NCBI GenBank assembly: GCA_965285935.1
Contig: OZ260662.1
Coordinates: 37,882,001 to 37,946,000, forward strand
DNA: 64,000 nt
Source of the DNA: Ophelia neglecta
Taxonomy: Eukaryota
Direction of reading: 5' to 3'
Part shown: one piece after another, positions 1 to 64,000 of the stretch
How positions within the stretch are numbered: the stretch's first letter is position 1
How the letters are laid out: each line of letters opens with the position of its first letter
The notes under the pieces: model-generated
Database searches by the model: none
Seen by the model: the letters and a program-made list of their open reading frames with translations, nothing else
What the model was told of the DNA's origin: nothing
Position numbers and translations under genes: made by a program

Positions 1-287
1 TTCATCCGAGCAGACGAACACTGTTCCCCGAACAATCTAGAATAAGCGTAACAAAATAGCTTAGTATAAGCGTGACAAGACCTTTTTAACACTGCTACCA
101 CCTTAACAGCATTTTATAAGCGTGGCTGGACCGAACTGTACCTTACTTAATCCTTAATAGCAAAGTTTAACCGAGACATAAAAAGTGCTGTCTCAACCGA
201 GTATAATAAACGTTTAATAGCAGAATATTGGTACCAAAACAGCAGATCATTCAGCCTACCAATAGCAAAAAATAAACTATATGCTTG

Positions 288-812
288 TTATAAGCCCCCC
301 CCCCCCTCTCCGTGGGTTGAGGGGGCCGCATGCGCGTTCACGATTTCTCGGTATAAGGGGTACTTTTTGCGCTTTGATCTCGGGCCCGAAAATTCCCGAA
401 AAAGGGGTACATTTTCGTTTTTTTTTTCTCCCGAGAAATTGAAAAAAGGGGTCTGTTTAGCAGCCTCCCTAGAAATTGAAAAAAGGGGTATTTTTGCAAG
501 CATGTGCCGAGAAAAGGGTTGGAAAGTTACCCGAGAATGGGGGGTAATAATAGAGAACACCACTTCCACCTCCCATGCCTTTCAATGTGTTCAATTTAAA
601 TATTTTACCTCATGTTGATGCCCCCTATAAAAAGGGGTTAGGTGCTTCCTGGAGCCTGAGTTAGGGGAGTATAAAACCTGAAAAACCCCGCGATAGCCTG
701 AGATAAGGGGGTAAAAATTCAATGCCTTTCCTGAGATAGGGGTCAGTTTTCAAAAGTGGTGAACAAGCATGGGTACCCCATAAAATGGCGGAGTAGGGGG
801 CCGGGGTTATAA
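288..812. mobile_element. Non-autonomous DNA transposon (MITE) with imperfect TIRs and ~10 internal CC(C/T)GAGA..AGGGG(T) motifs
   Basis: The left end TTATAAG(C)nTCTCCG is inverted relative to the right end CGGAGTAGGGGGCCGGGGTTATAA. TTATAA lies at both ends. Confidence 0.7.
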
Positions 813-3800
813 TGGCACGCCTGGTCGTGAAACCGTTCCTCTGTGGCTCAGAACCAGATGACTAGACATAAATCTGTAAACGTTACTCTGAACCCTACAG
901 TAACTCGCTTACCTGTAAACCTACGTAATACAACATGGTGTATTTAACCCGATCTTATAGTCAGTCCTGAGACACAACCCAGACCTACGCCTTTAGGCTC
1001 TATCATTGATATCTAACATTTGCCTAGCACGAGTACTTCAATTTTGATGAAAGGGAATAAGCGATGGTCTATAACAACAATCTATTCAACAAAAAACATA
1101 ACCAGCCACTAGGCCATGAGCAGAGACAGTCTTTAAGAGTAGATGTTGAACTGGGACGAATGACTCGTATTTACCTCATGGCAAATGTTTTACTACCTAA
1201 AACTGCTCGAAGAAGTCTTCTGCAATTCAATCTTACTTATTAAGTTGTATCAAATCCGGTTCGTAAGCAAAGTTCTACATGAATCATGCACGTGAATAGA
1301 TTGACGAAAATATTCATCCAATTGAGATTCTGAATTCAGCTAACCAGCGATGACATTTGACGACAGTGATTAAAGTAATACGTGTCGGCTTTAAGATTCA
1401 CTTGAAAAGATTTTCAATTTTAAATCGAGTTCATTGGCGTCGAATGTCTTAAGTTGACGTAGACGAGAACATGACTTGAAGGCAAGTAGTACATTCTCTT
1501 GAAGTTACTATCTTGACAATGCAAATCGATATTACTGTCATTTACTGGTCGAGATTTAAATGCTCGCTCCGTCATCATTTAATAAGGTTAATAAATGATG
1601 ATAAACCTAAACGTTTTAAGCCGTGGCATATCGGTCTTATTCAGACACTGTCTGCTACTTAATAAAAAATCGTCAGGTATTGCCAGGTGATCCACGATTT
1701 TTAAAAAGAAAATGGCGGATTCGACAACGGTTATGTATCTGTAAACACCAACGTCCTGTTTACCTCAAACTAAGGGAATCTCTTTGCTTTGTTTCTAGTT
1801 TCTCTCTTTCCGGATACATGAATGCTAGCAAAAGTTTAACTATACCCATCGTCACCCTTGGGCAAGAATGGCCTAAGCGACATTTTCTTAGTTTTGAGAT
1901 AATCAAGAAAATATATTAATTTGATCATTTAACTGATAAGCATGTTAGTCTGATGCAGTCGTTCAAGTTTCGTAGGGCTTTTGCAAAAGAACATTCCTGT
2001 TTTGATCAAAATTTTTTAAATTTTTTTTTTAAATATTTATCTGGGATTTTTGTAAGTTAGGACATACTTGAAAGTGAATAATGGCCCGAGTTTCAAAAAG
2101 CTTTAAACCGAAATTGAGCAGGGTCAAGATACAGAATAAGAATAGCCTCAGTGACATGGTAGGATAGTAGGACAATGGCCTAAAATGCTTTTGATAGTGA
2201 AAAAATGGCCGAAGTGACAGACAAAAATAGCTTAACTAACAAAAATGGCCTAACTGACATGGTAGGAAGTAAGGTCATTTCTTTTTAATATTTTGACCAA
2301 TATTTGCATTGACACAAACCATGTACCTTGAGAATATATCTATGATGAACGGTCTTCATTGGACTGTCGTTTTGATATGCATAACTCCACTTTCCCGAAA
2401 TGATATTCAGTTCATTTTTGCATAAGTGTGACGCTATGCTTTATTTATACTCTAAACACTAAATGAGAGTTCATCGACACTCAATGCCTTTGCGCCATGT
2501 CGAGAACCTTCCCTTGATTCAACAGATCCAATCTCCGTATAACAGTACGTATTAGAGTTGGAAAGAGGGTAATGTTATAAAATGGTATGAGATTATCCGT
2601 CTGTTAATTTTCTTGGAAAAAGCAAGAAAAAATGATCTGCTAATAAACTCTCATTTTTGATTCGGATTTTTCCGATGGATAACCGGATGAAAGGCTGAGC
2701 CAGTCGCGGCAAAGTCAGTGGCCTGTTATAATCGCCATCACACCAAGGGGCGATGCCCGGGTTCGTTAGATGAATTGTTAATGGTCCATGAGAGATCTAG
2801 GCATGGAAACATTACCGTTGTTGACGTGAATTCTTGTTGGGATGTCTAGTGTACAGTTTCTTGCCTTCCGAGTCTCGTCAGTAATCTGGATATGTCTATA
2901 AACGGTCCGTTGGAGACAGCCGGTGGTTAAAGTGTCGCGAGTCTGAATCGTTAATTATCGATCTGTTTGTGATTTGGTAGAGAAAAAGCTGCAGTAATGC
3001 TATGCCTGATGCTAGGAGTGAGTTGGGGATGGGTCTGTACCTTATCGTGCTTTTTAATATCTGCAGCTCGATTGCGCAGAGTTTAAATGTATTCAGATTG
3101 CTGTCAATCTTTTGCAGTTGACACGACACGCAAGATAACCCAAAGAACCATATAATGCCAACCATATCACAGACCCTCATTCAAGTAGTAAACGGGAGTG
3201 TATGGGCGGCTGCAAAAAGGAAGTTATTACCTTTGTGGATCACTCCTCGCGCAGATTTTTAGTGTCTGGTCGATTGAAGATTGGCGTGTCCAATGTCGGC
3301 GAGAAATAGCCCGGCCTTGTCTTTTCATTGTCAGCTTACTGGTGTTACCATAAACCTGCATCAATCACTGAATTGTTCTTCTGGGTAACAAAAACATTTC
3401 CCTGTGCCCAGTATGTCCATTATCAGGCCATGCAGTGTAGAAGACCGCACTAATACAGTTTTGTCCTCAGATCTATGAAAATCACTAGACACAGCTCGCC
3501 ATCGGTCGTCACGATTCGTCTTATAAGCTTAAACGTCAATAATATCTCAATCGTCAGCCTTTCGACCAGTCTCTTTCAAAGAGTAAGCCTTGTCTGCCGT
3601 CTGTAGACAGAAGGCCCATGAAGAGTTCGATGCCGACTCTTAACGGCGGGGGCTCGATCTCATTTATAACCAGCGAGGTAACGGTTGCCTTTTGGTGGCA
3701 GCTGATCGCGTGCGATGAGCAAATTGCAATTCGAGAAACAGCCAACTAGCCCCAAGGCTGTTAGGAGATAAATTAACAGTCGAAGGATGTTTGCAATTTC

Positions 3801-4417
3801 TTGGATCTGTCACAGTGGTGTTAGTACACTTATGTGTATAAAGTACATTCACATCGAACAGGATAAATCACAGCAATGCGCCTTAAAATGCCAAATTGTT
3901 GAAAAAAATAGGTCATAAGGTCACGTACGTGTAGGCTTTCACGATGTACGTACACATTTGCCTCAAACACACTTTTTTGATTGTCCATGGTTTAATCTGC
4001 AATACAAGAAACCACTTTCTTATATCCCAGGTGTAATTGTTCTTACCTATATTATTACGGTTGATTATTAAACCTTTTTTCGCAGGTGCGGTCCTTATTT
4101 CATGGCTATTGGAACTTTCTGGTTTGCCTGAAGGGAATCTCAACGCACATCACTAGTTGTAGCTAGGCATTAACAGCTATCATTTAAGCTATACTGGACT
4201 AGATGTGTAATAGGTGATGAACTAAACACTTTTCCGCGCCATTTCCGGTAAGGTGACCCATTTCGGCCACATATCAGAGAAGAAGCCCTCACGCCCACTG
4301 TGAAGCGCCATGGCGAGTTACTTCTCTACATGGGTAGGGATTAGGCAGTAGGGATACCATAGCCTCATAACATTTCACACTCTGGCATTTTTACCACAAC
4401 ACATTAAACCAAGTCGT

Positions 4418-4985
4418 GTGCCTTAAGGGTCTCTTTGTGGCCTCTTTTATTCTAAATTTATAACTTGAACGACATTGTGGAATCTATCGCCGGCAACATT
4501 TCTCTGTTTGTTGGAGACACTTCGTTCTTTTTATCCAATTATGATACATTTTCTCGTTAAGGAGGCTGCTAATTCGATCGGTCCTTAATTTGATCTCTGA
4601 CTGGGGTGACCGGTGGAGGCGCACCCTTGAATTCCAGTTATCTTCCCTAACGGCATTCAATTACTGATCACGGATAATATAAAACACTCAGTGTGTATCA
4701 ACATTATATCTAAATTGCATTGAAAATAATAATAAGAATTCTTTGCTCTGAAAGGGTCAAAGGGAATAAGGTATTTAAAGGGACTTAAATATAAGGTTTC
4801 AAAAAAGAGATGGACAACCGCTTATTATACTTTTGTTTCATCAATCATCGAGTACAACGCACTAATATTAGACAGTTGTGCATTTTCGGTGTCTTAGACT
4901 TTACAAAAACGTTCCAATAGATGCCCTGAGTTTGATTACAGCATTCGTCTTGGTACTTCTACTGAACTTATATATATCTTGGGAG
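4418..4985 (+). mobile_element. Highly decayed CR1-type LINE RT fragment
   Basis: Frameshifted remnants read VP*GS...LLF*IY..NDIVESIAGNISLFVGDTS (cf. VPQGS.LGPLLFLIYINDI...LFADDT), ISDWGDRW, LKYKVSK, YYTFVSSIIEY and GTSTELIY. Confidence 0.75.
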
Positions 4986-5214
4986 AGGATTTCGACCTTG
5001 TGTTGAGAGAAGAAATCGTCTATTTTGCTGAATTTTTATTCCATCGTCCTGTCTTCCCTGTCATTGGTTCGTTACGACCTTTACAACCGTAGCCCTCAGT
5101 CTAAAAATGTCCCTTAACTTAATTTATGGTTAGAACAGAACACACCCGGGGATCTTTTGGCTTCCCATCAACTGGTGGGACACGTTAAAATTGAACTTAA
5201 CATTGATTACTAGC

Positions 5215-5409
5215 CAGGGGCGTTCCCAGCTTTCCACAAGGGGGGGGGGGGGGTCACTTCAGCGCGACATGAAATGGACCAACACAGGTTTTTCTGGTGG
5301 TGGTTCGTAGATTTTGAGGTACGAACTATGAAATTTTTTTTATGACAACTCAAGTTAAGTCAGCTGAGGACGAACCCCCCGACCCCCCCCCCCCTTAGTT
5401 ACGCCCTAG
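5215..5409. mobile_element. Short MITE, hAT-like (8-bp target-site duplication)
   Basis: Imperfect TIRs CAGGGGCGT...ACGCCCTAG with internal poly-G and poly-C tracts. Flanks TTACTAGC (5207-5214) and TTACTAAC (5410-5417) differ by one base. Confidence 0.75.
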
Positions 5410-7958
5410 TTACTAACGAATTATCAATTATAAATATAATCAGACCACATAAAGAACCTAAATTTAATACTTATATAAGCACATAGCTGAAATCCTCCTT
5501 GCACAGTTGAGAACGACGGTGTGCACATGACATATTTTTTTTCTCTTACACCCCTTGAATGAATGTAATAAAGGATAAGACTCTTCATTTATGAGTTATA
5601 TTTATATAGTTTTACATCTTTTTAGTTTCTTTTCTCACACAAGTCAGTCACTAATGGAAAATGCTCTCCTCAAATACACTTCTACCTTAAATGCAACTCT
5701 ACCCCCGTTCACCGTGGTTGCCCACGGGTTACTGCTAGTATATTCTAAATGGGGCCAAAGCTTTGATGGGAAATATTGCAGAAACTTATCACTGAACGGC
5801 AGCAACCAATGTGCTAGAAATCCACCTTCAATAAATAGGACCACATTAAAAAGTTTTTAATATCACCTGCTGACATTTAGCCAAAATTGCTGTAAAATTC
5901 TAGGCACACACTTCATTTACCGACGTGAAGAACATCAAAACGCCCATGGGTCCGAGAGGATCCCAATTAGAGTTTTTAGCTTTCAGGTGTGGCGGCAGAC
6001 ATTTCGTTCCGGTGCCAGTGTACGTAGCCTTGGCACTTTTGTCAGGAAAACTGACATCATTTCTGTTGAATTAATCGATGTAGACAAGAAACTAATTCAC
6101 CAGACAGTGGCGACCTTGCAAACCCAATGCTATGTTCGACCCAGTGCGATAGATTTGAACACTAATTATGCATAAACTGCTAAATCTCCGATCGACCACA
6201 CCTAGTTACTAGCATGGAACCTATATCTTTACACATACCCCAACAATTAAAGTGTCAGTCACTGCGGTCCTCCTATATTTGAATAAACACTGAATTTTTT
6301 AACCTTATTACATTCGAAATTTAGGTAACATATATATCAATAGAGGACACAGAACGATTGGCTCATTTTTCAACTAACTAGTTTGCCTTCGACCATGTTG
6401 ACCCACGCAGTACATATACCGACGTCAGAGAGAGGCTTTATGTAGTTCAGAAATACGAAGGAAATTCAACCAATCACAGTACAGGGCGCGTTCTACGTAA
6501 TGAAATGTAGTAGGCTGCCAGCTGTCCAGTGAAATAATTCATGTCCGGTTGTGCCGGAAAAAAAACAAATTTTAACTCCGAACCTAGCACAGCAGGTCCA
6601 GTTATTTGGTTCATGTCTGATTATACCGAATAAATGAGGGAAAAATATAGCGTCATGACATTTCTCCGAACTATTGGGTTCTGTGTCGTTTGGCAACCAA
6701 ACGCGAAAAACCATGCCTTCGTCTTTGCTAACTTAAAGCTCCGCGAAAGTAAACGAGGCTCCGCCTCTGCGCCAAACTAGGAGGTCGACAAAGTTGGTCT
6801 CGTGGAATTAACTCACGCAAATATATAAGCCTATGTGTAGCAATCGCGAAATCTATCCCGTGAATTTTTATTCCAAATTGACGTACCTTAAAAAATCTAG
6901 TCATGGCCAATTAAAAGGTTTCTCTAGGCCGCTTTTTCGGAAAGCCAGCGGCGTTTATTGTCAAATATATACTGGACAGACTAAGGTTTCAACATGTATA
7001 GAACACACATGCAACATTTGAGGGAATAATTTTTATCAAACAGTGTGAGATCGGGGTCAAATGTTAATTTTGAGAAGGTTCATAAGAATAATATATATTT
7101 TATTGTTGATAATGGTACTTGAAGTCCTGCTTATATATTGCTTCATTTAAATTCCTAGGTGCTCACATGCACTTCTTAGTTGTATTATATAATATAAAGT
7201 TGTTGTAGGCCTATATGCAGCACTGGGAAAGTATTTTTATGGTCAACAAAATAGAATACACCAGATTTCAAGCTTACTGAATCAACTCTTAGTCATGCTC
7301 ATTTGACATATGACACATGTAATTCCAAAATCATGGCACTACTCTGTCAGGATTTTAACAATTATTTGGGCGTTGCTGTGGCCACCTCGTATATTCCGAA
7401 TTCACTTAATAATTGTCAAGGCAATGCCCATGGGATTATATAGGAACAATACACCTTTTCCTTTGTATTACGGAAAAACGATTGGTCGAGAGCCGGGCCT
7501 TACGGCATTCCACCAAACACACAATGATCCAGCATGACCGAGGTCAGCAGTGTAGGTGGTTCCGGAGGCATTGCTTCACCCGAACACATCATCAATATGT
7601 TATTTCATCCCGACACTTGGGGCCCCCAATTGTTTGTTAATAAAATGATAGGTAGTGGTCAAATAGCCCCAAGGAAACAATCTGCGTCAATCATTTACAC
7701 CGTGGTGGTGTTTATACGCACACCATCCGGTTTAGTTTCAGTGTTTTGTTATGCCTAAAAGTGTACTTGGCCTATTATAAAGATTTTCAAAAGGCACTGG
7801 GATTCGATTTTAGGTTAAGCATACCTGTAGGCAAATAAAAGTTATGGTATAGAGCATGTCTATAGGGATCTCATATCATATTTAAGCCAATTTTGCCTGC
7901 GAGTTCTCAGCGAATGGTTCCAGCCCAAATCTTTGCTACACATTGCTGTACGCACAAT

Positions 7959-8130
7959 GGGGGAGTGGGCAGGAATGGGAGGGGAACTTAGCCAGTGTAG
8001 GAGAGGGGCAGGAGTGGGTAAAGAAGGGTAGGGAAGGGGGCTGAAGAGGGGAATTGGCCAGGGCAGCAGTGGTCGGGGGCAGTGGTCGGAGGAAAGAGGG
8101 GGGGCGGTTGGTTTATGGGGGCTTTAGGGG
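7959..8130 (+). other. Purine/G-run-rich low-complexity tract (G-quadruplex-capable)
   Basis: More than ten GGG+ runs in ~170 bp within AT-rich surroundings. Confidence 0.6.
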
Positions 8131-10599
8131 ATAACTGTCAGCAAATCAAACGTGCTAGTAGCCGCAAACATTCTAGACACGAATAAAAAAATGTGTCTAC
8201 TTATCTCTTGGTGATGTAATAACATGTTTTGCCAACAAGGTTTATTTACATTACCCAGTGCTACCATTGTTTATATCTGTTAAGATAGGCCTTCATAAAT
8301 TTATATATATACCGATAGACATATCTTTAACAAAAACACGTAACTATAATTCTCCAATGACTAGGGTTGCTATAGACAGGGGGATAACCTGAAAATCCCT
8401 TTAACAGCCTGTGTCGCGCCTGCAGTAATGAATGTGACCTGTCCTCTGTCAGCTGATGTGGAAATCATCTGGGACTTTCACCATTTATATGGCAGGAAAA
8501 AATGGTGCAAACTGAGCATGTCCTTGTGTCTTTGAGAAAAGAAACATACCCCTGCTCTTTGAGCTGCTTGCGCCACCATTGTTTCTGGTTTTTAGCATTT
8601 TAAGGTATCATAGTGGCATAAAATGGTCGGCTGGTTACATCTCAGTGATAGTTTACTAGGTGAAACTGTATCTTCTAAAACATGATTGTCAGTAGCGGGG
8701 TTCTTCTTTTGTTTTGAACAATAATCAAATGTTCAGCAGCTTCTTTAGTAGCTGCCTGGACACGATCGTTTGGTAAGGTGGCATTGGTGTGTACTCAGCT
8801 CTTTGGGGATACAATATTTTATATCACAGTATATAACAGGCGACTCAGAAACATAATAAACGGCACAATACACAATTTATTATTGTTTTTGCCCATCACG
8901 TTTGAGGCCTACAGCATGGAGCTGTATTCTTAAGATTGTTATATTCTAGGTCAAATGCTAAAAATGGGATATGCAAAAACAAAACAAAAACCTCTTGTTT
9001 AGTCCCCTTACAGTGGAAAAAGCGAACAAGGAACTCCGACGTGTGCTTTGAATAGTTATAACCACTAAATAGTAACCATGAAAATAATTCATCTGAACGC
9101 CTTAATAATAAAATGACTGCCATTTACCCGGTATAGATTCAGACCGATTATTGACAAGTTATTGACAAATGTATCGCATCACCCCGCTTCTTACATCAGT
9201 CGTACATTTTTACTTTTCTTTTTCTGAACTCACTACCTCGGCAGCATATTTTGGATATGCCATTTGATAACAGCACGGCCCCCAGAACGCTCTCCCGAGT
9301 ATAGCCGTAGAGAAGTGTATTTCTAGTTGCTTACATGTCAATTTTTAAATTGTTTTGGATTTATCTTAAATTTGTCAGCCAATAAATCATTTACGGGTTG
9401 TTTCTGTACAGGATTCTTTTTACTGTTTATTTTCGTTTACCTTAAAATCAATTTATTCCCATAGACATTGTGTTATATGGTCACATGCCCTGATGATAAC
9501 AACTAGCATTTGCTTTCATCTATACATCAACTTGTTCGCAATAAAGTCAGCGTCCTTGAACTCTAAGTGCCAATGTGATGTCATTCGTGATGTATATGCA
9601 ACATGACTCTATCATATACCAGTGATTAAGACATGTAAGTAGAGACGATAACTATAGATATTTTGACATAAACCTCAATCAGAAAAACAAAATGGGATTT
9701 TAGGCCTTCAGAGGGTGTTTACGGGCTGCAGGGGTGCGTGGGTGCATGGCTAGGCGGCAGAATGCCCCTTCACCCGATGCTGCTTGGTTCCTTCACACAT
9801 TTGCATCAGACAATATCTAGAACTGAAGGTTGTTATCTGTCTCGGCCCAATTAAACAAACCATTAATATCCTGACTACAGCCTTGCACTCACATGAGACA
9901 CGCGTCCATATTGCGCGTAATCCGATTCAACAAAATAGATAAATATTAAACACCCTATTTATCCATCGCACAATATACTGTCGAGTTAAAATTTGGCAAA
10001 GATGTTGGCTTGAAAATAGTCGCCATGATTCCGTTGGACATGATGGTACGGCCATATTCATTCCCTTGAGGATGGTATTTTGTGTCGGAGCAATCAAACA
10101 TGAAAGGCGTGCATTTGAAAAAGAATTAGTGGAATCCCACATAACAAAGGGCTTTAAACAATCTCGGAAGAATCCATATAAAACATGATATTAAATCGAA
10201 AATGGAAATTCTAAGCCTCAAATGACTGTTTTGTTGCCGGGCAAATTGGCAAAAGTCTCTAAACAACATGTTTCAGACAAACGAGGTCGTTTTAACTTTT
10301 CATCGGTCTACCCTTCAAGGAGACATTAACCAGCGGTCCTTCACGTCAAGGACAAGAAATACACCAAGACACATGGCATTCTTTCTCACAGTGACATGCA
10401 GAGTGTTCACCGAATAACTTTCAAAAAGGGTCTCCCACGAAGTAACGCGCCTTTAGCTGTTTAGAAGGCAATTTGCTCTGGACAGATACCTTCGCGTCCT
10501 CCTACGACAAAGCTGTTTCGCCTTCTGGATGTGATCTCATTCCTGTCCGCGCTTAAACTGCTATGTTGAGCTTTAGCAAATTTACGCATTTACTAAAGG

Positions 10600-10980
10600 C
10601 GACAGCACAAGTGTACTGTGAGTATTAATAGGTCAATGGGTTGATTTATTCTGATAAACTATCCGGGTCACCATTTAGGTATGATTTAAAATGTTGAGTT
10701 TTCCAGTTCATGTTTTAATCCACCAGCTTAAAAACAAGCAGCCGGCAGATCCCGGAGTGCCACCTCGCCTGGTGGTATCTCAGTGTCCAGTGTGATCACC
10801 AGCAGATATCGATTGTCACAGTTTCCACAGCCATTCCTGTTGCTCCTTCGTGTAATTAGTGTTTTACGAAACGTTTGAATGGGTAAGCGCCAGGATGATT
10901 TGTTCCAAGGAGGGGATGCGTAACACTGACTTCAGTTTGATTTGGCGCATGAATAGAATTGCCAAGCTTCCCATTTAGGT
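10600..10980 (-). mobile_element. Possible very decayed LINE ORF2 3' end
   Basis: Minus-strand remnants AVET and IPPGE resemble the L.VETGR...R.C..C...EDE.H C-terminus of Jockey/CR1-group LINEs. The sequence is heavily degraded. Confidence 0.3.
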
Positions 10981-11748
10981 TAGGCAACATTAATCACCCC
11001 AAGGCCTCCATTAAAATGATCAGCGTACTGTCAAGGGGTGATTTGTGAGAGGCTGGGCCCACTTTACCCTTAACCCGATTGTTTAATCCCATTACTGATT
11101 TTTCTATAATTATATCTAATCATATTGCCAGTCCGAATTAATAAAACACAGCAGGATTTCAAGGGACGAGCAGGACGTATTTTAAACATTTTCATCAGCA
11201 ACACCAAACTGCTCAAACATATTCAACATTTTGCCAAGAGTGGATTTTTTTCGGATAAGTCAGTATTTGTCTATATATAATATAATAATATATTTCTTTA
11301 CAACCTGCAAACAATTAATTGGCCTTATCAAGGTTCGAATGAAATTAATACGCTATAACATTAGATCAGTTCAAAACTCGGAGCTATTTTTGTATTAAAA
11401 TAATAATTAGAATTGGAGGAGAACTATAATGCATAGATCCAGATTAAGATTTGCAAATGTAATTGTACACGCTATAATAGACTATTGATATCCAAATCAG
11501 GCCAAGCCTACCTTTTGAACGACGTGCAATGATGATCTGAGATGGGCTGACAACACAGTTGTATTACATCCGAAAACCTACTTCCAGAGATTGGACGTGT
11601 CTCCTGGCAATGATGACAGCGCGGACACTGCACTGATATAATTACTAATCCATAAACTTGCATGCAGCCGCATATCTTAATGAGGTGTCTTTATTGTTAA
11701 GATCAAAGTTTGGATGCACTTAATCTATCAAAATATAAATATATTATA

Positions 11749-11926
11749 CAGTGAAACCTGCCTTGAAGAACACCTCTATTAGCAGACCATCTGTCAATTT
11801 AGACCACAAATATAAACACCATACAGTACAATTTCAATATCAAATATCCTGTCTAAACAGACCACCTCCAAAATAAGACCACCACTATCCGGTCCCTTGT
11901 GTGGTCTCAATTCACAGGTTTCTTTG
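11749..11926. mobile_element. Tc1/mariner(pogo)-like MITE with TA target-site duplication
   Basis: TA|CAGTGAAACCTG...CAGGTTTCTTTG|TA, with repeated internal AGACCA motifs. Confidence 0.8.
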
Positions 11927-14900
11927 TATATATAAAGACAGGTAAACAGTTGAGATAGGTAAATTCACTTTCTTGCACGTTGTCAACGGATCATATCAAA
12001 AGCTGTCATTGTTTTAGCTTTGGCTCCATCCAAACATCGCCCTTTCGACTGCAAAACGATGGTGTATTCATTGTCGAAGACTACCGCTACACTTGTAGGT
12101 CACCGAACGTTGAATGATTTGCCAATTTTCTCGAGGCGCTTACCCACACGAGGGAAGTCGCCTCTTGCGTGCTCATGGATATTAGAGGCCCATGGTATAG
12201 ACTAACGAAGGCAATCCAGGTGTCCATGTTTGCTCTTTGAGTTGAACACAGTTAATCCAGCCGGGGGCGAGCGGGTTTTTGGGGGGCTGGAGGCAGCGAC
12301 ATTGCCAAGTTACTATACATAACCAAGTCAGGCTTTCCTGACTGCCTGATCTCGCGCGCCAAAAGCGCATTACTTGTATTTCCTTATTACATCCATGTAA
12401 GCATTATATATTTGTAGATCTGAGAAGTATTTTTTTCGGACGGAAACATGCATAGTGGTGTTGGTGTTAGTACATGAAATGATGTGGTGGCTCAAATATT
12501 TAATATATAAATAATGGGAGCATCGACTTCGTCTCATTTTATCAATTTAAAATTATCCCATTACTGAAAATGAGTAATGAGCGAATCTCCGTGAGACGTG
12601 AGGAACGAGAACGCATATGGCGGGGTGCTCTTTATGGTGTTTTCAGGAATTTTAATGATATTTTGATCAGTTATTGTTCTCGCCAGAGGAATTATGACCA
12701 ATAATATATTTGGATATTAACTTCCTAACTTCGAGCTCCGATACCGCCAAACATCACGCACAACTTTGAATTGAATTAAACAAATATACCAGAAGGAATT
12801 AAAAAGACGTGGGCCAATGTTTTTATGACGAATTATTAATCTGACTTAAAGTGGTATGCTATGCGAAGTCACGCTTAAAGATTTTAGTTTGATTTCTTAA
12901 AACTTTAACTTTCAAATATATGAAAAATATATCTGCGTGACGTTTAGTACATTTTCGTGAACATGTAGCCCAATACACTTTCATTATTTTGTTGCAATCA
13001 TATCGACATTTTGTCATACTACTGAGCAGACATTGTTTGATGATATAATTATTTACTTTCCATTGATATTGCTCTATTGTCAAAAAAAGTTTGGTCATCA
13101 ATTTTAATATAGGTCAAGATAATATAATGATAATGGCGTCTTTATTACAAAAATATAGCGTGTAGAAAGATAAGAACAAATTATTTACCGAAAGTTTCAT
13201 CAATGTTAATCAAACTCTGTCGAACCGAGAAAAGACTATTAAAGAAATCCAGTCAATTATAATAGGAGGCAAAGTTAATTTTGGTGTTATCTTTCATCCA
13301 CAATAATCACTGATAGATTCATTTTATTTTTCCGCAGAATCAAGTAATCCCTTCAACTCTGCCTTTCTTACTATATAGCTGGAAAAATCACCCTGCGAGG
13401 AGTAAAATGGAAATTTTGCCTGTTTTCCGTGTGCATTTGTTTTAAAGGGAATGTTTGATTCATTTTGACTTGGCAATGGCAGCTGAAAGGTTTTGCTCAC
13501 TCTGAATCTAACTGCCAGATGAAGAGGAAACTAGATTGGAAAGTGGCAGCTGGAATTGGTTGATACTGAAATATATCTGCCAATTGAATTTACAATTGCC
13601 GTCTAACCTTGCATTGTTTCCTATTGATGTGCGGAAACAAGTCTTAGAGGAATGACATCCACCTAGTTAAAACAAATTAATATAGTCTGAGTGAAGAGCA
13701 AGTGTGACAAAATTGACCTAATATGGCTGCGACTAACCAACCAACATCCAGGTGAGAACAGGTGCATGAGATTTTCGATCACAAAGATTTCGGCCAATCA
13801 TTAAAATATGAATGCCCGCATGAAGTCTCTTTTATCTTTTATCCATAAAGCTCACAAATCTCCACCTCCGTTTACGGAGTAAGCTGAGTTAAAACGTGTT
13901 TCACGTACGTTCCGGTATCCGGGTATTTATATCCAACCGGACGCCGCTTCCGGCTGCATCTTTAGATCCCTATCGTCATACCCCTTTAGTCCTCATTATC
14001 CAATGAAAATGGCATGTTTTGGGAAATCGGATCATTTAATGAATAATTACTACTTGGTTTGTATGCAACCTTTAAGATCGGGTTTGTTACTGAAACCAAA
14101 GACTATCGGATTCGAGAAATAGGCTACTATTCCTAAACTCTTACAACTGACCTTGGTAATTATCTCGTAGGTCCCTCCGAGATATAATGACCAATCATTA
14201 TCGTACACATTGTTTAGAAAATGGCCGCCTTTCGATCTGGTTCCCGAAGAAGGGGATCAGAGGTTAAGGAACAGTATCACGGAAGTCCTCGGGGACCGAT
14301 TATATTTCATTTAAGCTTTTCAAGACGACAAATTTTCCTATTCACCGTGTATTTAAGTATAAAGCTGTTGATACTGTTTTTTGTTTGATTTGTTATAGGG
14401 AAACTTGCATTCTACTTCGTGCCATTTTCCGGAAAATGCGTAAGAGTTTTAATCTATTTGCCGAGAATTCCCGTTCTCGCAAACAATACTTTAGTACTTC
14501 ATACTATTTCATAGATGAATTGTGTAATTCGCCACAGATATTTTCGGCACTGCACGCGTCTGCAAGACGTTTTGGACCCAGGTAATGTCGTCCCTCTGAA
14601 TTTTCGTTCCCTGAACTTTTTGTACCAAGGAAGTTAAATTCTAGAATATTCTGGGCTGATAAAAGGTCATTTTGGACTCACAACATTTGGGTCAGTAGCA
14701 TTTCTTCTTAAACCTGTTCTGCCCATGGGATCTCATACCCAGACTTCCATCGTTGACCTCACAGCGATAAAAATATTAATGGTCTGTTTGCAATAAAAAT
14801 GATCCTTCTTTAGTGTGCATTATAGTTGCCGGAAAGGGGATGCATAAAGACAGAGACGTATATATATAAATATAGATATACCACAGTTCTATAAATCTCT

Positions 14901-17900
14901 GACCATTGGTTTAAGGATTCCTCGACTTTTCATAAAAAATAGACTTTAAATGTTTCCCAGACTTTCTGTGTGTGGTCCACTGTGTGCTTGTAATATCCCT
15001 TCTCTGGATTCTAATTACGTCAAGGCGTTCTGTCTCAAAGTCCCCGTAACAGAGTTCATAAAGAACTTGTTTGTCCACAGTAACGTTACAATTAGAGGTT
15101 AAAATGCCATTCCTTTATATTTATAACACTCAACCTTGACGGTATTGCGGTACCCAGAAGGGAGAAGGCAGGTTCCCGCAAGCAAAATCAATAGGAGAGC
15201 CTCGTGTTTTGCGTTTTTTTTTGTGTTATTATACTCGTGACACATGACAGGTATTAACTCTTCTTCTACCATTGTCAACTGTAATCGACATTTACCTTCC
15301 TTCACCACTGTCGAATATAGTCAACAAAAACACCTGCTGAATGCACTTGTTGTACATGTGGTAAGCGACCTTTGTTTAATGAAATAATTAAAGATATCTG
15401 CATTCCGAAATTAAAGAAAAGAAAATACCAGAACAATATTTAACACGCTCGAATACAATATTTTGAACGATTTAGGGCAGTTAAATTACAATATTACAAT
15501 ATTTCTTGACATTTTATAGAATACGTTTAGAGTTTTCTAAGCGGCCTTGTTTTCCAGACAAATAACTAGTCCGGGGGAGTCCATGGACGGCCACAAATTT
15601 ATTGTTAATGGCGATTTACGGCTAAGACCATCGTTGAATCTCCAAGATCACATTTCATCTGTGTTCTATGTTGGCCAGTGACTGGTTTGTTGTGTTATTC
15701 TAGCCCGCATGGCGAAAAAACTGATCAATTTTATCTTTTCAAATATTATTGTATGCAATACAAACCTATGTGCTGTTGGGGGGCTGTGGATTGGTTTGTT
15801 TGTTTGTGTTGATGTGGCTGCTTATACCTGATGATTTTGGACTGATTAGATGGACTATTCAAAACTTGTGATTTGGCTGTGTCTGCCACGTATCCACTCT
15901 GTTATTTGGGCTAGTCTGGTCCTTCACTGAGCTATCTTTACCTATTCAGTGCGACTTCCTGGAGAATTTTCTGAGACTTCTATGAGACATTTTTTCCGAG
16001 TGTTTTTCTGCATAGGTCTTCGCTAAGGCTTACCAGAGGCCAGGCATTCAATCTGATGCCACTCAATTAATAAATATGCAAATGATTGGCTTTTAGAAAC
16101 GTTTCCCCGTACACACACCTTCAATACCATTTAGATAATCTTTTTAACTTAAATTGATCCTGAGCTAGCCCTACGTGTTACTAAGTCCAAACAGAAAGGA
16201 ATGTTCTTATACAGGTATGGCTATACATTTAAGCAAGATAACTTCTTACACAAACTAACAGTTCTTATGAGATTTAGTCATTTTACCATTTGGAGGCAAT
16301 TCTTCTTGTCAATTTTTCTGTTCAAAAGAAAATTCCTCGACCTGCCAACTTTCAATTATTAAAGCCATATAATTCCTAGTACTTAACATTTATTTTAAGC
16401 CACACATGAAGTACATTCCTTAATATACATAAAATTGCTTCTTATCATGATTGTAATGACTTATTGGCCGCCGCATTATAATTCGTAACACAGACCTTAT
16501 ATTATTATAATATCATCTCCTCAAAAAAAGCCATAGTCTCTTGTTTACGGTATTGTTAATTTATTGTTTTGCAAATGTAAGAAATGTGAATCGAAATACA
16601 TACTGTCTCATTTAAGTCGGAACATTTATTCATATTAAAAAAACTCTAATCCTAGTGGAATATTTGGCATAAAACTAATATCAATTATACATTATCTTGA
16701 GTTTATTTTTCAAGCTAAATAAGAAATGTTTTGTAATCAGAATTTTTGCTTCTCTCGAGTGATTGTGAATTTGGTCCCTATCTAGATCTATCTGGGAATG
16801 AAGACGGCGTTCCGAGCCTTTTTGCTGCCGGCATAAATGGAATAAAGCTAGTTCGGAACAAACAGAATGAAACTTTCACGATAAAGATAAAACATTAAAC
16901 CTAAAGAAGATCCTACCGCAGGAAATAGAAATGCCATTTTAACCATACTTCATATCTTTATTCTCCATATCTAAATATTGTATTGTAGAAAGATAGAGCA
17001 ACACTAAGCTGCGTTCCGTCACAAAAGGTGATTCATGCCCCAATTTGACGGGAGATTCTCCCATCGGGGACCTGCTGGGAATTTATAGCCGCTGTCCCTC
17101 TACCAAACTGTCAGGAAACTCCATACTGTCAGGCGAGTCCGGATACCCTCACGGAGATTGCTCGCAGAGACAGCCCAACAACGATTGATTAAACTATCAA
17201 TCAAAGCCTTCTCTGGCCTTTTTCTCTCACGACCTTTCCTAAGTCGCTCGTAGGATAAATGTTAAATGTGTCGCTGAGAATGCCTCTTGGATAAATCATG
17301 ATTGTTTGATGTGACGTTTTAGTCTTGTCATGCGTGACGTGACCTTGGAGCCACTAAAAAATCCCCAAATACTGTCTGTAATTCCTTGTGTGTACTAAAG
17401 TAAGCTCAGTGAAAGAAGGAAGAACAGCAAAAAGAGTGGAGCAAACTTAACCCAAAGGGCTGGAGCCATTTAAAGAAGGTTCTATGGCGACTCATTGGGC
17501 CAGTGTTCGTAATGTAGGAGCGTGGTGGTCGGTGTAACAATGTGCAAATCATTTTACTAACTGGGGATGAAACACAAGAAGGCTGGCTAGGAAACACATT
17601 AGTCACAACTATACCATCCTCTCCACCGACTAGCTATTGTGGTTTCCAATACAAGGCTCCTACTTTATCTTTACTGGCCTATTTTCCCGGGCTCTTTTAA
17701 CATTCGAGTCGATATAGGGTATATGTGATTTCTACATAGTGTACAGCACGAACATGGATTGAGAAATATTAAACCATTGTTATTATTATGTATTACACGT
17801 ACACTCATATTTATTTTATAAATGATTTAATGATGTCACATACTCTTCCTTACAGTCCATGCACCATTGTCTCTAAGTAAACACTCTTCAAGGAGAAGAC

Positions 17901-18146
17901 TTAATAAAGTGATAAATGTCTGTGAATTAAGATATTGATGGCTGATCCATTACTCCAGAAGGTTTTGACTTCTTTACTGCTGTAAAAAGCTCCCCATTTT
18001 TATCTTTCAGAGCCGTCAATAAATTAAACGTTAACTGGTCTGGCCCCCGACACTTTCAGCTGCAGGCTGCCAGACTTTCAAATCCGCTCCACGCTATTCG
18101 TAGAACATAAAGACTGCTGGCCCAGTATGACGACAAAAGTCCCCTA

Positions 18147-18210
18147 GAATAACAGGACTTATAAACAAAGGCTTCTAGGGGAATTACAGGACTTATAAAC
18201 AAAGGCTTCT
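18147..18210. repeat. Local tandem duplication (34-bp period; 25-bp exact core ACAGGACTTATAAACAAAGGCTTCT)
   Basis: Copies at 18152 and 18186. Confidence 0.9.
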
Positions 18211-20646
18211 TCGACCACAAACGCTCCCTCGATTAGCTTTATTTGTGGTTCTTTAATTGGAAGTTGTATCGTTCTGGAAGTGACATACTCATATATTTCA
18301 ATGACTAGCTGAGAAAATCACCTCCTAGGATATACACTATTGTGTTTACACACATAACGACTCCTTATTACATCTGTACAGTAAAATTCTATAAAATAAT
18401 ATATTCAAGCCAATCATAATTTAATGACTAGGCCTATTTGTTAATAACTAATAATGATTACGCAAAGTGTCTCATTGGTAGTCGAATAGCTAGTCAAATA
18501 GTTTACGACGGTTGGTACAAATAGTTGTAATCCTAAGACAAAACAAAAGAATTCTCTTTTTTCTCTCAGTTTTTATTCAAATTATTTGAAAGACTCAACA
18601 ACGACGAACGCCACTTCACTTGTCATTCATATTGGCCATTTAACCCAGGCAAGGCAGTTACGAGCAGCCTTCGCCAATGGAAAATAGCCTCCTTTAAGGG
18701 AGAGGACATTAATTTTCAATAGAAAATGCCATTTTTAATGGATAGTGTACTTTAAACAAAGAGAGCTCTCTCTATCCAATGGAGATGAACTACGCCTAGT
18801 GCACGTAGCAAAGGGTGATCTTGCGCTGGTGCCGCGCGAGACCGATACCATTTCTTGGCAGAAAACCTGACACAATGGAAGTACGAAGTATTCTTTCTCG
18901 ATGGTAGACATCAGTTCTAATCCAACATATGATTTGCCAACAGTTGATAAATAGTTGCTTAATAAATGTACAAAGAGCAATAAAAAAAACAATTTTTCAA
19001 TAGAAACGAGCCTTTTCCAATGGAGATAACTCTTTCTTTGTCATCAATTTGTCAGTATTCTTTGGTTGTTCCTGTCGAGAATAGTTATAGCGAGAAGACA
19101 AAATTGGCAAGCGTCATCAATTGTAAGCTAAGTACATGTAGGTCACCTAAACTTTCATTCAATTTGATAAATGTGGAACCCGTTTAACACAAGTCAAGTA
19201 GTTGAATTATGTTCGCTGTTTACTGTAGAGGAAATTGGGAGGTACGGCCTTTATAAATATCAACATAACTTTGACATGCCAAGAGTAGTTTAAAGTGAGT
19301 GCATGCCATTTTAAAGCTATGATGAATTACTGACAAATCACTGCCGTTTCTGATAAAGTCATAAATGGTATAAAGTGGTTGATTGGGTATATTAGGAAGC
19401 AGGCAACTTAATTTATCCTGGAATATTCAAGCTCAGGTCTCAATGGGCCACTTTTCATCAGGTGTGTCTTAGCGTTGTGTTATCACTAAGATTATATATA
19501 CGCTATGCCGTGATGTGCATGAAAAACACAGGAACGAGTTTGATGATCTCTTCTACATCATTGTAGCCACAGGTAGTTCTTCAGAATTATTTCTCATACC
19601 CTTAGACTTGGAATTAAAAATCGCCATGGGGCTATGAACAGTTAGTAAAAAAGGGTAAAAGCACAGTAAAGGGATATAACGTGTTTTCCCTACCCAGGCG
19701 GTGATTTGGGCCTGTGTAACAAACATTTTCTATAAAGACACATTTAAGATAAAAACAAGTAAAAATAAACAAAGAAACTCACGTGTAGTGAAATAAGACT
19801 CCTCCAGGTTTTAAAATGACCTTTCAATAAACTAAGTCATGATCACTTACATAAATGATTGATATTATCTTTTTTTATCATTATTCTAGACCCCAGTGCT
19901 AACCCCTACTGACATTTAGACAGAGGCTTGGACCTTCATATACTTATGAAATAATTCAATACCATCATATGTATAATGTTTAATCACAAGATGATTCCAC
20001 GACATATTTAGATGGTGATTCAACTAACAATGATAAATCAAAAGGTCGGTGATTCGGCCATGTACTTCCTTGTCCTGTCATTCAGAGATGGCTGACGAGA
20101 GACAAAAGTTTGGAGGCAGTACCGATTATAAACAGGTTGGATCGTGAAACTCAAATGTAAGGTCCCTAGCTCAGAGATCAATATATTAACGTCGACAAGA
20201 CTGCATTTTGGTCTCATCGACATACAGATAAACCAGCTCCTGGGTGTCATTTATAATACGTTATTCGAGAAACTAACAACAATCTCACATATAAAAAAAT
20301 TCCATCGTAACTAGATCTGTTTTTTGTTCTGTTTGGTGCCGAAGCAGATTGAAGTCTTAGAGCAGCTTTCAGCCGGCTCATAACAGCATATCTATGTGGA
20401 CAGACAATTGTAGCCTATAAAAGCGAAATCATCTTTAAGTTGTCAAGAGGGTGATTCTGAGAAATATCAAAAACGAGATGTACTATTGTTAAGTCAGCTA
20501 GTTTGAAACGGGTTTGCTTTGAATCTTAAAATATCCTTACAAAGATAAACAACTTAAGCGAATTTGCAAAAGAAGCTATCCATAACATCAGGGGTAACAG
20601 ATTTGTCGAACATTTTGTGTACAATTCATATTGCTGCGCCATTTAA

Positions 20647-21113
20647 AGGGGGTGTTAGACCTTCTTTGGTTTCGGAAATTTGCAACACTAGTAATAGAAC
20701 ACAACGGGTTTCAAACTATTGCTTATAATTCATTACATTGAAATGTAATTGTCTGACCAAGCGTCTTTCCAAAATGCAAGACTATGTGAATGTAAGCTTG
20801 TTTTGTCATTACTGTGCACTTGGACGATTGCAGCACAGCACCAATCTTTGATTCTTTTGGTGCTCAAACCAAGTCCAATTCAATGCTTTGGATTATCATA
20901 ATTGAGCCAATTGGGTATGCTAATTTACCAGCATACTTAGCTTAATTGTTGAGTGAACCAACCTTTTTATGAAAAATTTATCTACAGAGTATTATATCCA
21001 CCTGAAATATTAGGGAATAGATTGCAGTTCGAAGTAGGATTACACTGATTTTGAATAAATTGACAATGTCATGAAGGTAGTTAATTACATTATTTTAAAG
21101 TGACTTCGACCCT
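20647..21113. mobile_element. Possible Kolobok-like non-autonomous element (TTAA|AGGG...CCCT|TTAA)
   Basis: Only 4-bp TIRs plus TTAA flanks, which could be chance. Confidence 0.3.
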
Positions 21114-23609
21114 TTAAGCCTAATTACTATAGCGTCACGTTTGGCCTTACTACTGAGCCAGAGTGAAAATGGCATAAATCCGTATCCAGTAATTTTCCCT
21201 GAACATGAACTCGCTTCCAGTCGGCACTAAAAGCACCTTCTTTATTACCCTCATCATCGCCAAACAGGAGTCATCAGTCGGTTTGAGCCCCGCCTGCCAC
21301 TTCAAGTCACTTTTTAAGCACTGTTCAAATACATAAGACACGACACTCGCATACCAAAAGGGGCTATCTAGCAGTGATTAGCGGAAAAAAGCCTTTAAGC
21401 TTATGTTCGAAGAGCTATTTCTTTCAATTTTACCCCACCATACGGAATTTGTGAGAATGTAGATAAAAAGTGTAAGTAGATGGACCTGCCAGTATCACCG
21501 ATACTGTTCAAAGTATCATGCAAACTTTGTATGCAGAACTGGAAATCGGTGTCGAGAAGATTTTTCTATCATAAATCGTGTCCGAAGAGAGTTGTATAAA
21601 TGAAGCATAGTCTTGCCAGCCTCTCCGGCATAACTCAAATCACCAAGAAGTATGAATATGTGTCTACTTGTGCAACTGTCAATGACCTCGTCTATCGCGC
21701 AATAGTACAGCATGCAGCATTAACAATGGCTCGAGCCGCACAATAACGCAGAAACTCTATAATGTAGATAGAATCGACAAGCGCTTCCCTTCTTCTCAAA
21801 TCCAAAAACTGCGATGCATATAAGCTTAGTAGGTTATCAATGGGTTCATTCATGTTAACAGGCATTCGAATATGTCAGATATTTGCTGACGACATGAACT
21901 CTTACTATACATAAGAAGGTTATATTTTCGACATAATCCTACACCGGTTTTACTTCTAATTATATATAGAAACGCGTCTGATATACTTCCTTCAGATTCA
22001 ATGTTTTGAAGCTAGAATTATTAGCTCAGCATGTGTATCAATTTTGTTTGTCCTCAAAAAATGTTAAAATGACAATGATTGAAAATCAAAAGATAAAATT
22101 GATATCGATTGTCATTTGCAAAGTTTCTTGATAGGCAATCATGAGGAAAATTGATTTCTGTGAACCAAACCTAATCAATGAAAAGGCCTCATCAGTGATA
22201 AACGAGTTCACTGATTGGCCAATCAAGGAAATGCTATCCGTAGATATGCGGTGTTAAGCTGGAGGAGCATTTCCGGTCGCCATTTTGAGCATGGTAATGC
22301 TGCCAGCGTGGTTCCAGTTAAGGTCATTAGGGCTCTGAAATAGACGAAGCCAGTCCAACAAAATACTAAATATCAAAATGATGCATTGATTTCTGTTCCT
22401 TCTTCGTGGATGAGGAATTGGGAAAGATTCATTATCTTAGGTTGAGCCAACAACCCTGATTGATGGGGTTGGCTTTAAAAATAAATAAAATTTGTTTATT
22501 ATGTTGATCTTACGCGCTCGGCGCCTTTCCAATGACATATATGTAGACTGAAAGCAGAAAAATATGTTGTTTATTCATTTATGAATTGTATAAGCCTTAT
22601 TGAATAGGGCAAACCATCAAAACGTATTCAACACAACCGACTCTTTATTTCCTCAATTAATCCCTTGTGCAAACGCCACAGAGGAATTAGCGCATGAATG
22701 GTAACACAATGAAAAACTTGTTTCCGTGGGCACATTCTTCCATCGATCGAACAGTCGAGAGAAGATACTGGCCCAGTCATCAAATCGCAGTTTCATAGCG
22801 GTACTAAGCACCTTAGTGTCATCACCAACATGCCCCAGTGCCACTTTAAAAGCGAGACAAAATGCCTCAAAGGCAACGCTGATTGTAGAGTATTGGCAGA
22901 TGGTATCAAGTTCCAAACAGGCTTTTCGAATGAATATTTTTGCAAACCAAATCTTGTATTGCATAGATTGTGACATGCGATGATTCCAATGCCTTCCTAG
23001 GACCCGGTACTGGACGTGTTTATGTTATTGTCGTCTAGTGAAGATTTGTCTTTATCACGTAATTCTAGATTACATTATTTTGCACAAGGGACACTTGAGG
23101 CAAATAAACAGACGAGACCACAAACCTATAATTATATTGCTTATATAATAGATCTGATTCCCCTGATCGATGGACAAATGAAAAAGCTTTCAGAGTTGAT
23201 CCCGTCGAGGTACTCTATACGTATGCTGGTATGTGGTGAGACAACCTCCAGGTTGGCTGAGCAGACGGCTCTTTTGAATTGCAAGCTAGTCAAACAACAG
23301 CACGTGTCTCAGAATACTTGAGTGACAGTCAGTAGACCAATGGCAAGACATTACTGTCTTTTCTGCGTTATTTCGATGCAGTCTTTGTCGTAATGGACAG
23401 TGGAAGCCTTCATGGACAATAGTCTCTTTTGATGATCCTTCGTACATTTAAATGGTGTTACCTTTACGTCAGTGAGTCTTCTGAAGAGAACAGAGCCATA
23501 AAATAAACTTCATGGTAGGCTTTTGTCTCATAAGTTCCCTTTATGAGAATACAGTTATTGAGCACGAAGACATTTTTGGAAATAACCTGTGTCTCCGTAA
23601 TAATACTTT

Positions 23610-24243
23610 CTGCACGTTAGCTCGGCCCCTGCACGTTACCTAAGCCCTTTCACGTTAGCTCGGCCTCTGCACGTTACCTAAGCCCTTTCACGTTAGCTCG
23701 GCCCCTGCACGTTACCTAAGCCCTTTCACGTTAGCTCGGCCTCTGCACGTTAACCTTTCCCCTGCACGTTAGATCCACCACTGGATGTTAGCTCCGTCCC
23801 GGCACGTTACCTAAGTCCCTTCAAGTTAGCTCGGCCCCTGCACGTTAGCTCGGCCCCTTGACGTTATAGTTCCGCCCGTGCACTTTGGTTCCGCCCCTGC
23901 ACGTTACCTCAGCCCCTGCACGTTAGCTCGGCCTCTGCACGATAGCTCTTCCCCCGTACGTTATATCCGCCCCTGCACGTTAGATCCGCCCCTGCACGTT
24001 AGATCCACCCCTTCACTATAGCTCCGCCCCTGCACCTTAGCTTGGCCTCTGCACGCTATCTCTTCCCCGCACGTTACCTCAGCCCCTGCACGATAATTCT
24101 TCCCCCGCACGTTAGATCCGCCCCTGCACGTTAGATCCACCCCTTCACTATAGCTCCGCCCCTGCACCTTAGCTCGGCCTCTGCACGGTATCTCTTCCCC
24201 GCTCGTTACCTCAGCCCCTGCACGTTAGCTCCGCCCCTGCACG
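23610..24243. repeat. ~19-bp minisatellite (consensus CCCCTGCACGTTAGCTC(G/C)G), ~33 units, with higher-order structure
   Basis: Tandem units are seen directly, with a 38-bp dimer early in the array and a ~132-bp seven-unit block duplicated at ~23975 and ~24107. Confidence 0.95.
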
Positions 24244-27200
24244 GTAGTCCCTTCAAGGTGAAAATTTACCAGATATTTGTTCTTGCGTATATCTTCTGCC
24301 CATGCATTTAACATATGGCACACAGCAGGAAGTATTATTTTGGTTCTTTAACTATTAGTGTAGTTACTAGTTACCAACCATGGACCCATCGGAGTTTTTT
24401 TAAGAAAATAAAAACCGCCTTGTAAAAACATACATTGGTTAAAGCGTCATGACTTTCAGAACATGAGCCTATTTGTATATATATTTTGTTAACTAAACAA
24501 GTGGAAAACCATCTAACACTGCCCCACAGTCATCGAATAGTTCTCCCCATATCCTCATTGGTCTAAATATAAAACTAGCAATATGATTGCATATGTATAA
24601 AGTCCCATCACACGAATGCAAATGATATTGAGCTGGCAAAAGAGGGAATCAAGGCATCGGTACTAACTTTAATATTTATTATAACCCTTATACCCTATAG
24701 AAAACAGGAATTCTTCACAGACCTGACCTTCCTTACAACGCAAATTCGGCTTATTGTGTTTTTTGTGTCTAGGCACTGGATACTGTCATGCACGTCATCT
24801 CACCAACGATGAAAGTTGACCTCTGCTGGAGATCCCAGGTTATCAGCAACAACCATCCAGCAAAGCATACCACTAGTGACGTGGTGTCATGAAAGAGCAA
24901 TACTCGGGGGGAGAGGCTGGCATACATCGACTAAACTGGCCTACTTCACAAAAACAAAACACGGCCGGAGAATGAAGTAACATTGAGCCGTTCGACCTTT
25001 TACAGTGCCATTACAAGTGCTAATGACAGTAATTGACACCCAAACATCTTCATGTACGTTCCCATGATAAAGGAAATGAGCATGTTCAGACAGTCATTTC
25101 CACTTAATAATCGTGATATTGAGTGTTTGCAGGGAGCAGTCACGAAACATTGACATTGCGCAGTTTTGTATTCGTTTGTCAGCGAAATTGTAAATCATCT
25201 AAAAAGAACATGAATGATTTTACATTATTCGACAGAAGAGTTCATCTCTTTTAGTCTGACATTTACTGCTTGAGAATGATACTTGTCCGCGAGGCCAAGC
25301 TAGTTTTAGTTTCAGACGACATTAAAGCGCAATCCAACACGCTGGATATATCGCTCAGCCTCATAGAGCCTGCTAGTACCCCCTAGACAGCATCTGGCGG
25401 CTATATCTTTATCAACACTGTCCAGCAACCTGAAAAATCTCTCTAGGGTAAAAGTAAACAAACCAAAGCTCAGAGTGGTTGAAAGACTTATAATCACGCT
25501 TCATTCTGGGATCTGTTCAATCTGGGGCACTTTTTTGATTGGCCTATAAATAGATTGTTACCCATAGATTGGTGCTTTGGACGACCTTACCGCAAGTTAT
25601 TTCGGCCTTATGTGGGTATTTTGTTGATGAAAATTCTTTTCGAGTGCAAAACTACTGAAATTGAACCAAATCGAGGACCACAAGTTGAGCTGTATTACAG
25701 CGTAAACTGCCACGTACTAGCCTACACATTGTCGCACTAGTTTTGGCCATGGCTGACAATGGCATATAACTGAAACGTAAGCCGAACATTAAAAAAATGG
25801 CAAAGTCTAAAAAATATTTCTATATCTAACATTAGTCTCTCAATTTCGAGACCGCGGAAATGATCATAGACTCTCCAAGGGCATAATTAATCTCTGTCCT
25901 ATGCTTACTGACACCTTTGTTTTGTGTTCTGAAAATCATGGAAACTCTTCGCATTTGCAATTTGCATTACACGTTTATTTACTGCTTGGGACCTGGGGAA
26001 TGATGTATTGATGTTTTTGGGGCTGTGTCTGTTGATCCCGTATAGACTAAGACTAATGGATTATTCTAGATAATTGATTTAACTCTGTTTGCCGGGTAAC
26101 AACTCCCGTTTTCCCATCCTAGTGCTGACTCTCATGCGGCTGCTAGCACTCTCGTTCTCCGTCTCCTCCTTCTGCCAATCTTCGTGCTGACCCCCACATA
26201 CCTTTGACTTTCCTGGAATGTATGCCTAATCTGTGAACCACACGTTGTTATACGAACAAATGAGCGCCCATAGGCCTACTATGCCACCGTATTTCTGATA
26301 TACGCCACTGTGGGACAGGGCCATTAAAACCTTTTTTAGCGTATAATATACGCTGTGACGTACTTTGTGTAATATCTTTACCAGAAGGCCATGTTTCATT
26401 TTAACACAATTGTGTTCTTAGTTGGTCGACTTCGCTGACAGCTTTTAACGACACATTCGCAGCTGTAAAAATGAGAATCTCAAGAGGGCAGACATGCTAG
26501 TGTGAACCTATAGATCATTGAGGGAGGTTTTCGTGACTTCTAACTGGCCAATCATATTTCACGTGAAACGTAGAATGTGTTGTGTTTTTAGTTGGGTGGA
26601 CACCAATTGGTATTTTAAAAGCTCAAGTCAATGCCCCCTAGCTTTTTAGTTCTTATGTTACGCGGAAGAGTTCCACAGGTTTTAACTTAAGAAGTTCATT
26701 GGGGTATGGCCGTGATATTCAAACCTCAAAGGAGTTTTTCTTCTACCGTATTGTACATCGTTAAGACTTTGACCACGCATGGCTTATGTGAATCAGTTTC
26801 TTCTGGAACGATTTGGTTTGATGAAGTGTACCAAATCTTTAAAATATGTACTTTTTGCCATTTATTTTACCAAATGGGTTTTTAGGTCTTTTTTTTGTAT
26901 TCTTGATTATGTTACGTGAAAACCTCCTTAACAGTGGCCATTTTATTACCAACCAGTCTCCCATTCTCAGGGACTAGCGCGAGATCCCCATTTTTGTCTT
27001 CTATCTGTTCCACAAGTCTTGAAAATTCTATATTCTGCATAAGAAGTTTTTGACAATTGTATCAACATATCATGAAAATAAGACAAACCACAGGGTGTAT
27101 ATCAAACAAAATTTTAACTTGAAACTTATTGATAAAATTTCAGAAAGTGATAACAAAAAGGTAGACAATTTTGTTTGTATTATAAGGATGATTCCCCTAA

Positions 27201-29081
27201 AGGTTCTTCATAATTTGTAACATATGCATGTTAATGTTACAACTTACAAATAGTAATATACATTTAAAAAAAAACCCTTAGGCAAGGATTAAAAGCACGA
27301 CTTAGTACCAGAGAGATGTTATTAAACATCGTATGTTGAGCATTTCTATACAAAATATTCCCCATTTCGCCTATTTATTAGAAGCGGCACATTCAATTTT
27401 TGCATGGCAAACATCGTAAGCACGAGTTATGAGTCCGATTATTATAGTCGAATAAGAATAACTGGTACCTGCTGGTACTCAGATTACTCATAAATAATGA
27501 AGTCTAATTGGCGAGTTCACATCTGGCTTTTTTTGTACGTGTGTCTATGAATATTGCCTTATTAGCAGACATGAGTAGATGGCAAATCGTACCACAAATT
27601 AATATTGACTGGCGCACGTCTTCGTCGTCAGAATGTTCCACCTTTGGCAGACAAGTCCTGTGACCTCGCCTGTGACCTTGGCAGGAGAAGCCTTGTTGCT
27701 GTCAGCGACAAGACAGAGTTAATTGAAGTTTCGGAATCAGTTCATCATCAACTACAATAAAGAGCTTATGCAGTCATGATGCTACTGTCGCTGACCATGT
27801 TGTCGTTCCATGTTCTTTCAGAGAATTATGACATTTTTTTGTGATCTTGTCACTTTCAAATTTGGCTTAATGAATCTGTTGTAAGATTGGGACAGGGTAA
27901 GTTTTGATGGCTTGCTCCTGACATGGTAGCCTAATTTTCAGCCATGATCACATTTTAGTCCTGTTGATAATATATGCTTTCTAACAGAACCAACCTTCCA
28001 TATCGGTAAAGATAAAAATTAGTGAACAATGGGCGCTAAAAAATTAATCTTAAGAAGCTATTCTTTTAGTCTTTTATTTTCTTAATAGAGTTGTTCGTTT
28101 TGTCTTACTTGAGTAACATTGACCAGCCAAGGTCAATTATGCATAATATTTAGTAAATGAATATCGAATATTGCTTTTTTACAGTTTAGAAATGTCTCTA
28201 GAAAAGTAATTACATTAATTGATATAAAAAATTACATCGAACATATACTAATATTAAGAAACAATATGGCGTCATTTTAAAAGAAATAGTCTTCATTTAT
28301 GAAAAAATACGTAAATAGGTTTAGATGATTTAATGTGAAAATTGGTTCTAAGAATAGGAAAAACAAAAGGTATTGGTTAAGATTCCTCTTATTAGAGAAT
28401 AAACAGCAAGAATAGAAAAAAAAATTCGTTGCACTTTTCAGGGTTCTTCCCTATTTTTTAGTTCAGCACGGGATTTTCACCGTTTTGTTTATCTGAAAAG
28501 ATAATGAAGGCAATAGTTCTTTGACACTATATTTGCCAACACTTATCTTATTAGTATAGTTAGTGCAATGTCATATGATTTGTCCATTTTCACAAATAAG
28601 ACAATACTTCGTCATATCCGTGAAAATATATGGAACAATAACATTGTTCGAGAAGGTATAATGCTTATTATTGACAGAGCATTTGCCAACAAACAATTCA
28701 TTCGTCTTTAGACGCGACGTTTCACCCAAAGAATGATCTGAAAACGAAACCTTGGAACGCGACGAGATTAAGAGCAAAAATAGCGAAAGTCATTACTTAT
28801 GCATTCATGCAAACTAGGAACACTGGGAATGAACGTGACCACTGCTTTCAAAGGTAAGCTCAGCTGAAAGACAGCCACTTATGATTTGAGGCCAAAGGTC
28901 AAGCTTTACGAAGTGTACATCGAAATAAGCTGATGCAGTAAAAAAGTCACCGGTAGAAAACAATTATAGTTATCGCATGTTATTTGGGTTAAACTAGAAA
29001 ATACTACTTTCCATTTTTCTTATACCCCACAATATATTGGCCCATGCCAATGACCATTTTAATTTCTCAAGGTATTAACTA

Positions 29082-29232
29082 CAGTGACACCTGCCTTAAA
29101 TACCATCTCTCTACATTCAGATCACCTGTCAATTCAGACTACTTATATGAATGCCATACTGTACCCTCTCAATATATAATAATCTGTTTAAACAGACCAT
29201 CCTTTTCAAAAGCTCGGGCAGTCCCTTTTCGG
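29082..29232. mobile_element. Diverged, truncated copy of the same MITE family as 11749-11926
   Basis: TA|CAGTGACACCTGCCTT...CTGTCAATT...TAAACAGACCA...GTCCCTT is collinear with the 11749 copy. No clear right TIR. Confidence 0.6.
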
Positions 29233-31210
29233 GATGCATCAAGTTACTATGTGGTTATGCCTGGAGTATCAACTAAAACTGCTAATCAGTGAAATTCATA
29301 TATATTACTATCTATATAGTTCAGAATATGTTCGATTCCATCTGATTCCTTCTAATCCCAGATCACATCACCCGCCTCCTCGATATATGAGACATTCCAC
29401 TAGCCTCATTGAGGCTTAACACTCTTCCTTGCCGCCTCTGCAGACATGTTTGCCTTACAGATTGATAAATTACCAAAGAAAGAGAGCGAGCTCTAATAGA
29501 ACTGTGCACACCAATGCCTTTGTTTAAACATGATCTCTTCTTACGCTGCTACCTTTTCTTTTCCGTTTAACCGGTCATGGTATATTTCTTGAGGATGTTC
29601 TAAACAGTCGACTGCCCGCACAAACATGACCTATTTGATTAGCTCATTCGCAAATAACGCTGGATTGCCGATGACAGTTGGAAATCGCATTATTGACGCC
29701 AGTCTGGCGGCTGCCATGTCAGACCGAGCAGAAAACAAGATCGGTGGCCTCTATTCTGATTAGATAGTTTCAGCTGTCCGTATTTAAATTTGTAGTCTTG
29801 GCTATCTACAAACATTGACCAGAAGCCGCTCCAGATGTGTACAGCAGTTGCAGCGCTAATAAAATGCACGGCTTCCGTTCTAGGGAGACCCCTTTAAGTT
29901 AATTCCTTGTCGCATTCTTACGGGGTGGCAGCTGTTCCATTCTTCCATATTTGGAGACATTTGAATCAATGGTAGTTATATCAAAATATCTTTACCGCCA
30001 CCATGCCAGAAAATATATTTACGAAACATAGAAGCAGAAGTGCAACCTGTAGCGGCAAAAAGAAGTTTAATAACTTAGATTGCATATATAGTCAGAGTAA
30101 AGGACAGTTAAAAGGAGTCTTTTATGGATAGATAACACGAGAATACTTTCTAAATGGATGTTTAGAACATTTATACCTTAAACAATGTGTATAAACGGTA
30201 AACAGAAAATGTTCTAGTAAGTAATACAGTACTGAATTCGAAAGACTGGGCCATTGTTACAGCTACGTGGAACAGGGATCTAAGTCTCATATCGGAGAAA
30301 TTTGTTGTACGATCACGAAGTGGTTATTTTGATATGAACACGCAAGAGACAGTTTGTTAGCCGATAGTTATTAGGAGAGGGATACTATACGAATTTCTAA
30401 ATGGCTGAACATTTGAGTTGACAAAACAATTAAAGTGTTTGTTGGAGAGTTTTTCTTTGAGCTTATGATTAGTCTTATTTAAATAATTCTTTTTCATAGA
30501 GAGTATTTCTATCTAAAATATAACTTGCCATAGTTACAGTGCTGTATATAGCTAAAGAAAGAATCGTGTTTGGTTAGAAATTTCACGCCTGTGTCTGTTC
30601 TGCCTCTCTTTTCAAAATTACTGAGATTTTACCTATAGTTCCTGGAATAGTTACTATTTCAAACAATTTGGATAAGGCCCATCAAGATTAATTTAAGAAT
30701 CAATTAAGACACTATTCCAATTAAGAGGGTTTTAGACTCATTACATTTATCTTGTAATTCAATTAAACATCAGACTGAACAGGACTTATTTATTGTCTAT
30801 TTTGATACTTTTCTACAGCATTCAATGACCTATTTGTTAACGAAAGCCGATTTCAAACATGTATATCACTCATCAAAATCTTCTGGTCTTTCAGGTGGCA
30901 GATGAAGGATTAAATAGGTAGCTACAGTCTGCCTTCTTTCACCCAACACGATTCATACAATACATGTGTGCTCCTTGCCTCCTTTCAACCCGAATGAATT
31001 CATACGGATCAGAATAACATATTTGAGGCAAATAATTCGATTATAATTCGATTGGCAATGGGACAAAGAAATCAGAATAGCACTCTGTTGGCATCTGCAA
31101 AATCATGTAATATGCCGAATGTTTAAGACTGCCTTGATTATTAATCACTGCCATAGTTTCCTGGATAAACTTGCTGGTAGACTGGATTCTACATTTTACC
31201 GCGTTGCCCA

Positions 31211-31251
31211 CATACTAACCCATATGCCTCGGCATACTAACCCATATGCCT
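31211..31251. repeat. Local tandem duplication CATACTAACCCATATGCCT x2
   Basis: Copies at 31211 and 31233. Confidence 0.9.
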
Positions 31252-34200
31252 AGTTCTATAGCTGTCCTTGAACACCTGGACTCAAATGGTATTATCGAGC
31301 ATCAGTGAGCTACTGCCAATTTATATGAGGGTAACGCACGTTACCACCAGGCTTTGAAGCACTTTGAATCATGCAAATCAAAATATTGAAAGTTGGTATA
31401 TCCAAGATTTCCACCGAATCATCGGCGACGTCTTACATTTTGACATCTCCTTAAAAAAATGGGTCATTTTAGGAAGACATTGCTTTGTTTCTATGAGTAA
31501 CTTAATGCATACTGCGCTCTGCGTATATTGACAAAATATCTAACCGTTTCATTACAAAGGTGTGTTCAGTGTAGAAGCCACCCGTCCCTATATAGCCTGC
31601 CCACCCGCAGGCTGGCTGGAAAACAACGGCGGATTTTAATATTAATGGACATCATATGACCGCTGTCAACCATCACATATTAAACTTCCAAGCGTGTTAC
31701 ACAAATTGCTTTTATTTCGTTAAAATGTAGTTAAACGCCCAGTGGGTGCAAAATATGCGTGAAAGTTATGTGTCTCCCCGGATAATGAATACACAATAGA
31801 ATTTTCCTTCAATTTATCACCAATGCACCTTCATTTATGATATTACCGCACAGTATCGGTGTAAACGGAAAGCAGCCCTGAGTCGAGGGACCAAGTTAAT
31901 GTGGAAAGCCAGTTGACCCTTATTTTCAAAGCAGATAAAAACAAATGCTACGTGTTGGAATGCTTTTAGCTACCATGAGAACCAGCTCTGCATGAGAACC
32001 AAGGTTTAAGTATAATTTGAAATAAGGTAAGTAGAGGCCGTACATTGAGGACACATTTCCACGTGACTCCCGGGCTCCGTTGGAGAAGCACGTGTGATAC
32101 CCATGCTTAATGGCGGTAAACAGCTCGCTGTCTGCTGTGTCAATGCCTAGAGCTATAATATATCACAACTCCTTTCCACGGATCAGGATTGCAACAAGAT
32201 GGATTGTGCCAAGAGGACGGATTGAATAATTCAAAAGAGACTTTATCAAGACGTAGCAGTCGAAATTCCCACGGTGATAAATGTCACTAATGTGTTCAAT
32301 TATTAAACTAGTCTAAGCATGAAAAGTAAGGGACACGTGTCCCAAAGCATTTTACGTGATGACAGGAGTGACCTGATTTAATCGGGGCACCAACTTGACT
32401 ATCACTTTCAACAGATGATTTCCAAATTATAGTCAGGTAAAAACTTATTGATAAGCAATTCTAGAAATTACAAAAGATAATATTATAGTTTGGTTTTGGT
32501 AAAAACAATCATAAACGTTAACAGGATAAACTTTAATCAAAAACTTGGAATGATGTGCTTCTAAAAAGGAAAACAACATTGTCAACAGTCTATGAAGCGA
32601 CATTAAAATTTGTGATAATATATTGATAACGTATAGAAACTCGACGTGCAGATATAAAGAATACATATAAGGGATACTATACAGACTGCATTCGAAAAAT
32701 GAATCATCGGTGTGATGATTATTAAATCTGTAAATCTATAAAATATGTAGCAGTCAGTAACAACAAAACTTCTAGGTAGAAAAGAGAATATTCAAACCAT
32801 TGAGCTTAAACTTCACAAATGTGATGAACAGTAATTTAGATAAAAATGAATGCACTAAGAATTCGGATACAAGTAATTGCGCTTATATTATGGGAGTTAC
32901 TTTTTTTCCTATTTTCAAAACTCTTCAAAACGACCTAATTCTGTATGTGTATTCTCCGTCAATTTCTAGCATCGTGGTGTTTGCGACATATTCACCCTTA
33001 TCTTTAGATCAGCAGGAAGTAGAAGTTCATCCCAATACATAGAATCCCAGTCGCAGTTTGACCCAGACCATCCAGATATTCTCAGCCATTTTGTTTTTAA
33101 AAATTTGCATTGGGCTAGCTTGCAACTAATATAAGCCGAGGATGTCAAAATAAATAGAAGCTACAGAAGAATGAAGCCATTGCAGTATTAAAACCAAGCT
33201 ATAATTTGCTCTTTGTATTAACTCCTGGGTAGCCACGGATAACCCGTCTGACTCTGCTAACACTTGTTTGGTTTATATCTTTATTTCGATTTTAAAACGT
33301 AAGAATTGAAAGATCTGATAGAATGACTCCCTCCCCCTGTTCAGTAAATATTTCATTCTTGACAGTGTGATCCTGATGATAGATGACTGCTGCCGACTTG
33401 GTTATAGCCTGTGCTCGCCCCCATGGATTAATCCCAACTTTTCCAGTCCATTGATTCAACTTGCCTTTTAGACGCCAGTTCAGACAGTTTTCTATGTGAA
33501 TCAAGGGTGGTAACTTGTTTAGTGGTAAATTTTCCCCTGACCATAGCTTGCTGCCTGTTAAATCGATGTCACGGTAAGTGAATGTAGTCTTCGTTACCAT
33601 TGACTATGTATAGCTCGAGGGTAACCAAAGAATACACAGACAATAGTGTTCACACAATTCATGTCATTGCAGCCCCCAAGATATTAGTAATATTTACACG
33701 TCCTAATTCAAAGTCAGTATATGCTTTCCCATAGTTGGGCACTTCAATTCAGAAGGAAAGGGTGACTCAACAAATTAACACATCAACAAAACACAAATGG
33801 CGAATACACCTGAAAGAAAGACCCTTCAAGGAGTCAGGCTCGATAGAATTGGTTTATAAAACTCTTTGTTTTGTAGGCACGTAGTCAAATATAACCCTTT
33901 ATGTATAACATTTGTGACCCAGGCACAAACAGTCACTAATCATTTACGATTTTGTTTTTTTTCTTCAAGTAGCTCACAAAACACTACAATATGTACTTAT
34001 TTTCCACTAAAAAGTGAAAAGAAAAGTGAAGACTTACAACTTAAGATTATAAGGCAATGACACAACAGGCTCCGCCCATTGGTACCAGTCTGTTGTAATT
34101 GTACTTGTGTGTACCATAAACCTAATATATTTGACATATGAACATTGTATATGTGTAATTAAGACCAGAATTGTTCAAGGGCAAAGATTAATAGTTAAAG

Positions 34201-37200
34201 CTATTTCAAGCAAAGCAGGGCATGTCCAAAGAATTTTGCATAAATGTGCTCCTACAACCATAGTCTTTCCATAACCATAACAAGGTCACGACATAATAAT
34301 ACACCAACACTTTCGCCAATAAAAATGATGAAGATAGCACAAGACCAAGAGCGAAATATGTTTCCTTGTCTTCGGAGGAGAAGGTAGATAATCCCTCAGA
34401 AACAAGATAAATTTTGTCCCATTTGTACACGTACAATATGGCCTAGAAAACGAAAGAAATACTTTAGATTTGTCCGTGAACTTGTCTGCTGGTGTAAATG
34501 ACTAATTGTAACGAGTATAAGAGAAGATAATCAATTCATTGTTCCCGTTAACTGGCGGACGGAAAAATGAGCCTATCACACTAAGGCTAGTCGAACTTTT
34601 TATTGAAACCTACATATTGACGATGGATACACGGCAGACACAACCGGTTCGTTGATGATGTTGACCACTTAAATCGGCCCAATTTCATAAGCCGTTATAA
34701 ATCTCAGTAAATAACACAATTCCTGCTTTAATCATTAAAACCAGAATACATTCAGAGAAATAAAATGTAGTTGTGAAGCAGGCTGTCCTTGTCAACGTAC
34801 AAAATATTCTTTGTGAGGGTTTATAATTAACAATTAAAAGACACATACACACATTGATAGATAGTGCGGACTGAGATGCTTGGCATCATGACATCGCGGC
34901 CTCATATTCATTAGCAAACAGCCGATAAACATTAATACATTGCAACCTGTTTATTGATACCCGTGAGAAACGAATATGACCAAAATGTGTTTAAGAATTT
35001 AACATTACTTGTCACATATTTTCGGAATAATGGGGCTCCTGTATTATTTATATGTAATCCAGAGAAACTCTGGTAGACGGTCTAGCAAAAGCATACGCTA
35101 GCAAGACGTACAATGCCACCTTAAAAGAAATATATTTCAAAGTTAAATGAATCATTTGCTGTTGTTTTAGATACTCTGTGAAGTCGTATCCTAGAGAAAA
35201 ACACGTCAGTTAATAAACATATGGTTGAACTCAAAGGATCTCCTAGAGACACGTGACTCTTTCTGACTTGATATTTCCTGCTATCATAAAGCTGGCTTGT
35301 AACCTCAGGGCCTGTCTCTAGTACGGATACAGAGAAACCCTGGGCTGTCAGTCCCTTCTTGTCAGTGTCACATGTCCCATTTACCTCTGACAATCACAGT
35401 TGCGTTTTATTGCTTCCTTGAAAACATTGAAGGACGAGACTGGATGACGTTAATCCAATTACAAATGACTGTCGACCTTGGTGTCCAAGTCTGACTGAAG
35501 GCGCACTAAACAGATGCATGTCTGGCGACGTGAATGTACTCCCAGTTATATCAGCTTAGGACCGGTTTAAATTAATAATCCAGTAAGGGCACTTAAACTA
35601 TTTTTTCAATGAGTCATTCATGCCTTGATTATTTATATTTTGCAACTTCGAAGGAATGTGCATTGTTAGGTGAAACATGAAAACCCAAAACCTATCTCAG
35701 CATTGGGCAATTGATTTAGGGGAACTCGGTACAACAGCCGGTCCTTTTTCGTAAACGGCAACCGAATGCCCTCCTAATGGTGGGATAGGATAGTTTTTTG
35801 TGTATGCAGCAACATCCAAAAAACGTCTGAGGCCCTATTCTATTTCCCCCTGATTGTTCGGCGTGACAAATCGACAGAAATCTTCTTTGCCGACCAAGTA
35901 TGAAAATACAATAATTCTTGATGCAATCGACAAATCAATTCTACATCTTGATAAATACTAAGTTGGTTTAAGAAATCTCACATTCGGTCTATTCATTGTT
36001 TCCTCAGCCCAATTGATCAAGCCTGATTGGTTTAGGGGCACAGGGTCACCGTGGGAAGCAATAGACGCTATTCGCCTACATCCTGCGGAAGCGACCCCAA
36101 CTTTCCTCTTTTCTGCTGGAGTACACCCAAAATAAAGTTAATATGACAAAATCAAATTGTACATCCATCACGAGTACAAACCAGTACAGAGACAGCCGTG
36201 GCCAGATTGAGACTTTCACGTTTCCGGTCTTCCCTGTCAGTTAAGACTTTCAGTCCAGAGAAAGTCATTGTTCATTAACGAAATGGTTATATTCTATACT
36301 GATCAGAGCGAATTGCCAGGGACTTACAAGCAACTACTGGACACAAGCCGTGAGCAAGATGATTCAAGGTAAATTTAAACCACGTTTACCTTCAGACATC
36401 GAATAAGCCCAGCTGTCTAAAAAAAAGTGGTAATAACTGTTACCATTCTCAGTCCTCCGGTGATAAAATTACCAGCAAAAGTCAAAGAACATTTATTATA
36501 ATTATGGTACCCTAAATGTCGATTTAATAAGGAAATATTTAATTTCTCGGCATAGTTTGTGTTGAATTGTGGCTCGAAAATGACGACTAGATCGTATCTA
36601 TATGCATCTACTGGCGAAAGTTCCAATATCATTAAACTACCCATTAAAAACATATTAATGTCAAACAACATATCAAGGGAGCACTTCTTCTACGCTCGTA
36701 GTGAAACCAATTAATTTGAGAGTACCACTAGGTGGGCGTGCGAGGTGGTTAGCCAGTCATGATAGTCGTAAGTTTGTACGATGGTGAAAGGTTGCAACAT
36801 TATCCATTGTTTATTATCAGCTCAGAGGTTCACTCGTTTATCACGTTGTAGTAGCTTTTATTCTGAGGAATCAATGCAACAAAAGTGGAGGGCGTGGACA
36901 TATTGGTGAATACTATTTCATTGGTGGACACTCAAATCAATATGCAGGACATAGGTGAAAATGAATTGCAAACTTACCGTAACGGTTTTTCAGAATCTCA
37001 TCCAGAATCAATTGTTAGTGTGTATCCTTAATCCAAAGGAACGCCGAAGGCTATTTGTGCTGGAAAGAAGAACACACAGACTTTAAATCAAGCCTTCCTT
37101 TCTGCTGTCCTCTTGTTCTGGTGATGTCTTGTGACTTGCTAGGTACCTTCTAAGGGAATGGAGGAGACATGGACTACAGGGTAGGGACTTGCGCCAGCGC

Positions 37201-40200
37201 TGTCGCCGCTGAAAATCAATGGAAGGCATTCACTTCGAGTGGGATGCGCGCTGTCGTTTCAACAAGCTATTTAGCCTGTCTTGTTGTATGGGCGAACCCC
37301 GACCTCCCAACGGACTCTCAACGGCAATCGATCCCAATGCTTTCAAACGATGCCACTGTTCCGCTTCAAAACATTTACCTTTCAGTAACCAAAACTCACA
37401 AGCACTCTCCAAAGGGGCAAATTAATCAAAAAAGAACAAGTCAACGGTTTTAAGCTGGCAATAGAGAATACCAAAGCGCTTTTAGCCTCAGGAGTTCTTG
37501 TGTAACTTGTAATGCTAAACAATTCGCATTTACTGTAGCCTATATTACTTCTGGGTCAGTGGCACGGGATATACCGAGCTTCGCCTCACATAGAATGAGA
37601 CCAAGGGACAACGGTCTCCAGCCAGAAATATCATACCTCAAGTGGACCTTTAATATTACTGTTTACATAAGACTAACACTTGTTCTATTGGACTGCCTGG
37701 GGGTTGGGGTGGGGGCAGGTATTTAGGTTTAAGGTTTAACAGTCATGAGTCCAATATTTCTAGTTTAGGCCAATTACACATCAATGAGCATGCTGTTCCA
37801 TAGCCGTCACAGAATGTTAAATTTGTGAGTACATCTGCAGAACCCCTCCCAATGTATACATCGCCTCATATAGAAATGTCTTACTATCTGATTATATAGC
37901 CTTTTCCACGAATTTTTTATTTTTAAGAGTTTGTTTTTAACCATCAAGACTTATCCTCAGGTTCACCTACCTATAAGTGTGCGAGCGACCCATTGTTGCC
38001 CTAAGAGATTGCTTTAAGTTAAACACTTGATTTTCAACAAAATTTACAATATTCAAAACATTGTTTACACTATTTACATCAAAAAGTGGATTATTATTAG
38101 TTCAGTTTGCAAATACGTCTCCCGAAATAATTGCTTCCATTTGCAGTTGTATCGTGCGTAAACAGTTTAGGCATTCTTGTTAAGCCAAAAAAGGTGTCCT
38201 TGTAAATATTGCATGATTATCGGCAGTCTGCATGGATGAATTCACAGTTTAACAGTACACAAATATACTCCCTATCGCACTCAACATACAAATCTTAACC
38301 TCAGTATGTCTGTTTGATCTCACAGTCAAAATGTACAAGATCGTTTTCCGCAATTATTTCCCATCTTCGGAATATTCGCTCATTCACATTCTCATCCAGT
38401 CAAAGCCTACTCCAATATGCAGTCTATTGTCTCCAAATTTCAATACTGTGCTACCTATAAGGTTCTCAGGCTACATCCTCAGTGTCAATTACCATGGAGC
38501 TTTTCCAGCAGGTAGGTCGTCCAGAATGTCTTACGTTTGTATCATGCTGGACTAAATTTGGCTGAGAATCCCCTATACGTTTTACTACGCACTATCAATT
38601 TGTTTTTTCTCTCGCTTGATTTAATTTATTTTTCATATAGTGTTGCTTTCTTCAGACCTTCATTCCCAAAGCTGAGTTGGTTGGTCAGAGTTCAATTCCG
38701 TGTATTTCAAACGTCGTTGGAGGTTTATTGATATCAGTCTCATCGACAAGGACCCAAAAACGGAACAATCCTAGTTTCGCATTTGAACTTATCACAGTTA
38801 GCTCGTCGGTCTGATCAAACATAATTTTGTTTGTGGTTGTCTGTAGATTTTTTTCACAAATACGCATGAAGTGTGTTAATTGTCAATAGGCCAGAAGGAA
38901 TGACCACAATAAGTAAATTCCTGAATACCTTTTAAAATAGGTCTTCATGGGTAATTCTCTTTCTGCGTGTCTATAGATACTGCAGTAGTTAATAGTATTG
39001 TCAAACCCTGCCATTCGCACCGGAAGATTATCACTTTCAACTTGACCAAAGTAGGATTTTAGAAGAATTATCGGACGCGAAACCGTTCACGTACAATCGC
39101 TCGGTCGAGGCTCCTAAAACTGAGATAGTATTTCTGTTCGTCTAATCTCTTGCAGCAAAATCCCTCCATCCTGTCGTACTATGAGCCATTGCATGCATTC
39201 CTCCTGTCCATTTCTTTGTGGCTGAATGAGAGCGTATTGCGCTTCACAATCTTTTGCTTTCTGTGTGGAACATCCCGGATTTATCATAAGACACAGAACA
39301 TCAGCAGAACATAGGTCCTGTTTGTATAGATGAAAATATTCAGTTGAATAAACACATGTAACAGTAAATGTAGACAGAGTTATGGCAAATGACAAACATT
39401 TGCTGTCATTTCATTTTCAACCTAAACTGATGTCAGTTTATGACACTATTTGTTGACAATGAACGACGTCGCCGTTGTTAGCGCTTAAGGCAAAGTATAA
39501 AACAGCGACATGAATAATGGCGTCTTTGACAGCGGCAGACACTTCTCTAGGTAAAATACACTGTTTTCCAGTGTCTGGAAGACATTAAAATAAAAACACC
39601 ATATTAACAAAAAAAAAATGATGCCGAGAGTATTTCTATATAAGTGTCAGCTGTCATAAATCTCGACGCTTTTGCAGCTAGGAAAAATCATTAAAAAATT
39701 AAAATAAACAGTGGCTTGCTGCCGAAGCAATATGCTGATATATGAAACAAGAGGTCTTTTCAAGGGACGTTTGTCCGATCACAGTATTCACTCATTCTTA
39801 AACACGAATTAATGAACTAAATCAATTTTGTGATTTCGACATTTCACTGCTTGGGATATTTTTGAAATGTACAGTCAGTCGAATTCAATTGGTGCCGTTT
39901 TAAAGGTTAAATGTTATACGACATGGTGTCAATACAATTCTAAGCCCGTCAATTCAAGTCTGTGCATTCCACTTTTTTGATTGATTTTCCTGAAAACCAT
40001 CAAGTGGCGTAAAACTATTCCCTAACAAAAAGGTGGATGGCTTCAATAATTCCGTGAATACGTAGCTGAGCGCACTTTGGTGTTACACATGTCTTGCAGC
40101 CGCCCGATATCAAAGTTGAATTCAACTGCGGAGATATATACCTGATTGTGTTTTCTTTTAAAGCTGTCCAGAGCCATTTTAAATCATCCACTATAGAATC

Positions 40201-43200
40201 TGTAATGTCAAATTTGGCGCATTCTACTTTCAAATAGCGGCACATATGTACTTATTTATGTCTTACATTCCACTTTTGTTCTTCTCTAGATGGATCAAAA
40301 AAAAATTCCTAATTTTTTTTTCTTTCTAACCATTGCAAATGATGTAGTTTTTTGTGTAAACCAAGTTAAAATTCGATTTGATTTGCAGATGTTGAAGTGG
40401 AAGTTGAAATTTCCTGGGTCTGTGCTTGACCGAGCCCGACGAATTTGAACCGATTCTCGGTTTAATTAATTAATAGAAATAAACTGTCCGATCAAATTGG
40501 TATATGGTGTCCAAGCTCGCACAAAATATTATTTTTAGCGTTAGTCTCATTGAGGTGTCATCTGATGCCACTTATAATCATAAGCTGGTGTTTCTGTCGT
40601 CTGCTCTGGGTCGTAACCCATCACGGACCTTACCCCGAAAAAAGTCGCGTCTAGTTTCATGTCCTTTTTTAATCAATAAAGCAGGGATGATCGACGCATT
40701 TTGGGCCCATTACACAATATTCTCCTACTTTCAAATCCAATAATGAGAAATCACAGGCCTCCTCTGCATAGGATGGGACGCATGTGCATAAAAAGGTAGT
40801 ATAGACAACCAGCCAGGCAGGGCAAGCGGCCTGGCTACACACAGCTGTAGGATTATCAAGTGCTCATTTCGTTTCGTTTCTTGCCAGGTAAAGTGTGAAT
40901 GAAGAGTGAAGAAAGATTTTATATATGTGCGGCATAACTTACGTTAAATGCCTATATCACACTGCTTAAAGAGACATATTTTTCGAAAGAAACGCTTGTT
41001 ACTGTAGCATTGTATAGCTTGTCTGCCTTACATGAACTGCAGGCGAATTGGTGCGACATTCAAGTCAAACGGTTCCTGGATGGATTTCGCTCGGGTCAAA
41101 TTTCCTGAAATGCTGTATGAGCAGGGAAATGTTGACTTAACCAACTGAGGACGTCTTAAAACTCAACAAACTCATATGACAAACAGAAATAAACGCCTGC
41201 ACCCAAAAAGATACATTTTTATCATATAGAATTAAAAGAGAGAGTTGGCTTGGCTGGCTTTCCCAAAAGTTGTATGAACTAAGGACCAAAGCGAGACTCC
41301 GGAGGCGTTATTGACTAGGCCTGTAGTCTCGTCACGCACAACGGCCATCTCATGCATTGTGACATCGGATAACAACAGAATACGTGTAGTTTTTAAGTTG
41401 TAGTTTAACTTGTCACCTTTAGTTATACATACTCCTAAACTTATTACTGAAATATAGCAAGATATTATTGTTGATCGTGGCTAAACACCTTGCACTCATG
41501 TGGTTCTTTCTACTATATGATCAACAAATTGTTCTCATAGTTAGATGTATTCATTAAGCATGGTCATATTTATTAAAAGTCCTAAGGCATCATCACTGAG
41601 ATATGTATTTTCTTGTGGTAAGTGTTTTAATGTTTCAAGAACAAATTAAAGATAAAGGTTTTGGTAAGCAGATAAATGTGAAGACACGTGCATCGAAGGA
41701 ATATATACCAATAAGTAATATCTTGTTAACTGATTTTTAATTAAACTGGCTACTAATAAAGCTACATATACTTGAAAATTTAGGATGGATCGAGGAGTGT
41801 TGATTATGAAAGAAGGAAATGGAAACCGGAAATGCAAATGTTTTAGGCTTATCCGCTAATATGATAAAAGAATAAAACTTATGGGAATTATAAAATTTAT
41901 TGTCATATTGACAAAAATATATCCTACTGTATTCGCTCGTTTGGAAATGGAGGACAATTATTATAGTATGAAAGGCTCTAAACGAAACTACAACAAGAAA
42001 AAAGCTTTAAATTCGGGCTCTAGGAAAATGCTGGATGTCTTTGATTGCAAATAGCGGTTTTTGCATCGGTGACGCTTATATACATGTAAAAGTAGCATCA
42101 TCCTTTTCAATATATTTAAGAGGACAAAATACAGGTCTTATTTGATATTAAATCAATGCAACCTTATCATATCTGCCTGGAATTGTATGTGAGGGGGAAT
42201 CATTGTTTATTATACGGCATTATGCGAAGTGGTGAGCAAAATAGACGTCCATGTTATTTGCTCTTATTACAGATATTTATCACGTCCTCTTAACTAGCCT
42301 GTCACGGCGACACCCGCTGTCAACGCCCGGAGTGTAAATCTACCGCCCTGTCAAGTAAACTGTAAATAGAAACCAACATCGGAACCACTGTTGGCAGTGT
42401 GAATGACATAATACCTCCAGAAGTCACATTATGGTCTTTTTATTGCGAACCTCTCAGCCAATAGACCTAACACAACTAAGCACTATAGAAACTGAATGTT
42501 AGCTCTCGAATGAATATTAAGGCAAAAGAACCAAAAGTCACTGACTTCGTCGGGAGTAAACGTCAAATGTATTTTTACTTGCTAACTGTTCAGCACTGTT
42601 CAGAGCTGGGAGCAGAACTAAATAATTATCCAAATCACTACATATATTGTCTTTTTCACCGATAGAGATTGTCCAAGCAAAACACATTGTGGTGGTAACA
42701 AATGATTCAGTATTGTCAAGGCATCTATACCAGCTCTCCTTCAACTTACTCCATATTGTTAATATTCTTTTACATCAAAGAAAAAACGTCGCAAATTGTA
42801 CCGTACTTACAGGCGATCGAACCTGCTCTAGATCCTATGTGCATTGTTCCTACTTCGAGGTTCTGAAACAAAATTACAACAAGTCTTAACGTTAGTTCAA
42901 TCGTAGCCAATCTGTTTACCTCCCTATTGGTATGGATTCAGCAAGCATAGGTAAAACCTGCATGTAAATGTCATATGTGTGTGTGGTTGTAAATAGTGGT
43001 CAGCCGAAGCCTTCCTTGTGCAAAATATATGCAAATAAGCGGTTTTGCCCGAAGGAAAAAAATTACGATTAATGCACGGCCAGTTGTAAAATAATGATAG
43101 TAATGCGTCTGCAAAGAAAAACACTGCTTAAGACTTCATCAATTGCCCCACTTGACAGAACATTATATTATATCACAAATTGTTTTTTGAACTTTAATGT

Positions 43201-46113
43201 CTGCATAAAAGGCCATTTGGTAATTTCTTCTAGAAGTCGTTTTAGACAATATTTGTTGATTATCTCAAAATTTCAATTCTGCATACTAGTATATGAGATT
43301 TTCATACGACGACGATACACTGCTTGACTGTTGTTCTTGTTCGTGCAAACAAAGCCAACTAAAGAACTAAACAAAATAGTTATATCCTTGCAACTGAAAA
43401 GCTCACGAATAAATAATACCGGTCCGTGTGGCTGTTTCCTGATTGACTGTCTGCCCGTTTTTTTGTAATTGAATTTTTTCCTACTGTATATGACTCTGCG
43501 ATGTGGTAAAAGACATATAGATTTAAATTGTTATCTTGTAAATTGACCATCCTAGTCTTAGAAGATGAATCGTTTATTCGTTGTAGGTTAAATGCGCATA
43601 TTGACCATGTCCTTAAAAAGACTTGACAAATACAAAATAACAAACGAGAAGAACAAAATGAAATTATATTTGTGGCATTACTTTTTAACATCACCAACTC
43701 TTAGAATTCCATCTCCCCTTTGGTAACCCATCTTTCCTTTCAATTTCATGAAAGGCGAGTCCCCTGGAGATTTCAACTTTTTCGTCCATCACGTCAATGC
43801 CTACAGACATATAAAAGTAATTGTTAATTAAACAATTGTTCGTGGATTGCAACATACACATCTTTAATATCTCCTGTAAATGTACTCATTATACCATTAA
43901 GACTTCTTTATCACCAGCGATTTTTTAAAGAAAAGAGAACAGCCATGCAGTCTACAGACACAAACTGAATGATGGTGTATCCGATTTCCATCATACCGCG
44001 TAGAGTGGTAGAGTCTTGTTTACAGCAAACTTCTCTCAAATATTGCTGCATCGCACGATTTATTGTTTTCGAACTTTTTTCAATTTTTTTACGATTCCGT
44101 TTTGTCTGTCGTCTACCCACTGTGGTTTTTACTTCTTCAAAAGATTGGAAGTACTAAATAGAGAGCTTGATCAATAACCCGAAACCTGAAATGTGCAATA
44201 ATTACCTTCTACCTTTTTATATGCTTCAGTATCACTAAAGATACTGGTAATATATCAGTTTAAAGAAGAACCAAGTTATATGACATTCGTTTTGGTTTAT
44301 GATAAATAAAACGGCAATAAAACATCAAAAAGAATGTGTCCCGAGCAAGTGGGAAAAGAGAAAATTGTTCATTTTTGAATAATACAATATCTAAGATTGA
44401 TGACCTATTTTATTTCACATGACTTACAAACACTCTTCATGTTCAACCCTCGATATTAGTGACTTCCTGTCATATTATTACCACCACAGGAGGCCTTGGA
44501 ATCTGTATTAACCTAAACTCAACCAAGACCAAGACAAATAGTTCAATAAAATTGCGGTTGGCCTAGTGCTCTTAGTATTCCATACTTGAGAAGTCCCATA
44601 TGGAGCTAGACAGTTTTATGGTGAAAGCCCCTCATTTTCCAGAGAGATAACTCCGTCGACAATGGTCAATAGAAATAGAGTAATGCTGCCAGATTGTCCT
44701 GGGATTTTCCTCTTGGCTGCCAGGCCAAGCAAAGTAGGGCGAATACATAGATATAATAACCGCTATTGCATTCTGTGATTCAATTTTTGCCTCAATAAAG
44801 ATGGTCTCGATTTTCTGTATAGAAGCTAATGATCGATTGGTAAAGCAGGAATGGTCAGGCCTGATTACATCTGTGTGCTAACCCCCAGAGTAGGAAGGGC
44901 ACTCAGCGCCGCACAGACTGGAACGACTCGGTATTCTATTACACTCAAGACCCCAAAAGTTGAGGCTTTATCGGAAAATGTATCCAAGCATATTTGCGCT
45001 GTTTACACGGTAACGCAGACCGTGCCATTGTCTTATTGCAGGTCGTCATATCACACACTTGTCAGGCTCTTTTTAACATACCTCTCAGGAGAGCTGCTGA
45101 TTCTATATTATCTAAAGTATAAGCCTCAGGGGCTGAACTCAGACCCAATTGCCATTCTCGGGTTTATCGCGTCTAAACGGTAAGGACGATAAAAGAAAAA
45201 GGGCAACAACACCACTCGCGTTCTAGCGACGATAGTAAGTTCGAATAATCTAGAATATATCTTGCATGGATCCAATTTTTTACATTTGAAGACGATAGTA
45301 CGACATACAACTTAGGTAGTACAGGTCCTGTCTGTTATAATAACACGTAGAAAAATGCCAATTATCTAATCTGTCTAAAGCTGGCAATGCAAATAATGTT
45401 ACGCTAAGCCCATCTAAGCAGATGGACTTAGCGTAAATAAAAAAAGGTAACAATAAAGTGACATTTTTTATATCCATGAAATACAAAATGGTAAAGAAAA
45501 TTGATCTGCATCGATCATTGGTGGTATATATAGCAATGCAGGCATTCGTATGTGTTGTATTGTCAAAACACCCAAAGGGGAGTTGTATGAACGAAACATC
45601 AAACACCGCCATAAAATTACTAAAACTATCAGCACTTTTTGCTAATCAAATACGTATTCATTCCATAGAAAATGAAAAGATCATTTTAAATTTCATGAAA
45701 ATCTTTCTAGCAGTCGATAGTTTTTTCGCTTTGCTCAGTAAATATACGAACTGTAAATTTATTCAACATTTATCTCTACTAGATACTGGCCAGACTCCTT
45801 ACAATAAACCTTTTATATAAATTTTAGTTATTGATATAACACAAATTGATTAACAGATTACTTTCAAAATGTTTAAGCAATAATAATAGTAGCATTTATC
45901 AAGTGCTTAGTATCCTCAGTATGCCTAGTTCAAAACCGCCGCTCTCAATAAGATATGACCAAACAATTATGGATACATATAAATCAGTTACTTTATGAAA
46001 AACAGCAATCAAATTTAAAAGAAAGGCCTTATTCAGTTTGAAAACAGGTCCGATTGTAAAACAATAATCACATATATAAAGAAGGCGCATAAAGTTAAGC
46101 ACTATCGGTCTCC

Positions 46114-46530
46114 ATAAGCCACCCTAAACAAATGGGCTTTGAGTTTCTTTTTAAACGATTCAGCAGATCTTACAATAGCCGGTTAGGAATTGCAGAATCT
46201 GGGACCGTATGATCTAAACGTTCGATCATCAGATCTAGATAGTCTTGCTTTTGGTTCATCGAGTACTGTCTTTGACTGAGACCGTAGAGCAAGAGTATGT
46301 TCGTTTCTCTGCAGCAGCTCGGAGATGGCCTGAAATCCATTCTGTGTTTCACTGGGAGAAAGTGTAGGTCATATAAGACCGATGTAATGTGGCCACGTAT
46401 CTTGGTATATGTGACCATTCTAGCAGCGTAGGTTTGAACTTTCTGCAACCGTTTAAGCAAATTGGCAGATATAGCACACAACAGGAAATTACAATTGTCA
46501 ATGCGGAATGTCACAAGTGCATTTACCAAC
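46114..46530 (-). mobile_element. Decayed L2/CR1-group LINE, 3' end of ORF2
   Basis: The minus strand reads VNALVTFRIDNCN...LKRLQKVQTYAARMVT...HITSVLYDLHFLPVKHRMDF, then in another frame GPRFCNS*PAIVRSAESFKKKLKAHLFRVAY. These match L2 ORF2 C-terminal motifs (SRLDYCN, HITPVL..LHWLP, LWNSLP, FK..LKTHLF). Confidence 0.88.
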
Positions 46531-46676
46531 GTGTTTGACCGTGTATTATCCCTGTCTAGATTATTGCAATAGTTTCCCGGCGAGGTATCTATTACCGTAT
46601 TTAAAACGACCGTCAGTATTTCGTAATCGCTTCCTGTTACAGTTTCTGTTAAAAAGGCGGCTTGAAGTTTCAGTTA

Positions 46677-47085
46677 TGCGACGGTTGTGGTTACACAACC
46701 GTGTTTTTCGCAGGGAAACAATAAGCACACATATACAGCATACGTGTTTTCTTAACCATTCTCCTCGTTTCATGTGTCGCGGCTGATTGCACTTCACTGC
46801 GGATGCCGAGGATAGCCTCGACCGCTAACCACACCTGATAGCCCTGAACCAAAAGACACCTGCACCACGTGACACACTCGGCCAATCGCGTGTCAGATCG
46901 CACAGGGAGCCAGTTTCCGGACTATTTTGAACTAAACTATCCTTCTCATCCCGACTTCGACCTGGAAAGACGTCTAGACTTCTCTCTCCGGAAACCTGCC
47001 TTCGATCGACATTTATTCTAATTTACTTACCTTTCGGACCTTTGTTTCAAAATCTATCTTTCGCTTATATCTGATTTTTTCTTTC
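46677..47085 (+). repeat. Split direct repeat A1 (409 bp)
   Basis: Matches 53165-53573 at offset 6488 with no mismatch found by eye. The ORF track gives the same 70-aa antisense ORF in both copies. Confidence 0.97.
46866..46915 (+). promoter_or_regulatory. Candidate Pol II promoter motifs in repeat A (E-box CACGTG 46866, CCAAT 46882, Inr-like CAGTT 46911); duplicated in A2
   Basis: The motifs are seen directly. A promoter role is inferred from their position in the 5' repeat. Confidence 0.35.
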
Positions 47086-47169
47086 TTTCTGGAGAGCCTT
47101 ATTTGTTTGGACAACCTAGATTCACCTCAGTTCAGGTACGTTCATAGTACGCTACTATACCATTTCATA

Positions 47170-47802
47170 ATGGCGAGTACCGGGTTCGTTTTCGGCCACA
47201 GTTTTGTGTCAGGTTTAAACCACCACCTCACTGGGTCTCGGGATGAGTTCAATCCCCAGTCTGTAGCACAGAAACTACGCCTTGATAAGGTCACCAAGAA
47301 TCTTTTCTTGTGTGGCGATCGAGGCGCAAAAGTTTTAGATTCAAATTGGTTACCGCCGGTCCGCCATCTTGAATTTTTCCAACCGGCATTTGCCATATTA
47401 GATATTGGTTCTAATGATCTCGCTTCTGGCGCAGAACCCCTCACTGTAGCTGTTCGGTTAGTAGATTTAGCTAAGGAGCTAAACACGTTGTTTGCCATCA
47501 ATCAGGTCACCATTTGCTCGATTTTACCCAGATCAGCTGGTTTGCCTGCACACTCACCTGAAAGTTTCTTAAACTCTATTTCGGCATGTAACAAACACAT
47601 TTTTCAACTGTGCAGCGTTGAAGCGCATGTACAATTCTGGCCCCATAAAGGTTTTTGGAATCGAGCCATAGATGAATGGTCTCTGGATGGCATTCATCCT
47701 AATTCTGATCTTGGCAGGACTTTATACAAAAAATCCTTGCGAGAAATCATTTTCAAAACTGTGCAGGCACACCACGCTTTCCCCCCCTCACATGAAGCTT
47801 AA
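47170..47802 (+). CDS. SGNH/GDSL-family hydrolase (esterase/lipase-like), element-encoded, about 210 aa
   Basis: Block I FVFGHSFV (catalytic Ser), block II GDRGA, block III DIGSNDL and block V DGIHPN (DxxH) are all present. The likely start is the ATG at 47170 (ataATGG context); the track start at 47107 is TTG. Confidence 0.9.
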   Translation: MASTGFVFGHSFVSGLNHHLTGSRDEFNPQSVAQKLRLDKVTKNLFLCGDRGAKVLDSNWLPPVRHLEFFQPAFAILDIGSNDLASGAEPLTVAVRLVDLAKELNTLFAINQVTICSILPRSAGLPAHSPESFLNSISACNKHIFQLCSVEAHVQFWPHKGFWNRAIDEWSLDGIHPNSDLGRTLYKKSLREIIFKTVQAHHAFPPSHEA

Positions 47803-47941
47803 TCTTAGCAGGCCTACCCCACTGACAACGCGTCGTGGGGAAAGCCCGCTACCCACCTTAACCCCCCCCCCCCCTCTCACACAACCGTCCATGGCCTCCT
47901 GTCTTTACACATAACCTATTTGAATGCACATGTTTCATCTA

Positions 47942-48659
47942 GGAGAGTCGGCTTCGGCCTCCAATTCTTGCTACCATGGGGACCGGCTTCGGCCCCGCGC
48001 TGCCATTGATACCATTTTGTTCTTATTGAACTTACTTGTTGTATTAAATTCCCTTCGAATATATTGACCCCAAACTAATTTTGCTTCCTTCAAAAATTTT
48101 GTTTCACCTGGCTTCTGACTTCCAGACTTTATAACATAAGCCGCCCTTTAAAATTCGAAATTCAATTTATAGCTTTGGGGACCGGCTTCGGCCCCAAGCT
48201 GCAGGTGCTAACCTTCATTTTACTGTTTGCCGGCCACGGCATATGTCACTTATCTCATGTTGGGGACCGGCTTCGGCCCCAACCTGCTTATTACCTTACA
48301 TTTTACAATTTGCCGGCTTCGGCATATGTTGGGACCGGCTTCGGCCCTGCCTGCAGTTGTCAACTTACACTTTACAGTTTGCCGGCTTCGGCATATGTCA
48401 CTTATCTCATGTTGGGGACCGGCTTCGGCCCCAACCTACTGTTGTCACCTTACATTTTACAATTTGCCGGCTTCGGCATATGTTGGGGGACCGGCTTCGG
48501 CCCCTACCTGCAGTTGTAAACTTACATTTTACAGTTTGCCGGCTTCGGCATACGTCACTTACCTCATGTTGGGGACCGGCTTCGGCCCCAACCTGCTGTT
48601 GTTACCTTACATTTTACTATTTGCCGGCTTCGGCATATGTTGGGACCGGCTTCGGCCCC
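47942..48659 (+). repeat. Array of about 15 CCG-GCTT-CGG-type hairpins; tandem units of ~85 and ~70 bp forming ~155-bp higher-order repeats (core 48177-48659)
   Basis: G-type hairpins G(3-5)-A-CCG-GCTT-CGG-C(3-4) at 47978, 48177, 48262, 48331, 48414, 48485, 48571 and 48642. T-type TGCCG-GCTT-CGGCA at 48228 (loop variant), 48311, 48380, 48465, 48537 and 48622. One variant copy at 47942. Confidence 0.95.
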
Positions 48660-48853
48660 ATCATCCCATACTGACCTAAATTTGATCAATTCATTAGTAC
48701 TACTTGGACATTCTCTGATTAACTGTTACTTAACATCCTGTGTCTACTCGACACACCCCTATGTGAAATACTACCCACACGTATTCTAGTTATGGCAGCT
48801 TCGCTGCGCCTTACAATTGTACTATTTTCTGCTGCTCTTTCCTTCTTACAGCC

Positions 48854-50254
48854 ATGCCTAAGGTTACACAAAAATCTTCCCGGCCCTCCGGATCCCTCTC
48901 CATGAAGTTGAAGGCACGAAGGAGATCCATGACCCCCTCCACAACTGAATCACCCCTCAGGAAAACCCGCACAAGACCCATATCAAAACCAGCACTTCCA
49001 ACCCAAAGACAGCAGCCGCTAAGAAAAAGAAGATTGCCAGCACGACTGGTGAATTCCTTTGAAACCCCTTCACTGTTAAGCGAGTCTGACCCACAGCCAA
49101 GCACTTCCACACAACCAGATCAACAACCAGCAGACATCACCCTACACACCATGGCAAATATGCAGCAAAGCATCATTGCTGGCCAACAACTTCTCAGTAG
49201 GCAGATGGAAACACTGATAGCTGTCCTAACCGCAAAACACAGGGAACCAGATACCCCTCAGCAGATCCTCCAAACAGAAAACCTCCAAGCGGGCAGCCCC
49301 GAATCCCCTCAAAATCTAGACACTGTCATTGATGCTCATGCTGCAACCTTAGATCAACAACATCCTTGCCTACCCCAGCCTGATCCTTACCAGACAGCTT
49401 ACCATCCGCAATCACAGCCAGGCTTCATGCAGCAGCCCCAGCCACCGGTCATGCCACCATCACAGCCCACTGACACCAGTCAGAATCAACACTCAGGAAA
49501 TTTCAACGGTGAGTTTCTAAATGTTCCCATAGTCGTTAACAACCAGCGTCCATCCACTTCATCTGGACTCCCTCTTGGAGCATGTGTGGACATGCAGATT
49601 AAGCAAAAAATTTGGGCCCATAAATATGTTGATCTTGCAGATATTCTCTATCCAAATCAGTCTCAATCTTACTCACTCCAATTCTCCGACCCAAGTTCTA
49701 CCCCCCAACTTAACCTCAATCCTCGTAGGAAAAAGCAGCTCACAGAAAATGAATGGAGTTCTGCAATGGACATTTATGTAGCTATATATGTGCAAAAATA
49801 CCCTTCCCACCTCAGTGACCTGCTTACATACTGCCATCACATCAAGCAGTTGATGCGTCGCGGAGCTGAATGGCGATATTATGATCATGAGTTTCGCACC
49901 CAGAGAGAGCACGCAGAAGTGCCATATTCTTGGGCAACTGTGCGACAAGACTTACAGCTAGATGCATATTTCCCCCTCCAACAATCCTCTCGGCCGCCAA
50001 ATTCTTTTCGTGCCCACCAAGAAAATCAAAAGGTCCCATCTGGCTATTGTTTCACCTTCCACCAAAGGGGGGTGCGATGCTTCAACAACCCATGCCCATA
50101 CAAGCACGAATGCCCTAGGTGCTCCAAACGCCACCCCATGTATTCCCAGTGTAGCTCTTTCACACTCACACGCCCTCAACAACCTCAGACCGCCCCCAAA
50201 CTCAAAGTTGCCAACCCCAGTACAATTAGGCGCCCTGGCCAAATATCTAAGTGA
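48854..50254 (+). CDS. gag: Gag-like ORF1 (466 aa) of the YR retrotransposon
   Basis: Basic and Q/P-rich N-terminal half. DIRS/Ngaro Gag-like core (IKQKIWAHKYVDLADIL...W...WRYYDHEFR...W) and a C-terminal Cys/His zinc-finger region CFTFHQRGVRCFNNPCPYKHECPRCSKRH. Confidence 0.9.
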   Translation: MPKVTQKSSRPSGSLSMKLKARRRSMTPSTTESPLRKTRTRPISKPALPTQRQQPLRKRRLPARLVNSFETPSLLSESDPQPSTSTQPDQQPADITLHTMANMQQSIIAGQQLLSRQMETLIAVLTAKHREPDTPQQILQTENLQAGSPESPQNLDTVIDAHAATLDQQHPCLPQPDPYQTAYHPQSQPGFMQQPQPPVMPPSQPTDTSQNQHSGNFNGEFLNVPIVVNNQRPSTSSGLPLGACVDMQIKQKIWAHKYVDLADILYPNQSQSYSLQFSDPSSTPQLNLNPRRKKQLTENEWSSAMDIYVAIYVQKYPSHLSDLLTYCHHIKQLMRRGAEWRYYDHEFRTQREHAEVPYSWATVRQDLQLDAYFPLQQSSRPPNSFRAHQENQKVPSGYCFTFHQRGVRCFNNPCPYKHECPRCSKRHPMYSQCSSFTLTRPQQPQTAPKLKVANPSTIRRPGQISK

Positions 50255-51782
50255 ATACGAACACGGAAAATACCTTCTTGATGGATTCAAATATGGTTTT
50301 GACATTAAATTTTCTGGCCCGGAAACCCCAACCCGATCAAAAAACTCTCAATCTGTATTAAAAAACCCTGAAATAGTACAAAGAAAGATAGAAAAAGAAA
50401 TAGCCCTTGGCAGAATTGCTGGCCCTTTTAAAAATCCACCCTTCCCCAATTTCAAATGTTCTCCATTAGCACTGAGAGAAAAACAATCTCCAGGCACATT
50501 TAGGCTCCTGCATAACCTGTCCTTTCCATATGATGAAACCTCTGTCAATAACAACATCCCTAGCGACTCCACGTCGGTTCAGTATGAAAGTATTAAAAAT
50601 GCAATATCACTCATTCAGCAGTGTTCACCAGGGGCCTTCATGGCAAAAAGTGACATAGCAGATGCTTTTCGGCTCATACCTATAAACCCTAAACAATATC
50701 ACCTAATGGGATTCCAATTTAAAGGGGAGTTCTATTACGACAAATGTCTGCCTATGGGGTGTGCATCATCTTGTAAAATTTTTGAAACTTTTTCAAATGC
50801 CCTGAAATGGATTTTGGCAAATAAATTTGATGTCCAAAACATTGTCAAAATACTTGACGACTTTCTTTTCGTGTCTCCACAACTCTCGACATGCCATAAG
50901 TACCTAAACATATTCCTAGCCCTATGTAAAGAGATTGGGGTCCCCATTGCCCCTCACAAAACACTAGGACCCTCCACTGCAGTAGTATTCATGGGAATAC
51001 ACCTAGACTCGATACAAATGACTGCTTCCCTTCCACCAGATAAACTAGCACGATATACGCAAGACATAAAAGATACTTTGGCACGCAAGAAATTAACTCT
51101 GAGAGAACTCAAATCATTGATAGGGAAATTACAATTTTCAACTTGCATAGTAACCTCAGGCAAACCATTTTTAAGACGCTTGCACGACCTTACCATTGGC
51201 CTTTCGAAACCGTTTTACTTTCTTCGCATCAGTCGAGGGGCAAGACAGGACCTCCAAACCTGGCTCAACTTCCTACAAAACTATAATGGAAAGTCCCTTA
51301 TGACAAAACCCTCTAACCTTGATTCGACCACAATACATCTCTTTTCCGATTCTTCCAAATTAGGCTTTGGAGCCACTTACAAAAACAATTGGATACAAGG
51401 GAAATGGCCCATCTCCTGGCAAACACTAAACATAGCCGTCCTGGAAATTTACCCCATACTTGCGATTATTGTAACATTTGCTAAACACCTAAGTCACTCA
51501 CACATAACATTCCACTGTGACAACCAAGCCGTTGTCGAAGTGATAAAAAAGCAGAGCTCAAAATGCCCCCGCATCATGGCCATCCTACGCCCACTCGTTC
51601 TTACCCTCCTCTTAAATAACATAACATTGCATCCCGTACATATACCAGGTATTGACAATGTTTTATGCGACAAAATTTCTCGATTCCAGGCGGACAAATA
51701 CACTCTTCTACAATATGGGATGAAGTCATCCCCCGTGTCGATCCCAGAGGAAATCCTTCCTCGCAACTACAACTTGGTTTAA
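49962..51782 (+). CDS. pol: Reverse transcriptase + RNase H (ORF2, 606 aa), overlapping gag and YR
   Basis: RT motifs FRLLHNLS, MAKSDIADAFRLIP, LPMGCASS and ILDDF. RNase H motifs FSDSS, IAVLEIYP, HCDNQAVV and HIPGIDNVLCDKISR. The true start is uncertain because conserved sequence begins near LPTPV (~50210). Confidence 0.96.
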   Translation: MHISPSNNPLGRQILFVPTKKIKRSHLAIVSPSTKGGCDASTTHAHTSTNALGAPNATPCIPSVALSHSHALNNLRPPPNSKLPTPVQLGALAKYLSEYEHGKYLLDGFKYGFDIKFSGPETPTRSKNSQSVLKNPEIVQRKIEKEIALGRIAGPFKNPPFPNFKCSPLALREKQSPGTFRLLHNLSFPYDETSVNNNIPSDSTSVQYESIKNAISLIQQCSPGAFMAKSDIADAFRLIPINPKQYHLMGFQFKGEFYYDKCLPMGCASSCKIFETFSNALKWILANKFDVQNIVKILDDFLFVSPQLSTCHKYLNIFLALCKEIGVPIAPHKTLGPSTAVVFMGIHLDSIQMTASLPPDKLARYTQDIKDTLARKKLTLRELKSLIGKLQFSTCIVTSGKPFLRRLHDLTIGLSKPFYFLRISRGARQDLQTWLNFLQNYNGKSLMTKPSNLDSTTIHLFSDSSKLGFGATYKNNWIQGKWPISWQTLNIAVLEIYPILAIIVTFAKHLSHSHITFHCDNQAVVEVIKKQSSKCPRIMAILRPLVLTLLLNNITLHPVHIPGIDNVLCDKISRFQADKYTLLQYGMKSSPVSIPEEILPRNYNLV

Positions 51783-52678
51783 ACAAACTTTTAAATGCCT
51801 CGATGGCCACAAGCACAAGCCGCGTTTACATTAGGCAATGGCAAGCCCTTTTATCTTTCATTACCCATGAATTACAACTGCCACCCACCCTCCCCGTGTC
51901 AGATTATACCTTAGCTTTATTTGTTACTCACCTCTTCCAACAGGGCCTTCGCCAGTCAACTATTCGAACATATATGTCGGCTATCTCCTTCGTTCACACC
52001 ATTAAAAAATTCCCAGACCCCACTAGTAGTGTTGTTGTTCGAAAAGCAATTGACGGGATCAAATCCCTGGAAAACTACGACTATGATAGCCACCAACTCC
52101 CAATCACAAAGTCAATATTGGAAAGACTTATCGATTCCATCCCTTTCTGCACAATGTCCCCTTATGATAGAACCATGTATAAAGCACTCTTTCTTATTAT
52201 GTACTATGCCTGCATGAGAGCATCCGAAGCTGTCCTGACCCAAACCCCTCAACACATGTTGCAACTTAATCAGGTTCAACCAAAAGGCAAAGACTTTCTC
52301 ATAACTTTTCGGTCTTTTAAACACTCGAAAAATCGCACAGCAACAGTTTTGTTACAAGCCTCAACTGAAAATCTATACTGCCCGTCTTATGCACTTCGTA
52401 ACTACCTCCTAAAAAGAGGACAACAAGACGGTGCGCTGTTCATAAACCAACATAAAATGCCCATTACAAGAAACACCTTTGCCATTTTCCTAAAACAATG
52501 CATGACTATGTCTGGAATTAATCCCGCACAATACAACACACATGGTTTCCGCATAGGCAGAGCCACACAAATGTCCTTACAAAATGAGAACGAACACACA
52601 ATAAAATCTGTCGGCCGATGGAGCAGTGACGCCTTCAAAACTTACATCAGACCCGCACATGTGCCTCTCCCACCCTAG
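51665..52678 (+). CDS. Tyrosine recombinase (ORF3, 337 aa)
   Basis: Catalytic set R (CMRASE), K (FKHSK), HxxR (HGFRIG), W (GRWSS) and Y (KTYIRP). The N-terminal core-binding region reads STIRTYMSAISFVH. Confidence 0.96.
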   Translation: MRQNFSIPGGQIHSSTIWDEVIPRVDPRGNPSSQLQLGLNKLLNASMATSTSRVYIRQWQALLSFITHELQLPPTLPVSDYTLALFVTHLFQQGLRQSTIRTYMSAISFVHTIKKFPDPTSSVVVRKAIDGIKSLENYDYDSHQLPITKSILERLIDSIPFCTMSPYDRTMYKALFLIMYYACMRASEAVLTQTPQHMLQLNQVQPKGKDFLITFRSFKHSKNRTATVLLQASTENLYCPSYALRNYLLKRGQQDGALFINQHKMPITRNTFAIFLKQCMTMSGINPAQYNTHGFRIGRATQMSLQNENEHTIKSVGRWSSDAFKTYIRPAHVPLPP

Positions 52679-52850
52679 AGCGCCCCGCACCTCAGCTAGT
52701 TTAATTGGGGTGACCAGCGTATGCTGCCCCCAGGCAGGGTTCTCTCCCGGGAAGACCAGCGTATGCTGCTCCCAACACATCCCCTTTATTCGCTCTATAT
52801 TTGTGGGATCCCGCTCAGTGTGCTACAAACGCCTGCACCCCTCGCTTATG

Positions 52851-53164
52851 GCGACCTTGCAGGGTATCCCACATTGTACATATTGATGCCTACTCTGTAT
52901 ATATGTTCATGTCGCTTCGTTAGTCATTATTGTACATACGTTAATAGTTATACTTAACTTTAACTAAGTCATATTTTGTAATCATATTTCGGTGTATGTA
53001 ATGACCAAATTATTCTACTATTGTTATTCGATTTCAACAACGTGTTTTCTAATTTCCTGTGATTATAATATTCAGAACTCTTTACCAATTCATAATTATC
53101 AAAATATTTAATAAATTTAATTAAACTCCTATGTGCCTTGTGTTATTGCTTTCCTAAAGAAAAA
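52851..53164 (+). repeat. Split direct repeat B1 (314 bp)
   Basis: Runs GCGACCTTGCAGGG...TTCCTAAAGAAAAA, matches 53624-53937 at offset 773, and directly abuts A2. Confidence 0.96.
53110..53152 (+). terminator. Candidate polyadenylation signal in repeat B (AATAAA 53110-53115 plus a GU-rich downstream element); copy at 53883-53888
   Basis: AATAAA is followed ~16 nt later by TGTGCCTTGTGTTATTGCTTT. Confidence 0.55.
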
Positions 53165-53573
53165 TGCGACGGTTGTGGTTACACAACCGTGTTTTTCGCA
53201 GGGAAACAATAAGCACACATATACAGCATACGTGTTTTCTTAACCATTCTCCTCGTTTCATGTGTCGCGGCTGATTGCACTTCACTGCGGATGCCGAGGA
53301 TAGCCTCGACCGCTAACCACACCTGATAGCCCTGAACCAAAAGACACCTGCACCACGTGACACACTCGGCCAATCGCGTGTCAGATCGCACAGGGAGCCA
53401 GTTTCCGGACTATTTTGAACTAAACTATCCTTCTCATCCCGACTTCGACCTGGAAAGACGTCTAGACTTCTCTCTCCGGAAACCTGCCTTCGATCGACAT
53501 TTATTCTAATTTACTTACCTTTCGGACCTTTGTTTCAAAATCTATCTTTCGCTTATATCTGATTTTTTCTTTC
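53165..53573 (+). repeat. Split direct repeat A2
   Basis: Copy of A1. Confidence 0.97.
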
Positions 53574-53623
53574 CCTCCCATCCCACCCGATTGTACATTT
53601 TGATGCCTACTCTGTATATATGT

Positions 53624-53937
53624 GCGACCTTGCAGGGTATCCCACATTGTACATATTGATGCCTACTCTGTATATATGTTCATGTCGCTTCGTTAGTCAT
53701 TATTGTACATACGTTAATAGTTATACTTAACTTTAACTAAGTCATATTTTGTAATCATATTTCGGTGTATGTAATGACCAAATTATTCTACTATTGTTAT
53801 TCGATTTCAACAACGTGTTTTCTAATTTCCTGTGATTATAATATTCAGAACTCTTTACCAATTCATAATTATCAAAATATTTAATAAATTTAATTAAACT
53901 CCTATGTGCCTTGTGTTATTGCTTTCCTAAAGAAAAA
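53624..53937 (+). repeat. Split direct repeat B2 (element 3' end)
   Basis: Copy of B1. Identity stops after AAGAAAAA at 53937. Confidence 0.96.
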
Positions 53938-56003
53938 CCATATCCCTATAAACTCATCCCCTCACTCTATACAAGTTATCAATACCAATATTTAATGCAG
54001 ATAAATGGATATTCCAGTAATTGAATTTTCAGATATGTGCACATATACGCAGTCCTATATATGGTTCGGTATTGATTCCCCTGATTGTATTGTGTCAATT
54101 AAAAACTAATCATTTCAAGTGCAATGGATTTGCATTCGTTTTTGCAGGATTTTTTTTAGAAACATTCTTGGCCTGTTGCGAGATCTTTGTTTGAGGTTTC
54201 CTATCGACTGAAGATAATATAAACTCATAAATGTTGCTCCCATCGGTAGTCATTCATCATTTAAAAACTATCTGACGTCCAACAGATGACTCCCCATACT
54301 TCCTCTATCAGATAACCTCCGATCGATCAACAGTGCCTACTAAGTTAGGAAAAACGAGAGATAAAACTTCCGGTTCATCTTATCATGTTTCATTGTTAAG
54401 GTTGAAAATGAGTGTGAGCCTCATTGAAAGGCGGGCGACGAAAGGTGTAGTACATCGTCAGTGCAATTTAGTGAGTATCTCATTTAGGAACACCAGAAAC
54501 ACAGTATTTTTTGTTTACCTGGAAAGGATAAAATACCCTGTTATTCTATAACTATGACAGTGACTTATGCAATACTAGTTTCCTTGTAACAGTCTAGGGT
54601 CGCACCATCAGGTGACTGGTGTTGGTGGTTGTGGATGGGTGTGTGGGTGTGATGGTGGTTATGCTAAAATATGACTTTGTTTAAATAATCAGAAACATGC
54701 TCTTTTGTGCCACTATTGTTTTCGACGTTCTTTCTTTTACTAACTGTGGAATTTTTTTTCTACAAAATGTGACTTTAGCTATGTGGACCCTCCTCTCCAC
54801 CCTTCCAATTATCAACATGAAAGGATTCGCCATCGTTGAAGTGGCATCATTTGTAACAAAGAATTTTCAAGTCTGGTTGTGTTGTGCCCGTGAAAGGTTA
54901 ATTGGCTTGTTAAACGAAACAGTTAAAAAAAATGATCCCCTTTTCAAAGGCCAGTAGAAGACGCATTGACCCTAAACAAATCGGTATCATTATATATAAG
55001 CTCAAGGCAATAAGAAGTTAAAGGTGTTAAGTGTCGACCAGCAAGATATTATTGTGCTGCAACTCCTCAAAATACAGCAAAATCATATCTGAACAAGTCT
55101 GCCAGCTCAAAATAAAAAGAATCTCCACACTTGATAAATTAACAGAAATTTCCCGATAGAGTTTGAAAGGAGATAACTGAATTGACGGTGAAACATCCCT
55201 GATGACCCATAAAAGCTCCCCTCGGGTGGGTAAATGCCTTCCAATTTGAGCATAAATATGGTTCTGCTTTGAATGACAGATGTGTCTCGGGAACGGCATG
55301 AAGTTGTTAACACACCCTGAAATAATGTGCCTCGTGAGACAGATTTGACATGTCCAATGGTGCCAAATGGAATTGGCTAGGAAACAAAAAAAGACTAGAA
55401 AATAATGATTATATTCTCCACACAATATATATTCGATCAGCTGTTATGTATTACTGTGTGTTCTAAAGAAAATTCTTGATATTTACAATAAACGGTTAAA
55501 ATCAATGTTAGCAATGTCCAATCTCTGATGCTCAATTGTAACACACTAACCACACATTTGTTACAATTTCTAGCTTTTTCGATACTGCCTTCATAAATCG
55601 TTCACTTAACATAGTGAGACTGTATTGCACGATTGAAGAGGTACAATTCAATCTCCATCCTTAGTTTGCGTGGACTTTTCACTTCCTTATCTGGCCTTAT
55701 CTTTTTTTTTTCGATCTATTCATCCGTAGTTTTAAGAGAAAGCTTGGTTGTCCTAGGACACAAGCCATCTCTTTCCTACGTCAACCACTGTTTCGTTTGT
55801 TTGGTGATACACTGGATCAATTTAATAAACTATTATTGAGGTTTGAGTTGTCTAGTTTCCCCGAGTATCCCTTCCCGCCTTTTTGTCGACTGTTCTTACC
55901 TCCGTTTACTCAACAAATACAGGTAACTCTTCAAAATAGTTGATATGCGTTGACAACAAATGAAGTATTTGGTATATTGTCGTTTCCTTAATCGTATATC
56001 AAT

Positions 56004-56211
56004 CAGGGGCGGATCTAGGGGGGGGGGGGCTGCCCCCCCCCCACCCACCAATTTTGTTTTACTCTGAAAAAGCCCATCTAGGCGCCCAAAACAAATGCAA
56101 CTAGATGCATGTATGTACCCACCCCAGCTTCTGTGCCCCCCCCCCCCTGCTTTTCAATTCCTGCACATGGAGTGGGCCCCCCCTCCCTGGAAATTCCTGG
56201 ATCCGCCCCTG
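56004..56211. mobile_element. Short MITE with CAGGGGCGGATC(T/C)AGG TIRs
   Basis: 16-bp TIRs with one mismatch; a TCAAT direct repeat sits on both sides (55999-56003 and 56212-56216). Confidence 0.85.
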
Positions 56212-59200
56212 TCAATTTAGCAAACACAGAAGATAATTCAATTGCAAGACTACCTGGGTGGGTGGTTTAAGGCATTGCAGCCCTCTTTGGTATATTCGCG
56301 TCCTTGAATGGCCTACACCTCAACCATTTTGACGTTGTCACCTTCAATGAAGTAACTTAAGACGACATTTTCCTCAATCATCATGCTTAGATTTTTCTAC
56401 TGGAGACGAGTTAGTTGACATATCATTCGCCTTACATCTAGAATGGGCCTATAAGAGCAGACAATTATCTATATCTTGAATAGGTTACTCGCGATGTTGA
56501 ACGTCAAGCAGAATCATAAGACCAAACGCCTTATAGGTAGCTCAGCAGCGTACTGGAAAAAACGTCTAATTAAGTCAGTTGCATCATCAAAGACGCAACA
56601 GGCAGCAAAATATGCATATGTTTGTCTACTAATGAAATCTGGCTCGTAGTAAACTTAATCCTAAATGCCTCCGCAATAAGTGCGCGCAGCTTCCTTTAGT
56701 CGGCAAAATATATGGAATTGCGAACTTGCAACTTCAACCTTGCGCGGAGTATGCATGAACCGCTACTGCCGATTAATATGTCGAACTTCCGTTCATCGGT
56801 AACTCTACTAACAACCACTCAATGTTCTGTATCGGTTTAGCACAATTGGTACGAAGGTGATAGGTTCAAGGAAATGGCAGTATTGTTGATTACGACATTT
56901 AGCAAAAACAATCTTCAAAACACAGAACAAAACCCCTACTTATATCTTAACTGTATTTACTTCGGGCGTCAAATGCGTCTGTACCCCGGCAAGCATAAAT
57001 TACCAGCATGTCTCAGTATCAGCATCTTTTATTCACCAGTCTTCTCTGTCGACGGTAATTTCGCGAACATCGATGGGCTATAAACGAGGACAGACCGAAT
57101 TAATAGCCACCTAGGGACAGCATCAATTGCCAATAAATGAGGACAAATCCTTTTTTTTGCGAATATGCCGTGGCTGCTGAAAAATGGAAAATATGTCAAG
57201 ATGAAGAAGCATATTTAACCCATTTCTTTTGGAATAATTTCTTCCCATGTGTTTAAATATCAAACAATGCGAGCACGCTGAACACGTTAAAAACTGATCA
57301 CGTGTTTCACAGCAGCATACATTTTAAATGCAGCAGTTAGCAACATAGTGTCGGTTAGTATCTGATATTCCCTTATGGTGAATAATGCGGTGACGGCTTT
57401 TTTTCCTGCCTGTCAGTTCGTTTTTCTCTATTATTGTGTTGTTATACCACTGATCTATTGGTAGCTGTCAATGCGGCATTCTGTATTACAATAACACAGA
57501 TCCCCGCATTTACCGCTGCACTTGTAACAAGAAAAATGGCAGCCTAAAAATGCTGTCTAAACAAATCAGTTTTTTTCCTCATATTATTTCCTTAGACAGA
57601 CAGTAAGTATTTTCATGCAGGGGGCTAGCATTGATGACTTTCGACAGGGAAGTAGCTCATTTTATGTTTTCGTTGTTCCTTTGAGCGACCTTCGACCATT
57701 TATGGGTAAGTTAATTAAACACAGAATCATATTTGGGAATTTTAGCGTATAGTATTGAAATTTCAAATTAGAAATACTGTGTTCGCGAAGTCGTAGTGTT
57801 CTTGGTTATCTATTTCCGCTAATGTCTATCTCTTTTCATGGTGCATTGTACATCTATTTGGTCCGTTGCAACATATTTTGTTTCGGCTCACTATCGATGG
57901 AGTATATAGGTGAGATACAGAAATACTGATCCAATCGATAGTCATTAATCACCAAATACCGAGCCGACGTCCGGTAGATGACCCCTCATATCTCATCTAT
58001 CGGATATCATCGGATCAATCACCTCGTTCGGAAGAAAAGGGATAAAACATCTTTCACATAATATCAGGTTTTTTTCTGCTGGATTTAGACAGGCATCAGT
58101 CAGGATCTGATACTTAGATGGGCACCGAAAGGTGTGTTAAGAATAAAAGTTCTGATTATAAGAAAATACGCTATTTATTAAGTCCTTTATAGGTGCAAAG
58201 TAATGCACAATTATAACATTATTTTTTTTGCCACTTGCAATATATATATATATTTGGTATATAAGCCATCCAGCTTACTGAACATGCTTGTTTATGATGA
58301 CTTAAGGATACATCTAAATAAAATTAAATAAAATGACAGTGTGGACAGCAAAGAAAACCATATATTTCACAGCGGTTTCTTAATCAAGAAGTTTCCAATC
58401 TGAGCAAAATGTGTAACAAACGACCAAGAATCAATAAAAATATTATCGAACCTTTCAGTGGCATAACTTACAGTAACAGTGGCATAAACATGGGAGTGGC
58501 ATAGCATATACATCCATACATATGGATGTACAATTGTACTTAATAAAGGAACAATTTGTGTGTGAATATTAGGTAGGATAAGAATATGATATGCCTATCC
58601 CTTCCTCATTTGGTGAATTATATTGTAAGTGTATCCACTTCGCAAAATGACTCGCCTGCTGTGCACATTGGGCACATGAACACAACAGCCTTACAAGCAA
58701 TTAATAAATCTAAAGAACGAAATGAAGAGAGGATCTAATCGCGATCGACCACATTATCTGCTTCATACAGTTTGCACCTTTTTCGCAATGCAACTTTCCA
58801 ATAGAAGAAACCCTCGATTTTTTATGTTTTCGGAGGGCCAATTGGGACAGACCATTAAGTGCCCCCCCCCCTCCCAACGTTTGTGTATGGCTGGAGAATG
58901 TGGGAACCATGCTTACCAAGCAACCCTATTTGTCTCTCCTATAGCATATTTATCTCCGATCTACTGTGAACTATAGCCCGTTTGCTACATGGCTGAAAAC
59001 ATTAGCAATCACCCAACTGCTTCTGCGATCTCCTGCTCTTAAGATATTGCTCCTTTTTATGCATGGTATACAGGTTATATTTTGGGCATAATTCGATTAA
59101 AGTTTTACTATGTGGGGAAATAAGTGTGGCTTAAGATGTTCCCCGACGAATTGATAAATTTCGAGATTTCATTTCTATCAGTGGCCTACTGACGTATGAC

Positions 59201-60042
59201 CAGTATACGATCCCGTTTGTGACGAAGAGATACAATAACTTCATCATCAATCAAGGGCCGTTCTTCACTTGGGTGGCTGGTATATGATTATCTTAAGCCG
59301 TTTAGGTATGTTCAGCACCACACCAGCTGTCACTTGCTATAGCAATACCAAAAAGATTAGAGTACAATTTGGCGTTTGTCCGAAAGTCCTTATTTGTCTG
59401 ACAGTAAGTGGGTCGATGACAAGCAAATTATATCTAGTATTGCAAGTTGTCATATAGCAAAGAAAGTCAAAATGCCTATTGCTATCGGATGCAGAATCTA
59501 ATCTTGAACGTGTAATGGTATTTGTTCTTCACTGTAATTAGATAATGCCGTCTTTTCCTGATTTATTCCCGACAAAAAGGGCATACAACAACCATTATAA
59601 ACTCGAATGGGAAGAACAATTAAACTTGATATAAGCAACTACATTAGAATAACCCTGTATGGTTACGTTGTTTAAAGGGGGTGGATGCCCGGAAACATAA
59701 CAAAATCGCTTATCAAGAAATCGGTCCAAATCCATGAGGAACGAGAAACCGTAGCCCTACAATAGTCAAACCCCAGCATTAAATAAACTTTAAGTTGAAT
59801 AATCACAAATAACCTAAAATGGAAACCAGTTGTCATGAGTAGTAGACAACAGTTTCCTGAAATGTGATTTCGACCTCAAAACAAGTCGCTGTTAGAGGAA
59901 CTTCTTATAAAATTTAAGTATAGTTTCTTCACCAGAGACCGATTATAGAGAATCCAAAGGTCGCTGCAAAAGTCTATAACGTTTTACTTACGGTCGTTAG
60001 ACTTAAGGCTAATGGGGTGAAGTTAGACATATAATTGAGTAT

Positions 60043-60289
60043 CAGTCGCCTTAATTACATGTCGTGTGCATTGCTGATATATTTGACATTATTATTGTTG
60101 TTTTATTCACACAAGGGTTTCATCCAACATTATTATTATGTTCTCCAGGTTTCTAAACTATATAATTACATTATTAAATTGCAGTCGCCTAAATTGCAAG
60201 TGGTGATCATTGCACATCTATTTGTCAATATAATTGTTGTTTTATTCACACAGAGGTCTATGCAACAATATTATCATGTTCTCCAGGTT
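60043..60289. repeat. Old diverged tandem duplication (~139-bp period)
   Basis: CAGTCGCCT...TTGTTGTTTTATTCACACA...ATGTTCTCCAGGTT occurs at ~60043-60150 and ~60182-60289. Confidence 0.8.
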
Positions 60290-63200
60290 GACTTGATCAA
60301 GACTATCATTATCAATCAACATAAACAGACATAGCTGGTGACAACCAAACGTTTGATGTTTTTATGTTGGATGTTTTTTATATACCTAAGAGCCTAACCT
60401 AAGATGTTGGCGTCCTAATAATTGTATTGTGATAATCTTTAGTTCACAACACATCACTATTGCAATGTTCAGTTGCAATGATGTAAATAGTTCTATTCTA
60501 GATATAAATGTATATTCAACGCGATTTGGTTGGGGTTATATGGTTTTATCCACGAGTATAAATTCGTACAAATGTTACTGCACTGACATTTCCGTGGAAG
60601 AAATAAATACCCTGAAAATGTGGGTCAAGTTTGCATATTGGCGCAGCGCACCACAGCGGCTGCGAATAACGTTAGAATTTCGTCTGCTGCAAAACATTCC
60701 GCCCAAATCAAATCGAATAATTCAAATTTTGTAATTTAAATAAAATTTTAGAAAACGAACTTTTTTGAAGGAATCCTTTATTGTTGTGAATGTACCCTAT
60801 AGACCATTGTTGCCACACGTGACCACTACTTGTATTTGAGAGGCTGGTTAATGTACGTTTCTTGTTTTGTAATGCATGGCGTTGTCTGGGAACTAATTTG
60901 AATGCGTCGAACCACTAGATCATGCGGATAAACACAAACCATGTAGACGGGAGGAACTCCATGTAGACGGAAATTAAAGTTCTAAGTTGGTGCCTTATTT
61001 GTTATGCAACGCACTATCGATCATCGAAGGTTAAACAACAATGGGTCCAATATATCCTTTTTCAAGAAACACGAGGAATTGGCAATGAATTCATACCACC
61101 CATTTCTAGCCTTGGTCCACGCTAACAAGGTTCAACTGGAACCGCCCATGGCAAGCTGTAATTAAGCAATTTACAAGAAACGAACTATGTTCAAAACGAT
61201 ACTGAGCTTCGCAAGAGTATTACATTGCATAAACATGATCGTTCCCTTTCGGTATCTTAACCGATCAATTAGTTCCTGGTACCCGTTCAAGCAATATACT
61301 TGACACAAGCGTTTACCGATCATGTCACTGTATGTTAAGAATGCTTGATGTTTTTTTGACGTAAACTAGACTATATATTTAATACGTTGACCCCTGAGCT
61401 GTTTTTCATCCATATTTTAATTATTCACTTATACATTCATATCCATATATAAATGGGTTCTTTATACGACATTTATTATGAAAATTAATATCATTGTGAT
61501 AATTTCAATAAAATGATAATGATTAAAAGCTGTTTTTGTTTCCGAGCAGATCATTTAGTTATCCACACAGGTTTTGACATTAGCGCAATGTCCCTGACAT
61601 GCTTCCTGAGTTTATTAGTCAATGATTGTAGCAGAATGAGTTCAACAAGGAATTATGAATATAAATATATATTCAGCAAAAAATTTGGAAATCGTGTATT
61701 TTGTGATTACTGGCTGTTACCCTGCTCAGGGCGATTGTTATCAATGATATTGGATATAATGAACATTACCCAATCTGGCTAACTTACTTGCAATTTGATT
61801 TTTAACATATCTGCTTATATTGTAAACTTGCCGCCTGTGATGGCACACATTCGCGCAAATATTTGTGTAAATTGACCAAATGGAATATACGGACATATAA
61901 AGTTGATCGACCTTATTAAAATAGAACACTTAATCCATGGTGATATTACAATTGCCTTCTATAAGCAATGATTTATATGAGCTTTAGCTTTTACGACTTG
62001 TATGGCTCATTGGCTCATACTTTAAATTTTAGTTTCAACCGTAAATTATTTAATTCCTAAGGTGGACTTTAATGTTACGCGCAATGCTTTATGGGCCTCG
62101 CATGAATGAAATTTACCGGGTCTTTTTTGATAAAAAAGCTAGTCCCGCGTCTCGGGATTTGGGGGTTATGAGGGTGTGCTTGGAATGATTGACAATGGGT
62201 TGGCCATTAAGGTGGTTTGGGAAAAGTGAATGGGGCAATGGGAGTGTTGAGGGCACTGTGTCCGCGGAGGGAGGATGGATCATGGATCCGCATGAAGAAT
62301 TGAGAATCCGAATGGATGGGAGAATTTGGAGCCATAGGTCACTTAATCTGTTCATTTACCCTGAAACTCAAGCACAACGAAGGGCACATGAGACATGGCT
62401 TAGTTCTTCCCTATAAGGTTGCACTTATAACTGAATAGGTGGCATTCATCTTTATTTTTTTGCCCTAAACCCTCGAGCATTTGCAATAGAGCTTACATTT
62501 TATATTCAGTACTAACTAGGCTGTGCAATTTCATTCATGTTGATACTGCTACAATCAGAAGCTAAGTCAACATTATTCCAGTTAACGAAGCAAAGAGCCA
62601 TGTTTGGTATGAAACCAGTCACTCGATTGGATGATGCCACCCACAAACGTTTTGGAAAGTTATATAATTATTATCAAAAGGCAATTAACCGCACTTGTCA
62701 AAATTGGAAGTGGTCGGTCGTCGATCAGTGCGACTGCTCCCACATCTTTAGCTGTCGGTGGAGATTAGGCCGAGGTAATGGATTGTTATATATAAATGAT
62801 CTTGCAATGTCTGCCAGGTATCCACTTTCATTTCGTTCATTAATCACAGAATTATCTTTAAATTTAAAAGTTTACGCACGTTATAATGAGTTTTAAAGCA
62901 AAGTATATATGCTGGAAACAATTAAATGTCAAGGCACTTTAAAAGATGTAAAAATATCCCTAAAATATCCGTACCAGCATATATAACTGCAGGAAGCTGA
63001 CATCAGGTATAAAACGGCGCGGGGCAATATTACAAGAGCTCTGATTGGATGCATCGCGTCAGGGGTATTTTGCTTCCTCTATAGCAAAGTTTGGATACTA
63101 ACATTTAAATTTCGGTTGGAATAGATATTTATCGGAAGCCATGAATATAAATGCAGTATAGCTGCCTGGGATCACGCAAGGTCCAAATCAGCTTTTGGTG

Positions 63201-64000
63201 TGTGAGAATAGTAGAGATTTTCGGCGGCCATCATGGCGTCATAAACAAAGTATTGCGACATATTTACTGTGTGTCATATTAAAAATCATCCATGAAACCG
63301 AGAAAGACACAATAAAAACGACTCTTTTTGAAAGGGTTCCGACCTCCTTGGTGATTTGGTCCCTGTGTGGATACATTGACATTCAGAGTTTATCTCTCAA
63401 TATTGAATTAAAACACCGTCCAATTAAACGAGTCCGCATGAACGATGTTCTGATCCTACACCGCCGCAGGGTCGTGACCTTCGATGAGCTGGCGTCCTGT
63501 AGAGGCTTGTTACTTTAGATTGGATGGCGTTTCGATGTGATTTACGACTTGTTGGTGTTGGGTCGTCGTTTCATCGTCCATGCCGTGACCTTCACACCTC
63601 GTACCATGTGTCTTGGGATGAATTCGAACCACTGGACCTACTGTAAATCTCATGGAATACTGAATACCCACCCGCTTTTCCTGATAACGACAGCTGTTGT
63701 ATTACACCTTAACAGTTGACGCAGCGTGCTTAGCTGATTCCTTCGTATAATACTTCATAATATATCTATTTTTACGGCGCCTCGCAGGTTGAAAACAGAT
63801 TGTCGTAAATGCAAACATCTTGCAAACCAAATTCTGAATTTACAAAACGGAAAATGCCTTCAAATTTATACATCTACATAATGTACCTGATGTATATAAC
63901 ATTTACCCAGAGTTTTTAGGTAAGTCTATATAGTCCCACCCCTATGCAATATATACACATTGCCTTAAAACAACATTAAACTCTTATTACAAAGAACGTT

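Follow-up and report, generated by a model that had tools for sequence, protein, structure and literature searches.

A young Ngaro-type retrotransposon with an SGNH esterase gene upstream of gag

An intact and recently inserted element

The window, a 64,000-nucleotide stretch of an Ophelia neglecta contig, contains one copy of a Ngaro-type retrotransposon that occupies 7,262 bp (positions 46676–53937) and carries four unbroken open reading frames (ORFs) on the plus strand. These encode an SGNH esterase, a gag-like protein, a reverse transcriptase/RNase H (RT/RH) and a tyrosine recombinase (YR). The complete order is A1, leader, SGNH, tandem hairpin array, gag, RT/RH, YR, B1, A2, spacer and B2 (Table 1), and the first-pass annotation of an intact Ngaro-type element with the gene order SGNH–gag–RT/RH–YR is thus confirmed. 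We consider it likely that this is a full-length, recently inserted member of a widespread, probably invertebrate, lineage in which the SGNH esterase gene lies 5′ of gag. The element is a real and young Ngaro whose probable novelty is the position of its hydrolase, the presence of a hydrolase in Ngaro itself having already been published.

Exact alignment, as the first-pass annotation had proposed, reveals that both pairs of split direct repeats are 100% identical (410 bp for A and 314 bp for B), and that the identity of each pair breaks off sharply at its ends. Because there are zero differences over 724 bp of paired repeats, the copy is a young insertion. The recent activity and autonomy proposed in the first-pass annotation are putative, being read from a single copy. 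The span had been given as 46677–53937, of which the end stands; the start is off by one base because an A at 53164 can be assigned either to the end of B1 or to the start of A2, and the element truly begins at 46676. The flanks (tttcagtt on the left and ccatatcc on the right) show no target-site duplication, and the junction is ambiguous by 1 nt only. No other fragments of the element were found within the 64-kb window. The CpG observed/expected ratio is 0.8, indicating that the genome around the element is not CpG-depleted and is therefore unlikely to be that of a vertebrate.

The four ORFs, which together make up about 4.7 kb, are open throughout, as first described, and are also the only long ORFs of the window: outside the element, the 64 kb hold no complete ORF of at least 130 aa except one of 132 aa. 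The accompanying remark that other coding transposable elements here are decayed was checked in part, through ORF length and through Pfam searches with the ten longest outside ORFs, in which no domain was found. No Rfam family was matched in the window, including the array and the rest of the element.

Table 1. Features of the Ngaro-type element, in window coordinates
Feature	Position	Strand	Description
Split direct repeat A1, 410 bp	46676..47085	+	100% identical to A2; presumed promoter and start of 5′ UTR
Unique leader, end of predicted non-coding exon 1	47086..47135	+	last part of a 330-nt stretch without ATG, ending at the donor
Predicted 5′ splice site, cag/GTACGT	47133..47141	+	PWM 10.2 bits, p=0.023 within the element
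SGNH/GDSL-type esterase ORF, 210 aa	47170..47802	+	ATG start; Pfam Lipase_GDSL_2, E=2.4e-7
Tandem array in predicted intron, 157-bp double unit	47979..48691	+	eight GGGACCGGCTTCGGCCCC hairpins, several GCCGGCTTCGGC hairpins
Predicted 3′ splice site, gctctttccttcttacAG	48834..48851	+	PWM 12.4 bits, p=0.001
gag-like ORF, 466 aa	48854..50254	+	basic low-complexity N-terminal half, conserved helical core, C-terminal Cys/His zinc-knuckle-like motif
RT/RNase H ORF, 606 aa	49962..51782	+	+1 frame relative to gag, 293-nt overlap; RVT_1, E=1.9e-11
Tyrosine recombinase (YR) ORF, 337 aa	51665..52678	+	−1 frame relative to RT, 118-nt overlap; Phage_integrase, E=5.7e-11
Split direct repeat B1, 314 bp	52851..53164	+	100% identical to B2; AATAAA at 53110
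Split direct repeat A2, 410 bp	53164..53573	+	abuts B1, 1-nt overlap
A2–B2 spacer, 50 bp	53574..53623	+	last 34 nt copy 52873–52906 of B with one mismatch
Split direct repeat B2, 314 bp	53624..53937	+	3′ end of the element; AATAAA at 53883, 54 nt before the end

The element is Ngaro-type, an assignment made by structure rather than by grouping of RT or YR with reference sequences. Specifically, it combines RT/RH and YR with an A1...B1–A2–B2 arrangement in which the internal repeats follow YR, and it has no methyltransferase domain, a lack that separates Ngaro from DIRS1 and PAT. The RT/RH ORF matches only RT and RNase H families in Pfam, with no methyltransferase, and is followed by YR.

Conserved coding capacity

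As the first-pass annotation had noted for the catalytic residues, all positions that are invariant among relatives are present in SGNH, RT, RNase H and YR. In RT these are D231 and L298-D299-D300, and in RNase H D463, E495, D520 and D570, with the Asp and Glu residues invariant among relatives. YR retains R185, K219, H293-x-x-R296 and Y327, corresponding to the R, K, HxxR and Y that do not vary among its relatives. A collection of 5.8 billion proteins yielded 528 RT/RH homologues, the closest of which is 58% identical.

The gag-like protein has no Pfam match and no PDB sequence match, and its model matched no PDB fold, capsid-like or other (Foldseek, E<=0.001). Its C-terminal half is 24–41% identical in nine related families, and the gag proteins all start MP or MAPP directly after the predicted acceptor. 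The name gag is used here for position and for the Cys/His zinc motif alone.

The upstream ORF encodes a protein with the hallmarks of the SGNH/GDSL superfamily, namely the Ser (GxS), Gly, Asn (GxND) and DxxH blocks and, in its model, a flavodoxin-like fold. Its Pfam score of 31.9 bits lies about 1 bit below the curated cut-off of 32.9 for Lipase_GDSL_2. The blocks G9-H10-S11, G52, G80-x-N82-D83 and D173-x-x-H176 are invariant in six homologues, and across 24 homologues each of Ser, Asn, Asp and His is conserved at 90% or above, up to full invariance. The AlphaFold model (pLDDT 79.5, pTM 0.82) resembles PAF-AH Ib, TesA and Bacteroides acylhydrolases in Foldseek searches (E about 1e-6, TM about 0.6). 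Because the catalytic Ser is residue 11, there is no room for a signal peptide. The protein is thus probably cytosolic and enzymatically active, of the PAF-acetylhydrolase/TesA type, and would have an accessory role.

At E<=1e-10, 979 clusters belong to this large and conserved SGNH family. The viral contigs scanned with the SGNH profile gave no match. An origin like that of the coronavirus/torovirus haemagglutinin-esterases finds no support: matches in a viral fold library were limited to phage tail esterases and generic SGNH proteins.

A layout shared by divergent families

Other assemblies and metagenomes contain the SGNH–gag–RT/RH–YR layout in at least ten related families, whose RTs are 45–58% identical. 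It is present in L001, L004, L010, L012, L014, L017 and L025, as well as in two places of ERZ26052378; it is circularly permuted in L015 and L022 and decayed in L005–L008. The first-pass suggestion of an undescribed subfamily therefore needs recasting: the upstream hydrolase layout is real, but it is not special to this copy, and because it is common to at least ten divergent families, any undescribed subfamily would be a broad lineage rather than a single element. Split repeats of the related families are 99–100% identical, spacers of 37–85 bp occupy the A2–B2 position in L001, L003, L004 and L005, and some relatives are present in other genomes as multiple copies with identical proteins. The only organism names among the related protein clusters are Lamellibrachia satsuma and Procambarus clarkii. 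In an RT tree built from relatives of the window element only, without reference Ngaro, DIRS1, PAT or VIPER sequences, the midpoint root divides the elements with a 5′ SGNH gene, and L003, which lacks SGNH, lies among them.

L015 and L022, in which SGNH follows YR, were rejected as cases of a 3′ hydrolase. Their YR-to-SGNH distance fits a path through B–A into the next leader, which implies that the contigs represent a tandem or circular form or were collapsed in assembly.

Elsewhere, SGNH proteins of the same family are encoded by a very different YR element, downstream of its YR gene, and by a Gypsy-type element, upstream of its gag gene. SGNH is thus a shuffled module. The former element, a marine-metagenome YR retroelement (L027–L032), encodes an SGNH protein that is 38% identical to that of the window over 92% of its length and that falls among the 5′-type SGNH proteins in a FastTree phylogeny without support values. 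By contrast, the two RTs are only 19% identical and YR is undetectable by tblastn. In this retroelement, SGNH directly follows an ALOG-domain YR, starting 4 nt downstream, and gag has a CCHC knuckle; no split repeats were seen in its contigs.

A predicted intron between leader and gag

Splice sites were predicted from sequence with a generic metazoan matrix, and ORFs were searched singly, since predicted exon 2 holds all coding sequence. There is no ATG from position 46806 to the SGNH start, and ATG-free leaders are a property of the related families too (p=9e-6). The predicted intron would start at 47136, 34 nt 5′ of the SGNH ATG, and each of 10 related families has an equivalent site in its leader (Fisher p=0.001 for 11 families). 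Exon 2 would start at 48852, only 2 nt 5′ of the gag ATG. In the 10 families scored, a pyrimidine tract followed by AG precedes the gag ATG by 2–24 nt (Fisher p=2e-8); the tract ends in CAG or TAG in seven families with a well-scoring acceptor, and acceptor scores are weak in three (L010, L017 and L025). The conserved donor-like and acceptor-like sites and the ATG-free leader support a retrovirus-like splicing design as read from sequence, and conservation across relatives likewise favours the splice architecture proposed in the first-pass annotation.

The structured repeat array of that annotation is also real, with eight hairpin copies and an RNA fold z-score of −3.4. Tandem arrays occupy the SGNH–gag spacer in six of ten families. 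Their units form stable hairpins in the window element and in L001, which those of L010 and L012 do not; from family to family the arrays show no sequence relationship, and some families have none. ORFs of 143–150 aa inside the array were dismissed as genes, being by-products of the repeat with no Pfam match.

These features suggest a model in which transcription would start within A1 and end past the AATAAA in B2. In unspliced RNA, the first start codon would be the SGNH ATG. This RNA would also be the template for copying, because copies keep the SGNH gene. The hairpin array, which this RNA alone would carry, is therefore a candidate signal for packaging or export. Removal of 47136–48851 would make the gag ATG the first start codon, with RT (+1 frame) and YR (−1 frame) then produced via recoding or re-initiation. 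The cDNA ends would be completed from the internal B1–A2 junction, and YR would insert the element without a target-site duplication. The circular intermediate attributed to Ngaro elements is a model, and a report on DIRS-1 describes cDNA intermediates that are linear and single-stranded (PMC7192593).

Comparison with known systems

The element resembles 3′-hydrolase Ngaro elements, such as Xenopus DIRS-53_XT (Goodwin & Poulter 2004, as summarised in PMC9210276), in its 100% identical A1...B1–A2–B2 repeats, overlapping gag, RT/RH and YR, lack of a methyltransferase and one extra SGNH hydrolase ORF. Unlike in the amphibian type described there, however, the hydrolase is 5′ of gag rather than after YR, and the window element has no SGNH-like sequence after YR. 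It differs further in the roughly 1 kb, including the tandem array, that separates SGNH from gag, and in the conserved splice-site-like signals that flank SGNH.

Esterases are known from other retroelements, as an SGNH domain in ORF1p of CR1/L2/RTEX LINEs and as GDSL ORF3 in bdelloid Vesta LTR elements and Athena, and membrane or lipid targeting has been proposed for them (PMC3905857, PMC5408684). All share intact catalytic residues with the window protein, and in LINEs the esterase also lies upstream of pol. Unlike the ORF1p domain of LINEs, the window esterase is a separate ORF, and the element classes differ. In sequence, the match of the window protein to 4c1b is insignificant (E=0.45).

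The predicted arrangement has a further parallel. Simple retroviruses have their major splice donor in the leader and their packaging or export signals in unspliced RNA only. Similarly, the window element has a predicted donor in an ATG-free leader, followed by sequence restricted to full-length RNA and by a predicted acceptor just before the downstream start. The roles are reversed relative to retroviruses, in that spliced RNA would encode gag–pol–YR and unspliced RNA the accessory gene, and integration is by a tyrosine recombinase.

Alternative explanations

We think it rather unlikely that the element is an ordinary member of a catalogued Ngaro family, although Repbase may hold an invertebrate DIRS/Ngaro consensus with a hydrolase upstream of gag. 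Ngaro elements are abundant in cnidarians and molluscs (114 and 53 instances; PMC4157794), a hydrolase has been known in some of them since 2004 (PMC9210276 and PMC7192593), and the layout is common enough in public assemblies that curators have likely met such elements. Yet the accessible descriptions, including those from amphibians, all place the hydrolase after YR, and an upstream hydrolase or an intron finds no mention in the accessible literature. Moreover, the nearest RT among the billions of proteins searched is the distant homologue noted above. Far less probable still is an old, domesticated or inactive copy whose repeats are kept identical by gene conversion and whose ORFs are open by chance or host selection. 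In favour of it is the single copy seen, with no second fragment in 64 kb; against it are four open ORFs with every conserved catalytic residue, two independent repeat pairs without a difference, and relatives elsewhere that show the same pattern, some of them multicopy with identical proteins.

It is also improbable, in our judgement, that no splicing occurs and that a single unspliced RNA serves for translation of both SGNH and gag, with gag reached by internal ribosome entry or re-initiation aided by the array and the pyrimidine tract (a Yn-Xm-AUG-like motif). In all families the tract immediately precedes the gag AUG, the window element and L001 have structured repeats upstream of gag, and retention of the 'intron' by copies is simplest if it is never removed. 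However, the tract ends as a splice acceptor would in the seven families with good site scores, and a matching AG/GT donor, which is independent of the acceptor, sits just 5′ of the SGNH AUG (p=0.001). The arrays are not a constant feature either, being unrelated in sequence, missing in some families and not always structured. Finally, in SGNH-less L003 the distance from A1 to the first ATG is 102 nt, similar to that of the predicted spliced leaders.

Implications

Tentatively, and at a little below even confidence, we propose a broad, undescribed Ngaro lineage with retrovirus-like alternative splicing as predicted from sequence. A leader-to-gag intron ending 2–24 nt before gag would hold SGNH and, where present, tandem repeats; full-length RNA would serve as genome and as esterase mRNA, and gag–RT–YR would be translated from spliced RNA. 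The esterase module would have moved between 5′ and 3′ positions and among Ngaro-like, ALOG-YR and Gypsy elements.

To our knowledge, YR retrotransposons are the least understood retroelement order, and essentially nothing is known of their expression, RNA packaging or the roles of their extra enzymes. If true, a conserved intron between the esterase gene and gag–pol–YR would rank among the early examples of regulated splicing documented for the order, and the spliced and unspliced RNAs would offer a simple handle on how genome RNA and mRNA are distinguished. LINEs, bdelloid LTR elements, Penelope-like elements, two YR lineages and a Gypsy element all include members with an SGNH esterase, which indicates that retroelements commonly need such an enzyme, for reasons still unexplained. 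The splicing and the esterase questions could both be addressed with the present copy, which is intact and young.

Structure and age of the element

A 7,262-bp segment of the Ophelia neglecta window (46676–53937) is a true Ngaro-type retrotransposon, both intact and young, with membership in Ngaro assigned by structure. Ngaro elements are defined by split direct repeats, a gag-RT/RH-YR gene order (RT/RH, reverse transcriptase/RNase H; YR, tyrosine recombinase) and the lack of a methyltransferase (PMC9210276, PMC4157794, PMC7192593), and the window element has all of these structural features. As the first-pass annotation proposed, an SGNH esterase/hydrolase gene joins the other three, and all four open reading frames (ORFs), which lie between repeats A1 and B1, are uninterrupted. 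Alignments with relatives likewise bear out the proposal that catalytic residues are present, as every residue that is invariant in the family is retained in the window copy. Only one other ORF of at least 130 amino acids (132 aa) occurs in the 64-kb window, and no Pfam domains were found in the ten longest ORFs outside the element.

Coordinates and characteristics of features in the window
Feature	Window positions	Strand	Length	Details
Repeat A1	46676–47085		410 bp	no mismatch to A2
Predicted splice donor	intron from 47136			cag/GTACGT, 34 nt 5′ of SGNH ATG
SGNH/GDSL hydrolase ORF	47170 (ATG)–47802	+	210 aa	GHS (Ser11), Gly52, GSND (Asn82), DGIH (Asp173, His176)
Tandem array in SGNH-gag spacer	47979–48691			eight strong GGGACCGGCUUCGGCCCC hairpins, z = -3.4
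Predicted splice acceptor	ends at 48851			gctctttccttcttacAG, 2 nt before gag ATG
gag-like ORF	48854–50254	+	466 aa	
gag/RT overlap	49962–50254			
RT/RNase H ORF	49962–51782	+	606 aa	RT: Asp231, LDD 298–300; RNase H: Asp463, Glu495, Asp520, Asp570
RT/YR overlap	51665–51782			
YR ORF	51665–52678	+	337 aa	Arg185, Lys219, His293-x-x-Arg296, Tyr327
Repeat B1	52851–53164		314 bp	no mismatch to B2
Repeat A2	53164–53573		410 bp	no mismatch to A1
A2-B2 spacer	53574–53623		50 bp	
Repeat B2	53624–53937		314 bp	no mismatch to B1
19-bp-unit tandem array	23610–24247			~33 copies of CTGCACGTTAGCTCCGCCC, higher-order period 132 bp

The repeats are arranged in the order A1...B1-A2-spacer-B2, wherein B1 adjoins A2 and a single A at position 53164 is common to both. 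Each pair had been described as looking identical, and exact alignment confirmed this, with identity dropping abruptly beyond the repeat ends. The 724 bp of paired repeats contain no differences, which places the 95% upper bound for pairwise divergence at ~0.4% (3/724). The insertion is therefore young; repeat identity is the sole line of evidence for its recent activity. No target-site duplication is present at the element flanks (...tttcagtt/ and /ccatatcc...), and no further pieces of the element were found elsewhere in the 64-kb window. The final 34 nt of the A2-B2 spacer are a copy, with one mismatch, of positions 52873–52906 inside B, resulting in a small triplication local to the B2 start.

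The coding strand of the element is C-rich and G-poor, with a GC skew of about -0.25 (window 46000–54000) compared with about 0 in the flanks, and its GC content over the same interval is 0.40–0.47 versus about 0.37. The ratio of observed to expected CpG is 0.74 in the element and 0.80 in the rest of the window, unlike that of a heavily methylated vertebrate genome. The 19-bp-unit array sits in a locally GC-richer stretch (22–26 kb).

SGNH and gag-like proteins

The SGNH ORF scores 31.9 bits against Pfam Lipase_GDSL_2, for which the cut-off is 32.9. A confident structural model built with six homologues (pLDDT 79.5, pTM 0.82) resembles SGNH enzymes in a fold search (TM ~0.6), including PAF acetylhydrolase Ib alpha, TesA, Bacteroides acylhydrolases and sialate O-acetylesterases. 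Fold comparison revealed no special resemblance to viral haemagglutinin-esterases. The protein lacks a signal peptide, given that the catalytic Ser is residue 11. Its family is large, with 2,648 cluster representatives at E ≤ 1e-3 and 979 at E ≤ 1e-10 in a full HMMER search, and includes a protein of the tubeworm Lamellibrachia satsuma.

The 466-aa ORF encodes a protein whose N-terminal half is basic and of low complexity, and which also has a conserved helical core and a Cys/His zinc motif. It has no match in Pfam, PDB sequences or PDB folds, and the name 'gag' is based on its position.

Relatives share an upstream esterase gene

A word search recovered 528 RT homologues, the best of which is 58% identical. 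The order SGNH-gag-RT/RH-YR recurs in loci L001, L004, L010, L012, L014, L017 and L025 from public assemblies and metagenomes, at two places of assembly ERZ26052378, and in two circularly permuted contigs (L015 and L022). The latter run YR, about 0.8–1.1 kb, SGNH and gag, an arrangement compatible with head-to-tail or circular forms, or else with assembly collapse through the A repeat. Split repeats in the A1...B1-A2-spacer-B2 order are present at 99–100% identity in L001, L003, L004 and L005–L008.

L005–L008 are four copies of one family in which the SGNH gene has decayed and YR is absent (ERZ26052449; for example, L005:2931–9481). Their gag and RT proteins are identical between copies, whereas SGNH is both truncated and frameshifted, and tandem repeats occupy the place of YR, where there is no YR ORF. 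This family resembles a non-autonomous derivative that was amplified recently and whose recombinase would be supplied in trans. SGNH is wholly absent from L003, and the crayfish copy L002 is 5′-truncated. In a weakly resolved RT tree, elements with a 5′ SGNH gene occur to either side of the midpoint root, with L003 among them, and this distribution suggests that the upstream gene is probably ancestral to the group and was lost in L003.

The reading frames keep a constant relation in the window element and in L001, L003, L004, L005 and L010, with RT always +1 relative to gag and YR always -1 relative to RT, such that YR returns to the frame of gag. This constancy hints at conserved recoding or re-initiation.

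A predicted intron encloses the esterase gene

The predicted splice donor and acceptor that flank the SGNH gene in the window recur in relatives, despite non-coding DNA that cannot be aligned. Donors in relatives (CAG/GTACGT in L022, CAG/GTATGT in L014, CAG/GTACAT in L010, CAG/GTAACA in L005, AAG/GTATGG in L004 and CAA/GTTAGT in L001) lie 2–83 nt 5′ of the SGNH ATG, and acceptors lie 2–24 nt 5′ of the gag ATG. When scored with a generic metazoan matrix against same-size windows inside each element, both donors (combined p = 0.001, 11 families) and acceptors (combined p = 2e-8, 10 families) stand out, and thus sequence comparison favours the splice architecture put forward in the first-pass annotation. 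Furthermore, the leader 5′ of the donor contains no ATG over 330 nt in the window element and over 61–208 nt in other families (combined p = 9e-6), and all gag proteins start with MP or MAPP directly after the acceptor. In the predicted spliced form, the coding parts are wholly within exon 2.

In the SGNH-less L003 (4397–4900), A1 and the first ATG are 102 nt apart, a distance close to the length of a predicted spliced leader, and no ATG lies close to the beginning of the main gag ORF. In crayfish L002 (5566–6079), a strong pyrimidine tract plus CAG immediately precedes the opening of the gag frame, which lacks an ATG for 460 nt.

The SGNH-gag spacer carries tandem arrays in six of ten families, with unrelated sequences. 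The array units of the window and of L001 fold well, whereas those of L010 and L012 do not, and no Rfam family matches the array. Because the array is downstream of the predicted donor, only unspliced RNA would carry it, and it is therefore a reasonable guess that the array could serve as a packaging or export signal of that RNA.

Some published Ngaro elements also carry a hydrolase ORF, but it is placed after YR (PMC9210276, PMC4157794, PMC7192593) rather than 5′ of gag as in the window element. In the accessible literature, excluding Goodwin & Poulter 2004, Poulter & Butler 2015 and Repbase, neither an upstream hydrolase nor an intron was found described for Ngaro. The 'undescribed subfamily' proposed initially is better stated as a broad lineage whose 5′ esterase gene lies within a predicted intron that is conserved, and of which the window element would be one new family-level member.

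The esterase as a mobile module

Other loci carry SGNH genes in different settings. One 7.9-kb contig (L009:801–7826) contains a single 2,341-aa ORF with six SGNH-like stretches and a faint OSK match, perhaps several esterase units in tandem that are read as a single gene. In ERZ26052378, the P0250 locus has two SGNH ORFs (334–335 aa) that are 4.5 kb apart and flanked by the same small ORFs. Neither RT nor YR is found between or just after them, and the sole RT of the locus is a minus-strand LINE-type ORF upstream; the locus may consist of an SGNH-bearing unit repeated in tandem.

Six metagenomic contigs, of marine and other origin (L027–L032), have the order gag(CCHC)-RT-ALOG-domain YR-SGNH, wherein SGNH starts 4 nt after YR (for example, L027:1409–6887). 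Their SGNH protein is 38% identical to that of the window and falls among the 5′-type proteins (FastTree, without support values), whereas their RT is only 19% identical. This pattern suggests that the esterase module was exchanged between distant YR element lineages. Moreover, a Gypsy-type LTR element (L026, 1122–7019; Retrotrans_gag, RVT_1, RNase H and rve integrase) carries, 6 nt upstream of gag, an SGNH gene that belongs to the same family but is more distant. These moves echo reports of esterases in LINE ORF1p and in bdelloid LTR and Athena elements (PMC3905857, PMC5408684). Judged from its location 3′ of YR in the metagenomic elements and 5′ of gag in the Gypsy-type element, the esterase appears to have changed both its position and its host element more than once.

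Follow-up and report, generated by a model that had tools for sequence, protein, structure and literature searches.

Ngaro-like elements of the order DIRS are tyrosine-recombinase (YR) retrotransposons, and the passages of PMC9210276 and PMC4157794 that deal with them define them by split direct repeats and by their ORFs. Two such elements of Xenopus, DIRS-53_XT and DIRS-54_XT, have been described with an SGNH hydrolase of unproven function (PMC9210276). As described there, they resemble the element analysed in the current study in the repeat order A1...B1-A2-B2, the overlapping gag, RT/RH and YR ORFs, the absence of a methyltransferase and the presence of an SGNH ORF. They differ from it in the position of the hydrolase, which follows the YR in the Xenopus elements, whereas here it precedes gag, has its own ATG and is accompanied by a predicted splice acceptor at the gag ATG. 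The terms 'splic' and 'intron' are absent from the main text of PMC9210276.

Splicing parts the Gag-making RNA from the RNA used for copying in the Ty1/copia elements EVADE and BARE1, which form spliced subgenomic gag RNAs, and through the intron of Ogre (PMC12786077, PMC3735527), and a comparable separation is proposed here. By those accounts pol is removed by introns positioned inside gag or after it. The intron predicted in the current analysis is instead placed ahead of gag and takes out an entire upstream gene, so that the full-length RNA would make no Gag. Accessory ORFs before gag are also found in Drosophila LTR retrotransposons of the MDG1 group, in which sORF1 and sORF2 lie upstream of gag and long reads have been reported without splicing (PMC11952523); as reported there these ORFs are of 70-110 aa, are unrelated to the hydrolase and belong to LTR/integrase elements. 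An SGNH hydrolase is carried by another retroelement, the non-LTR retrotransposon ZfL2-1, whose ORF1p esterase binds acidic phospholipids (PDB 4c1b, PMC3905857). According to that description the esterase is a domain of ORF1p, whereas the hydrolase described here is a free-standing first ORF with weak similarity to it (E 3.4e-4 against 4c1b). In the portions covered of a literature that includes PMC9210276, PMC6681497, PMC7192593, PMC7599744, PMC9341512, PMC13465315, PMC3783388, PMC4157794, PMC8547959 and PMC3266345, we have come across neither a hydrolase before gag nor regulated splicing of Ngaro elements.

Organisation of the element

The window, which is the whole stretch of 64,000 nucleotides of Ophelia neglecta analysed in the current study, contains at positions 46676-53937 an intact Ngaro-like YR retrotransposon with the order hydrolase-array-gag-RT-YR. 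Its split direct repeats form identical pairs in the arrangement A1 ... B1-A2-B2, the layout of Ngaro-like elements of the order DIRS. Repeat A1 (46676..47085, 410 nt) is an exact copy of A2 (53164..53573) and B1 (52851..53164, 314 nt) is an exact copy of B2 (53624..53937), which forms the right end of the element; these repeats and the other parts of the element are all on the plus strand. A1 presumably comprises the promoter and 5' leader. A hairpin of 9 pairs opens both copies of repeat A (46681-46702 and 53169-53190), at the place where transcription is presumed to begin. The spacer between A2 and B2 (53574-53623) includes a 34-nt partial copy of B (53590-53623) directly before B2, and since contigs of the same family join A2 straight to the matching place in B, the window copy may carry a small duplication.

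Four unbroken ORFs lie between the repeats. The first, with its own ATG, encodes a predicted SGNH hydrolase of 210 aa (47170..47802) and is followed by a gag-like ORF of 466 aa (48854..50254), which has been assigned by its position and its homology to ORF1 of the relatives and has a basic low-complexity N-terminus, a conserved core and a Cys/His-rich end; a Pfam search with this ORF gave no match. The RT/RNase H ORF (49962..51782), in the +1 frame to gag, matches PF00078 and weakly RNase H, and closes 93 nt past the RNase H end motif. The YR frame (51656..52678) matches PF00589. The latter three ORFs are found on one strand and in this order, as in Ngaro-like elements. The hydrolase, which in some Ngaro-like members only is situated after the YR, is 5' of gag in the window, and the stretch from the YR stop to B1 is only 172 nt. 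PAT-like elements combine split direct repeats with a methyltransferase domain, as set out in the relevant parts of PMC4157794 and PMC7192593; the window element has the repeats and no methyltransferase, as none of the methyltransferase families matched the last 245 aa of the RT ORF at E<=0.1. Its ends are direct repeats, unlike the inverted terminal repeats with an internal complementary region of DIRS1-like elements, and no long inverted repeat matching such ends is present among the 25 longest listed of 67.

An open frame on the minus strand (46170-46673), which we take from its motif to resemble the C-terminal part of a CR1/L2-type LINE ORF2, ends beside the left end of the element, which may thus have inserted into an old LINE fragment. 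Elsewhere in the window (23610-24247) there is a 19-bp minisatellite of about 34 copies that is unrelated to the element. In contigs of three DNA-like runs from one sample the depth of the element is roughly 3-4x that of the flank, a measure of depth and not of copy number. The same three runs also contain a second subfamily that is about 86% similar over 47118-47841.

Relatives and their phylogeny

To assemble the relatives, 5 loci were taken from genome bins, 32 contigs from the bins G002 and G003 and, out of 211 confirmed metagenome loci, the best 80; their domains were mapped and near-copies were merged at 85% RT identity. Their sources are animal DNA present in metagenomes and in genome bins, together with annotated molluscs, echinoderms, a ribbon worm, fish, amphibians and lizards, and none was found in the viral contigs scanned. 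The bacterial genome bins G001-G004 (L001-L043) hold many animal retrotransposon contigs, with 77 RT matches in G002, which represents host contamination. Two loci, L012 and L027, are head-to-tail tandem copies with periods of about 7.1 kb and 7.0 kb.

Two clades separate in an RT tree built from 85 rows (a quick IQ-TREE run rooted at the midpoint, with SH-aLRT as the only support and without named reference elements). Clade A (55 rows, SH-aLRT 96) includes all the 19 rows with the hydrolase 5' of gag, namely the window and 18 families, and also L003, L045 and L071, in which the hydrolase has its own ATG and the contig order is permuted or tandem. L003 had been considered as an element with a 3' hydrolase and was rejected as such on account of its own hydrolase ATG and its placement in clade A. 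Clade B (19 rows, SH-aLRT 98) includes all the 11 rows with the hydrolase just after the YR, which is the published layout, plus L105 and L111. A tree of the hydrolases (34 rows, FastTree, support 93) splits in the same way, and the full repeats in L012 and L013 confirm the 5' position of the hydrolase. Judged from these trees, the 5' hydrolase marks a whole RT clade.

Signals of the first predicted intron

The sequence-only reading had proposed an intron that removes the hydrolase gene and the array that follows it and ends just before gag, and all of its landmarks are confirmed in the sequence. The leader donor CAG/GTACGT (47133..47141; the slash marks the cut, at 47135/47136) lies 50 nt past A1, the hydrolase ATG following 34 nt further on, and a polypyrimidine tract with the acceptor TTACAG/ (48826..48851) ends 2 nt before the gag ATG at 48854, giving an interval 47136-48851 of 1716 nt. 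The region from 48797 up to the acceptor is free of AG. The GT donor, pyrimidine tract and YAG acceptor of a U2-type spliceosomal intron are all present. Branch-point matches are loose and occur only at 48713-48730, more than 110 nt from the AG. The sites were scored, as had been suggested, with a crude position-weight matrix whose frequencies are approximate and not trained on the host. On this scale the donor comes ninth among the 3433 GT of the window and is the joint best of 285 in the element, tied with 49509, and the acceptor comes first among the 3364 AG of the window.

A donor near the 5' end and a structured RNA downstream of it, kept only in the unspliced form, recall the retroviral scheme. 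Retroviruses translate gag from unspliced and env from spliced RNA, and their packaging signal lies downstream of the major donor. Unlike in retroviruses, Gag is proposed here to come from a spliced RNA, the hydrolase is not an envelope protein, and LTRs and integrase are absent. The description of this arrangement as the reverse of retroviral logic therefore holds as an analogy only. The layout of the element does reverse that of its sister clade, in which gag comes first and the acceptor belongs to the hydrolase.

The sole AG between the leader donor and the hydrolase ATG is 12 nt away. As the window has neither an acceptor for the hydrolase nor a donor near its stop, the leader donor could pair only with the gag acceptor, or with the weaker YR acceptor. 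The spacer between the hydrolase stop and the gag ATG contains 14 ATGs along with 15 hairpins, and from 3 to 32 ATGs are found in the hydrolase-gag spacer of each of the 17 elements examined in this respect, which argues against scanning to gag. Three short upstream ORFs inside A1 count against the scheme proposed below. Genomic copies precisely lacking 47136-48851, which the sequence-only reading had suggested looking for, did not turn up: of the 14 joints listed for the contigs of the DNA-like runs, none corresponds to 47135-48852, nor to the second junction 49508-51690 described below. Contigs, which drop rare variants, cannot exclude such copies, and this result has no bearing on splicing.

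Alternatively, gag could be transcribed from a promoter of its own within the hydrolase-gag spacer, in which case the acceptor would be used with a short local 5' exon or remain unused, the hydrolase would be expressed from a separate transcript and the array could be a set of DNA sites for protein binding. An ATTAAA at 48043 could end such a short hydrolase transcript, and MDG1 elements are described as making a short transcript of their upstream ORFs by early polyadenylation (PMC11952523); moreover, in 5/16 elements (L012, L013, L014, L055, L076) a donor stronger than the upstream one lies inside the putative intron. In the other 11/16 the upstream donor outscores every donor inside, and in the window no GT donor above 0.6 exists between the hydrolase ATG and the acceptor, as against 6.3 for the upstream donor (0.5 and 6.1 on a second scale). 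A separate gag promoter also leaves unexplained the conserved donor upstream of the hydrolase ATG, whose nearest acceptor in the window is that of gag, and we consider this explanation unlikely.

Conservation of the first predicted intron in clade A

Conservation of these sites in related elements, which the sequence-only reading had named as a check, has been examined with gag ATGs chosen by a basic-residue rule that is blind to the upstream sequence. No gag ATG could be called in 23/55 loci of clade A and 9/21 of clade B (the 19 tree rows with L031 and L035), and L029 and L030, being absent from the tree, were excluded from the acceptor count. An acceptor scoring >0 within 20 nt of the gag ATG is found in 25/31 clade A relatives (26/32 with the window) as against 2/12 in clade B, and in 16-18% of control windows. 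The Fisher p of 2e-4 is overstated as kin are not independent, the test being in effect one clade contrast with many retentions within the clade at 37-53% RT identity to the window. The 6/31 clade A relatives without a scoring acceptor include L084 and L092, possibly wrong picks of the ATG that have been counted as misses, and a strong acceptor at gag occurs in L097 of clade B.

A donor within 130 nt upstream of the hydrolase ATG scores >=3 in 12/18 families and >=5 in 9/18, with 12% and 1% respectively in control windows. Seven of the 12 matches are GC donors (CAG, AAG or TAG before the cut and GCAAGT after it), largely from one subclade; in clade A such donors are found at L049:1346, L056:654, L057:1270, L065:1212, L066:800, L106:2062 and L116:1205. 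The GC donors were admitted only after being seen, and with GT donors only the counts are 5/18 at >=3 and 3/18 at >=5. The closest relative with both sites, L045 (RT identity 53%), has the same CAG/GTACGT, at a distance of 29 nt from the hydrolase ATG that follows, and its acceptor likewise ends 2 nt before the gag ATG. The donor motif of L044 is similar to that of the window, and L052, outside the 18 families, has GAG/GTAAGC 143 nt upstream of its hydrolase ATG. A leader joined directly to gag has not been found among the collected loci, in which 15 leaders were searched for.

The conservation supports the view that gag is reached by splicing out the hydrolase, although the picture drawn by the sequence-only reading was incomplete, a second intron (49509-51689) having been missed. 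Part of the clade may choose its donors differently, with a donor at the hydrolase stop removing the spacer only, or with the leader donor choosing between a hydrolase and a gag acceptor, and the hydrolase then need not come from unspliced RNA. In 9/23 clade A elements (L012, L013, L014, L044, L045, L084, L094, L106, L122) a donor-like site lies no more than about 25 nt from the stop of the hydrolase, compared with 6% of control windows, in a search window that was set after the fact. In addition, an acceptor just before the hydrolase ATG is present in 4/8 relatives with a distant donor (L049, L056, L066, L106), with introns of 63-121 nt. Both features are absent from the window; among the 7 elements with a called gag ATG, the donor near the stop shares the frame of gag in just one (L094), and GTAA or GTAG at the stop codon lifts the chance rate. 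Such a choice of donors is therefore regarded as quite improbable.

The hydrolase and the hairpin array

The predicted hydrolase is SGNH/GDSL-like (PF13472, E 1.7e-7, 32.3 bits with a cut-off of 32.9) and keeps the catalytic Ser, Asn and Asp-x-x-His blocks, seen as GHS, G-ND and DGIH. By analogy with the ZfL2-1 esterase it may work at membranes.

The hydrolase gene is followed by an array (47948..48659) of 15 stem-loops, which span 47948-48655, with the core YCG-GCTT-CGG and a higher-order unit of about 157 nt. One of the loops is the variant GCCA, and eight of the stem-loops have an outer G/C stem with a bulged A. A reading of the core as the cUUCGg tetraloop has been rejected, as the GCCA variant and the predicted fold keep a CCG/CGG stem with a four-base GCUU loop. 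No Rfam family matches the array at E<=1. The hairpin core occurs at least 5 times in the spacer of the window only, out of 24 spacers, and other, unrelated tandem repeats are present in the clade A spacers of L012, L013, L044, L049 and L052. The array had been regarded as a part of the mechanism; it is judged here to be family-specific and outside the conserved mechanism, because both splice sites are present in L045, the closest relative, while its spacer has no hairpin core. As the array would sit on the RNA that keeps the first intron, we guess that it could be a packaging or export tag.

The array also bears on the notion that no splicing takes place, so that one bicistronic RNA would be made, translation of gag would depend on reinitiation, on shunting or on internal entry assisted by the array, and the splice-like signals would be due to chance or relics. 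Unspliced ORFs before gag have a precedent in PMC11952523 as far as that report describes them, and the array folds better than its shuffles (z -4.1, a value inflated by the repeats). Internal entry needs no pyrimidine tract with AG at the gag ATG, yet such a signal has been retained in clade A and rarely in clade B, and the array itself is missing from L045 and from most relatives. We consider the absence of splicing to be very improbable.

A second predicted intron that would join gag to the recombinase

Inside gag, after codon 218, the element has a second donor, ACG/GTGAGT (49506..49514), in phase 1, and near the end of the RT ORF a second acceptor ending in TTCCAG/ (51672..51689), in phase 1 of the YR frame. 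The predicted splice 49508-51690 joins 218 Gag codons to 328 YR codons in frame. The acceptor CAG follows the RNase H end motif in 75/80 elements having the motif; where a single Gln follows the motif it is encoded by CAG in 57/57 cases, compared with 46% of other RT Gln codons. This CAG is in phase 1 of the YR frame in 67/67 elements, the frame opening a median of 25 nt earlier. The best donor upstream of the gag core is in phase 1 in 41/46 elements (background 50/91) and scores >=4 in 24/46, with 1/46 and 5/46 in two control windows. These signals are conserved in both the clades.

The YR is preceded by a Gag N-terminus, to which it is joined, in RefSeq gene models of Mytilus, Ostrea, Lineus, Saccostrea, Patiria, Xenopus and other animals. 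Among 83 YR proteins of >400 aa, 52 have an N-terminal extension lacking the gag core and RT by profiles, a class that includes at least two unrelated proteins, and 25 of the 52 start Gag-like. Two extensions were checked, and both are similar to the N-terminal part of Gag in a gag-RT-YR model (E 9e-17 and 6e-20). Several of the Gag-N/YR gene models have multiple isoforms, and RefSeq isoforms as a rule rest on transcript evidence. In Mytilus LOC143072529, whose YR is nearest to clade A, the isoforms X1, X2 and X3 differ solely upstream of the gag Met, and X1 and X2 part one residue before it, which is what an acceptor at that place would give. The second intron is better supported than the first, and it is likely, from the conserved phases and the gene models, to make the recombinase as a fusion of the Gag N-terminus to the YR. 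Goodwin and Poulter are said to have described, in 2004, spliceosomal introns in Ngaro1 ORFs, and part of the present findings, above all the gag-YR splice, may already be in print.

The RT ORF is in the +1 frame to gag in 44/50 elements. A search for a conserved acceptor or ATG for RT found none, the phases of the best acceptor being distributed 21/18/11 and an ATG before the conserved start being present in 34/50. A +1 frameshift is consequently only the default guess for the expression of RT.

The converse arrangement in clade B

The best AG ahead of block I of the clade B hydrolase is in phase 1 in 14/14 called elements, and also in L022, which is outside those, and most hydrolases have no ATG at their start. 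It is likely from these features that the clade B hydrolase is a second exon. The elements with the hydrolase after the YR and a phase-1 acceptor at the hydrolase start are L004, L020-L024, L031, L033-L035, L097, L099, L105, L111 and L119. The phase implies a predicted Gag-N/hydrolase fusion, which would resemble ORF1p of ZfL2-1 as it is described in PMC3905857. No such fusion is present in 13 long hydrolase proteins, a set drawn with a profile of the 5' type. Across the two clades the predicted acceptor thus accompanies the later of the two genes, gag in one clade and the hydrolase in the other.

A scheme for the expression of the element

The gene order, the repeats, the splice-like signals and their clade-wise conservation are observed features of these elements, and the scheme built on them is given a probability of about 0.75. 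A single transcript would start in A1. On the unspliced RNA the hydrolase would be the first long ORF, and the same RNA would serve as the template for copying. Splicing from 47135 to 48852 would make the gag ATG the first among the long ORFs, yielding Gag and probably, by +1 frameshift, RT. A further splice from 49508 to 51690 would fuse the codons of the Gag N-terminus in frame to those of the YR. The element could be regenerated only from RNA keeping both the introns, and Gag, RT and YR would then have to act on the genomic RNA in trans; the RT of DIRS-1 is described as acting in trans (PMC7192593). The array, found only on RNA that keeps the first intron, would be a candidate tag for its packaging or export.

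A wider proposal, to which we give somewhat less than an even chance, is that a widespread and undescribed Ngaro-like clade runs its life cycle by inverted alternative splicing. The full-length genomic RNA would encode the hydrolase only; Gag, RT and the Gag-N/recombinase fusion would come from RNAs that have lost the gene-containing 5' intron; and the genome would be packaged in trans via signals in the intron, here the 15 stem-loops. The sister clade would keep gag first and splice the same Gag N-terminus to recombinase or hydrolase.

Implications

The findings bear on how elements of the order DIRS express their overlapping ORFs and on the role of the hydrolase, and RNA-seq data already available for mussels, oysters and frogs allow the exact junctions predicted here to be checked. 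By this finding many 'uncharacterized' RefSeq genes would be spliced retrotransposon transcripts, and the 5' hydrolase may be lacking from consensus libraries, as assemblies break at the repeat-rich spacer. The recombinase is predicted to carry a Gag N-terminus rather than to be a free protein, which bears on particle entry and target choice. One clade of these elements is predicted to keep its template RNA apart from its Gag mRNA, with a whole gene hidden in a 5' intron.

Follow-up and report, generated by a model that had tools for sequence, protein, structure and literature searches.

The window, by which we mean the whole 64-kb stretch of DNA that was analysed, contains an intact, young retrotransposon of the Ngaro type (order DIRS), identified by its A1...B1-A2-B2 repeats and by its reverse transcriptase (RT) and tyrosine recombinase. 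All of the features described here lie on the plus strand. Split direct repeat A1 (46676-47085) is 100% identical to A2 (53164-53573) by self-BLAST, and A2 sits in a terminal repeat block between B1 (52847-53164) and B2 (53619-53937), which are 99.7% identical to each other. An SGNH/GDSL-type hydrolase ORF (47170-47802, beginning at the first ATG of the ORF 47107-47802) is followed by gag (48854-50254, 466 aa), by the RT ORF (49962-51782; PF00078, E = 1.9e-11), which presumably also includes RNase H, and by the recombinase ORF (51665-52678; PF00589, E = 5.7e-11). The integrating enzyme recognized by Pfam is thus a tyrosine recombinase instead of a DDE integrase. The hydrolase matched PF13472 with E = 2.4e-7 and 31.9 bits, slightly below the 32.9-bit cut-off. 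Every open reading frame of at least 170 aa in the window is the element's own. The CpG observed/expected ratio is 0.79.

Gag matched nothing in Pfam at E values up to 10. Its C-terminal zinc finger, GYC-x9-C-x4-C-x3-H-x-C-x2-C-x3-H, is invariant as a motif in eight of eight families, and its N-terminus is rich in Arg and Lys, N-termini across the families being Arg-rich. Exact-protein look-ups with gag and the recombinase returned no match, a homology search with gag returned one distant match, and the RT has 523 homologues, with none in a search of viral contigs.

The hydrolase also lies upstream of gag in other members of the clade: homologues occupy the equivalent position in families L128, L134, L135 and L158, and the same order holds at the P0004 and P0009 loci (these, like P0016, are known from gene tables, not DNA). 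The spacer that follows such a pre-gag hydrolase measures 0.8-1.3 kb in the window and in at least six related families, and in the window it is the sole long non-coding spacer of the element. It is within this spacer that the hairpin array resides.

A first-pass annotation of the sequence had described about 15 hairpins of two alternating types at 47942-48659, inside an Ngaro element between hydrolase and gag. The placement was correct and the count is exactly 15; the two types share the core CCG-GCTT-CGG, and the loop is 4 nt long throughout (15/15). Eight copies are of the G-type, G3-5-A-CCG-GCTT-CGG-C3-4, anchored at 47982, 48181, 48266, 48334, 48418, 48490, 48575 and 48645, with successive spacings of 199, 85, 67, 85, 72, 85 and 70 bp. 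Six are of the T-type, TGCCG-GCTT-CGGCA, starting at 48228, 48311, 48380, 48465, 48537 and 48622. The last is an outlying variant, GGAG-A-GUCG-GCUU-CGGC-CUCC (47942-47962, a single copy), which has A-U in place of G-C, one U.G wobble and one additional pair. It is followed by an outlying G-type hairpin (47978-47996) and then by about 175 nt of AT-rich, hairpin-free sequence (47997-48170).

The main tandem array (48171-48659) holds the other 13 hairpins, seven of the G-type (cores at 48177-48195, 48262-48280, 48331-48347, 48414-48432, 48485-48504, 48571-48589 and 48642-48659) and six of the T-type (48228-48241, 48311-48324, 48380-48393, 48465-48478, 48537-48550 and 48622-48635). Tandem Repeats Finder assigns it a period of 157 bp, repeated 3.1 times at 90% identity, and this period resolves into alternating sub-units of about 85 and 70 bp. 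The 15 hairpins are duplicates of one two-hairpin unit of about 78 bp and not 15 independent events. The spacers between them are 44% T, 23% A, 21% C and 11% G, and the plus frames across the array are nearly free of stops (0, 1 and 1). The motif CCGGCTTCGG, with one mismatch allowed, occurs 14 times in the window, always in the array, against a chance expectation of 0.76. Its core was found in none of the related loci, and the hairpin motif is missing from the A and B terminal repeats and their junctions. Scans of viral and prokaryotic genome contigs with an 18-mer DNA pattern, and of metagenome and viral contigs with a two-hairpin pattern, gave only chance single matches in GC-rich bacterial sequence.

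Predicted folding energies are -14.1 kcal/mol for the G-type, -7.4 for the T-type, -9.6 for the variant at 47942 and -17.0 for the copy at 48172-48200. Every minimum free energy (MFE) and centroid fold computed with RNAfold adopts the CCG-GCUU-CGG register; the alternative cUUCGg tetraloop raised by the first-pass annotation would have a helix of only 3 bp in G-type hairpins and 2 bp in T-type ones, and it is not supported. The Rfam 15 covariance models matched nothing at E values up to 1 on either strand of 46000-54500. With this result and with stems of only 5-10 bp, a processed small-RNA array, another early suggestion, is unlikely, and a miRNA-like array was ruled out because the stems are too short. 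Coding function was likewise ruled out for the array: its 157-bp period is not a multiple of 3, no family matches it, and the corresponding spacers of relatives are rich in stops.

Stem pairing is evolutionarily maintained, as judged from small samples. Across six repeat units, 4 of 33 hairpin columns vary as against 22 of 39 spacer columns (Fisher p = 1.6e-4). Among G-type stems 88.6% of cells are paired, compared with 78.7% in shuffles (none of 500 as high) and at most 56% when the register is slid, and the covariation score is 0.324 (reached in 1 of 500 shuffles); these within-array comparisons involve 6-9 paralogous rows, and the shuffles ignore the relatedness of the rows. The covariation of the window stems is modest, and in alignment A1 run-length shifts in the G and C tracts inflate the number of double changes. 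The proposition that variation keeps the pairing stands on balance. Three of the examples first offered for it hold, namely GGG facing CCC at 48331, the AGCTT/AAGCT outer stem at 48171-48200, and a change confined to the loop (GCCA) in the T-type copy at 48228. It does not stand for every copy: two G-type hairpins are unbalanced (GGGGG/CCCC at 48485 and GGG/CCCC at 48642), and the outer GTT/AAC stem is complete only in the sub-units of about 70 bp starting at 48263, 48415 and 48572. Measured against versions in which the repeat unit was shuffled and re-tandemised, the array has an excess of local hairpin energy (z = -4.2). The strand is not discriminated by whole-region MFE (z = -4.4 for plus, -3.9 for minus), and single-sided stem changes yield 12 G.U against 5 A.C, an asymmetry that is not significant (p = 0.07).

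Six of eight related families, whose RTs are 49-58% identical, have arrays of short hairpins in this place too, unrelated in sequence. The repeated motifs are GGACA-N3-TGTCC and GGATC-N4-GATCC in L128, TGACC-ACTT-GGTCA in L134, GTGGTG-N10-CACCAC and ATGTGTG-N9-17-CACACAT in L136, CTGCC-N8-21-GGCAG in L130-133, and GGCA-N8-TGCC, GACAT..ATGTC and GGTAT..ATACC in L158-161, and the array periods across the six families range from 42 to 179 bp. Against shuffled and re-tandemised units of the same kind, excess hairpin energy was seen in L128 (z = -5.5), L136 (-4.2) and L134 (-3.1). Sixteen other tandem repeats from these sequences are without excess hairpins and are distinct from the six pre-gag arrays (Mann-Whitney p = 0.003). 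Recurrent perfect GC-containing hairpins numbered 10, 7, 7, 3, 0, 6, 4 and 0 in the pre-gag spacers of the eight families; 120 control windows of 1 kb averaged 0.26, and only 3 of them reached three or more.

Outside the window, the L136 array covaries clearly, with two-sided changes at six pairs (1 of 500 shuffles), G.U intermediates, and a series of G-C, G.U and A-U at the same pair. Arm-to-arm spacing varies in L136 (9-17 nt), in L130 (8-21 nt) and in L135, and loops of changing length between conserved arms fit hairpins better than dimer sites of fixed spacing. Other families are less regular. The L129 spacer has no array, and hairpins in L135 recur loosely and not in tandem, so that its statistic is 0. 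The hairpins of L130 and L158 are weak (z about -1), their loops and flanks are as conserved as their stems, and these arrays resemble a sequence motif more than a structure. In L134, too, loop and flanks are conserved as much as the arms, and stem changes there are disruptive, not compensatory. Array length is polymorphic among the L158-161 copies. In L130-133 the array is identical in four of four copies and has been kept although no recombinase ORF is detectable.

Sequences resembling splice sites bracket the spacer. A donor-like CAG/GTACGT (47134-47142), matching six of seven consensus positions, lies 33 nt upstream of the hydrolase ATG, and a putative acceptor, a pyrimidine tract followed by CAG (48839-48851), ends 2 nt before the gag ATG. 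Relatives have donor-like sites as well. In L128, L130 and L135, as in the window, they stand at or close to the hydrolase start; the one in L134 precedes the hydrolase match by about 140 nt, and that of L136 follows A1 by 60 nt. In five of the six families with a clear start (window, L128, L130, L135 and L136), an acceptor-like site falls no more than 12 nt from the gag ATG, the background chance being 0.035 per 12-nt window. Hydrolase ORF and spacer together probably form an intron of a spliced gag mRNA; the recurrence of the acceptor in relatives makes it likely that the array is intronic, and the bracketing sites lend indirect support to its confinement to unspliced RNA. To our knowledge, a hydrolase-first gene order with a probable leader intron is unreported.

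Unrelated hairpin arrays occupy this same place in related elements, and we therefore regard the array as probably an RNA signal under selection rather than junk repeat DNA. The first-pass annotation had already viewed it as a selected, multivalent single-strand element rather than a neutral satellite, and that view gains support from the conservation of stems over spacers, the covariation in the window and in L136, the non-homologous arrays in six of eight families, and the absence of such hairpins from control repeats. The use of different motifs by families of a single assembly (L128, L134, L136 and L158) argues for an element-encoded, co-evolving partner and not a host factor.

Our favored reading, which we put forward tentatively as somewhat short of an even bet, is that the array offers the element's own Gag a multivalent platform of plus-strand RNA and marks the unspliced genomic RNA. 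Short plus-strand hairpins would be held by selection for base pairing. Splicing would join a leader exon ending at about 47136 to the acceptor 2 nt before the gag ATG, leaving the hairpins only on full-length, unspliced RNA. There, 15 hairpins on U-rich, G-poor linkers could offer many binding sites to Gag, a protein with a conserved C-terminal zinc finger and an Arg-rich N-terminus. The genomic RNA so tagged would be captured and packaged into the replication particle, the array acting like a retroviral Psi signal that lies downstream of the splice donor. Splicing, RNA rather than DNA as the active form, Gag as the partner and packaging as the function are all points that we infer. Should spliced RNA be the sole template for gag translation, cis-preference would be no help, and the packaging logic would rest wholly on the proposed recognition of hairpins by Gag.

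Two other explanations, each of which we consider unlikely, dispense with an RNA signal. One places the function in double-stranded DNA, with the arms as palindromic half-sites for dimeric factors in an internal promoter, an enhancer or an insulator acting on gag-pol transcription. Some LTR retrotransposons do carry tandem motif arrays of regulatory activity ahead of gag (PMC1885662), the arms here are indeed palindromic, and such sites would predict the conservation of hairpins over spacers equally well; the constant loop of the window hairpins, the conservation of loops and flanks along with arms in L130, L134 and L158-161, and the lack of a significant G.U over A.C asymmetry all sit comfortably with it. 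Against it stand the compensatory double changes and G.U intermediates in the window and L136, and the absence of the motif from the A and B repeats, where a promoter would be expected. Sites for conserved host factors should moreover share a motif within a host and keep their half-sites at a fixed distance; four families of one host assembly have wholly different motifs, and arm spacing varies in L136, L130 and L135, although the window array itself does keep its 4-nt spacing.

The other holds the array to be a non-functional hypervariable repeat, a by-product of replication (slippage, or RT pausing and template switching at stable hairpins) in the one spacer able to tolerate repeats. Repeats of this sort are common in the UTRs of plant Tat/Ogre elements, where monomers differ between families in sequence and length and the origin of the repeats is put down to abnormal strand transfer (PMC7004042). 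The pre-gag arrays resemble them in differing between families without homology and in varying in copy number (L158-161), and their absence from L129 and non-tandem state in L135 fit as well. What such repeats should lack is constraint, and constraint is what the window's array displays, in hairpin columns far more conserved than spacers and in stems that covary; nor does a by-product account sit easily with the hairpin-poor tandem repeats and control windows or with the identity of the array in the four L130-133 copies.

A further explanation, which we rate as quite improbable, retains a selected plus-strand RNA element and gives it a task other than packaging, such as nuclear export of intron-containing RNA, damping of splicing so that unspliced and spliced RNA stay in balance, or translational control between the hydrolase ORF and gag. 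It draws on the same RNA-structure evidence as the packaging reading, on the position within a putative intron between two ORFs, and on the general need of intron-retaining retroelement RNAs for export and splicing control (PMC5035971). Host factors should, however, see similar motifs in families that share a host, where the motifs differ completely, and the array has no Rfam similarity, known transport elements included. That the hairpins act in single-stranded cDNA, in second-strand priming or as accessory recombinase sites, is very improbable: DIRS-type elements do replicate through linear single-stranded cDNA (PMC7192593), the complementary strand can form each hairpin too, and tyrosine recombinases bind inverted repeats, but the motif is not at the A/B junctions where recombination is expected, L130-133 keep their array without a detectable recombinase, and the (non-significant) excess of plus-strand G.U would put C.A mismatches on minus-strand cDNA.

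Returning to Gag recognition, a broader and more speculative suggestion, which we hold to be doubtful, is that throughout the hydrolase-first Ngaro clade fast-turnover, family-specific intronic arrays act as "self" tags, such that the cognate Gag takes up unspliced RNA alone, and that hairpin and Gag co-evolve and so block cross-packaging between co-resident families. Engineered arrays of MS2 or PP7 hairpins are the artificial counterpart of such tags.

We know of no cis-acting RNA signals described for tyrosine-recombinase retrotransposons, in which RNA choice, priming and packaging are almost unknown. Such signals could be approached by mutation through the hairpin array, which is recurrent, structurally constrained and fixed in position, and likewise through the hydrolase-first order and the leader intron that probably goes with it. 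If the arrays do serve as family-specific Gag tags, they would provide a natural system in which to follow how RNA signals and capsid proteins co-evolve when elements compete in one genome, and multivalency could replace a complex Psi fold. If they are merely by-product repeats, the birth of repeats in these elements would still be tied to hairpins.

The element shares split direct repeats, gag, RT, tyrosine recombinase and an SGNH hydrolase ORF with published Ngaro elements, whose layout is A1-[gag, RT/RH, YR, sometimes hydrolase]-B1A2B2; it departs from the Ngaro families of Xenopus (amphibian), where the hydrolase ORF comes after the recombinase and not before gag (PMC9210276). Its array recalls the Tat/Ogre hypervariable repeats as a short, non-coding tandem array of family-specific sequence and monomer length and of variable copy number, but those are located in the 3'UTR and count as unconstrained (PMC7004042), whereas the stems here are conserved and covary. 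Repeats between the 5' terminal repeat and gag are also known from the cis-regulatory 5'UTRs of gypsy, ZAM and Idefix and, in comparable form, from the 5' monomers of mouse L1 (PMC1885662). Those are double-stranded DNA sites for host proteins, with motifs common within a host; the present motifs, by contrast, belong to single families, relatives vary in arm spacing, and changes keep complementarity. The Psi signals of retroviruses and LTR elements are likewise stem-loops in the 5' genomic RNA upstream of gag, apparently outside the spliced mRNA (PMC5035971), with a zinc-finger Gag encoded adjacent. Psi, however, is a unique multi-helix domain, whereas the putative signal here would consist of tandem, multivalent, nearly identical small hairpins, and the retroviral arrangement would be reversed, in that the spliced product here would be the gag-pol mRNA.

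A complete Ngaro-type retrotransposon, present as a single element, spans positions 46676-53937 of the window. Its A repeats (A1, 46676-47085; A2, 53164-53573) are 100% identical and its B repeats (B1, 52847-53164; B2, 53619-53937) 99.7% identical, and the repeats enclose four plus-strand ORFs: an SGNH/GDSL-like hydrolase (47107-47802, first ATG at 47170), whose PF13472 match (E=2.4e-7) lies slightly below the cut-off; gag (48854-50254), without a Pfam match; RT (49962-51782, PF00078); and tyrosine recombinase (51665-52678, PF00589). That the A repeats are identical and the ORFs intact points to a recent insertion. The 1051-nt spacer from the hydrolase stop to the gag ATG is the sole long non-coding stretch within the element, and it houses the hairpins, just where the first-pass annotation had placed them. 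Over 46001-54000, the plus strand of the element is markedly short of G (17%, with a GC skew of about -0.25), and the flanks have a skew of about 0. CpG observed/expected in the window is 0.79, so CpG depletion in this host is small; the window contains no N stretches.

All of the roughly 15 hairpins of two types claimed earlier are present: eight G-type (G3-5, a bulged A, CCG-GCTT-CGG, C3-4), six T-type (TGCCG-GCTT-CGGCA, one copy having the reported loop-only change to GCCA), and one variant at 47942-47962. The G-type and T-type have a 10-nt core in common, CCGGCTTCGG, which with at most one mismatch occurs 14 times in the window versus 0.76 expected and is confined to the array region. Thirteen of the 15 are tandemly arrayed at 48171-48659 (TRF period 157 x 3.1 copies, 90% identity), where the 157-bp period consists of alternating sub-units of ~85 and ~70 bp; the other two lie ~180 nt upstream. 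Spacers between hairpins are rich in U and poor in G (T 44%, G 11%). Predicted energies are -14.1, -7.4 and -9.6 kcal/mol for G-type, T-type and variant, respectively, and the predicted folds adopt the CCG-GCUU-CGG register every time, never the alternative UUCG register that had been suggested. On either strand the region as a whole has a more stable fold than its shuffles (z=-4.4 and -3.9), as expected of palindromic arms. Because these hairpins all derive by duplication from a single ancestral unit of two hairpins, a high count by itself is no evidence for selection. The plus frames of 48171-48659 hold 0, 1 and 1 stop codons and the minus frames 8-13, leaving ORFs of 114-150 aa; the array is probably not coding, since its period is not divisible by 3, and the open frames are probably a side effect of the G-poor unit.

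It seems fairly probable that the window array is a plus-strand RNA hairpin array maintained by selection. In an alignment of six full repeat units, 4 of 33 hairpin columns are variable versus 22 of 39 spacer columns (Fisher p=1.6e-4); linkers have thus diverged 10-22% between units while hairpins are nearly invariant. Alignment A1 (distinct from the terminal repeat) comprises nine copies, G-type plus variant, in seven distinct rows. Standard pairs fill 88.6% of its stem cells versus 78.7% when shuffled (0/500 reach the observed value) and at most 56% when registers are slid; both-sided changes occur at 4 pairs (22/500 shuffles) and the covariation score is 0.324 (1/500), in alignments that are small, with paralogous units as rows, shuffles that ignore relatedness, and hairpin definitions partly set after inspection of the data. 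Several substitutions singled out in the first-pass annotation hold up: GGG facing CCC at 48331, the AGCUU/AAGCU outer stem at 48171-48200, and the changed stem at 47942, where A-U replaces G-C alongside a U.G wobble and one extra pair. Its broader statement that variation preserves pairing stands for most stem cells and fails at the unbalanced tracts (GGGGG/CCCC at 48485, GGG/CCCC at 48642) and at broken outer stems, found in the terminal copy at 48642 and in two ~85-bp sub-units, which open at 48331 and 48487. Some of the apparent covariation reflects run-length shifts in the G/C tracts, and with seven distinct rows the support for selected pairing inside the window array is suggestive only.

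The window's family is represented by its own copy. Hundreds of RT relatives exist at 44-58% identity, and seven related families, drawn from three ENA assemblies, served for comparison (L128, L129, L130-133, L134, L135, L136-138 and L158-161), all seven with split direct repeats. Six of the eight families, the window's own included, carry tandemly arrayed short hairpins in the pre-gag spacer, different in sequence in each: GGACA-N3-TGTCC and GGATC-N4-GATCC in L128 (3-4 units); TGACC-ACTT-GGTCA in L134 (period 42 x 6); GTGGTG-N10-CACCAC and ATGTGTG-N9-17-CACACAT in L136 (period 83 x 4.3); GGCA-N8-TGCC, GACAT..ATGTC and GGTAT..ATACC in L158-161 (~20 hairpins); and CTGCC-N8-21-GGCAG in L130-133 (period 179 x 2.5). 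Neither hydrolase nor array was found at L129, and the L135 spacer has no array, its hairpins recurring only loosely. The four L130-L133 copies (ENA ERZ26052449) are identical in RT and pre-gag array; their hydrolase survives as frame-broken remnants only, the post-RT region is replaced by tandem repeats and no recombinase was detectable. The family may be mobilised in trans. Outside the elements, short palindromic tandem repeats lie within ~70 nt upstream of A1 in L128 (TTGGCCCAACA x3.5, 4979-5016) and ~50 nt upstream in L129 (TTGGTTACGAACCAGT x2.7, 6110-6152), and may belong to the target site or be there by chance.

When each repeat unit was shuffled and re-tandemised, local hairpin energy was in excess in the window (z=-4.2), L128 (-5.5), L136 (-4.2) and L134 (-3.1), and weakly so in L130 (-1.3) and L158 (-1.0); 16 unrelated tandem repeats in the same sequences, with periods of 40-200 bp, gave z around -0.7 (six arrays versus controls, Mann-Whitney p=0.003). 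One unrelated GC-rich tandem repeat in the window, which served as a control (23618-24247, period 132 x 4.7, GC 0.61), has no excess (z=+0.25). Recurrent perfect GC-containing hairpins number 10, 7, 7, 3, 0, 6, 4 and 0 in the eight pre-gag spacers versus a mean of 0.26 in 120 control 1-kb windows, three of which reach 3 or more. Covariation is clearest in L136 (alignment A2), with 88.9% of cells paired (slid registers at most 61%), both-sided changes at six pairs (reached by 1/500 shuffles) and a covariation score of 0.338 (again 1/500); single pairs run through the series G-C, G.U, A-U and U-A, U.G, C-G. One further compensatory change, from GGACA/TGTCC to TGACA/TGTCA, comes from L128, as do two G.U wobbles.

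The arrays might instead be regulatory repeats at the DNA level, with the cis-regulatory 5'UTRs of ZAM, Idefix and gypsy as a parallel (PMC1885662). Three features fit hairpins in a single strand better than double-stranded sites bound by dimers: the compensatory stem changes, the variable loop length between conserved arms (9-17 nt in L136, 8-21 nt in L130, and also in L135), and motifs wholly unlike in four families of one host assembly. Where a stem changes on one side only, A1 and A2 together show 12 plus-strand G.U versus 5 A.C, the direction that plus-strand RNA would predict, though not significant (p=0.07). In L130, L134 and L158 loops and flanks are no less conserved than stems, and the L134 stem changes are disruptive only; in these families the repeats may be sequence motifs.

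A non-functional hypervariable repeat that arises through template switching, the origin proposed for the UTR repeats of Tat/Ogre (PMC7004042), would accord with the absence of an array in L129 and with length polymorphism in L158-161. There, around 6210-6530, copies differ by ~100-bp blocks, L158 and L161 carrying duplications and L159 and L160 being shorter, so arrays evidently grow and shrink over a short time scale. Against this reading stand the conserved stems, their covariation and the control repeats without hairpins, which, together with arrays in six of eight families, support the first-pass annotation's view of a selected, non-neutral element. Other RNA functions (export, splicing balance or translation control) are further candidates, but the motifs differ from family to family inside a single host, which fits an element-encoded, co-evolving partner and sits poorly with host factors for export, splicing or transcription. 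The hairpins might act in a single-stranded cDNA intermediate such as that described for DIRS-1 (PMC7192593).

Gene order in the window is hydrolase, gag, RT, recombinase. The hydrolase or its remnants lie upstream of gag in five related families with DNA, and gene tables, the sole source for two further families (the P0004 and P0009 loci), place an intact hydrolase ORF there; at least six related families are hydrolase-first (L128, L134, L135, L158-161, P0004, P0009), and wherever the hydrolase is upstream a 0.8-1.3 kb spacer follows. A good donor-like match, CAG|GTACGT (47134-47142), lies 33 nt upstream of the hydrolase ATG, and an acceptor-like pyrimidine tract plus CAG (48839-48851) ends 2 nt short of the gag ATG. 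Strictly defined acceptors (at least 10/14 pyrimidines plus YAG, no more than 12 nt before the gag ATG) are statistically enriched, being present in five of six families with a clear gag start (chance per window 0.035). Donor-like sites fall at or immediately before the hydrolase ATG in L128, L130 and L135, ~140 nt upstream of the hydrolase match in L134, and 60 nt after A1 in the hydrolase-less L136. These bracketing motifs suggest a putative leader intron of ~1.7 kb that encloses the array together with the hydrolase ORF. Transcripts retaining it would double as the genome and the hydrolase message, and those from which it is removed would provide the gag-pol mRNA.

The element's own Gag would bind the multivalent hairpins on unspliced genomic RNA, the array marking that RNA as a platform; we hold this only tentatively, at somewhat less than even odds. 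The Gag C-terminal motif GYC-x9-C-x4-C-x3-H-x-C-x2-C-x3-H (window 50100-50200) is invariant in all eight families and the N-termini are Arg-rich in all eight (Arg/Lys-rich at 48854-49050 in the window), the N-terminal half being otherwise too divergent to align.

Within the full texts open to searching, a set lacking most subscription articles, the original Ngaro descriptions among them, hairpin or tandem-repeat arrays are nowhere described for Ngaro/DIRS elements. In the published amphibian (Xenopus) Ngaro elements the SGNH hydrolase follows the recombinase (PMC9210276), whereas in the window and its relatives it precedes gag; array and hydrolase-first order thus both appear undescribed in the searchable literature. 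As a proposed Gag platform, the window array would be analogous to a Psi signal sited downstream of the splice donor (PMC5035971).

Follow-up and report, generated by a model that had tools for sequence, protein, structure and literature searches.

The tyrosine recombinase (YR) of a retrotransposon in the window, i.e., the whole 64,000-nt stretch of Ophelia neglecta DNA analysed, is very likely made from a spliced mRNA. Removal of a putative phase-1 intron of 2181 nt (intron 2, 49509..51689) would join the N-terminal part of Gag to the recombinase in a GagN-YR product of 547 aa. This reading had been put forward in an earlier note from the sequence alone. It was supported by splice sites conserved in phase among relatives and by public gene models with the same architecture, whereas no conserved signal was found for an own start codon of YR or for a -1 frameshift. 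As judged from sequence comparison, the feature is real and is conserved within an element family already known. All coordinates are window positions on the + strand unless stated.

By its layout and domain content, the element is an intact Ngaro-type YR retrotransposon, and it matches the layout that passages of PMC8547959 and bioRxiv 2021.08.05.455354 describe for Ngaro. The repeats stand in the order A1 ... B1 A2 B2, i.e., the split direct repeats by which Ngaro elements are recognized. A1 (46676..47085, 410 bp) forms the 5' end and is 100% identical to A2 (53164..53573, 410 bp). B1 (52847..53164, 319 bp, with AATAAA at 53110) is 99.7% identical to B2 (53619..53937), which forms the 3' end. 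The spacer between A2 and B2 (53574-53623) has 45 nt, 34 of which nearly repeat part of B. The gag ORF (48854..50254, 466 aa) encodes a basic disordered N-half, a helical core from about residue 241 and a CCCH/CCHC-type zinc-finger tail. The pol ORF (49962..51782) lies in the +1 frame relative to gag and encodes RT (PF00078, E 1.9e-11) and RNase H, with the motifs ILDDF and D-E-D-D intact. The recombinase exon (51690..52678; PF00589, E 5.8e-11) is in the gag frame, and its stop-to-stop ORF starts at 51656. Gag, RT/RNase H and a YR with its catalytic residues are thus all present, as in Ngaro; the catalytic R, K, H-x-x-R, W and Y were invariant across the YR alignment. Since these residues are intact, the element looks recently active.

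Other features are also shared with Ngaro, i.e., the overlap of YR, in the -1 frame, with pol, an additional SGNH hydrolase ORF, which is optional in Ngaro and is placed 5' of gag here, and the absence of a methyltransferase. Pfam found only RT and RNase H in pol, which ends 30 residues past the SRFQ motif. PAT-like and DIRS1-like elements resemble the element in using YR as integrase and in their overlapping ORFs, and PAT also shares the split direct repeats. However, passages of PMC7192593 and PMC4157794 describe a methyltransferase encoded after RNase H in both groups, whereas pol in the window ends about 30 residues past RNase H. A PAT-like identity was rejected on the lack of a methyltransferase despite the split direct repeats. 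A DIRS1-like identity was rejected as well, because DIRS1 has inverted terminal repeats and an internal complementary region, and the element has direct repeats alone at its ends. The search of 46600-54000 against Rfam gave no match.

The coding exon predicted to be common to Gag and GagN-YR (48854..49508) comprises 218 codons and 1 nt. It ends at the donor AACG|GTGAGT at 49508/49509, which is 655 nt past the gag ATG at 48854. The acceptor ...TTTCTCGATTCCAG|G (TTCCAG|G) at 51689/51690 is in phase 1 of the YR frame. Both sites were therefore confirmed where the earlier note had placed them, and its arithmetic, the 1/1 phase match and the joined ORF of 547 aa were correct. Lost with the intron would be the Gag core, the zinc fingers and RT, together with almost the whole of RNase H. 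The donor had also been said to lie at the border between the low-complexity N-half of Gag and its core, which agrees with the AlphaFold model, where residue 219 is disordered and stands about 22 residues before the folded core.

Splice sites were scored with frequency matrices of rounded values. The donor at 49509 is the sole GTRAG on the + strand of 46600-54000, and with a score of 9.4 it is the second-best donor of the element after 47136 (9.8). The acceptor at 51689 is middling, i.e., score 6.3 and 14th among 294 AGs, with a modest pyrimidine tract. GT...AG ends, a consensus donor and a YAG are present, and upstream of the acceptor only weak branch-point matches were found (TTGAC at 51652), without clear consensus. 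Synonymous recoding of the window element alone gave P = 0.035 for the donor and 0.024 for the acceptor. Taken alone, the element's own two sites are suggestive; it is their conservation in relatives that lifts the observation above chance. The chance of a phase match is higher than the one in three assumed in the earlier note: control tiles were taken from Gag core, RT and YR, and of these 262, 110 had their best donor in phase 1 and 33 had a best donor scoring at least 7.3. The 49508-to-51690 joint was absent from the contigs of three DNA runs of one sample, and such DNA contigs show presence only. In one DNA contig of a related family, the alignment begins at 49505, i.e., at the donor.

Relatives were collected as 25 loci through an RT alignment, i.e., 20 metagenome contigs and five genome contigs filed under bacterial bins. 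The latter (L021-L025) carry retrotransposons and were taken to be eukaryotic DNA, probably host contamination. Viral contigs were also searched, and no relatives were found in them. The YRs of the relatives are 25-39% identical to that of the window, and gag and YR share one frame in all eight loci that hold both in order.

Sixteen relatives have a gag match that covers the KY[VI]D anchor, and in 15 of them the best GT upstream of the Gag core was in phase 1. Where at least 50 ungapped codons lie upstream, the donor was both strong (7.3-10.7) and in phase 1 in all 14 relatives, placed 24-68 codons before the anchor, although the half of Gag that carries it cannot be aligned among the relatives. 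The one miss, L023, has a phase-0 site and a 100-N gap at the expected donor place. In L020, whose gag match is truncated, the donor site is weak.

At the end of RNase H, the best AG was in phase 1 of YR in all 13 relatives with both an RNase H end and a YR. This set includes L017, which has a one-base shift in pol; L006, without a YR, and L025, which is divergent and broken with no CAG at SRxx, were left out. The acceptor falls on SRxQ in seven of the 13, with CAG as the glutamine codon in all seven, and CAG makes up 203 of the 391 Gln codons in the RTs of relatives. In the other six, this glutamine is missing, and a CAG preceded by a pyrimidine tract stands 2, 3 or 7 codons downstream. Intron length was a multiple of three in seven of eight relatives with both sites. 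Among 120 RT relatives, for which only protein was available, Gln occupied the acceptor place in 99, and the following residue was V, A, E or D, i.e., encoded by a codon starting with G, in 100. Conservation in phase, which the earlier note had proposed as a check, was thus found for both sites, i.e., a phase-1 mid-gag donor in 14/14 and a phase-1 CAG acceptor at or just past SRxQ in 13/13.

Protein constraint raises the null expectation, since both sites are placed within coding sequence, and the probability of phase 1 ranged from 0.16 to 0.91 per locus. The null was built by protein-preserving recoding, with the one least favourable member of each cluster of related loci and 10 lineages per site. 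Fisher's combined p over the 10 lineages was 3.5e-5 for the donor and 4.1e-5 for the acceptor; these values are somewhat optimistic, since the windows of the test were chosen after the sites were known. Conservation in phase exceeded what protein constraint gives.

This result bears on a very unlikely alternative, in which YR starts at its own ATG on a subgenomic RNA or by reinitiation, and the two sites are by-products of the peptides G-E and SRFQ. Each splice site alone is marginal, and the window does have two in-frame ATGs; the earlier note gave them as 51665, which is right, and about 51802, where the true position is 51803. However, the recoding null retains these very peptides and was exceeded all the same. 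In the relatives, the first Met of YR lies 9-103 codons past the acceptor with no shared position, and in L003, L023 and L024 it lies at 80-103, within the core-binding region. The ATG at 51803 is inside a helix whose conservation reaches about 12 residues further upstream. With the spliced GagN-YR, the N-terminus common with Gag would supply the start codon.

Passages of PMC13003380 quote Poulter and Butler 2015 for the view that the Ngaro YR is probably expressed through a programmed frameshift in the overlap. A programmed -1 ribosomal shift from RT/RNase H would give a Pol-YR polyprotein, and the reading frames agree with it: pol at its end and YR, the latter in the -1 frame, have 88-220 nt in common in 13 of 13 intact overlaps (12 relatives and the window; L017 and L025 were left out as broken). 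RT pieces are also joined to YR in seven of the 26 long gene models described below, and the review quoted above calls the shift probable. Yet a canonical X_XXY_YYZ heptamer in the RT frame was present in none of the 13 overlaps, and relaxed matches were found in three, at differing positions. RNase H conservation continues about 30 residues beyond the acceptor, and a frameshift leaves the conserved gag donor and the whole-codon slide of the CAG unexplained. A -1 shift is thus regarded as highly improbable here, and splicing from the mid-gag donor is the reading preferred.

Public gene models showed the architecture of the predicted product. Profile searches gave 206 YR proteins, 26 of which have at least 90 aa before the YR profile. 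In 19 of the 26, this N-terminal part contains neither Gag core nor RT; the 19 come from 10 animal species of five phyla, i.e., the NCBI models of Procambarus, Antedon, two Branchiostoma, Argopecten, Pecten, two Saccostrea, Littorina and Nematostella. Of the other seven, five contain RT pieces and two contain Gag core and RT, and several use the same acceptor. Most of the models begin with MP and basic residues, as do the Gag proteins of the related loci. In seven models inspected by eye, the junction residue was G or D and stood 89-91 aa before a motif that lies 91 aa past the acceptor in the window. In Branchiostoma belcheri, P0211 has the N-terminus of P0217/P0299 as far as ...SNILG, after which P0211 continues into YR and P0217/P0299 into the Gag core. 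This is the sole species that shows directly that the N-terminus of a model is that of Gag. When a Gag partner was sought for the N-terminus of the oyster fusion, the sole match was a second fusion. Two RefSeq isoform pairs, P0208/P0295 and P0257/P0306, differ solely at the junction, by 4 and 6 residues; to our knowledge, an alternative isoform enters RefSeq only if transcripts align to it. As evidence, the models are only partly independent, because the predictors use the same splice signals as were scored here and seven of the 26 join RT to YR. In the YR tree of unnamed loci and gene models, the gene models interleaved with the related loci.

A further putative intron, intron 1 (47136..48851; CAG|GTACGT ... 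TTCCTTCTTACAG|), would end 2 nt before the gag ATG. Its donor (9.8) and acceptor (12.9) are the best of each kind in the element. L001 and L004 have a donor at the same place, 29-34 nt ahead of the hydrolase ATG, and an acceptor scoring at least 9 directly precedes the gag Met in eight of 11 relatives. The SGNH/GDSL hydrolase ORF (47170..47802) matched PF13472 at E 4e-7, slightly below the curated cut-off. As the ORF lies inside putative intron 1, splicing would decide between hydrolase and Gag as the product. By Pfam, hydrolases were also identified before gag in L004, between a YR and the next gag in L001, and 3' of YR in L023 and L024. The Ngaro hydrolase is described in a passage of bioRxiv 2021.08.05.455354 as following YR, whereas in the window it precedes gag inside a putative intron. 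Within intron 1, 47979-48691 holds eight copies of the hairpin-like unit GGGACCGGCTTCGGCCCC with cUUCGg loops, at steps of 67-199 nt. The unit had no Rfam match and was absent from the 25 related loci.

The strong donor of intron 1 raises the question of pairing. The acceptor at 51689 could be real and normally joined to 47136, the strongest donor of the element, or to another donor, giving a YR without the Gag N-terminus, and the gag exon could in principle be skipped. YR would then need an internal Met as its start, and that Met is not conserved. Most gene models, too, begin with an N-terminus of MP and basic residues. The mid-gag donor would also be left partnerless, since no phase-conserved acceptor exists near the start of pol. 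Such pairing is considered most improbable, and the pairing of 49509 with 51689 is retained.

The unspliced RNA would then serve as genome and, its first ATG being that of the hydrolase, as hydrolase mRNA. Removal of intron 1 would give the gag mRNA, and removal of both introns would give the mRNA of GagN-YR, i.e., the 218-aa Gag N-terminus followed by YR.

Pol would be reached from the gag mRNA through a +1 ribosomal shift at TTT_CGT, a route judged probable from the sequence pattern. The candidate site (50003..50012, TCT TTT CGT G) has TTT_CGT in the gag frame, 45 nt past the opening of the pol frame. In 16 of 18 elements, the linker that follows the Gag core has a TTT_C in the gag frame, 12 times as TTT CGN and in the other four carriers as TTT CA or TTT CT, mostly 12-75 nt past the opening of the +1 frame. 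In the linker, eight of nine lineages write Phe-Arg pairs as TTT CGN, compared with 23 of 78 for RT and YR (p 9e-4). That the +1 frame is open says little for a frameshift, with values of 0.14-0.85 under the recoded null. Two other routes to pol were weighed. Splicing from the mid-gag donor was rejected, as the best AGs near the pol start are spread over all three phases. Initiation at an own ATG was rejected because, in five of 18 elements, the stretch from where the pol frame opens to the RT match contains no Met. Neither a conserved ATG nor a phase-conserved acceptor for pol was found among the elements.

A UUU_CGN motif for +1 frameshifting is described for plant amalgaviruses in a passage of PMC5052127. 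The arrangement here is alike in that TTT CGN stands in the upstream frame shortly past the opening of the +1 frame. It differs in being placed in a retrotransposon gag/pol overlap and in the TTT CA or TTT CT of four of the 16 carriers. The amalgavirus motif is kin to that of influenza PA-X.

The Gag N-terminus carries 19 K/R within its first 65 aa. In the AlphaFold model, the N-half is disordered with one confident long helix at 95-128, and the core follows from about 241. By this predicted layout, the splice would retain the basic patch and the helix and cut just before the core. The common N-terminus probably gives either a nuclear signal through its basic clusters or a helix for co-assembly of YR with Gag. 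A putative role in taking the recombinase to the nucleus, as the earlier note suggested, is plausible. Fold searches with the Gag model gave nothing clear, with a best Z of 4.8 and no Foldseek hit at E<=0.001.

Spliced subgenomic mRNAs are known for retroviral env, foamy-virus pol, and the spliced gag of Drosophila copia and plant Ty1/copia. The predicted scheme is like these in having one genome-length RNA and spliced RNAs that set protein amounts. In those retroelements the splice yields Env, Pol or Gag, whereas here the product would be the integrating enzyme, separate from RT and carrying half of Gag. Passages of PMC13003380 give YR expression in Ngaro as probably by frameshift, whereas YR in the window has conserved splice signals that would join it to the Gag N-terminus. 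In the DIRS/Ngaro literature covered on splicing, introns and frameshifts, outside the main reviews and the Repbase annotations, no report of a spliced Gag-YR mRNA was found. It was likewise absent from the passages covered of PMC7192593, PMC9341512, PMC6681497, PMC8547959, PMC4157794, PMC3783388, PMC13003380, bioRxiv 2021.08.05.455354, PMC3266345, PMC2632668 and PMC4495291.

In the sources as covered, a frameshift is called the probable route to the overlapping third ORF in elements of the DIRS order. A conserved splice would replace the frameshift proposed for YR in review. The answer would be concrete, and RNA-seq already available for amphioxus, oysters, scallops, crayfish or Nematostella could be used to check it. 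The real recombinase would be redefined as a Gag fusion of 430-550 aa, which matters for biochemical and transposition assays. A set of RefSeq genes called uncharacterized would be explained as spliced products of retrotransposons. A retroelement would also be seen to keep internal introns through replication of its unspliced RNA alone.

At slightly less than even chance, the observations may be drawn together as a four-protein programme of animal Ngaro elements from cnidarians to chordates, run from one promoter. The unspliced RNA would give the hydrolase, a first splice Gag, a +1 shift at UUU_CG Gag-Pol, and a second splice GagN-YR, whose helix and basic patch would load YR into the particle and the nucleus. 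The spliced product would then be the recombinase rather than the polymerase, and the published frameshift would have been placed at the wrong junction.

Two minor observations were made in the window. Contigs of the three DNA runs of one sample hold, over 48700-52850, related families at 80-95% identity, and their differences in gag and YR show three-base spacing for a large part. A 19-nt minisatellite array, unconnected with the element, occupies 23568-24219.
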